Positions 1 through 32,000 are shown, numbered from the stretch's first letter. The stretch is 32,000 nt of DNA from an uncultured Syntrophobacterales bacterium (GCA_964519455.1 CAZFIU010000023.1:31446-63445), one strand, 5' to 3'. Translations and numbers: made by a program. The notes: generated by a model not told the origin, from the letters alone.

Positions 1-497
1 TCGTCGTGCCCACGGCGAGCTGCAGCTACATGCTCAAGCAGGACTACCCGCGCATGCTGCCCACGGACGACACGAAGCTCGTGGCGGAGAACACCCTGGA
101 CCTGTCCGAGTACCTGATGCAGCTACACGAGGGCGGCAAGCTCGACGTCGACTTCACCCAGGCCGCGGGCAAGATCCGCTACCACCAGCCGTGTCATCTC
201 AAGGCCCAGAACATCGGCTTCAAGGCCCAGGAGCTGATGCATCTCATCCCGGACTCGGAGGTCTCCCGCATGCAGTGCTGCAGCGGGCACGACGGGACCT
301 GGAGCGTCAAGAAGGAGAACTTCGAGGCGTCGATGCAGGTGGGCCGGCCGCTGTTCAAGTTCATGCGGTCGGATGACGCCTGTACGGTGACGGACTGTCC
401 GCTGTCGGCGGTTCAGGTGGAGCAGGGGACCGGCAACAAGCCGGTGCACCCCATCATCGTGATGGCGCGGGCCTACGGGCTCGATGTCGAGTCGTAG
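1..497 (+). CDS. C-terminal part of a CCG-domain (cysteine-rich) Fe-S oxidoreductase subunit, GlpC/GlcF/LutA/HdrD-like; 5' end lies outside the window
   Basis: The ORF is open to the left edge (codon phase of nt 3) and stops at TAG 495..497. The translation carries the CCG-repeat signature (YHQPCHLKAQNIG ... MQCCSGHDGTW ... TDCPLSAVQ) typical of glycolate oxidase GlcF, GlpC and LutA-type subunits. Confidence 0.6.
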   Translation, partial: VVPTASCSYMLKQDYPRMLPTDDTKLVAENTLDLSEYLMQLHEGGKLDVDFTQAAGKIRYHQPCHLKAQNIGFKAQELMHLIPDSEVSRMQCCSGHDGTWSVKKENFEASMQVGRPLFKFMRSDDACTVTDCPLSAVQVEQGTGNKPVHPIIVMARAYGLDVES

Positions 498-498
498 G

Positions 499-520
499 CC
501 CGCGCCGGTCGCGGGATTTC
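499..520 (+). terminator. Possible intrinsic terminator hairpin between convergent genes
   Basis: A 6-bp GC stem (CCCGCG at 499..504 pairing with CGCGGG at 510..515) has a 5-nt loop and is followed by ATTTC. It sits 2 nt after the stop codon. The T-tract is short, so this is weak. Confidence 0.3.
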
Positions 521-533
521 GCCGTTCCCCGGA

Positions 534-1649
534 TTACCTCGGGTCGAGGATCCAGCCGCCTTCCTTCTCCATGCCGATGACGAGCTCGTCGTCGGCGTCC
601 GAGGGCATCGCCTCTTCCAGGTGCTTGGCGTAGGCCTCGTCGGAGAGCAGTTCGCCGTCGACGCTGTAGGGCTGGCCGGCGTAGTTGCCGATGTAGCGGC
701 GGAACTTGTCGCTGGGAATCGTCAGCTTGGGCTGGTCGTCGCCGATGTTGTGGTTCAACGCGTCCACCAGCGCCTGCACTTCCTTGAAGAAGGTCGTGCG
801 CGACAGCTCGTTCAGCCGGTCCATGTCGGCCGGCTCGTCGTAAAGCTGCTCGTCGTAGCGTCCCTTGAGGCCCCAGACATACGCCCAGTGGGCGGAGCTG
901 GACTCGTCCTGGCCGAACAGGTCGTAGGCGGTGGAGATCCACTTGTTGAAGTACTTCTGGATGATGGGCATGGGGATCTTGCCGGCCTTGACGATGCGCA
1001 TCAGGCCGATGTTGCCCTGGGCCAGGTGGTAGGCCTCTTCCTTCAGCATGGGCAGGGTGCTCCGGCCCAGCGGGGCGAAGGCGCTCCGGCTCAGCATGTT
1101 GAGCTGGTACTTGCCGTCGCGGTCGATGAAGCTCGTGTAGACGAAGAAGTCGAGCCAGTTGCGCACGGGCTGGTTGAAGGAGTCCAGCAGGCGCGAGCCC
1201 TCGGACGCGCGCCGCTCGAGCAGCCGCTGCGACTGGCGCTTGCCCGACTCGCCGAACTGGGTCACCAGCACGTAGGCCATCTGCCAGCCGTGGCGCATCT
1301 CCTCGCGGTTGATGCGGATCAGGTTCTTCAGGTCCACTTCGGTGGGGGCGCGCTCGATGAGGTTGGTCTGCTGCTCCACCGAGGCGAACTCGGTGTCGCC
1401 CTGGAACTCGATGAGGTGGGCCAAGGCGTCCTGGATGCGCTGGTCGGGGATGTCCGTCACCTTCTCCCACTTGGGCCGTCCGGAGTACTCGCCGAACTCG
1501 ATCTCGTTGCTCTCCACGTCGTCGAGCTTGGTCTCGAAGGTGTAGTCGCCGCCGATCAGCTCCATGGGGTAGCCGATGTCGTCGTGCCACTGGTGGAACG
1601 CGTCCACCCAATCGTCGAAGGTGTCGATCCTCTCCTTCTTTATCAACAT
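534..1649 (-). CDS. Ferritin-like diiron oxygenase of the PaaA / BoxB (benzoyl-CoA oxygenase component B) family, short form (371 aa)
   Basis: ATG at 1649 is preceded by AGGAGGAG (reverse complement of 1653..1660). There are two EExxH diiron motifs (INREEMRHGWQM and MLKEEAYHLAQG). The blocks QGDTEFASVEQQ, FIDRDGKYQL and SAFAPL are ones I recognise from BoxB-type acyl-CoA epoxidases. Confidence 0.6.
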   Translation of the reverse strand: MLIKKERIDTFDDWVDAFHQWHDDIGYPMELIGGDYTFETKLDDVESNEIEFGEYSGRPKWEKVTDIPDQRIQDALAHLIEFQGDTEFASVEQQTNLIERAPTEVDLKNLIRINREEMRHGWQMAYVLVTQFGESGKRQSQRLLERRASEGSRLLDSFNQPVRNWLDFFVYTSFIDRDGKYQLNMLSRSAFAPLGRSTLPMLKEEAYHLAQGNIGLMRIVKAGKIPMPIIQKYFNKWISTAYDLFGQDESSSAHWAYVWGLKGRYDEQLYDEPADMDRLNELSRTTFFKEVQALVDALNHNIGDDQPKLTIPSDKFRRYIGNYAGQPYSVDGELLSDEAYAKHLEEAMPSDADDELVIGMEKEGGWILDPR

Positions 1650-1815
1650 GGTCTCCTCCTTTATTCCGTAATGAACGTTAGTACGAAAAATTGTCCCAAA
1701 CCGACTCTACGCCGGTGGGACCGACGGAAGACTTCGCCTGGGAGGTTTGGTGAGTGTGACTATCTTATACGGTGTTCGGCGCCGTTTTGCAAGAGCCGAA
1801 CGATCATTCGCACGA

Positions 1816-2916
1816 CTATTCCCGCAGTTCCTTCCGGAGCCATCGGACGATTGTGGGCAGGGTCCGCGGTGTCTGTCCCATGTGGCATCCGGGAAAGACA
1901 CGCGCGGTCTTGGGGCCGCCGTGCTCCAGCAGCAGGTACAGGTCCTCGATGGGGGTCTGCAGGTCGTTCTTGCCGTTGACGATCAGCATGGGGCAGGAGT
2001 CCTTGTCCAGCAGGCCCTGGGTCTTCAGCGACAGCGACGGGAAGTACGCCGCCAGTTCGTCCAGGTCGCGCAGGCCGAAGGCGCTGGCGCGGCAGATCTC
2101 GTGGTCCATGAGGTAGCTTTCGGCGTTGGTGGACCGGCGCACCCACTCCGCCTGGAAGTTGTAGTGGACGCCGCCGCCCCACACCACCGAGGCGCGCAGC
2201 CGCTCCGGCTCCACGAAGCTCATCTTGGCGGACCAGTAGCCGCCGAAGCTGCGTCCCAGGATGCCGATGCGCCGTTCGTCCACGTCCTCCCGTTCGCACA
2301 GATGGTCGATGACCGCGCTGAAGAGGCTCTCGGCGGTGGTGGAACCCTTGATGGGGGACTCGCCCACGCCGGGCATGTCCATGGCGCAGGTTCCCAGCCC
2401 CGCGCGCAGCAACGCCTCGTCGTACTCGTGGCACTCCGGCTTGTAGGAGTCGATGCCGCCGAAGTTGATGACCATCGGACAGGGGCTCACCCCCTCGGGC
2501 TTGCGCAGGAACGCCCGGATAACCCGATTCTCGCGGTAGGGGATTTCCACGACCTCCAACGCCGGCGTGAAGTGGCGCGCCGCCCGCAGGTACAGCGCCA
2601 GGCTCTTGCGGGCGCATTCCTGCTTCCCTGGCGAGAGGGGCACGGGATAGCGGCCGATTGTGTAGTACACGTAGGCCATGAGGAAGGCCTCCCGCGCCTC
2701 CGCCCCGTGTCCCTCCGCCTCGTGCGCCTCGCCGGCTTCCTCGTAGGGCTCCGCCGCCCGCGACCACTCCGCCGCCCAGAGGTCCGGGTCCTTGGTCGTG
2801 AGCCGGTCGAGCACCGGTTCGACGTCCTCGATCCGGGCGCCGCGGAAAACCGTGCGCTTCCCGGTGCGCTCGCGCACCATGGCCTTGATCTCGTCGAGAG
2901 TCTTGATTCGGCCCAT
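1816..2916 (-). CDS. Alpha/beta-fold hydrolase, FrsA / 2,6-dihydroxy-pseudo-oxynicotine-hydrolase-like (367 aa from the internal ATG)
   Basis: It has the nucleophile elbow GRSFGG, an N-terminal helical cap region and the C-terminal block LIVNGKNDLQTP ... FPGCHMG (Asp/His region). I chose ATG 2916 (MGRIKTLDEIK) because the 24 upstream codons of the ORF look non-coding and run toward the parE stop. Confidence 0.6.
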   Translation of the reverse strand: MGRIKTLDEIKAMVRERTGKRTVFRGARIEDVEPVLDRLTTKDPDLWAAEWSRAAEPYEEAGEAHEAEGHGAEAREAFLMAYVYYTIGRYPVPLSPGKQECARKSLALYLRAARHFTPALEVVEIPYRENRVIRAFLRKPEGVSPCPMVINFGGIDSYKPECHEYDEALLRAGLGTCAMDMPGVGESPIKGSTTAESLFSAVIDHLCEREDVDERRIGILGRSFGGYWSAKMSFVEPERLRASVVWGGGVHYNFQAEWVRRSTNAESYLMDHEICRASAFGLRDLDELAAYFPSLSLKTQGLLDKDSCPMLIVNGKNDLQTPIEDLYLLLEHGGPKTARVFPGCHMGQTPRTLPTIVRWLRKELRE

Positions 2917-2991
2917 GTTTTCTTTGCCTCTGATGCGGTGCGTAATCTGATGCGGGTGCGGACCATACCGGTGCCGCGCCGGGCTCACGCC

Positions 2992-3291
2992 TCACAGGAT
3001 GTCTTCATATCTGCGCCGTCCGTGCACGACTCTGTACACGCGGACTTGAGATCGAAGGACCTTGTAGAGCACAAGATACTCGCCATGCCGCAGATAGCGA
3101 TAGCCGGAGGCCTTGAGAACCGCGGCCCTGGGAATTTGTCCGCGCTTCGGGAACTCTCCGAGGCTGGAGACCAGAGCGAGCAGGGCGTCGATGACATCCT
3201 CGGCCGCCGCGGGACTGTCCCGTGCGATGTATTCCTGAAGTTCGAGCAGATCCAACTGTGCATGACGAAGAACGCGGATCTGTCGCGTCAT
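2992..3291 (-). CDS. Type II toxin, ParE/RelE superfamily (99 aa)
   Basis: The size fits, there is a 4-nt ATGA overlap with the upstream antitoxin, and the pattern A..DL.E...YI ... FP..G ... GYRYL..GEYLVLYKV....V.V.RVVHGRR is typical of plasmid-stabilisation ParE-like toxins. Confidence 0.8.
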   Translation of the reverse strand: MTRQIRVLRHAQLDLLELQEYIARDSPAAAEDVIDALLALVSSLGEFPKRGQIPRAAVLKASGYRYLRHGEYLVLYKVLRSQVRVYRVVHGRRRYEDIL

Positions 3292-3551
3292 CTCCGCGCC
3301 TCGCGGAGAAGGACGGCCAACGCCTTCACACCGATACCCCGGTCTCCGTGGCGCAAATCCTCTTCAGCCGCGTTCAGCAACTCGTAGAGCTTGAGGCGCG
3401 CCTGATCCCGGTCATAGGCCGCCGCACTCATGACCACCAGCTCACTCTCGCCATTCTTCGTAATGAAGACCGGCTCTCCGGATTCATGGCACAGCTTCGA
3501 GATTTCGGGGGTCTTGTTGCGCAAATCCGAAATAGGCCGAATGACGGGCAT
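3288..3551 (-). CDS. Type II antitoxin, Phd/YefM family (87 aa)
   Basis: Starting at ATG 3551 the protein reads MPVIRPISDLRNKTPEISKLCHESGEPVFITKNGESELVVMSAAAYD, a classic Phd/YefM N-terminus. A GGAGG lies 7 nt upstream. The stop overlaps the toxin start. Confidence 0.8.
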   Translation of the reverse strand: MPVIRPISDLRNKTPEISKLCHESGEPVFITKNGESELVVMSAAAYDRDQARLKLYELLNAAEEDLRHGDRGIGVKALAVLLREARR

Positions 3552-3597
3552 GGCTGATCCTCCGGACGGAAAGGCCTTGTGAATCGGTTCTATCAGA

Positions 3598-3627
3598 ATT
3601 ATGATAATCCGCAACGTGGTAGGTCAA
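3598..3627 (-). promoter_or_regulatory. Candidate sigma70-type promoter with an overlapping palindromic operator for the Phd-ParE operon
   Basis: Read on the minus strand: TTGACC (3627..3622), an 18-nt spacer, then CATAAT (3603..3598). The -10 element sits inside the palindrome ATTATcATAAT (3598..3608). Confidence 0.35.
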
Positions 3628-3629
3628 TT

Positions 3630-3818
3630 TCAGAACAACCACCGACCCCCGTCTGTCAGCAACACATTTCCCCTCGCAAACGTGAAGTCCGCGGCCGCGG
3701 CGACGCCCCACCCTTTGGCGACCCTGGACAGAATCACCGCGTAGGTCAGGGAGTCGACGCCGATGCCGCCGGGCTCCCGGGGCACCATGAGCGCCAGCAG
3801 TCCGGAGTTCGTCTTCGC
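3630..3818 (-). pseudogene. Relic of an acyl-CoA dehydrogenase N-terminal domain (62 codons, bounded by stops, no plausible start context)
   Basis: The minus-strand frame reads AKTNSGLLALMVPREPGGIGVDSLTYAVILSRVAKGWGVAAAADFTFARGN. This matches the conserved ACAD block G(L/I)LGL.VPEEYGG.G.D...YA...EEL(A/S)R, but the rest of the roughly 380-aa enzyme is absent on both sides. Confidence 0.45.
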
Positions 3819-3866
3819 TCAAACACCGTCAAGCGCATTTGCCGGGCGCGGACGCGAGCGTCGCGT

Positions 3867-4610
3867 TCACGAAAGGAGGTCTCCATGACGCGAGGCCGGA
3901 ACGGCCTCGATCGTCTGGCCGGACAGCGTCCAACGCCGCTCCAGCAAGCGCACGCCACGCACGATCAACAGGGTCAGGAGGAGGTAGACAAGGCCCGCCA
4001 GCGCGAAGAACTCCACCGCGAGGTAGGTGCGTGCGATGAGGGTGCGCGCGACGCCGGTGAGGTCCAGCAGGGTGATGGTGCTGGCCAGGGCACTGCCCTT
4101 GAGCATCAGGATCGCCTCGTTGCCGTAGGCCGGCAGCGCCTGTCGCACCGCTCGGGGCAGCACGATCAGGCGGACTTCCTGCCAGCGCGAAAAACCCAGA
4201 GCCTGCGCTGCCTCTCGCTCTCCGCGGGGCACCGCCAGCATCCCGCCGCGGATGATTTCGGCCGTGTAGGCTGCGGTATTCAGGCTGAAGGCGATGATCG
4301 CGCACCAGTACGCCTCGCCCAGGACCGGCCACAGCAGGCTGTCCCGTACCGCCGCGAACTGCGCCAGGCCGTAGTAGACCAGGAAGATCTGGACCAGAAG
4401 GGGCGTGCCGCGGAAGAAGAAAACGTAGCCGTAGGCCGGCGCCCGGAGCCACCCATGCCGCGACGTGCGCATGAGCGCCAGCGGGAAGGCCAGGGCGGTG
4501 CCCGCCACCATGGCCAGCGCCGTGAGTTGAACCGTGAGCCATGCGCCCGCCAATAGCTGCGGGATGTCGTGGGCCGCCGTTCCGTAGAGGTCCGCGATCA
4601 TCCGGACCAC
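3867..4610 (-). CDS. Polar amino-acid ABC transporter permease (HisM/OccM-like)
   Basis: It is a multi-TM protein with the EAA loop region TAAYTAEIIRGGMLAVPRGEREAAQALGFSRWQEVRLIVLPRA. An alternative ATG at 4601 would make an ATGA overlap with the upstream permease stop. Confidence 0.85.
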   Translation of the reverse strand: MVRMIADLYGTAAHDIPQLLAGAWLTVQLTALAMVAGTALAFPLALMRTSRHGWLRAPAYGYVFFFRGTPLLVQIFLVYYGLAQFAAVRDSLLWPVLGEAYWCAIIAFSLNTAAYTAEIIRGGMLAVPRGEREAAQALGFSRWQEVRLIVLPRAVRQALPAYGNEAILMLKGSALASTITLLDLTGVARTLIARTYLAVEFFALAGLVYLLLTLLIVRGVRLLERRWTLSGQTIEAVPASRHGDLLS

Positions 4611-5302
4611 CCCATGCCGCGCGCCGCGCGCCGCTCCAGCACTTGTATGCCGGCCATGGAGACCGCGGTCATGGCGAGGTAGATGACCGCCGCGGCGAGA
4701 TAGAAGGTGAACGGTTGCTGTGTGTAGCTAACCGCGAGGGCGCTCTTGCGCATCAACTCGTCCAGCCCCACCACCGACACCAGGGAAGTGTCCTTGAGCA
4801 GCACCAGAAACAGGTTGCCCAGCCCCGGAAGCGCCGTCCGCCAGACCTGCGGCAGCAGCACGTGACGAAACGCGCCCATCCGTGTGAGACCCAAGGCGTA
4901 GGCAGCCTCGGACTGCCCCGGCGGGACGGCAAGAAAGGCGCCCCGCAGCACCTCGGTCGCGTAGGCGCCGAAGGTCAGGCTCAGGGCCGTCACCCCGGCG
5001 AGAAAGGGGTTCAACTCGAAGAACCCGGTGAAGCCGAACAGCGCGGCCACGCGCCCGATGGCTGCCGACGCGCCGAAGTAGACGATCAGGACCACCAGCA
5101 ACTCCGGCACGCCGCGCACGGCGGTAGTGTATGCCTGGGCGGCGGTAGGTAGCACTCGCAGGCGGGACATCCGCGCCGCGGCCCCGGCGATGCCTAGTAG
5201 CAGGCCGCCGGCGAGGGAGGCGACCGCCAGCCCGCAGGTCACGAGTGTCCCTGCCGCGAGTTGGGCGCCGAAGCCGAGCAGCAGCGCCGGGGTCTCGTTC
5301 AT
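4598..5302 (-). CDS. Polar amino-acid ABC transporter permease (HisQ/OccQ-like)
   Basis: It carries the EAA loop GAYATEVLRGAFLAVPPGQSEAAYALGLTRMGAFRHVLLPQ and lies in an operon with the binding protein and the second permease. Confidence 0.85.
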   Translation of the reverse strand: MNETPALLLGFGAQLAAGTLVTCGLAVASLAGGLLLGIAGAAARMSRLRVLPTAAQAYTTAVRGVPELLVVLIVYFGASAAIGRVAALFGFTGFFELNPFLAGVTALSLTFGAYATEVLRGAFLAVPPGQSEAAYALGLTRMGAFRHVLLPQVWRTALPGLGNLFLVLLKDTSLVSVVGLDELMRKSALAVSYTQQPFTFYLAAAVIYLAMTAVSMAGIQVLERRAARGMGWSG

Positions 5303-5378
5303 GCCGACCGCCGAAGCAAGCGGCCCGCGGCAAGACGGGATCTACCCGGCGAAGACTCTGCCGCGGAGTCGCAGGCCA

Positions 5379-6143
5379 CTAGTAGATGCTGAAGGGAAAG
5401 TACCGCGCGTTGATCTTGGCGTAGGTGCCGTCGGCGAGTATGGCCGCCAGCGCGGCGTTGAGCCGTTGCCGCAACGTGTTGTCTTCCTTGCGCACGGCGA
5501 TGCCGATGCCCTCGTCCAGTTCGTAGGCGTCGCCCACCATCTCGAAACCCGCGCCCGCCTTCGTCTTGAGCCATTCGTGAAGCACCAACCCATCGGCGAA
5601 GATGGCGTCGAGCCTTCGGGCGGCCAGGTCGAGGTAGGCATCGGTCTGTTTGTCGTAGAGCTTCACCTTCGCGCCGCCCGCGTTCTTCGCCAACCAGCTC
5701 GCGGCAATCGTGGCGCGTTGGGTGCCGACGGTCTTGTCGGCGAGCCTCCCAGGGTCGAAGCCGCCGCCCTTCGCAGCCACGAAGCGCACCTTGTTGCTGT
5801 AGTACTTCTCGGTGAAGCTCACCACCTTCTTGCGCTCGCCGGTGATGGACATGCTCGCCACGATGGCGTCGTACTTCCCCGCCAGAAGTGCGGGGATGAT
5901 GCCGTCCCAGTCCTGCGCCACCAGCTTGCACTCCACCTTCAGCCGCTCACATAGCGCCAGGGCGATGTCGATGTCGAAACCCTTGAGTTGACCCGACTGG
6001 TCGACGAAGTTGAACGGGGGGTAGTAGCCTTCGCTGCCGATGCGAAGCGGATTGGGCACACCGGAATCCGCATTGACCACGTAAGCGGAAAACATTAGCG
6101 GTGCGATCAGCACCGCCATCAAGCCGACGATGATTCGTTTCAT
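5379..6143 (-). CDS. Periplasmic polar amino-acid (Lys/Arg/Orn/His/opine-type) ABC substrate-binding protein
   Basis: From ATG 6143 (GGAGG 5 nt upstream) it reads MKRIIVGLMAVLIAPLMFSA, a signal peptide. This is followed by LRIGSEGYYPPFNFVDQSGQLKGFDIDIALALCERL ... DAIVASMSITGERKK, typical of the HisJ/ArgT/OccT family. Confidence 0.85.
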   Translation of the reverse strand: MKRIIVGLMAVLIAPLMFSAYVVNADSGVPNPLRIGSEGYYPPFNFVDQSGQLKGFDIDIALALCERLKVECKLVAQDWDGIIPALLAGKYDAIVASMSITGERKKVVSFTEKYYSNKVRFVAAKGGGFDPGRLADKTVGTQRATIAASWLAKNAGGAKVKLYDKQTDAYLDLAARRLDAIFADGLVLHEWLKTKAGAGFEMVGDAYELDEGIGIAVRKEDNTLRQRLNAALAAILADGTYAKINARYFPFSIY

Positions 6144-6466
6144 GAACCCCTCCGATCTTTCTGTCCTCACACGAACCAGTCTCTCGGGATCCCGTTTGCT
6201 CATCATCCACCAGTGGAACATTAACGGTCAATCCAATTATGTTCCCGCACAGTGGGAAGAGCCGGATCGATGAGCTCCGGTCGTTCGTGTTGACTAACCA
6301 ACGAGACGGGATAACATGGCGATCCCATACCGGCTTCAAGGCCAGAGAAGACCCGCGCGCGCCTCGGTCATCCGCGGAACCAACCGCTGGCCCGACATGT
6401 CGGAGGACGAGCGGCGCCGCGACTGGACGCGCAGTTGCGCCCCCGCCACGGCAGGAAACGCCGGCG

Positions 6467-7687
6467 TTAGTCCGCCTTTCTCTCGTCCTGCTCCGAGCCG
6501 CGCTCGGCCCATCTCATCGCTGCGAACGCCCCCGCTCCGAAGACCGCGAAAGCGGCAATCTGGGCATACATGGTGCCGTCGAAAGTCTGGCCCACGAGAG
6601 CTCCGAACGGCACCGCGATCAAGGTGGGGACCGACGCGACCACCGCCGCTCCCACGCCGGCGATGTGGCCCAGCGGCTCCATGGCGAGCGCATTGAGGTT
6701 GCCGAAGAAGAGTCCGAAGCAGCCGAAGACGACGAGCAGGTAGGCCATGAACAGCCACAGCGGAGGAAGCCCGTCGAAGGCGGAGGCTGGCGCCCACATG
6801 ACGACGGAGACCAGCGTGATGGACAACGCCGCCGCCCTCGTGATCCGGCGCATCCCATACTTCAACACGAGGCGGGTGTTCATGAGCGAGGCGCCTCCGA
6901 TGGCCAGCGCCAGTGCGCCGAAATAGACCGGAAAGAGGGCGCCGACCCGGTAGGCTTCCTGGAAGATCTGCTGGACGGAGCTCAGGTAGGCGATGAACGG
7001 CGCGAACGCGCAGGCGGTGGCGAGGATATAACCGCGCGCGGTCCGAATACGCAGGATCTCCAGGACAGCGCCGCCGACGGTCCGCGGCGAGAGGGGGCGC
7101 CGGCGGGCGGCGGGAAGGGTTTCCGGCTGCCGGAACGCAAGCCAGGCGAATCCGATGGCGGCGACGGCGAAGAACGTGCCGAATATCGCGCGCCAGCCCG
7201 CCAGCCACTGGATGCTCTGTCCGAGGGCCGGAGCGACGGTGGGGACGAGGATGAACACGGCGATGGCGAAGGACATGAGACGCGCCATTTGCCGTCCCTC
7301 GTACTGATCGCGCACAAGGGCGATGATCACGATGCGCGGCCCCGCCACTCCGATGCCCTGGACGATGCGGCTCGCGATCATCACCTCGAAGACGGGAGCG
7401 AAGACGCTCATGAGGCAACCCGCCATGTACAGGCCGAGGCCGGCATGGATGGCGGGTTTGCGTCCGACACGATCGGAGAGCGGGCCGAAAACGATCTGAC
7501 CGAGCGCGAGCCCCATGAGCATCGCCGTGATCACGAACTGGACGTCGTTCCGCCGCGGCGCCCCGAGGTCGTGGCCGATGGCGGGCAGCGCCGGCAGCAT
7601 CGCGTCGGTCGACAGCGCGGGAAGCGACATCAACAGGGCGACGAGGGCCAGGAATTCGCCGGGGCGAAGCGGGGTCGTGCGACTCAA
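6467..7687 (-). CDS. MFS drug-efflux transporter, Bcr/CflA subfamily
   Basis: TTG start at 7687 with GGGGAGG 4 nt upstream. It is a 12-TM type protein with LSTDAMLPALPAIGHDLG and GPLSDRVGRKP (MFS motif A), as in Bcr/CflA pumps. Confidence 0.8.
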   Translation of the reverse strand: MSRTTPLRPGEFLALVALLMSLPALSTDAMLPALPAIGHDLGAPRRNDVQFVITAMLMGLALGQIVFGPLSDRVGRKPAIHAGLGLYMAGCLMSVFAPVFEVMIASRIVQGIGVAGPRIVIIALVRDQYEGRQMARLMSFAIAVFILVPTVAPALGQSIQWLAGWRAIFGTFFAVAAIGFAWLAFRQPETLPAARRRPLSPRTVGGAVLEILRIRTARGYILATACAFAPFIAYLSSVQQIFQEAYRVGALFPVYFGALALAIGGASLMNTRLVLKYGMRRITRAAALSITLVSVVMWAPASAFDGLPPLWLFMAYLLVVFGCFGLFFGNLNALAMEPLGHIAGVGAAVVASVPTLIAVPFGALVGQTFDGTMYAQIAAFAVFGAGAFAAMRWAERGSEQDERKAD

Positions 7688-7712
7688 TCTGCCTCCCCGG
7701 GCGTCACGAACG

Positions 7713-8208
7713 CTACTCTTTCCCCAGGAACCACGTCGCCAGGTGGTTGAAGTCCTCGGGCTGGTCCAGCCAGATGAAGTGGCTGGCCTTGTCGAAGATG
7801 TGCATCTGGGCGTTGGGGATGCTCTTGTAGAGGTCGTTCCAGCGGGCCGAAAGCTCCATCAGGTGGTCCAGGTACTCCTCGGTCACCATGTCCTTGTTGT
7901 AAACGAAGGCCCCGACGTACTTGCGCTGCACTTTGTTGTCTCCTTCGGGAAGGGTCGGCGCCCCTGCGAAACGGTTTCCCTGACGTGGTTCCCAGTACAC
8001 TGGCCGGCGAGGTTGACCGGGCCGATTCCCAAGGTCTCGATGAAGTTCAGCACGTGGTCCGCCCGCACCCGGATGTGGCTCAGCTCGTCGAGGTTCCTTG
8101 GCGGGTCGGTGTAGCCGTGGCCCAGTTCGTCGATGGCGAAGACGTGGAACCGTCGACCGTCACGAAGCGGCTCTTGAACCGGTCCGGACTGTTGAACAGG
8201 GTTTCCAT
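7713..8208 (-). pseudogene. Decayed alpha/beta-hydrolase (meta-cleavage-product hydrolase-like) gene: frameshifted, with internal deletions
   Basis: Three minus-strand frames carry consecutive pieces. Piece 1 is METLFNSPDRFKSRFVTVDG, from ATG 8208 with GGAGG upstream. Piece 2 is RRFHVFAIDELGHGYTDPP...LGIGPVNLAGQ. Piece 3 is ...YLDHLMELS..IPNAQMHIFDKASHFIWLDQPEDFNHLATWFL. The HG oxyanion region, the GxSxG serine and the Asp block are missing, and the total is about 165 codons versus about 280 expected. Confidence 0.6.
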
Positions 8209-8361
8209 GGGGATGCCTCCTCGGGGAAGTTGCCTCTCCATGCATATTACCATCTGGCGGGTCGAGGCAACCCGACGCGGGATCGGGGGAGCCGGCGGGG
8301 CCAGAGTCGCGGGACCACCGACGCGGTTGCCCAACCGGACTTCCCTTGGTTTACTTTACGG

Positions 8362-9288
8362 ATGCGCTTGACGGTTGCAGCAGCATGGCGATGCGGGTGG
8401 TTCGCGGGGCGCTGCCTGTGCCTGGCCGCCCTCGCGGGGTCTCTCCTCCTCTCCACCGCGGACGCGGGAGAAGGCCGGCTGCAACTTTCCTACCGGGCGT
8501 ACTTCGCCGGCCTCCACGCGGCCAACCTCCAGCTCGGCGTCGAGTTCGACACCGCGTCGTATGACCCGGACGCCGCCGCGTTCGATCTCGATGCGTCGGC
8601 TTACGCCGTGCGTGTGCGCTTGAAGACCACCGGGGTGGTCAAGACGCTCACCCGCTTGAAGACCACGGCCTATTCGCACGGTGCGTTTGTTTCCGGGGAC
8701 ATCGTGCCGGTCCGGGCGGGCTACAGCAGCAAGCGGTGGCGCAAGAAGCGTCTGGTCGAGTTTGGCTTCGACGAAGGAACACCGAGGATCGTGCGCACGA
8801 AGCCGCGCCGAAAGCGCGGGAATGCGCCCGCGGTGTCCCCGGTCCAGCTCAAGGGCGCCCTCGATCCCGCCGGCGCCTTGCTTGCAGTGCTTTCCGGTCT
8901 CGACGCCGGCCATGGATGCAAGTTGCGGATTCCGGTCTTTACCGGCCGCCGTCTTTACGAACTGGTGGGTGAGCCGCACGAAAGCGGAGTCGGCCGGCTG
9001 AAGGCGAGCCGGTTCTCTCCATTTGCCGGACCCACGGTCAATTGCCGCGTCCGGCTCGAGAAGAGGGCGGGTTTCAAGCAGAAATCCGGTAACCGCCAGG
9101 ACCACGACCACACCGATGTGCAACTCCATGCGGCGCGGGTATTCGACGAAACGCCGCCGGTACCGGTCCGTTTCGCCGGCGACACCGGGTACGGCTCCTT
9201 GGTCGCTTATCTCCACAGGGCGAAGCTGGACGCGGGCGGCCTCAAGAGGGAGTTGCGTCCGCGTCCGGGGAGGAAACGCAGCCGTTAG
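8362..9288 (+). CDS. Secreted DUF3108-like protein (308 aa from ATG 8362)
   Basis: MRLTVAAAWRCGWFAGRCLCLAALAGSLLLSTADA is a signal peptide. The following beta-rich pattern (LQLSYRAYFAGLHAANLQLGVEF ... DPAGALLAV ... IPVFTGRRLYELVG ... GSLVAYL) resembles DUF3108 proteins. The family call is from memory only. Confidence 0.5.
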   Translation: MRLTVAAAWRCGWFAGRCLCLAALAGSLLLSTADAGEGRLQLSYRAYFAGLHAANLQLGVEFDTASYDPDAAAFDLDASAYAVRVRLKTTGVVKTLTRLKTTAYSHGAFVSGDIVPVRAGYSSKRWRKKRLVEFGFDEGTPRIVRTKPRRKRGNAPAVSPVQLKGALDPAGALLAVLSGLDAGHGCKLRIPVFTGRRLYELVGEPHESGVGRLKASRFSPFAGPTVNCRVRLEKRAGFKQKSGNRQDHDHTDVQLHAARVFDETPPVPVRFAGDTGYGSLVAYLHRAKLDAGGLKRELRPRPGRKRSR

Positions 9289-9306
9289 ACGATGACGCAA
9301 CGAGGG

Positions 9307-9474
9307 TCAGGGAAAGAAGCCCAGTTTCAAGAGCAAAGCCACGATGGTTGGCAGAAAGCTGAACACCGCCAGCTTCAGCACCGCGACGTCGCGTTTCACG
9401 ATGGCGATGTCCCCCTCCAGTACAGCCTTTAACTCGGCAAGGTCTTGTTTGCCGGCGAGATTCTCAGGTTGCAC
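9307..9474 (-). CDS. Small tail-anchored coiled-coil protein resembling the C-terminal half of DUF1640 proteins (55 aa from GTG 9474), possibly a fragment
   Basis: The sequence ENLAGKQDLAELKAVLEGDIAIVKRDVAVLKLAVFSFLPTIVALLLKLGFFP shows the repeated (D/E)(I/L)AxLK heptads plus a terminal TM helix seen in DUF1640. This stretch has lower GC than its surroundings. The start is uncertain and the long N-terminal part of the 127-aa track ORF looks non-coding. Confidence 0.3.
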   Translation of the reverse strand: MQPENLAGKQDLAELKAVLEGDIAIVKRDVAVLKLAVFSFLPTIVALLLKLGFFP

Positions 9475-10642
9475 GAGAACTTTAACCCTTTCGGGTTGCC
9501 TCGCAGGACTTCTGCTGCTGGCGGTCGGTGCGGGCGCCTCGGCCGCTGACCGGAATTTCTCGCAGTATCCTGGTTTCGCCGAGTACTTTGTCGCGCATCC
9601 TCCCGCACCGGCCGCCGGGCCGGCCGACCAAGCGCTGGCCCGGCGCCACGCGCCGCGTTTCCACCTGCCCGCGGGCCATGAAGGGCCCATCGACTTCTAC
9701 CGCGACTACATCGCCCACGGTTACCTGGTGACCGGCGACGGCGTCCGCATCGACGGTCCCACGCCCGCGGACCTGAACCGCTACCGCGACGACGTCCGCG
9801 CCGAGTTCACGCACGTGCCCGGCGACGGCCGGCCGCATCCCGTGGTCTACGCCGCGGTGGAGCGCACCGGCTTGTGGGCGCCGCGGCAAGATGGACAGGC
9901 GCCCGAGGAGTTCACCGTCGTCACCTACCACCTGGTCTTCCGCGTGAGCGGCCTGCCCGCGGCGCTGCCCCTGGCGTTCGCCCTCCCGCTACGGCTCGTG
10001 GCGGACCTGGACGACTGGCACCAACTCGACCACTACACCGCCGCATTCGTGGTGCTGGACGCGGCCGAGCGTCCCGTGGCCCTCACGCTGCAGCAACACA
10101 ACTACCTGCGCACCTACCTGGTGGGCGAATCGGTGGAGTTGGGAAGCGACGGACGGTTCGACATCGACGTCGCCATCCGCTCGAACGAGTTGTACCCGCA
10201 CGCGCCCGGCCGCACCGTGCGGCGGGCCGTGCGGTTTCTGAACTCCGAAGCCAGGGCCTTCATGATGGGATTCGGCGAGCGGCCGACCATGTCCGCGGAC
10301 GACGTCACCGAGCCGGACCGCAGCGTCGACTACAAGATGGAGTTCCTGCCCGGCGCCGATGCCTTCTATTCCTTCCACGGCTTCCTGGGCGAACGCCGCC
10401 GCCTCCCCGGCCGCGACGGCCCGCCCGGCGCGCGCTACAACACCCTCCCGCAACTCAAGCCGCTGCCCGCCCAGATTCTCGACGGCTATTGGCGCCACGG
10501 CAACGAAGGCGACTGGACGCGATACCGGCGAAGCCGTAAGAACGGCACCGACCGCGCCGGCTTCGCCCGTTCCCAGGTAGCGGTCTTCCACTACAACCTG
10601 GTGTGCCTGCGCCGCGGGCGGCAGGGCTGTACTCTTCAGTAG
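9449..10642 (+). CDS. Hypothetical secreted protein, no family recognised (397 aa from TTG 9449; ATG 9401/9407 also possible)
   Basis: It is a long ORF with GC3-rich codon usage and a predicted signal peptide, ...RTLTLSGCLAGLLLLAVGAGASA/ADRN. No canonical start exists between 9452 and the hydrophobic core, so the start must lie at or before 9449. Confidence 0.55.
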   Translation: MPARFSGCTRTLTLSGCLAGLLLLAVGAGASAADRNFSQYPGFAEYFVAHPPAPAAGPADQALARRHAPRFHLPAGHEGPIDFYRDYIAHGYLVTGDGVRIDGPTPADLNRYRDDVRAEFTHVPGDGRPHPVVYAAVERTGLWAPRQDGQAPEEFTVVTYHLVFRVSGLPAALPLAFALPLRLVADLDDWHQLDHYTAAFVVLDAAERPVALTLQQHNYLRTYLVGESVELGSDGRFDIDVAIRSNELYPHAPGRTVRRAVRFLNSEARAFMMGFGERPTMSADDVTEPDRSVDYKMEFLPGADAFYSFHGFLGERRRLPGRDGPPGARYNTLPQLKPLPAQILDGYWRHGNEGDWTRYRRSRKNGTDRAGFARSQVAVFHYNLVCLRRGRQGCTLQ

Positions 10643-10654
10643 GTTCAAACGGAC

Positions 10655-10816
10655 ATGGCTACCGAACGAAAGTCACTCGAGACGATTGAAGCACGGCTTG
10701 ATGACCTGGAACGGCAAGGAATCCTGATCAGGTCGGGCGAGCCCAGGCAACCCCTGAAGCCGGTCGCGCGGCGACCCGGTGCCGTCGATCGGTTTCTCGC
10801 TGAGCGTGATGAGTGA
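10655..10816 (+). CDS. Unlisted 53-aa ORF resembling short VapB-like antitoxins; no toxin partner follows
   Basis: It is below the track size cutoff. It reads MATERKSLETIEARLDDLERQGILIRSGEPRQPLKPVARRPGAVDRFLAERDE. The layout (N-terminal helix, Pro-rich linker, C-terminal ..RFLAER(D/E)E tail) recalls small antitoxins found upstream of PIN toxins. The call is weak. Confidence 0.3.
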   Translation: MATERKSLETIEARLDDLERQGILIRSGEPRQPLKPVARRPGAVDRFLAERDE

Positions 10817-10825
10817 GGCAACCGC

Positions 10826-12244
10826 CTACCCCTGAAACGCCGTCGCCACCACGAGATACAGCGTCGTTCCCAGGAGGTCGTTGAACGCGGTCACCAGCGG
10901 GCCGGCGGCGACGGCGGGGTCGCGGTTGAGCTTGTAGAAGACGATGGGCTGGACGGTGCCGACACAGGCGGCGATGGTGACGGATATGACCATGCCGATG
11001 AGCACGGCGAGGGAGAGCTGGAGGATGTCGGGAGTGCCCATGTTGATGAGGTAGCTGGCGGCGGCGGTGATCAGGCCGCAGCTTGCGCCCAGGACCAGGC
11101 CGGTGGTGGCTTCGTAGAGGATGACCGAGAAGACGCGCTGGAGCGAGAGGGTGCCCAGGGCGATGGCGCGCACCACGAGGGTCGAGGACTGGAGCCCCAC
11201 GGCGCCGGCGGTGGCGATGATGACCGGCAGGAACGCGGCCAGGAGCGCCATCTTCTCGAAGGTCTCCACGAAGACCTTGGAGATCACCAGGGCCACCACG
11301 AGCCCCAGCAGCACGGTGGTCACGACCCACGAGAAGCGTTCACCCACGCGCTTGAACACGGAGTCGCGGGCCAGGTTGATGGACTCGCTCTCGACGCCGG
11401 CGATGGCGTAGATGTCCTTGCTGGCTTCCTCCTCGATGACGTCCACCACGTCGTCGATGGTGACGCGGCCCACGAGCCGGCCCTGGTCGTCCACCACGGG
11501 AACCGTGACGAAGTCGTACTTCTTCAGGACGCGGGCGACCTCGTCCTGCGGCATCGCCACCGGAACGGAGATTACCGGCCGCTCCATGATGTTGGCGACG
11601 GATTCGTCCGGGCGCGCCAACACCAGGTTGCTGAGGGGCAGGATGCCGGTGACGCGCCGTTCGACGTTCACCACGAAGACGTCGTGGACCTCGGGCACGT
11701 CGTCCTGGGCCCGGCGGATGATCCCGATGGCCTGCTCCACGGTGGCGTACTGCGGCACCGACACGTACTCCGTCTGCATGATGCCGCCGGCGCTGTCCGG
11801 CGGGTAGTCCAGCAGGTCGCCGATTTCCTCCGCCAGCTCCGACGGCATCTCGGCCAGGACCGTGGGGGTGCGCTCTTCCGGCAGGGTCTCGATCAGGTCC
11901 GCGGCATCGTCGGTGTCCAGCTCCTCCACGAGCCCGGCCAGTTGCCGGTCCGAGAGGTCCGCCACCAGTTCGTCGCGCGCCTCCGGCGAGACGAGGCTCA
12001 GGACCGCCGAGGCGGTCTCCTGGGACAGCAGCCCGAATGCCCGTTGCCGCACCCGCGGTTCGTCGAGCTGATCCAGCAACTCCGCGATGTCGGCGGGATG
12101 GAAATCGGCCAGAAGCCGGCGCACGTCGTCGTCGCGGCCCAGCCCGGTCCACATGACGATGTTCTCGAGCGCCACTTCGCGCGGCAACGGACCCGCGGAT
12201 GCATCCACGGGCGGTTCCGGTGCTTCTGGAGTCAATTGCTGCAT
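10826..12244 (-). CDS. mgtE: Magnesium transporter MgtE
   Basis: It has the MgtE N-domain (HPADIAELLDQL), a CBS pair (IMQTEYVSVPQYATVEQAI ... VDDQGRLVGRVTIDDVVDVIEEE) and the C-terminal 5-TM MgtE channel domain (DPAVAAGPLVTAFNDLLG). Confidence 0.9.
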   Translation of the reverse strand: MQQLTPEAPEPPVDASAGPLPREVALENIVMWTGLGRDDDVRRLLADFHPADIAELLDQLDEPRVRQRAFGLLSQETASAVLSLVSPEARDELVADLSDRQLAGLVEELDTDDAADLIETLPEERTPTVLAEMPSELAEEIGDLLDYPPDSAGGIMQTEYVSVPQYATVEQAIGIIRRAQDDVPEVHDVFVVNVERRVTGILPLSNLVLARPDESVANIMERPVISVPVAMPQDEVARVLKKYDFVTVPVVDDQGRLVGRVTIDDVVDVIEEEASKDIYAIAGVESESINLARDSVFKRVGERFSWVVTTVLLGLVVALVISKVFVETFEKMALLAAFLPVIIATAGAVGLQSSTLVVRAIALGTLSLQRVFSVILYEATTGLVLGASCGLITAAASYLINMGTPDILQLSLAVLIGMVISVTIAACVGTVQPIVFYKLNRDPAVAAGPLVTAFNDLLGTTLYLVVATAFQG

Positions 12245-12288
12245 CTCGGTTCAGGGCACCGCGAACCGGCTACCGAGACCGGTCTCGC

Positions 12289-14382
12289 TCAATCTTCCAG
12301 CGCCCGGTTGGCGTCGAGCGGGGAGCCCAACACGGAATAGGTCTCTTCCTGGGAGCGCACCGGCGCTTGGCCGTTGCGGGCGATCCGCTCCGAAGTGCCG
12401 TCGGGCAGGACGTTCCACGCCTTGGTGTTGTCGCGCAGTTGCAGGGAGAGCACCTCGTCGATGGTCCTTTGCAGTCCGGGCTCCAGCACCGGGAAGGCCA
12501 CCTCGACGCGACGGTCGAGGTTTCGCTGCATCCAGTCCGCCGACGCCAGGAGATAGTCGGGGTCGCCGCCGTTGGCGAAGTGGTACACGCGGGCGTGCTC
12601 CAGGTAGCGGTCTATGATGGAGCGGACGCGGATGTTCTCGGAGAGCCCCTGCACTCCCGGACGCAGGCAGCAGATGCCGCGCACGATGAGGTCGATGGAC
12701 ACGCCCGCGCGGCTTGCCGCGTAGAGTTCGTCGATCAGGCGGGGATCCACCAGGCTGTTGAGCTTGGCGACGATGCGGCCGGGATGTCCGGCCTCGACGT
12801 GCGCCACCTCGCGCCGGATGCGGTCCACGAAAGCGTCGCGCAGGTCGGCGGGCGCCACCACGAGGTTGTTGAGCCGGCGCTGCCGGGTGTAGCCGGTAAG
12901 CAGGTTGAATACCTCGTTGACGTCCTCGCCGAAGCTGTCGCGTCCGGTGAACAGGCTGAAGTCGCTGTAGATGCTGGCGGTGCGCGCGTTGTAGTTGCCG
13001 GTTCCCAGGTGGCAGTAGCGGCGAAGCTCTCCGGCCTCACGGCGTACCACGAGACACAGTTTGCAGTGGGTCTTGAGGCCGACGATGCCGTAGACGACGT
13101 GGGCGCCCACGTTCTCCAGCGTGCGCGCCCAGGAGATGTTGGCCTCCTCGTCGAAGCGGGCCTGGAGTTCCAGCAGCACCGCCACTTCCTTGCCGGCTTC
13201 TGCCGCCTTGCCCAGCGACTGCACGATGGGCGAACTAGGGCTCACGCGGTAGAGCGTCATCTTGATGGCGAGAACGTTGGGGTCCTCCGCGGCCTCGTCC
13301 ACGAATTGGGTGACGGCGTCGAAGGAGTGATAAGGATGCTGCACCAGCACGTCCGAATGCCGGATCGTGCTCCAGATGTTCCCGCCTCCCTCGAACGCTT
13401 TCACGGGCAGCGGCGCGAACGGGCGGTCCTTGAGGTGCGGCAGGTCGAGCTTCGCGTAAAGCTCGAACAGGTCGGTAAAGGCGGTGAACCCCTTGCCCGC
13501 GTATAAGTCGTCTTGCCCGAGTTCCAACTCGTCGACGAACAGCGACAGGATGTGCTCGGGCATGTCCTCGTCGTGCTGCAGGCGTACCGCCCCGCCCATG
13601 CGCCGCTCCTTGATGCCCTGTTCGATGCTCTGGAGCAGGTCGTCGGAGCGGATCTTGGCGGTGGGCTCGTACTCCGCGTCCCGGGTCACCCTGAGCGTGT
13701 GGCAGGAAAGGATCTCGTAGCCCCGGTAGAGTTGCGGCAGGTACATCCGGAGCACTTCCTCCAGCCGGATGAACCGGTGCGCGCCGTCGTCCGAGGGAAT
13801 CTCGATGAAACGCGGGATCACGTGGGCCGGGGTGTGGACTACCGAGAGGTTGGCGTCCGGCAGCACGGAGTCGGAGTCGCTCGTCGGGTTCAGCGCGGCC
13901 ACCAGGCAAAGGCCCCGGTTCGCCAGATACGGGAACGGGTGCCCCGGGTCGATGGCCAGAGGCGTCAGCACCGGGAACACGGTGCGGTTAAAGTAGTCTT
14001 CCAGGAAGGCCTGCTGGGGCTCGGCGAGCTGCTCGCCCTGGACGATATGGACGCCTTCGTCCTCGAGGCGTGGCCGCAGCTTTTCCAGGAAGCACGCATG
14101 CTGCAAGGTGGACAGGCGGCGCGCCATCTCGGAGATGCCGTGCAGCGCCTGCGACGGGGTCAGGCCGTCGGGACCGGGCTGCGCATCGCCTTCGCGGATG
14201 CGCCGCTTCAAGCGTGCCACCCGCACCATGAAGAACTCGTCGAGGTTGGAGCTGAAGATGGCCAGGAACTTCACGCGTTCCAGCAGCGGCACCTCGTCGT
14301 TCAGTGCCTCGTCGAGCACCCGCCGGTTGAACTCCATCCACGAGAGCTCACGGTTCACGAAAAGGCTTTCTTTCTCCATCAT
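12289..14382 (-). CDS. ppk: Polyphosphate kinase 1
   Basis: 697 aa. The N-terminus FVNRELSWMEFNRRVLDEALNDEVPLLERVKFLAIFSSNLDEFFMVRV is canonical PPK1, and the PLD-like C-terminal domains are present (HCKLCLVVRRE ..., GTGNYN, RYLEHARVYHF). Confidence 0.95.
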   Translation of the reverse strand: MMEKESLFVNRELSWMEFNRRVLDEALNDEVPLLERVKFLAIFSSNLDEFFMVRVARLKRRIREGDAQPGPDGLTPSQALHGISEMARRLSTLQHACFLEKLRPRLEDEGVHIVQGEQLAEPQQAFLEDYFNRTVFPVLTPLAIDPGHPFPYLANRGLCLVAALNPTSDSDSVLPDANLSVVHTPAHVIPRFIEIPSDDGAHRFIRLEEVLRMYLPQLYRGYEILSCHTLRVTRDAEYEPTAKIRSDDLLQSIEQGIKERRMGGAVRLQHDEDMPEHILSLFVDELELGQDDLYAGKGFTAFTDLFELYAKLDLPHLKDRPFAPLPVKAFEGGGNIWSTIRHSDVLVQHPYHSFDAVTQFVDEAAEDPNVLAIKMTLYRVSPSSPIVQSLGKAAEAGKEVAVLLELQARFDEEANISWARTLENVGAHVVYGIVGLKTHCKLCLVVRREAGELRRYCHLGTGNYNARTASIYSDFSLFTGRDSFGEDVNEVFNLLTGYTRQRRLNNLVVAPADLRDAFVDRIRREVAHVEAGHPGRIVAKLNSLVDPRLIDELYAASRAGVSIDLIVRGICCLRPGVQGLSENIRVRSIIDRYLEHARVYHFANGGDPDYLLASADWMQRNLDRRVEVAFPVLEPGLQRTIDEVLSLQLRDNTKAWNVLPDGTSERIARNGQAPVRSQEETYSVLGSPLDANRALED

Positions 14383-14732
14383 GGTTCCATACCCGAAGCA
14401 GGTTACGATCGGATTAAATCTCTAGCCATCGCCACGGCGAAAACGCAAGGCATGGGAATGCACCTCTTGCCTCAGGCCATTATACATCGGCAGCAGGCCT
14501 GCCGGGCAGCACGGGGCCATGCAGGTGGCCAAGGCGGCCAAGGTGGGCAAGAAGGTGGCGGTGTTGAGAAGCAACGCTCCGCAGGTAACAGAACATCAAC
14601 AAAGACTTCGTTTTTCCGACGCAACCGCTTCATCTTGTACACACACCGACACGGTAGCCTTTTCGCTGAAAACTCCCAATCAACGAACCCGGGTTGTCTT
14701 GCCCGGGTCCGAACGACTCAGGAGGTGGCAAC

Positions 14733-15596
14733 GTGTCGAACTCGACGGAAACAGTGCCGCGGTTTTTCCGTACGGTCTGGCTGTCCGACATCCATCTCGG
14801 TTTCCGCGGCTGCAGCGCGGCTTCTCTGCTTGCATTCCTGCGTTCCGTGGAATGCGAGTTTCTCTACCTCGTCGGTGACATCATCGACATATGGTCCGTC
14901 CGCAAGCGGCCGTTCTGGCCCCAGGACCACAACAACGTTCTACGAACGATCCTCGGCAAGGCCAAGTACGGCACCAAGGTGATCTACGTCCCGGGGAATC
15001 ACGACGAGATGCTGCGCGATTACGACGGCATGGCGTTCGGCAACATCCGGATCAGCGACCGTATCGTGCACCGAAAGGCCGACGGCAAGCGGTTCCTGGT
15101 GATTCACGGCGACCAGTTCGACAGCGTGGTGCGCTCCTCCAAGGCCATCGCGCTTCTCGGCAGTCACGCGTACGACGTGCTCCTGGCCATCAATACGCGG
15201 CTCAACCTGGCACGGCGCAAGGTAGGGCTGCCCTACTGGTCGCTCGCCGGCGCCATCAAGCACAAGGTCAAGAACGCCATGCGCTACATCAGCAACTTCG
15301 AGGCGGCGGTGGCGTTTGAAGCGGCGCGCCTGGGCGTGGACGGTGTCATCTGCGGACACATCCACCGAGCCCAGATCGTTTCCCTGAACGACATCACCTA
15401 CTGCAACTGCGGAGACTGGGTGGAGAGCAACAGCGCCCTGGTGGAGCACGAGGACGGGCGGCTGGAGCTACTGGAGTGGCGGGACACTCACCGGATCGCC
15501 TTCGGAGGACAGCCGGACGAGGGTGCGTCCGTTCCGCTGCTCACCCACAACGGCGACACCCACCACAGCAACGGAGCGGCCGGAGGCCCAGCCTGA
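14733..15596 (+). CDS. Calcineurin-type metallophosphoesterase of the LpxH / PlcP (phospholipase C for lipid remodelling) clade
   Basis: GTG 14733 lies 7 nt after AGGAGG (14720..14725). All five metallophosphoesterase motifs are present: SDIHLG, LVGDIID, VPGNHDE, VIHGDQFD and CGHIHRA. The blocks W.QDHNNV and YCNCGDWVES are typical of LpxH/PlcP-like proteins. Confidence 0.75.
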   Translation: MSNSTETVPRFFRTVWLSDIHLGFRGCSAASLLAFLRSVECEFLYLVGDIIDIWSVRKRPFWPQDHNNVLRTILGKAKYGTKVIYVPGNHDEMLRDYDGMAFGNIRISDRIVHRKADGKRFLVIHGDQFDSVVRSSKAIALLGSHAYDVLLAINTRLNLARRKVGLPYWSLAGAIKHKVKNAMRYISNFEAAVAFEAARLGVDGVICGHIHRAQIVSLNDITYCNCGDWVESNSALVEHEDGRLELLEWRDTHRIAFGGQPDEGASVPLLTHNGDTHHSNGAAGGPA

Positions 15597-15668
15597 GGAT
15601 GAGCTCCGCGAGAATTCGCGCGAAAATTCTTGCCCGCGAAGCAGGGCGCGACAGGAGGAATACTACCA

Positions 15669-18083
15669 ATGGGATTGGTGGAAGCGAGTGAAGCGCTCCG
15701 GATCGGTTTGTCGTGCTCGGGACCCGGTTCCATGACGGGATGCAGCATCGAGTTGGGGGCCGCGTGGATGGCGGCTCTCGTCTTGCTGTTTGGTGCGGCC
15801 GTGCTCCTGGCGGTCAGGAAGCTTTACCGTGGACTGGTTACTGTGCGCGCGCGGGCGTTCGGGCCGGCGCTCTCCCGGCGCCTTGCCCACTGGGTGCGTT
15901 CGAGGGACTACCCCGCGGATGAGTTCTTCAGCGCCGACGGTGCGGAACCGGGTTGGGCGCAGCGCCGCGAGAACGCGCTGGAGCGGCTTGCCGGCCACTT
16001 CCGCGCGCGTTCCGCCAAGGCCATTGCGTGGAGCGGCGCCATCCGCGAGAACTTCTCGGACCTGCGCTTCACCGACGCCGGGCGGGTGCCGTTTCCGTTC
16101 GCGCGGCTGATGCGGGAGAAGTTCAACCTCTGCTCGGTGGTGACCGAGTCCGACGGACCGCGTCTGCGCGACCTTGACGGCAACTGGTCCCTCGACCTCA
16201 GCGGCTCCTACGGCGTCAACGTGGCGGGACAGGAGCGCTACAAGCAGTGGATGCGCAAGGGCATGGAACGGGTCAAGGACCTCGGCGCGGTGCTGGGACC
16301 GCTTCATCCCCTCGTGGCCGAGAACATCGACGTGCTCAAGAGGATCTCCGGGCTGGACGAAGTGTCGTTCCACATGAGCGGCACCGAGGCGGTGATGTCC
16401 GCCGTGCGGCTGGCGCGCTTCAACACCCGGCGCAAGCTCATCGTGTGCTTCTCCGGTGCCTACCATGGCTGGTGGGACGGCGTGCAGCCCGGGCTGGGGA
16501 GCGAGCGCGACTTGAGGGACTGTCTCACCCTCAAGGACATGGACCCCGCATCGCTGGCCGCCATCCGCCGGCGCTCCGGAGAGATCGCGGGCGTGCTGGT
16601 AAACCCGGTGCAGTCGTTCCATCCGAACTCGCCCCCGCCGAGCGACGCATTGTTGCTCACCAGCAGCGTACGCAAGATGTGCGAGGAGCATGCCGCGTAC
16701 CAGCGGTGGTTGCACGAGTTGCGCGAAGTCTGCGCCGCGTGTGGCATCCCGTTGATCTTCGACGAGGTCTATTCCGGTTTCCGGCTGGCTCCCGGTGGCG
16801 CGCAGGAGTTCTTTGACGTCCAGGCCGACATGACGGTCTACGGCAAGACCGTGGGCGGCGGCATGCCCATCGGCGCGGTGTGCGGCCGGAAGGATCTCAT
16901 GCGGCGCACGGACCCCGACCACCCCATGCGCCTGGCCTACGTCATCGGCACGTTCGCCGCGCATCCCGTGGTGATGGGCGCCATGAACGAGTTCCTGCGC
17001 TGGGTTACAGGCCCGGAGGCGGGGGCCGCCTACAATGAGGCAAACCACCGTTGCAGCGAATGGGCGCGGGAGACCAACCGGGAACTGGCGCATGCCGGCC
17101 TGCCGCTGCGGGTCGTGAACCTTGCCACCGTGTGGACCGTACTGTTCCAGGAGCCGGGCCGCTACAACTGGCTGCTGCAATACTACCTGCGGGCCGAAGG
17201 GGTCACCCTGAGCTGGGTCGGCACCGGCCGCTGCATCAGCAACATGGGCTTCAGTCAGGAGGACTACCGCGAACTCAAAGGCAAGCTGGTGAACGCCGCC
17301 CGCGCCATGCACCAGGACGGCTGGTGGCTCACGGAACAGCAGCAGCCCAGCCGCGACCGAAAGATGCGGAGGGGACTGGTGCACGAGCTTCTGGGCACGC
17401 TGGTGCCCGTGCCGAAGCCCTTGCGGGTCTTCTGCGCCGAGGTCATGCGCCGCAAGCACGACGACCACGAGGCGTCCCACAGCCATCCGCTGAACCAGTT
17501 CGGCCACATCCTGAGTTCCAGCGTTTTCATCTACTGCTACTTCCTGATATTCGCGAACCTCACCACAGCGGTGTCCTTCAGCCTCGCCGCGCTGCTGGTG
17601 CGGCAACTGGGCCACGCGGTCATCGAACCGCCGTGCCACGACAAGGAAGAGTTGCTGCTGGGCTACAACACTCGCAACAAGACCATCATCGTCCTGGCCT
17701 ACGTGCTGATTCCGTTCGTCAACCTGGCGGGCGTCGACGCATGGACCTGGGCCGCGGCCGTCGACACGTTGCCCGCCATCGCCAAGCAGTGGTTCGGCTT
17801 GACGCTGATCGTGGTCCTGGGCCGTGTGGCCTATCTCACCTGGCTGCACGACTTCCGCATCTCCATGGTGTGGTTCATCAAGCTCATCACCGATCCGCTC
17901 ACGGACCTCATCGCCTACGTGCCGCGGTCGCTGGCGGAAGCGCGCGCCTTCCTGCCGCCGTACTCCAGCGTAGAGTCGTACAAGCCCGGTTACGCCGTGG
18001 AGGGATTGTCGTCGGGCGACGAGTGGATCGAGGCATGCGACCAAGAGGAAGCGGGCCGGCAATCAAGGGACGCGCGCCGGTGA
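15669..18083 (+). CDS. Membrane fusion protein: N-terminal TM helix, class III PLP aminotransferase (glutamate-1-semialdehyde aminomutase-like), and a C-terminal multi-TM DUF962/Mpo1-like domain
   Basis: ATG 15669 lies 10 nt after AGGAGG. The TM helix is AAWMAALVLLFGAAVLLAV. Aminotransferase blocks are DLDGNWSLDLSGSYGVNVAG, SFHMSGTEAVMSAVRLAR, IFDEVYSGFRLAPGG and the Schiff-base lysine motif YGKTVGGGMPIGA. The C-terminal domain carries HSHPLNQFGH (the H-x4-N-x3-H spacing) and LGHAVIEPP, the DUF962 signatures, within 5-6 predicted TM helices. Confidence 0.8.
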   Translation: MGLVEASEALRIGLSCSGPGSMTGCSIELGAAWMAALVLLFGAAVLLAVRKLYRGLVTVRARAFGPALSRRLAHWVRSRDYPADEFFSADGAEPGWAQRRENALERLAGHFRARSAKAIAWSGAIRENFSDLRFTDAGRVPFPFARLMREKFNLCSVVTESDGPRLRDLDGNWSLDLSGSYGVNVAGQERYKQWMRKGMERVKDLGAVLGPLHPLVAENIDVLKRISGLDEVSFHMSGTEAVMSAVRLARFNTRRKLIVCFSGAYHGWWDGVQPGLGSERDLRDCLTLKDMDPASLAAIRRRSGEIAGVLVNPVQSFHPNSPPPSDALLLTSSVRKMCEEHAAYQRWLHELREVCAACGIPLIFDEVYSGFRLAPGGAQEFFDVQADMTVYGKTVGGGMPIGAVCGRKDLMRRTDPDHPMRLAYVIGTFAAHPVVMGAMNEFLRWVTGPEAGAAYNEANHRCSEWARETNRELAHAGLPLRVVNLATVWTVLFQEPGRYNWLLQYYLRAEGVTLSWVGTGRCISNMGFSQEDYRELKGKLVNAARAMHQDGWWLTEQQQPSRDRKMRRGLVHELLGTLVPVPKPLRVFCAEVMRRKHDDHEASHSHPLNQFGHILSSSVFIYCYFLIFANLTTAVSFSLAALLVRQLGHAVIEPPCHDKEELLLGYNTRNKTIIVLAYVLIPFVNLAGVDAWTWAAAVDTLPAIAKQWFGLTLIVVLGRVAYLTWLHDFRISMVWFIKLITDPLTDLIAYVPRSLAEARAFLPPYSSVESYKPGYAVEGLSSGDEWIEACDQEEAGRQSRDARR

Positions 18084-18120
18084 ACGCGCCGGCGCGTGGT
18101 GCGCGGTCACACGGTTCGTT

Positions 18121-18675
18121 TTGAATGCGGACAAGCCGATGGACGTCTGGAGTTTCTTGGTCGCCGCCTTCTGCCTCAGCCTGGAGCGCATCTGTTACGC
18201 TTTCGTGTGGCGCTTCCCCGAGGCCTTCTGCAGGATGTGCGCTTTGCCATGGATGCGTTTCCTCGGAGAGCCCATCGACGTCCTGCGAAAGCTCTTCCTG
18301 GGCTTCAAGGCCATCCAGATCAGCGTGTTCCTCGGCTGGTGCTATCTCTACGGAGAAGGCTCCCTGAGCCCCTTGAACGAAAGTGTCTTGTGGCTGAGCG
18401 TCGGCACCGCGCTGGTGATCGCGGGCCAGGTGCTCAACCTGAGCGTGTTCCTGCGCCTGGGCCAGGTGGGCGTCTTCTACGGTGCCAAGTTCGGTTACGA
18501 TGTCCCCTGGTGCCGGTCCTTCCCCTTCTCGATCCTCCGCCACCCTCAATATGTCGGTACGGTCCTGTCCATCTGGGGCTTCTTCCTCGCCATGCGTTTT
18601 CCCCACGACGACTGGTACATCCTGCCCGCGCTGGAAACGTTCTACTACATCGCCGGCTCTCAACTGGAGCAATAG
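18121..18675 (+). CDS. Integral-membrane SAM methyltransferase of the PEMT / ICMT superfamily (phospholipid N-methyltransferase-like)
   Basis: About 184 aa with about 4 TM helices. The C-terminal signature FPFSILRHPQYVGTVLSIWGFF (RHPxYxG) is characteristic of PEMT/Opi3 and ICMT-type enzymes. The start is either TTG 18121 or ATG 18139. Confidence 0.7.
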   Translation: MNADKPMDVWSFLVAAFCLSLERICYAFVWRFPEAFCRMCALPWMRFLGEPIDVLRKLFLGFKAIQISVFLGWCYLYGEGSLSPLNESVLWLSVGTALVIAGQVLNLSVFLRLGQVGVFYGAKFGYDVPWCRSFPFSILRHPQYVGTVLSIWGFFLAMRFPHDDWYILPALETFYYIAGSQLEQ

Positions 18676-18744
18676 GCTCATTCCCGCGAAACAAGCTGTG
18701 TCAAGACCCCAAACGAACACGGAATGGCACGGCCACCCCGAACC

Positions 18745-18788
18745 GTCATTCCCGCGAAAGCGGGAATCCAGGGGTGGGGGGGGTGTGG
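18745..18788 (+). repeat. Palindromic repeat unit, copy 1 (GNRA-capped hairpin plus G-rich tail)
   Basis: The unit is GTCATTCCCGC-GAAA-GCGGGAATCCAGGGGTGGGGGGGGTGTGG. It has an 8-bp stem (ATTCCCGC/GCGGGAAT, 18748..18767) with a GAAA loop. A truncated left arm (TCATTCCCGCGAAA) also occurs at 18678..18691. Confidence 0.85.
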
Positions 18789-18793
18789 CGACC

Positions 18794-19936
18794 TCATTGC
18801 CCGGCCTCACCCCGCCTGGATTCCCGCTTCCGCGGGAATGACTCATTGGGGTGTAGCGGAATGACATCGCCTGGGAAGCGGGAATCCAGGTGGGGCGGAG
18901 GCGGGGGAAGGGGACGCACGGCCTTCTGCCAGAAGCCCGGCGCAACGGGCTCCAACAGCGACACGAACCGCCGGGTCCACTCCAGCCAAGTGTGCTGCCG
19001 TGCGTAGGCCACACAGTCGGCGGGATCGACCTCCAATGCGCCGAGAACGGCTGCGCGAAGGTCCGGGTGCAGGACGCCGGTGATGCCGTTCCGCACCACG
19101 TCCAACGGTCCGGTGGCCGGAAACGCCGCCACCGGAACGCCGCAGGCCATGGCCTCCAGCATGACGAGTCCGAAGGTGTCCGTCAGGCTCGGGAAGACGA
19201 ACACGTCGGCGGCGGCCACGTGCGCCGCCAACTCCTCGCCCAGTTTCTGCCCGACGAACCGGACGTCCGGGTAACGCGAGCGCAGGCTCCGCAGATCCGG
19301 GCCGTCCCCCACGACGTACTTGGTGCCGGGAAGGTCCAGATCCAGAAATGCCTCGATGTTCTTCTCCACCGCCACGCGCCCCATGTACATGGCCAGCGGC
19401 CGCGCGCCCGGCAGATAGGACTTGGGTCCCGGCTTGAAAAGGTCCGTGTCCACGCCTCGGGCCCAGATGGCGAGGTTGTCGAAGCCGTTGCGACGCAAAT
19501 GCTCGGCCAGGGAGCGGGTCGCCACCAAGGTTCGCGTAGCGGCACCGTGGTACCGCCGCAGGTAGCGGTAGGACCAGCTCGCCGGAATCGGCGCGCGCGC
19601 GCGGATGTATTCGGGGAAGAGGGTGTGGAAACACGTGGTGAAGGGAATGCCGAGGCGGCAGCAATAGGAGCGCGCCGCGTGTCCGATGGGTCCTTCGGTG
19701 GAAATGTGCACGGCCTCGGGCTTGAATTCCCGCAGGATGCGCCGGACCCCGCGGCCGGGAAAGAGAGCCAGGCGAATGGACCGGTAGGTAGGGCAGGAGA
19801 CGGTGGCGAAATCCAGCGGCGTCACGAAGCGCGTTTCGTGCCCGAGTTTTTCCAGGTGCGCGCGCGTCTGCTGCAACGTGCGTACTACGCCGTTGACCTG
19901 CGGTTCCCAAGCATCGGTGACGACCGCGATTCTCAT
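18794..19936 (-). CDS. GT4-family (GT-B) glycosyltransferase, Agt/SqdX-like lipid glycosyltransferase
   Basis: MRIAVVTDAWEPQVNGVVRTL is the N-terminus typical of DAG-glycolipid GT4 enzymes. The C-terminal domain has the E-x7-E region (FPSLTDTFGLVMLEAMACGVPV). The last 35-40 codons (..PPPPPHLDSRFPGDVIPLHPNESFPRKRESRRGEAGQ) are encoded by repeat copies 2 and 3. Confidence 0.85.
   Translation of the reverse strand: MRIAVVTDAWEPQVNGVVRTLQQTRAHLEKLGHETRFVTPLDFATVSCPTYRSIRLALFPGRGVRRILREFKPEAVHISTEGPIGHAARSYCCRLGIPFTTCFHTLFPEYIRARAPIPASWSYRYLRRYHGAATRTLVATRSLAEHLRRNGFDNLAIWARGVDTDLFKPGPKSYLPGARPLAMYMGRVAVEKNIEAFLDLDLPGTKYVVGDGPDLRSLRSRYPDVRFVGQKLGEELAAHVAAADVFVFPSLTDTFGLVMLEAMACGVPVAAFPATGPLDVVRNGITGVLHPDLRAAVLGALEVDPADCVAYARQHTWLEWTRRFVSLLEPVAPGFWQKAVRPLPPPPPHLDSRFPGDVIPLHPNESFPRKRESRRGEAGQ
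18805..18842 (-). repeat. Palindromic repeat unit, copy 2 (inverted orientation)
   Basis: The reverse complement reads GTCATTCCCGC-GGAA-GCGGGAATCCAGGCGGGGTGAGG. The stem is the same (18820..18839), with a GGAA loop. Confidence 0.85.
18858..18907 (+). repeat. Degenerate or rearranged repeat unit, copy 3
   Basis: GGAATGAC (the inverted left end) is followed by GAAGCGGGAATCCAGGTGGGGCGGAGGCGGGGG. The right arm and G-rich tail are conserved but the left arm is disrupted. Confidence 0.6.
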
Positions 19937-20164
19937 GAATGAATCAATCTTCGCACGCGATCGTTAAGAACCGGTAAAGGCGGCGTCAAGCTCTGATCAC
20001 GATGGCCCGCGCCGGTGTCACCTCCGAATGCCTCAAGGATACGGTAACGGTACCGTCTCCGGTTGATCCATGGTTCTTTGCCCGGCCGGCTGCTCGTTGC
20101 CGCCGGCAGTGCCACTGTAGTAGGGTGACCGGCAAGGGTATTCGAAGATTCCGGAAAGGGACCG

Positions 20165-21265
20165 ATGCACAACGGTAGAGAGCCTTTCTGGCGCAAGGAT
20201 GTGCCGCACGGCCTCGAGTTCGGGCTCAGAAACTACTGGTATCCGCTCGTGCTTTCGAGTGAAGTGCCGGCGGACCGGCCGCTGCCGGTCACCGCTCTGT
20301 GCGAAGACCTCGTCCTGTGGCGCGATACCACGGGCAACCCGCATGTATTCGTCGATTCCTGCCCCCATCGCGCGGTGAAGCTTTCCGCGGGCCGTATCCT
20401 TGGCGATCGTATCCAATGCGCGTATCACGGGCTGGAGTTCGATGCCGAGGGTCGTTGCGTATGGATCCCCTGGGAAGGGGACGCGCCGGAAAAGTGCGCG
20501 GTGGTTTGCGCCCACACCTATCCGGCCGCGGAGTTGGGCGGATTCGTGTGGGCGTACATCGGGGACGTGGAGCGATTCCCACCGCCGCCCCTGGAACGGG
20601 TCGCGCCGCCGGAAATGCTCCAGGACGGCTTCGTCTGCTACGGCCGCCGGGGCACGTGGGAGACGAACTGGCTGCTGGCCTGGGACGGTACTTTCGACCC
20701 GCAGCACAACGCCTTCCTGCATGCCGGAGGCGTTACGGTACAGAAGCTGGGCGGCCGCGCCGGAGGCATCTACCGCATGGCGGTGCGCCCCATGACGAAC
20801 GGATTGAAGCTTCAACGGCTGAACGTGGGAGGTGGCATGGAACGGGAGCTGGACGGCGGCTGGATGTTGCCCGGCATGGCAACGTTGGTGGCCATATACC
20901 CCGACGGGCCGGTGGTGACGCGTTCGTGGCGTTATCCCGAGGACGAGAATACCACCCACGCGGTCCGCTGCTCCGCGCGCAGGGTGGAGACGGTCGAGGA
21001 GCGCCGGGCGTGGGAGCGGCTGTATCACACGCGTATTCTTCCGGACTCCGAGAAGGTCAACGAGCAGGACAAGGCCATACTGGTGACGCAGCGGGGCCTC
21101 CATCGAGCGAGGTCGAACGAGCAGTTGCTGAACAGCGACGTGGGCATCGTCCGCCTCAGGGCCCTGTTGCGGGACACCTTTCTGGCGCAACGGGAAGGCC
21201 GTCGGCTTGAGCCGGATCCGTGGTGTCCCGTGCTCACCGAGCCTTGGAAGAAGGGCATCCCTTGA
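20165..21265 (+). CDS. Rieske [2Fe-2S] non-heme-iron oxygenase, single-subunit (phthalate-family / KshA / VanA-like) type
   Basis: The Rieske motif is CPHRAVKLSAGRILGDRIQCAYHGLEF (C-x-H ... C-x2-H) and the mononuclear iron motif is DGTFDPQHNAFLH (D-x2-H-x4-H). It is 366 aa and has no adjacent beta subunit. Confidence 0.85.
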   Translation: MHNGREPFWRKDVPHGLEFGLRNYWYPLVLSSEVPADRPLPVTALCEDLVLWRDTTGNPHVFVDSCPHRAVKLSAGRILGDRIQCAYHGLEFDAEGRCVWIPWEGDAPEKCAVVCAHTYPAAELGGFVWAYIGDVERFPPPPLERVAPPEMLQDGFVCYGRRGTWETNWLLAWDGTFDPQHNAFLHAGGVTVQKLGGRAGGIYRMAVRPMTNGLKLQRLNVGGGMERELDGGWMLPGMATLVAIYPDGPVVTRSWRYPEDENTTHAVRCSARRVETVEERRAWERLYHTRILPDSEKVNEQDKAILVTQRGLHRARSNEQLLNSDVGIVRLRALLRDTFLAQREGRRLEPDPWCPVLTEPWKKGIP

Positions 21266-21310
21266 ACCAGCGGTCCGACAATGGCCGCCGGGCGGAACGG
21301 AGGTATCAAG

Positions 21311-22351
21311 ATGACGGCACGTGTCTTTTCGGTGGTGGGTTCAGCGTTTGCGTTGATGCTGGTGCTGGGAATGGGGTCCGCCGTCCATGGCGAGGAGTTC
21401 TACAAGGACAAGTTCATCACGTTCATCGTGGGCTACTCTCCCGGCGGGTCCTTTGACGCGTACACCCGGCTCCTGGCGCGGCACATGCCGGCGCACATTC
21501 CCGGGGCTCCCAAGGCGGTGGTGAAGAACATGACCGGAGCCGGCGGGCTCATTTCCGCGAACTACATGTTCAACCAGGCGCCGCGGGACGGAACCGCCGT
21601 GGGCGGTTGGGGTGGCGCGCTGGTGCTGCAGAACGTGTTGGGGCGGAAGGAGACCAAGTTCGACGGCCGGAAGTTCGGTTGGTTGGGCACTCCCGCCCCT
21701 TACAACACCGTGTGTTCCTTCAACAGCAAAAGCGGCATCAAGAGCGTGGAGGATTGGTTCGCGGCCAAGAAGCCCGTGACCATCGCCGGATTCGCGCCCG
21801 GCTCGACCCCGTCCGACGTACCCAAGCTGGTGAACGCGGCTCTGGGACTGCCCTTGCGGGTCATCGAAGGGTACCGCGGAGGCGCCAAGGCCAGGCTGGC
21901 GGTGGAGATGGGAGAGGTCGACGGGTACTGCGGCTCTTACCAGACCATCAAGGCCATCTGGCGGGAGCCGTTCGAGACGGGCAAGATCCGCGCCGTGATC
22001 CAGACGACCCTTGAATCCCATCCGGAGCTCAAGCACGTTCCTTTGGCCAAGGACTACGCCAAGACCGACGAGGCGCGTCTTCTGGTGAAGGTGCTGGACT
22101 ATGCCTACAGCGCGCCGTTCAAGTATTCGGTGCCGCCGGACGTGCCGAAGGAGCGGCTGCGGATTCTCCAGCGGGCTTTCGTGAAGGCTTTGGAGGACCC
22201 GGCGCTGCTCGCCACGGCCAAACGGTCCAAGACGGAAGTCGCGGCGGTGGACGGTCCCACCACCGCCGGAATCATCGCGGAGCTCTACGAGATGAACGAC
22301 GCCACCAAGGACAAGCTGCGAAAGATCCTCCTGCCCAAGAGCGGGAACTAG
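21311..22351 (+). CDS. TctC/Bug-family extracytoplasmic solute receptor, paralog 1
   Basis: ATG 21311 lies 7 nt after GGAGG. The signal peptide is MTARVFSVVGSAFALMLVLGMGSAVHG. The block IVGYSPGGSFDAYTRLLARHM...VVKNMTGAGGLISANYMFNQAPRDGT follows the Bug-family pattern (..PGG..D...R......lg..vvv.N..GAgG.i......a.pDG.T). Confidence 0.65.
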   Translation: MTARVFSVVGSAFALMLVLGMGSAVHGEEFYKDKFITFIVGYSPGGSFDAYTRLLARHMPAHIPGAPKAVVKNMTGAGGLISANYMFNQAPRDGTAVGGWGGALVLQNVLGRKETKFDGRKFGWLGTPAPYNTVCSFNSKSGIKSVEDWFAAKKPVTIAGFAPGSTPSDVPKLVNAALGLPLRVIEGYRGGAKARLAVEMGEVDGYCGSYQTIKAIWREPFETGKIRAVIQTTLESHPELKHVPLAKDYAKTDEARLLVKVLDYAYSAPFKYSVPPDVPKERLRILQRAFVKALEDPALLATAKRSKTEVAAVDGPTTAGIIAELYEMNDATKDKLRKILLPKSGN

Positions 22352-22357
22352 CCGCCG

Positions 22358-23110
22358 TCAGCCTTCCGGCGCCAGGCAGGCGTTGAGGATGCCGCCGTGG
22401 AGGTCCACGGCGGTGCGCCCGCAGTAGTCGAGGTCGTAGCCGGCGCGCACCTCGATGCCGTCTTCCAGCAGGCGTTGCAGCACCAGGCGGCGGAAGCTGC
22501 CGTGGCCCATGACGCCGTCCTCGTGCTCCTTGAGGTCGGCTTCCTCGTGGGTGGAGAAGTAGACGGCCTGCTCTGGGGTGAGGCCGTAGTGGGTGGTGAG
22601 GGCCTTGAAGCAGTCCGCCGACCAGTAGCCGGTCTGCTCCTCGGTGGCTCCGGCGGCGTAGAACTCGGCCACGGAGCCTTCCCAGAGGATCGCGCGCTTG
22701 AAGTCGATCTTGGCGCGGAACTCGGCCAACATGGGCTCCAGGTAAACCTCGTCCTCCTCGATCCCCAGGGCCTTGGCCGTCTCCAGCACGACGTGGATGT
22801 GTCCGGGCGGTTCCGGATGCAGCAGCTCATCCGCGAGCTTGCGGGCCATGGGTGCCATGAGGTCGCGGTTGCGACGGAAGAAGGCGATGTGCCTGTGATA
22901 GGACGCCGCCTCCACCGTGTTGATCTCGATGGTGTACGAAGCCCAGTTCTTGAAGAACGTCCGCAGCGCGGTGCGCGGCAGGCTACCTTCCATGAGCTGA
23001 ATCATGAAGGGCGAGCCGGTCACCCGCTCGCGCCACCGTTGCGCCACCTTGCGATAGTGTTCGTCCACACGGCCCTGGGCCTCTTGTGAGCTCATCCCGG
23101 GAATGATCAT
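22358..23110 (-). CDS. Heme-oxygenase-fold protein of the TenA / PqqC / CADD-like (iron-containing redox enzyme) superfamily
   Basis: It is a 250-aa all-helical protein. The blocks TFFKNWASYTIEINTVEAASYHRH and YFSTHEEADLKEHED resemble the paired E/H-containing helices of PqqC/TenA/CADD-type proteins. The call is to superfamily level only. Confidence 0.5.
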   Translation of the reverse strand: MIIPGMSSQEAQGRVDEHYRKVAQRWRERVTGSPFMIQLMEGSLPRTALRTFFKNWASYTIEINTVEAASYHRHIAFFRRNRDLMAPMARKLADELLHPEPPGHIHVVLETAKALGIEEDEVYLEPMLAEFRAKIDFKRAILWEGSVAEFYAAGATEEQTGYWSADCFKALTTHYGLTPEQAVYFSTHEEADLKEHEDGVMGHGSFRRLVLQRLLEDGIEVRAGYDLDYCGRTAVDLHGGILNACLAPEG

Positions 23111-23228
23111 ATCGTTCGAAGTCCCTTCCGGCTTGGGGGTTCAACCGATTGCTATGCGTTGTTGCCCGGACTTGATTTGTACTATACAGCACGGAGACCG
23201 AGAGGCCGTCAACATGGAGGAGAAGCTC

Positions 23229-24263
23229 ATGTACAAGCGTTTCAGGATACCCATGGTGTTCGTGTTGGGTTTGGCTTTTGTTGCGGCTCTGGCCGGCCCG
23301 GCGGCCGCCCAGGAGTCCTTCGCGGGGAAGACGGTCAAGCTGGTGGTGGCCTACTCGCCGGGCGGCTCTTTCGACTTGTACACCCGGCTGATCGCCCGTC
23401 ACATCGGCAAGCACCTGCCGGGCAATCCGGCGACGCTCGTGCAGAACATGACCGGCGCCGCCGGCATGATCGCGGCCAACTACATCTACAACACGGCCAA
23501 GCCCGACGGCCTCACCATCGGTGCCTTCGCCGGCCCGCTGGTGCTCCAGCACGTCATGGGCAACAACGCGGCGAAGTTCGACGGCCGGAAGTTCGGTTGG
23601 CTGGGCGTGCCGGCCCCCAACCACAGCGTCTGCAGCTTCAACCAGAAGAGCGGCATCAAGAGCATGGACGACTGGTTCGGCTCAAAGCGGGAGATGTTCA
23701 TTTCAGCCATCGGGCCGGGCACCAGCACCTCGGACATCCCCAAGCTCATGAAGGCGGCGCTCGGGCTCCCCACCAAAGTCGTCGACGGGTACCGGGGCGG
23801 CGCCAGGGCGCGGGTGGCGGTGGAGGCCGGGGAAGCGGACGGGTACTGCGGCTCGCTGCACACGGTGAAGTCCATCTGGCGGGAAGCCTTCGAGGCCGGC
23901 AGGGTCAATATGGTCGTCCAGAACACCCTCAACGTGCATCCGGACATCAAGGAGGTCCCGCGGGCCATCGACTACGCCAAGACCGCGGATGCACGCAAGC
24001 TCCTGGAGGTGGCGGACTACGCGCACCGCGGCCAGTTCCCCTATTCCACGCCGCCCAACATGCCGGAAGCGCGGCTCAAACTGATGCAGAAGGCGTTTAT
24101 CGACGCCCTCAACGATCCCGCGCTGCGGGCGGAGGCCAAGAAGCTGCGTCTGGCGGTGGACCCCATCGACGGCGCCGCTACCTTGAGTAGCGTCAACAAG
24201 CTCTACGGTCTGGAGTCGGGGCTCGTGGAAAGGTTGAAGGGAATCGTTCTTCCGAAGAAATGA
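23229..24263 (+). CDS. TctC/Bug-family extracytoplasmic solute receptor, paralog 2
   Basis: ATG 23229 lies 6 nt after GGAGGAG. The signal peptide is MYKRFRIPMVFVLGLAFVAALAGPAAA. It is collinear with paralog 1 over its whole length (for example KFDGRKFGWLG.PAP...VCSFN.KSGIKS.DDWF and GYRGGA.AR.AVE.GE.DGYCGS). Confidence 0.65.
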   Translation: MYKRFRIPMVFVLGLAFVAALAGPAAAQESFAGKTVKLVVAYSPGGSFDLYTRLIARHIGKHLPGNPATLVQNMTGAAGMIAANYIYNTAKPDGLTIGAFAGPLVLQHVMGNNAAKFDGRKFGWLGVPAPNHSVCSFNQKSGIKSMDDWFGSKREMFISAIGPGTSTSDIPKLMKAALGLPTKVVDGYRGGARARVAVEAGEADGYCGSLHTVKSIWREAFEAGRVNMVVQNTLNVHPDIKEVPRAIDYAKTADARKLLEVADYAHRGQFPYSTPPNMPEARLKLMQKAFIDALNDPALRAEAKKLRLAVDPIDGAATLSSVNKLYGLESGLVERLKGIVLPKK

Positions 24264-24341
24264 CACGCCGCGTCTCGCCCGGTACGCTGGCCCGAGCACG
24301 TTGCCGCGCCGCCGAGGGGCTGTGGACGGCGTGCCCCGGCG

Positions 24342-24800
24342 CTACCGGGTGGGCAGCACCAGGGTGCACCGGCCGGTGAGGATCTGCCGGCCCTCCTGGT
24401 TGCTGCCCTCCAACTCGCACGCGACCCACGGGTCGGCGGGATCATCGCTCTTCTCGACGGCCCGCGCGGCGAACCGCATGGTGTCGCCCTCGAAGGTCGA
24501 GTCGGTGTGCCGGATGCCGAGCTTCCGCAGCCGGCCGCGGGGTCCCAGCCAATCGGTCAGCATGCGCATCAGCAGGGCCTGCCGGTAGGCGCCGCTGGCG
24601 ATGAAGGTGCGCAGGCCCGCGTGTTCGCGCACCCAGTCGCGGTCGTAGTGGAGCTGCTGCGTGTTCTCCTGCAGGCCGGCCCAGCGCACGGTGTCGATGA
24701 TGGTGAGGGGGCCGTACTCGCGGGCCACCAGTTCCGTGCCGGGCTGGACATCCTCGAAGAATCGTTGCTCGGTAGTCGTTGTGCTGTCGTCGGGCATCAC
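24342..24800 (-). CDS. MaoC-like (R)-hydratase hotdog protein, C-terminal/catalytic type
   Basis: About 152 aa. The blocks FEDVQPGTEL, DTVRWAGLQENTQQLHYDRDWV....GLRTFIASG and GDTMRF fit the MaoC dehydratase fold. The GTG 24800 / ATG 24797 start overlaps the upstream CoA-transferase stop. Confidence 0.8.
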   Translation of the reverse strand: MMPDDSTTTTEQRFFEDVQPGTELVAREYGPLTIIDTVRWAGLQENTQQLHYDRDWVREHAGLRTFIASGAYRQALLMRMLTDWLGPRGRLRKLGIRHTDSTFEGDTMRFAARAVEKSDDPADPWVACELEGSNQEGRQILTGRCTLVLPTR

Positions 24801-25969
24801 GGTTCAGCCGTCCCCCCATCGCCCTCATCGCCTCCGATGGCGCCGGTCTCCGCCAGTCTCCGGCGATCCGCGCGTGAGTAGCCCATCTCTGCCAGTATTT
24901 CGGCGTTGTGTTGGCCCAGGGTGGGCGCCGTCCCCATGTCCTGTTCGCGCACCCGCGCGACGGCGCCACGCGGAAACGGGATGCGCCCGAAACGGGGGTC
25001 CTCCGCCTCGGTGAGGTAGCCGCGTGCCATGAGTTGCGGGTCCCGGGCCAGGTCCAGCGGCGTCGACACGGGCGACGACGGAAACCGGCGGCGCTGTCCC
25101 TCCTCGACGATCTCCGACTTGGTGAACTGTTTCGACCAGGCCAGCACCCGGTCCATGATGAAGTCCTTGTTCTCCCGCTGCGCGTCGTCCGACGCCAGCG
25201 AGGGGTCCGCCATGAGCTCGGGGTCCTGGACCCATTCCACGAATTTCTCCCAGCGGCCGGGCCGGTTGATCTGGCTCACCACCCAGTGGCCGTCCTTGCA
25301 CGGCAGCGCCCCGGAAACGGCAGTGATGGTGCCGCGGTTGCCGCGCCGCTCGGTGCGCGTCCCCGAGAACGTGTACTCCACCATGGCCTGCTCGACGAAG
25401 GTCTCCAGGCAGTCCTGCATGGAGACGCGCACGTGCTGGTCCTGGCCAGTGCGCTGGAGCACGTGGAGCGCTGCGGCCGTGGCCACGGCCGCTTGAATCC
25501 CGGTGGCCAGATAGATGATGTGCCCCCCCATGAGCATGGGCCGGCCGTCCCGGTGCCCGGTGAGCGCAAGCAGTCCGGAGCGGGCGTAGGCGCACAACTC
25601 GTCCTCTAGCTCCTCGACATCGGTCCACACGAGGTTCGCCCTCGGCGGGGGGACCTGGTCCATGGGCAGCCGGCGACTCGTCACCACGGCATCGGCCGTC
25701 TGCACCAGTTCCAGGAACACGCGCCAGCCGGCGGCGGAGTCGAGGTTGAGTGAGAAGCTCCGCTTGCCGGCGTTCAGGAAACGGTGGAAGGCGCCGTGCT
25801 CCAGGCCGGACGCATCCTCCAAGCGCGAGGCATCCCCCAGGAACGGGCCGGTGCGGCGCACCGCGTCGCCGTCGGGGGGATCGATGCGGATGACGTCGTG
25901 GCCGGACTCCGCGAGCAACCGCGCGGCATAGGCGCCGGCCATTGCCCCGAGATCGAGCACTCTCCCCAT
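24797..25969 (-). CDS. Family III CoA-transferase (CaiB/BaiF/Frc family), paralog 1
   Basis: The N-terminal Rossmann block is GRVLDLGAMAGAYAARLLAESGHDVIRIDPP and the overall length and order match the family. By eye the catalytic-Asp position carries Tyr (see findings). Confidence 0.8.
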   Translation of the reverse strand: MGRVLDLGAMAGAYAARLLAESGHDVIRIDPPDGDAVRRTGPFLGDASRLEDASGLEHGAFHRFLNAGKRSFSLNLDSAAGWRVFLELVQTADAVVTSRRLPMDQVPPPRANLVWTDVEELEDELCAYARSGLLALTGHRDGRPMLMGGHIIYLATGIQAAVATAAALHVLQRTGQDQHVRVSMQDCLETFVEQAMVEYTFSGTRTERRGNRGTITAVSGALPCKDGHWVVSQINRPGRWEKFVEWVQDPELMADPSLASDDAQRENKDFIMDRVLAWSKQFTKSEIVEEGQRRRFPSSPVSTPLDLARDPQLMARGYLTEAEDPRFGRIPFPRGAVARVREQDMGTAPTLGQHNAEILAEMGYSRADRRRLAETGAIGGDEGDGGTAEP

Positions 25970-26073
25970 GGCGTGTGAACCGCCTCCTTTCCCGTCGGTC
26001 CCGAGCCCTTCGACAAGCCCGGGACGAGCGTGGCGAAACGAAGTCCAACGAAGTCAAAGGATGACGCGCAAGC

Positions 26074-26595
26074 TTACTCCCTTGCCTTCCTTTCCCTGAA
26101 CAGCGCCACCGTGTGGCGCCGCGTGAACACCAGTTCGCCCTCCGCGTCGCGCACCTCCTCCACCTGCGTGACGTAGATCCCCACGCCCAGCCTGCCCTCG
26201 CGCGCCGTGATGTCGACGATACGGCTCTGGCAGGTCAGCGGTTCGCCCATGTGCACGGGTTTCAGCCACTCGGTCTCGCTGCCCGCGTTGCGCACGTTGG
26301 TGTAGTCCGCGGGCACGGGAAGCTGCCGGCGCACGTCGAAGGACGACGCCTTCCCCTCCGGCTCCTTGATGCTGAAGGGTGTCCAGCCCACCAGGATGGG
26401 CGGCAGAAGACGGCCCTTGTATCCCGCGGAGCGGGCGAAGTCGTCGTCGAGCCACAGCGGGTTCGTGTCGCCGGTGACGTCGACGTAGCGGCGGACGTCC
26501 GACGCGCTCAACGTCTCGAGCGCGCGCACCGGGCCTTTCAAGCCGATGCACCGGCGCAGTTCGTCGGAGATGATGGTTTCGGGGGATTCGTTCAT
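26074..26595 (-). CDS. MaoC-dehydratase N-terminal-type hotdog protein (FAS1-like, non-catalytic partner type)
   Basis: 173 aa. The blocks SDVRRYVDVTGDTNPLWLDDDFARSAGYKGRLLPPILV and GEPLTCQSRIVDITAREGRLG are typical of the N-terminal half of two-domain or heteromeric MaoC hydratases. Confidence 0.75.
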   Translation of the reverse strand: MNESPETIISDELRRCIGLKGPVRALETLSASDVRRYVDVTGDTNPLWLDDDFARSAGYKGRLLPPILVGWTPFSIKEPEGKASSFDVRRQLPVPADYTNVRNAGSETEWLKPVHMGEPLTCQSRIVDITAREGRLGVGIYVTQVEEVRDAEGELVFTRRHTVALFRERKARE

Positions 26596-26622
26596 GGCAC
26601 CGCGCCACGCTCGGGGCGAACG

Positions 26623-27846
26623 TTATACCAACGCTCCCGTGCCCGCCAGCTCCGTCAACTCGCCTTCCGGGACGTCCAGCCATTCCCGCAGCACCTCCCG
26701 CGTGTGCTGTCCCAGACACGGGGCGGGCGTTGCCGCCGGCAGGGTGCTCTCCGAGAACTCGAAGGGCAGCGCCGTCGTCAGCATGGAGCCCACCCTGGGC
26801 TCGGCCATGCGCTTGTAGGCCCTGGACGGCGAACCGTCCTCCGCCAGGTCCTGGACCCGTCGCATGCGCGCCGCGAAGACGCCGGTCCGCCGCAACCGGG
26901 CCTCCACCTCCGTGCTCTCAAGCCCGCGGGTCCAGGCCTCGATGCGTTCGTCGATCTCGTCGTGATGGCGCATCCGTCCCGGCAGGGTGGCGAAGCGAAC
27001 GTCGTCCGCCAGGCCAGGTTCCGAGACTCCCTCCTCCACCGCCTCGGCCAGCGCGCGCCACTGCGCGTCGTCGTGGACGCTGACGGCGCACCACTCGTCC
27101 TTGCCCGCGCAACGATACACCCCTTGCGGGGCGAAGCGGGCCGAGCGGTTGCCCATCCGCTCCGGATTCCGCCCGTTCACCGCGCCGAACAGCAGCAGCG
27201 GCGCGATCATCGAGACGCTGCACTCGAACTGGCCCATGTCCAGGTGGATGCCCGCACCGGTCGCTTCACGCTCGGTCAGCGCGCCGATGACGGCGTAGCA
27301 GGTGTGGAGCCCGCCGATGTAGTCGTTCCAGGAGTTCGAGATGGCCGTGGGCGGGTCGCCCTCGGCGCCCGTGACCTGCATGAGCCCGGCGGCGCCCTGG
27401 AGGTTCATGTTCATGCTGGTCCAGGCACGCCGCGGACCGCTGTGGCCGTAGCCCGACATGCTGGCGAACACCAGCCGTGGGTTGGCCGCCCTGAGGGACT
27501 CGTACCCCAGGCCCAGCCGGTCCATGACCCCCGCGCTGAAGTTCTCCACCACCACGTCCGCGGCCTCGGCCAGGCGCCGCGCGACATCGTGCCCCGCGGG
27601 GTGCTTCAGGTCGATGCTCACCGAGCGCTTGTTGCGGTTGGTGTTCAGATAGGAAGCGTGGCGCCCGTCCGGGTGCCGGTAGGACGATGGCCACGGGAAG
27701 TCCGGGTGCCTGCTGCTCTCCACCCGCACCACGTCCGCGCCGAGATCCGCCAGCAGCCGCGTGCAGAACGGCGCCGCCAGCACGTGGCCGAAGTCGAGGA
27801 CGCGGATGCCCGAAAGGGGAGGCGCATCAGGTTTCACAGTCGTCAT
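26623..27846 (-). CDS. Family III CoA-transferase (CaiB/BaiF/Frc family), paralog 2
   Basis: PLSGIRVLDFGHVLAAPFCTRLLADLGADVVRVE is the canonical N-terminus. The catalytic-Asp block WNDYIGGLHTCYAVIGAL matches the family pattern D-x3-G-x-H-x5-G-x-AL. Confidence 0.9.
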   Translation of the reverse strand: MTTVKPDAPPLSGIRVLDFGHVLAAPFCTRLLADLGADVVRVESSRHPDFPWPSSYRHPDGRHASYLNTNRNKRSVSIDLKHPAGHDVARRLAEAADVVVENFSAGVMDRLGLGYESLRAANPRLVFASMSGYGHSGPRRAWTSMNMNLQGAAGLMQVTGAEGDPPTAISNSWNDYIGGLHTCYAVIGALTEREATGAGIHLDMGQFECSVSMIAPLLLFGAVNGRNPERMGNRSARFAPQGVYRCAGKDEWCAVSVHDDAQWRALAEAVEEGVSEPGLADDVRFATLPGRMRHHDEIDERIEAWTRGLESTEVEARLRRTGVFAARMRRVQDLAEDGSPSRAYKRMAEPRVGSMLTTALPFEFSESTLPAATPAPCLGQHTREVLREWLDVPEGELTELAGTGALV

Positions 27847-27937
27847 TCCCCATTGCGTGGCTCATGCTACGATGCGAGGAAGCACGTTTCAAACCCGCGG
27901 TCGCCTGTGACTCCACTCCCTTGGTCCAGTCCCGTCG

Positions 27938-27968
27938 TTGACAGGCAACCACCCGAAACCTATATAAT
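27938..27968 (+). promoter_or_regulatory. Near-consensus sigma70 promoter for the dioxygenase operon
   Basis: TTGACA (27938..27943), a 17-nt spacer, then TATATAAT (27961..27968). It lies about 60 nt upstream of ATG 28027 in the 180-bp divergent intergenic region. Confidence 0.5.
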
Positions 27969-28026
27969 CGCCACCAATCACCCCGTACATCCACCGACCC
28001 GAGCCGAAAGGTTAAAGGTGAACGGA

Positions 28027-29253
28027 ATGAACCGCATGAACGAATTCGTGGACACCCGGCAGGGGCTGCTGGACCGCCAGGTGTTCGTCTCCCAGGACAT
28101 CTACGAGCAGGAGCTGGAGCGGATCTTCGCGCGCTGCTGGCTGTTCCTGGGCCACGAGAGCCAGATCCCCAACCCCAACGACTTCCTTGCCACCTACATG
28201 GGCGAGGACCCGGTGCTGCTCTGGCGGGGACAAGACGGGACGGTTCGGGCTTTTCTCAACATGTGCCGCCACCGGGGCAACCGGGTGTGCCGGGCGGACC
28301 AGGGCAACGCCAGCTCGCTCATGTGCACCTACCACGGCTGGTGCTACGGCAACGACGGCAAGCTCATCGGCGTCCCGGGCATGAAGGAGATCTACAGCAA
28401 CGAGTTGGACATGAGCCAGTGGGGGCTCGTGGAAGTGGCCCAGCTCGACACCTTCAAGGGGCTCGTCTTCGCCACCTTCGATCCCGACGCGCCGCCGCTG
28501 CTGGAGTACCTCGGCGGCCAGGACCAGGAACTCAGCTTCATGTTCGACCGCCGCGCCGGCGGCACCGAGGTGATCGGCGGTGTGCACAAATGGGTCATGA
28601 ACGCCAACTGGAAGTACGCGGCCGACAACTTCTTCGGCGATGACGGCCACCACACGGTGACCCACGCGTCCGTGCGCCGGGTTCCCGTGGATGTTCGATA
28701 CTACCCGCAAACCAACGACGATAAGCGCCCCGATACCGACCGCGGCCTTTCCCGGGTCGCCGAAGGACTCATACGGGACTATCACGAGGAACATTTCGAC
28801 GAGTTGATCGACCGCGTCGGCCCCGACATGGCCGAACGCCCCGGACTGGTCACCACCGTATTCCCCAACCTGTCGCCCAACTTCAGCCGGCACATGATCC
28901 GGTTGTGGCACCCCAAGGGCCCGGACAAGACCGAGATCTGGTCGTACTGCGTGGTGGACAAGGACGCGCCCGAGGATGTCAAGACCGCCATGCGGCTGCA
29001 CCTGACCCAGACCTTCGGCCCGGCCGGGAACCTGGAGCAGGACGACATGAACAACTGGATCCAGTGCACCGACACCGCCCGCGGCGTCATCGCGAAGCGC
29101 TACCCCCAGAACATCCAGGCCCACCTCGGACACGAGGACCGTTGCCCGCCCATCGGCGGCGGCAGGCGTCTGCGGGCCTTCTACTCCCGCTGGGAAATGA
29201 TGATGAAGGCCGAGAGCTGGGACGACGTCGACCTGGAGACCCGGTACTGGTGA
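28027..29253 (+). CDS. Aromatic ring-hydroxylating dioxygenase, large (alpha) subunit, paralog 1
   Basis: The real gene is the last 408 codons of the 1046-aa track ORF. The start MNRMNEFVD parallels the paralog's MNHMNDLVD. The Rieske motif is CRHRGNRVC...CTYHGWCY and the iron motif is [20 protein letters not shown]. Confidence 0.9.
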   Translation: MNRMNEFVDTRQGLLDRQVFVSQDIYEQELERIFARCWLFLGHESQIPNPNDFLATYMGEDPVLLWRGQDGTVRAFLNMCRHRGNRVCRADQGNASSLMCTYHGWCYGNDGKLIGVPGMKEIYSNELDMSQWGLVEVAQLDTFKGLVFATFDPDAPPLLEYLGGQDQELSFMFDRRAGGTEVIGGVHKWVMNANWKYAADNFFGDDGHHTVTHASVRRVPVDVRYYPQTNDDKRPDTDRGLSRVAEGLIRDYHEEHFDELIDRVGPDMAERPGLVTTVFPNLSPNFSRHMIRLWHPKGPDKTEIWSYCVVDKDAPEDVKTAMRLHLTQTFGPAGNLEQDDMNNWIQCTDTARGVIAKRYPQNIQAHLGHEDRCPPIGGGRRLRAFYSRWEMMMKAESWDDVDLETRYW

Positions 29254-29304
29254 CCGCCTCGCAAGCAACCGGCGGACAGGACACCAAGGCAAGGCGGAGG
29301 CAAC

Positions 29305-29817
29305 GTGACCGATCACGATCTATGGCATGAGATCAACCGCTTCCTCGTCCATGAGGCGCGGCTGCTGGACGACCGCGCCTTCGAGGAGTGGCTGGACCTG
29401 TTCACCGACGACGTCGTCTACTGGATGCCGGAGCGGACCAACCCGTGGGAAAGCACCGATCCCGCGGACAGCGTGTCCAAGCCCGGCGAGCTGGCGCTCT
29501 TCGAGGAGACCAAGGAGACGCTGCGCACCCGGGTGGCCCGCCTCGCCACCGGCATGGCGTGGTCCGAGGTGCCGCCTTCGCGCACGCGCCACTTGGTCAC
29601 CAACGTCCAGGTGGAGCCCGGCGAGAAAGACTCCGAGTTGCGCGTGCGTTCGTATTTCATGGTGTACCGCACCCAGCTCGAGCACAGCCAGGACGTTTTC
29701 GTTGGCGAGCGGGACGACCTGTTGCGGAGGGTCGGCGACCAGTGGAAGATCGCCCGCCGCACCATCCTGCTCGACCAGGTGGTGCTGCAGTCGCCGAACC
29801 TGAGCATCTTCTTCTAG
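29305..29817 (+). CDS. Aromatic ring-hydroxylating dioxygenase, small (beta) subunit (NTF2-like)
   Basis: GTG 29305 lies 4 nt after GGAGG. It is 170 aa. The blocks FLVHEARLLDDRAFEEWLDLFTDDVVYWMP and the C-terminal R.ILLDQ......NLSIFF are typical of beta subunits. Confidence 0.85.
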   Translation: MTDHDLWHEINRFLVHEARLLDDRAFEEWLDLFTDDVVYWMPERTNPWESTDPADSVSKPGELALFEETKETLRTRVARLATGMAWSEVPPSRTRHLVTNVQVEPGEKDSELRVRSYFMVYRTQLEHSQDVFVGERDDLLRRVGDQWKIARRTILLDQVVLQSPNLSIFF

Positions 29818-29829
29818 GGGGGTGACGAG

Positions 29830-31059
29830 ATGAACCACATGAACGATCTCGTGGACACCCGACAAGGTCTCCTCGACCGCCGCATCTTCGTCTCCAGGGA
29901 CGTCTACCAGCAGGAACTGGAACGCATCTTCGCGCGCTGCTGGCTGTTCCTCGGCCACGAGAGCCAGATCCCCAACCCCAACGACTTCCTCGCCACCTAC
30001 ATGGGCGAGGACCCCGTGCTGCTGTGCCGCGGCGCCGACGGCACCATCCGCGCGTTCCTCAACATGTGCCGCCACCGCGGCAACCGCGTGTGCCGCGCCG
30101 ACCAGGGCAACGCCACGTCGTTCATGTGCACCTACCACGGCTGGTGCTACGGCAACGACGGCAGGCTCATCGGCGTGCCCGGCATGAAGGAAATCTACAG
30201 CAACGAGCTGGACATGAAGCAGTGGGGGCTGGTGGAGGTCGCGCAGCTCGACGTCCACAAGGGTCTCATCTTCGCCACCTTCGACCCCAAGGCGCCGCCG
30301 CTGCTGGACTACCTCGGCGGCCAGGAGCAGGAACTGGGCGTCATGTTCGACCGCCGCGCCGGCGGCACCGAGATCATCGGCGGCGTGCACAAGTGGGTGA
30401 TGCACGCCAACTGGAAGTACGCCGCCGACAACTTCTTCGGCGACGACGGCCACCACACCGTCACCCACGTGTCCGTGCGCGAGGTGCCCGTGGACGACCT
30501 GTCCTACCCCCGCACCAACGAGGAGCCCCGCCCCTATTCCGACGACATCGGCTTCACCCGCGTCGCCGGCGGCATCATCCGCGACTACCTCCTCGACCAC
30601 TTCGACGAGGCCGTGCAGCGCATCGGCCCCGACCTCGCCCGGCAGGCCGGCCTCGTCACCACCGTCTTCCCCAACGTCTCCCCCAACTTCATCCGCCACA
30701 TGATCCGCGTCTGGCACCCCCGCGGCCCCGAGAAGACCGAGATCTGGTCCTACTGCGTCGTCGACAAGGAAGCCCCCGCCGAGATCAAGACCGCCATGCG
30801 CCGCCACCTCACCCAGACCTTCGGCCCCAGCGGCAACCTCGAGCAGGACGACATGAACAACTGGGAGCAGTGCACCGGAACCGCCCGCGGCGTCATCGCC
30901 CGCCGCTACCCCCAGAACATCCAGGCCCACCTCGGCCACGAGGAAAAGTCCGGCGCCTTCGGCGGCGGCAAGCGCCTGCGCCAATTCTACGCCCGCTGGG
31001 CGATGATGATGGGAGCGGCGAGTTGGGGGGAGGTGGACCTGAACACCAAGTACTACTGA
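29830..31059 (+). CDS. Aromatic ring-hydroxylating dioxygenase, large (alpha) subunit, paralog 2
   Basis: 409 aa, collinear with paralog 1 with the same Rieske and iron motifs. By eye about four in five residues are identical. Confidence 0.9.
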
Positions 31060-31883
31060 GGGAGCCCCTTGGCCACCTCCAGGACCCGCTTGTACACGTC
31101 ACGTTTGGCAAGCGAAAAAGTCCGCGCGAGGAGCTTCGCGACTTCATTGGCCGTTCCCCCCGCTTCCAGCAACCTGCCGATCTCCGCCCGCAACACCTCC
31201 TCGCTCACGGGCGCCCGCTCGCTCCGCCCTGCGATCACGACCACGAACTCGCCCTTCGTACCCGCTTCCTCGAACCACTCCGCAAGCTCCGACAGCGTCC
31301 CGCGCAACAGCTCCTCGTGCACCTTGGTGAGTTCCCGCCCCACCATGGCCGCCCGGTCGCCCAAGACATCGCTCATGTCGCGCAACGCCTCCCGTATCCG
31401 GTGCGGCGCCTCGTAGAGCACCAAGGTACGGTCCTCGTCCGCGAGCTGCCGCAGCACATCCCGCCTCCGCCCCTGGCGGGCCGGCAGAAACCCCTGGAAC
31501 ACGAACCGGTCCGTCGCCAGTCCGCACACGCTTAAAGCCGCCGTGGCCGCCGACACCCCCGGCACCGGCGTCACCGCCACCCCCACTTCCCCCGCCGCCC
31601 GTATCAAGTGATAACCCGGGTCCGAGATGGTAGGCGTCCCCGCGTCCGACACCAGGGCGATGTCCTCGCCCGCCTCCAGCCGCCGCGTCAGCACCCCCGC
31701 CTTGGTCCGCTCGTTCCCCTCGTGGTAGCTCGTGACCGGCGTCCCGATCTCGTAACGGCTCAGCAGCTTGCGCGTATGCCGCGTATCCTCCGCCGCGATC
31801 AAGTCCACCTCCCGCAACACCCGCAAGGCCCGCAGCGTAATGTCCTCGAGATTCCCGATCGGCGTTGCAACCACGTAGAGCAT
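31053..31883 (-). CDS. rsmI: 16S rRNA (cytidine1402-2'-O)-methyltransferase RsmI
   Basis: From ATG 31883 it reads [41 protein letters not shown] ... [15 protein letters not shown] ... LYEAPHR, the canonical RsmI (tetrapyrrole-methylase fold). The 18 extra N-terminal codons of the track ORF run into the repeat element and are rejected. Confidence 0.9.
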
Positions 31884-31932
31884 TTCTTTCACGCGCCCGT
31901 CGTCATTCTCGTGAAACAGTACACTCCAACGA

Positions 31933-31980
31933 GTCATTCCCGCGTAAGCGGGAATCCAGGGGTGGGGGCGGGAATTGGGG
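31933..31980 (+). repeat. Palindromic repeat unit, copy 4 (same family as 18.7-18.9 kb)
   Basis: The unit is GTCATTCCCGC-GTAA-GCGGGAATCCAGGGGTGGGGGCGGGAATTGGGG. It has the identical 8-bp stem, a GTAA loop and a G-rich tail with four G-runs of at least 3 (31959..31980). Confidence 0.85.
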
Positions 31981-32000
31981 CCGCCAGAACCCCCCCCCCT

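Follow-up and report, generated by a model that had tools for sequence, protein, structure and literature searches.

The window is the whole stretch of DNA that we analysed, 32,000 nucleotides from an uncultured Syntrophobacterales bacterium. The initial annotation claimed four consecutive lipid-type genes at 14733-19936, and an ORF and Pfam scan confirmed each ORF and its domains at these coordinates. The locus is divergent from ppk1 (polyphosphate kinase 1; 12289..14382, minus strand; four PP_kinase domains, E 1e-39 to 2e-73), which we regard as context and not as core, and from mgtE (10826-12244, minus strand). The 350-bp divergent promoter spacer (14383..14732) does have the lower GC content described previously (56.9% vs 65.8% for the whole window), and no sigma-70 consensus promoter was found within it. 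The 7-bp-stem hairpin reported at 14687..14708 (plus strand) exists as a short GC-rich structure, but is not significant: the region folds with z = -0.13, 91 of 200 shuffles fold equally well, and the hairpin is kept just in part in a related locus (L005). Given this score and the two copies of the self-complementary CCCGGG that it contains, the hairpin was rejected as a regulatory element. The remaining genes of the window, including transporters, Rieske oxygenases and a CoA-transferase, showed no connection to the module.

The four genes of the locus

The first gene (14733..15596, plus strand) encodes a PlcP-like (LpxH-like) metallophosphoesterase (Pfam Metallophos PF00149, E 3e-13). All five catalytic motifs attributed to it are readable: DIH19, GD48, GNHD88, HGD and GHIH208. 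The protein is colinear with the solved LpxH 5k8k over residues 15-240 (24.5 bits). True LpxH identity, which the initial annotation had set against its own proposal, was checked and rejected, because the scores against the LpxH equivalogs TIGR01854 (39 bits, cut-off 190) and NF003743 (38 bits, cut-off 134) lie far under the cut-offs. Orthologues, which are 47-70% identical, are found in plcP-btaB-btaA operons (L020, L024, L025 and L032) and in a plcP-GT4 operon (L036); plcP-btaBA and plcP-agt are operon arrangements published for PlcP (PMC4796936). We regard the protein as a putative phospholipase C that would release diacylglycerol.

The second gene (15669..18083, plus strand), with an AGGAGG ribosome-binding site 9 nt upstream, encodes a fusion of a TM anchor, a conserved helical linker, a class-III (AMT/GSAM-like) aminotransferase and an Mpo1-like polytopic domain. 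Its single strong N-terminal TM helix (residues 31-49; 15759..15815, plus strand; Kyte-Doolittle peak 2.51), which is also modelled as a helix, precedes an Arg/Lys-rich segment, and the C-terminus is hydrophobic; the aminotransferase domain is predicted to be cytoplasmic. A full-length model built on an alignment of 20 sequences was of poor quality (pLDDT 62) and was set aside. The PLP aminotransferase core (approximately residues 135-560; 16071..17348, plus strand) matches PF00202 (Aminotran_3) with E 1e-29 and 104 bits (cut-off 30.5). Moreover, the PLP lysine (YGKTVGGGMP) and the cofactor aspartate (IFDEVYSGFR) are invariant in homologues and align with those of the MycA AMT domain, whose structure 6kfm is the best solved relative (168 bits), with GSAM next. 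Among its closest relatives, the MycA AMT domain acts on the lipid-like carbonyls of beta-ketoacyl substrates, and GenB on sugar 6'-aldehydes. HemL, the glutamate-1-semialdehyde 2,1-aminomutase, was rejected, since its equivalog scores were not reached (TIGR00713, 166 bits vs 527; NF000818, 172 vs 398), and the automatic JGI name "GSA aminomutase" is therefore unjustified. Full-length homologues of the fusion are 64-85% identical across phyla and form a very large family.

The C-terminal part of the fusion (17424..17963, plus strand) is a Mpo1-like/DUF962-like six-helix membrane domain and a putative Fe(II) oxygenase with a conserved set of His, Asp and Glu residues. The window copy reaches PF06127 with E 0.036 and 14.6 bits, below the gathering cut-off of 24, and a stand-alone Bradyrhizobium copy scores 21 bits. 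Thus, for the TM-anchored aminotransferase::DUF962/Mpo1 fusion described initially, the TM helix and the Aminotran_3 assignment stand, but the Mpo1 label of the window copy falls under the cut-off. All 30 fused and stand-alone homologues tested matched PF06127 (best E 8e-6) and no other family consistently, and some database homologues carry a precomputed PF06127 match or the name DUF962. These matches suggest that the domain is a distant relative of Mpo1/DUF962, a relationship that is weakly indicated by the window copy alone. Invariant residues (His35, His39, His48, His84, Glu88 and Asp93) and blocks (DDH..H..NQ..H, RQxGH..EP..D.KE and K..TDP..D..Y) characterize the subfamily, which is compact (about 875 representatives at 50% identity) and does not reach the bulk of DUF962. 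A model of the domain contains six helices (pLDDT 81), and a PDB fold search with the domain returned noise only (best E 0.9) and no solved relative. Work by Mori in 2020 reportedly concerned the catalytic residues of Mpo1.

The third gene encodes a PEMT-family membrane SAM methyltransferase (18139..18675, plus strand). Its ORF opens with TTG at 18121, and the ATG at 18139 yields a protein of 178 aa, a length shared with homologues. The PEMT/ICMT-type assignment proposed earlier is borne out by PF04191 (52 bits, cut-off 25) and by the presence of RHPQYVG, in the region of the SAM-binding RHPxY motif. A comparison with NCBIfam gave no match, and the protein is therefore not an OlsG equivalog.

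The fourth gene, read as a convergent GT4 glycosyltransferase in the initial annotation, is indeed on the minus strand (18794..19936), convergent with the operon, and encodes an Agt-like GT4 enzyme with both Glyco_transf_4 (PF13439, E 1e-22) and Glycos_transf_1 (PF00534, E 6e-18). Orthologues that are 52-73% identical adjoin the module in Nitrospira, Gammaproteobacteria and Alphaproteobacteria, including plcP-GT4 operons. The window GT4 reached no NCBIfam equivalog (best GlcN_PG_synth, 84 bits vs a cut-off of 480), and the GT4 enzymes of Binatia and Rokubacteria operons are distantly GpgS-like (158 bits). A palindromic, REP-like repeat (TCATTCCCGCGAAAGCGGGAATCC) is present three to four times between the PEMT and GT4 genes (18678..18920), and the array runs into the 3' end of the GT4 ORF. 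The final ~40 GT4 codons fall inside these repeats; the Nitrospira orthologues have 337 aa and the protein here 380 aa.

Conservation of the module and its link to phosphate

Relatives of the fusion are encoded in at least 595 GTDB species. The module is carried by bacteria of soil and freshwater and by nitrifiers, among them Nitrospira, Binatia, Rokubacteria, Acidobacteriota, rhizobia, methylotrophs and Burkholderiales; carriers available in culture include N. moscoviensis, Bradyrhizobium, Methylobacterium, Roseomonas and Sphingomonas parapaucimobilis. We sampled the neighbourhoods of 84 loci and counted neighbours within 8 kb. This synteny survey, which the initial annotation had called for, revealed that the genes are syntenic across many phyla and that the parts of the fusion can also be two neighbouring genes. 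The halves are fused in approximately 33 of the 84 loci, including those of Binatia, Nitrospira (with N. moscoviensis) and Rokubacteria. The other ~51 loci are of a split type (Bradyrhizobium, Methylobacterium, Sphingomonas, Burkholderiales and others), in ~44 of which the halves are separate and adjacent, usually convergent, genes. Since the two are fused in some loci and adjacent in others, the aminotransferase and the Mpo1-like half are joined by a Rosetta-stone link.

GT4 genes are found in 57 of the 84 loci, PlcP-like genes in 27, PmtA-like methyltransferase genes in 19 and btaA together with btaB in 6. Two further neighbours are specific to one type: PEMT in 18 loci, all fused, and Psd-like decarboxylase in 43, all split. 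The PmtA-like methyltransferase, a class-I enzyme closest to Legionella PmtA, is likewise confined to split loci, and the Psd-like protein exceeds the PS-decarboxylase equivalog cut-off TIGR00163. PmtX enzymes of Bradyrhizobium are said to have been treated by Hacker in 2008. In the 18 fused-type loci, PEMT lies directly 3' of the fusion, often with overlapping stop and start codons; PEMT is an optional part of the module. Translational coupling is frequent, with 4-bp overlaps in GT4-fusion-PEMT operons, and a PHP::GT4 fusion is located inside an AT-GT4-Psd-Mpo1 operon in five loci. Approximately one third of the loci lack a GT4 gene inside 8 kb, and some (L010, L017 and L018) consist of the fusion and PEMT only. 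BtaA (DUF3419) was absent from the window in a Pfam scan of 25 GC3-selected large ORFs; btaA was found in six related loci only and is absent from more than 90% of loci.

The phosphate-economy neighbourhood suggested initially was upheld, and the link to phosphate proved stronger than the window by itself could reveal. Adjacency to ppk1 seldom recurs; this gene lies within 8 kb of the module only in the window, L005, L019, L022 and L076 (approximately 5 of 84 loci). In Nitrospira sp. KM1, pstSCAB-phoU is divergent from the operon, and phoU, pstS, phoB-like, GDPD and ppk1 genes occur near the module in other loci. Searching 90.7 kb of upstream windows of module genes for the E. coli-type Pho box CTGTCAT-N4-CTGTCAT with at most three mismatches revealed 52 boxes vs 4.2 +/- 2.1 in shuffles, an approximately 12-fold enrichment, and the box density is approximately 10-fold lower in the remainder of the loci. 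Such boxes lie 5' of plcP in L036, L044, L050, L077 and L080. No E. coli-type Pho box is present within the 32-kb window. The spacer of the window contains a Pho-box-like direct repeat, GTAAC-N6-TCAAC (14585..14600, plus strand; 11-bp phase), a candidate that we treat as a lead only. It is the sole match in the window (0.02 expected), and the same pattern is found 5' of the plcP-like gene (L005, L027 and L031), of pstS (L027 and L031) and of a phoB-like regulator gene (L004); the test of this Binatia/Nitrospira-type box is post hoc because the pattern was drawn partly from these sites themselves. In the regions upstream of Nitrospira and Binatia genes, a strict search for three hexamers in 11-bp phase gave nothing useful.

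Proposed pathway and alternative explanations

The gene content of the module, its conservation, the occurrence of fusion or adjacency and the association with Pho elements are direct observations, and the lipid-remodelling interpretation of the initial annotation is supported. The locus is probably a phosphate-starvation module for membrane-lipid remodelling that makes a phosphorus-free amino lipid by oxidation, transamination and N-methylation. Judged by homology and context, the PlcP-like enzyme would strip the phosphorylated head group from phospholipids to yield diacylglycerol, which the Agt-like GT4 would convert to glycosyl- or glucuronosyl-diacylglycerol. The Mpo1-like domain, a putative Fe(II)/O2 enzyme, may then oxidize a lipid-bound head group to a carbonyl; its likeliest target would be a sugar or hydroxy-acid function of a glycolipid made from diacylglycerol, and the reaction might include a decarboxylation like that of Mpo1. 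The PLP aminotransferase, tethered to the membrane and fused to this domain, would turn the carbonyl into a primary amine at once, and the PEMT-type methyltransferase would N-methylate the amine, producing a phosphorus-free cationic or zwitterionic lipid that could replace PE/PC. The split versions add a Psd-like pyruvoyl decarboxylase and have a PmtA-like methyltransferase in place of PEMT; this points to a variant route, by way of a lipid-bound 2-amino-acid, to a similar kind of amine. The Psd-like decarboxylase lies outside the scheme of the initial annotation. The same place is taken by two unrelated methyltransferase families (PEMT and the class-I, PmtA-like enzymes), an argument for an N-methylated lipid amine as the product. 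We know of no lipid product for the organisms that carry the module.

The nature of the oxidized substrate deserves caution. Canonical Mpo1 acts on a free 2-hydroxy fatty acid rather than on a head group. In a pyranosiduronic acid, a free 2-hydroxyl is lacking and C5 bears the ring oxygen; glucuronosyl-diacylglycerol is thus chemically awkward and was rejected as a direct substrate of Mpo1-type chemistry. Moreover, the sugar may not be the substrate at all, because of the loci that lack GT4 and those reduced to the fusion and PEMT.

More tentatively, the aminotransferase and the Mpo1-like protein may constitute the core of an undescribed, widespread, PhoB-controlled pathway to new phosphorus-free N-methylated amino glyco- or glycerolipids. 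With similar reserve, we envisage that PEMT or PmtA-like methyltransferases assist this core and that one version adds the Psd-like decarboxylase. In the literature that we searched on PlcP, Nitrospira lipids, DUF962/Mpo1, the PhoB regulon, betaine lipids and GlcN-PG, no description of the pair was found.

We consider it unlikely that the pair, together with the methyltransferase and the Psd-like enzyme, remodels an existing amine or amino-acid lipid without creating a new class, for example by converting diacylglyceryl-homoserine (the DGTS precursor), PS/PE or ornithine lipid to an isomer of the DGTA kind, to a derivative that has lost its carboxyl or amino group, or to additional PE/PC. The six loci in which the fusion adjoins plcP-btaB-btaA are consistent with such remodelling, but btaA is missing from the window and from most loci. 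Likewise, the loci without any nearby GT4 fit it, yet GT4 is the commonest neighbour and, in some loci, lies within the operon or is coupled to it in translation. Class-III aminotransferases also include N-acyl-ornithine enzymes. The closeness of the split-type methyltransferase to PmtA points the same way, as does the Psd-like score above the PS-decarboxylase cut-off, because of which part of the split module could be plain PE/PC synthesis; however, extra PE/PC under Pho control saves no phosphorus.

Quite improbable, in our judgement, is a role in scavenging or catabolism within the Pho regulon, in which the pair, acting at the membrane, would deaminate and oxidize amine head groups, phosphonolipids or aminophosphonates to free phosphate or nitrogen and would merely reside among Pho genes. 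An aminotransferase-plus-oxygenase logic is known in aminophosphonate catabolism, and the association with Pho boxes, pst, phoU and GDPD is strong. However, translational coupling joins a biosynthetic N-methyltransferase to the fusion, phosphonate and C-P lyase genes are not among the recurrent neighbours, and phosphate release is already achieved by PlcP. The end-to-end alignment of the phosphoesterase with LpxH and the frequency of GT4 enzymes in LPS synthesis could be taken to indicate a lipid A/LPS locus, with LpxH, a core glycosyltransferase and an aminotransferase that makes an amino sugar like ArnB. We hold this to be very improbable: the LpxH equivalog scores given above fall far short, the aminotransferase is AMT/GSAM-like and not DegT/ArnB-like, and the surrounding genes are of the btaAB, psd-like, pmtA-like and pst/phoU kinds instead of lpx or waa.

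Swapping phospholipids for phosphorus-free lipids is a major microbial answer to phosphate scarcity. To our knowledge, few phosphorus-free lipid routes have been described, namely those to glycolipids (via Agt, Pgt or SQDG), to DGTS (via BtaAB) and to ornithine/glutamine lipids. The Pho-linked module, present in so many species of many phyla, contains two enzymes without an assigned role. If our proposal of a phosphorus-free amino lipid is correct, a missing cationic or zwitterionic member would join bacterial lipid remodelling, and a DUF962/Mpo1-like subfamily and a membrane-tethered AMT-type aminotransferase would each receive their first bacterial function. The product would serve bacteria in place of PE/PC and might be one origin of the "unknown aminolipids" of environmental and chemotaxonomic profiles, and the genes would provide a genetic marker for reading environmental lipidomes.

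Comparison with known systems

The PlcP-Agt pathway is documented for Sinorhizobium SMc00171, Agrobacterium Atu2297, SAR11 HTCC7211, Phaeobacter MED193 and Methylosinus OB3b (PMC4796936, PMC9239053). Characterised PlcP proteins include SMc00171, MED193_17359 and PA3219, and Atu2297 and PB7211_960 are reference Agt enzymes. The locus resembles it in having an LpxH-like metallophosphoesterase beside a GT4 in a Pho-regulon context, with plcP-agt and plcP-btaBA operons among orthologues. Here, however, a membrane aminotransferase::Mpo1-like fusion and PEMT lie between the two genes and are conserved together with them; neither occurs in any of the published plcP neighbourhood types. The Pho-controlled BtaA/BtaB (DGTS) pathway, which ends in methylation and yields a diacylglycerol lipid that is N-trimethylated and free of phosphorus, would be similar to the proposed one, and btaAB adjoins the fusion in six loci. 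In contrast, the window is without BtaA, its methyltransferase is of the PEMT type and not the BtaB type, and the amine would come from a transaminated carbonyl instead of from SAM aminocarboxypropyl transfer. The Psd and Pmt/PEMT route (PS to PE to PC) likewise involves PEMT-type or PmtA-like N-methyltransferases, a decarboxylase of the Psd type found in the split loci, and a lipid amine at the membrane surface. It differs in that PC synthesis has no use for an aminotransferase or an oxygenase-like protein, both of which are conserved together with the genes here. These genes are also linked to those of phosphate starvation, a condition in which PC is normally degraded.

For the individual domains, the nearest solved or annotated relatives of the aminotransferase are the AMT domains of MycA (mycosubtilin synthase) and of Ralstonia NRPS/PKS (168 bits, 32% identity, ~465 residues), PLP enzymes that aminate the carbonyl of a lipid-like substrate. 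Unlike these, the protein here stands outside any megasynthase, lacks a carrier-protein partner and is instead TM-tethered, with a membrane domain fused to it. Yeast Mpo1 (DUF962) is an Fe(II)-dependent 2-hydroxy fatty acid dioxygenase (PMC10398889). Among Pfam families, the C-terminal domain and the stand-alone homologues match that of Mpo1 alone, with which they share a polytopic, helical character and conserved histidines, but the relationship is very distant. By analogy only, ArnA/ArnB (UDP-GlcA to 4-keto-pentose to Ara4N) and gpgSDF of P. aeruginosa (GlcN-PG; PMC12713373) may share the logic of converting an acidic or neutral sugar head group to a cationic amino sugar on a lipid. These systems use an NAD-dependent decarboxylase with a DegT-type aminotransferase, or a deacetylase, whereas the locus described here would use an O2-type membrane domain and a class-III aminotransferase.

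Gene content of the locus

All four ORFs that the initial annotation assigned to this lipid-type locus were found. A calcineurin-type metallophosphoesterase (14733-15596, + strand; PF00149, E 3e-13), in which all five metal-binding motifs are readable (DIH19, GD48, GNHD88, HGD and GHIH208), is followed by an aminotransferase::Mpo1-like fusion (15669-18083, + strand), which has a class-III core (PF00202, E 1e-29), an AGGAGG 9 nt before its start, a hydrophobic C-terminal domain and, at the N-terminal end, a single strong TM helix (residues 31-49). Next come a PEMT-family methyltransferase (18121/18139-18675, + strand; 52 bits versus a cut-off of 25, RHPQYVG present) and, on the - strand, a GT4 glycosyltransferase identified by profile search (18794-19936). 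The ppk1 and mgtE genes are indeed divergent from the locus across a lower-GC spacer (350 bp, 56.9% GC versus 65.8% for the window). The hairpin noted at 14687-14708 exists, but it consists only of two self-complementary CCCGGG copies, and the local sequence is no more stably folded than shuffles (z = -0.13).

A REP-like palindromic unit (TCATTCCCGCGAAAGCGGGAATCC...) in three to four copies (18678-18920) fills the PEMT-GT4 intergenic region and overlaps the GT4 ORF at its 3' end, so that the final ~40 GT4 residues (…FPRKRESRRGEAGQ) are repeat-encoded; they are missing in the 337-aa Nitrospira orthologues. Just past mgtE lie a 432-aa protein (9344-10642), whose N-terminus is signal-like and which matches nothing in Pfam, and a DUF3108 protein (8098-9288); both are conserved with the Binatia MAG of locus L005 only. 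At 26113-29253 there is an ORF of 1046 aa in which the Rieske and ring-hydroxylase alpha domains start only at residue ~676; its N-terminal ~675 residues have a lower GC3 (0.76) and no Pfam match, and the ORF is probably either over-extended or equipped with an uncharacterised N-terminal region. A beta subunit and a second alpha subunit come next (29305-31059).

Fused and split forms of the module

The fusion protein is no isolated case: at least 8000 matches came back from a database search, and among the matches listed, full-length homologues with 64-85% identity occur in Binatia, in Nitrospira (N. moscoviensis NSP M-1 and Nitrospira sp. KM1 among them), in Rokubacteria/Methylomirabilota and Vicinamibacterales, and in some Gammaproteobacteria. 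Invariant positions comprise the PLP lysine and cofactor aspartate together with a His/Asp/Glu set in the C-terminal domain. Relatives were found in at least 595 GTDB species, scanned at one genome per species. In the closest Candidatus Binatia MAG (locus L005), the proteins are 92-96% identical to those of the window and the gene order is the same. The ppk1/plcP-like promoter spacer of this MAG carries a ~215-bp insertion relative to the window (at L005 ~6505-6720). Its edges are perfect 28-bp terminal inverted repeats (TGTCGCGTCCCGCAAATAAGTGGCATAA) with a CTAG duplication, which marks it as a MITE-like element.

We compared 84 loci: 80 from genomes, three from contig look-ups and the window itself. 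The fusion is present in about 33 of them, and about 51 carry a separate ~560-aa aminotransferase (45-50% identical). Members of the split group include Bradyrhizobium tropiciagri, Methylobacterium, Roseomonas and Pelomonas, many Burkholderiales, and also Xanthobacteraceae, Acidobacteriaceae, Myxococcota, Planctomycetota and Zetaproteobacteria. In 44 split loci, a ~200-aa homologue of the C-terminal domain of the fusion (25-31% identity) adjoins the aminotransferase, mostly convergently; a Sphingomonas parapaucimobilis plasmid has the same layout, annotated as asd / aminotransferase / hypothetical protein / methyltransferase. Fused versus adjacent halves constitute a classical Rosetta-stone relationship, which indicates that the aminotransferase and Mpo1-like activities function jointly; the two proteins are coupled.

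The "Mpo1-like" label is the least secure element of the observation. The window copy itself scores 14.6 bits against a PF06127 cut-off of 24, whereas all 30 of the fused and stand-alone C-terminal domains that were scanned match PF06127 (best E 8e-6), with no other family consistent; a few database homologues also carry a precomputed PF06127 match or a DUF962 name. Invariant residues form the patterns DDH..H..NQ..H, RQxGH..EP..D.KE and K..TDP..D..Y. Modelled from 59 sequences, the domain has six helices (pLDDT 81), and no solved structure resembling the model was found. The subfamily is compact: a search of 1.84 billion proteins gave 875 representatives (50% identity level) and did not extend to the bulk of DUF962. 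For this reason we class the domain as distantly Mpo1-like, a probable family member with putative chemistry.

Clustering of ORFs within ~8 kb of the aminotransferase in the 84 loci showed that the recurrent partners are all membrane-lipid head-group enzymes, and the proposed synteny held beyond the window. GT4 glycosyltransferases are present in 57 loci and belong to two types: the Agt-like type of the window (52-73% identical, mostly convergent) and a second type (~35% identical to the window GT4), distantly GpgS-like (158 bits versus a cut-off of 480), directly upstream in GT4-fusion-PEMT operons. PlcP-like phosphoesterases occur in 27/84 loci, and six loci have plcP-btaB-btaA operons with btaA (DUF3419, E 2e-111) and a btaB-like gene. 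PEMT is confined to the fused type (18/84), often with overlapping stop/start codons (L003, L004 and L007), and a Psd-like decarboxylase to the split type (43/84), mostly divergent from the aminotransferase; this Psd-like protein exceeds the TIGR00163 PS-decarboxylase cut-off (165 versus 112 bits) and retains the GST self-cleavage motif. A class-I methyltransferase, closest to Legionella-type PmtA (161 bits), is found in 19 split loci. The same methyltransferase slot is occupied by two unrelated families, and the N-methyltransferase is optional and drawn from either of them.

Five loci (L040, L045, L049, L072 and L083) encode, inside aminotransferase-GT4-psd-like-Mpo1-like operons, a ~906-aa protein whose C-terminal two-thirds are GT4. 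Its N-terminal region has no Pfam match and, read by eye, is a candidate PHP-like phosphoesterase; such a PHP::GT4 fusion may combine PlcP-like and Agt-like functions. A conserved ~283-aa polytopic membrane protein with no match in Pfam or NCBIfam lies beside the split-type module in eight loci (L036, L037, L041, L044, L045, L055, L062 and L066).

Association with phosphate regulation

The module is conserved and Pho-associated, in agreement with the phosphate-economy neighbourhood proposed initially. In Nitrospira sp. KM1, pstSCAB-phoU is divergent from the plcP-like/fusion operon, and elsewhere in Nitrospira the module lies near phoU, pstB, pstS or two phoB-like regulators. Binatia locus L003 has GDPD and a phytase-like gene beside the module, phoU separates plcP from the psd-like gene in Xanthobacteraceae loci L050 and L080, and ppk1 is near the module in about 5 loci. 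The 300 bp upstream of each module gene (90.7 kb altogether) were searched for the E. coli/alphaproteobacterial Pho box (CTGTCAT-N4-CTGTCAT). With up to 3 mismatches allowed, these regions contained 52 matches versus 4.2 +/- 2.1 in shuffles (max 9) and 10 in a reversed-sequence control; with up to 2 mismatches, the corresponding values were 10, 0.37 and 1. The rest of the loci (1.15 Mb) had 63 matches, a ~10-fold lower density. Predicted boxes (such as CTGTCATGAATCTGTCAG in L075 and CTGACATCTGATTGTCAT in L079) precede the Mpo1-like gene, GT4, plcP and the divergent pair of aminotransferase and psd-like genes; phoU, which served as a positive control, has them too.

No Pho box of this type was found in the window. 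The pattern GTAAC-N6-TYAAC, partly derived from the site in question, has one window match (14585-14600) versus 0.02 expected, and also occurs upstream of plcP-like genes, pstS and a phoB-like gene in Nitrospira and Binatia loci; we regard the window match as a candidate site, a lead rather than a test. Five Nitrospira loci (L002, L004, L006, L027 and L031) share a conserved block that lies ~200 bp ahead of the plcP-like gene (…A.A.TTCAC… then GAAACA..GC.....TA..CT), and pstS upstream regions contain GAGTTAAC-N3-GAGTTAAC direct repeats; the block and repeats may represent a lineage-specific Pho box and promoter.

Proposed chemistry and relation to known systems

Taken together, our data support, as a hypothesis, the lipid-remodelling interpretation given to this locus. 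PlcP would provide diacylglycerol, and GT4 would produce glycosyl- or glucuronosyl-diacylglycerol. The Mpo1-like domain may make a carbonyl on the lipid head group, possibly via oxidative decarboxylation of a hydroxy acid; the tethered aminotransferase would convert the carbonyl to an amine, with the fusion helping to pass on a reactive aldehyde or ketone, and the amine would then be methylated by PEMT. The Psd-like enzyme of the split version implies a lipid-bound 2-amino-acid intermediate. We speculate that both versions carry out R-CH(OH)-COOH -> R-CH2-NH2, either through the 2-oxo and then the 2-amino acid, with decarboxylation last, or by direct oxidative decarboxylation and then transamination. 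A sugar head group is our favoured substrate, tentatively and at somewhat below an even chance, given that no other partner is as common or as tightly linked as GT4; diacylglycerol itself or a different common lipid is also in play, since three loci (L010, L017 and L018) hold the fusion and PEMT only.

Our literature search found no paper tying an aminotransferase or a DUF962/Mpo1-like protein to PlcP, Agt or lipid remodelling, and the published plcP neighbourhood types include neither protein (PMC4796936). Within the literature searched, only the PlcP/Agt half has been described, and the aminotransferase/Mpo1-like/PEMT half is new; this undescribed core is well defined, widely distributed and open to experiment.

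Among solved structures, the aminotransferase is closest to the AMT domain of mycosubtilin synthase MycA (168 bits), which catalyses the amination of a beta-ketoacyl intermediate. GSA aminomutases are the next solved relatives, and GenB-type sugar C-6' aminotransferases are also detectable; in a plasmid collection, AMT domains within Ralstonia NRPS/PKS genes come next (32% identity). An identity as HemL was rejected (166 bits versus 527). Among the matches listed, most 770-aa fusion proteins bear the JGI automatic name "glutamate-1-semialdehyde 2,1-aminomutase", which is a propagated misannotation because the HemL equivalog score is missed widely. The phosphoesterase is similar to LpxH in layout, but LpxH was rejected on equivalog scores of 39 and 38 bits versus cut-offs of 190 and 134, and on 24.5 bits against solved LpxH. 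Its orthologues occur in the very arrangements, plcP-btaBA and plcP-agt, that have been published for PlcP (PMC4796936; PMC9239053).
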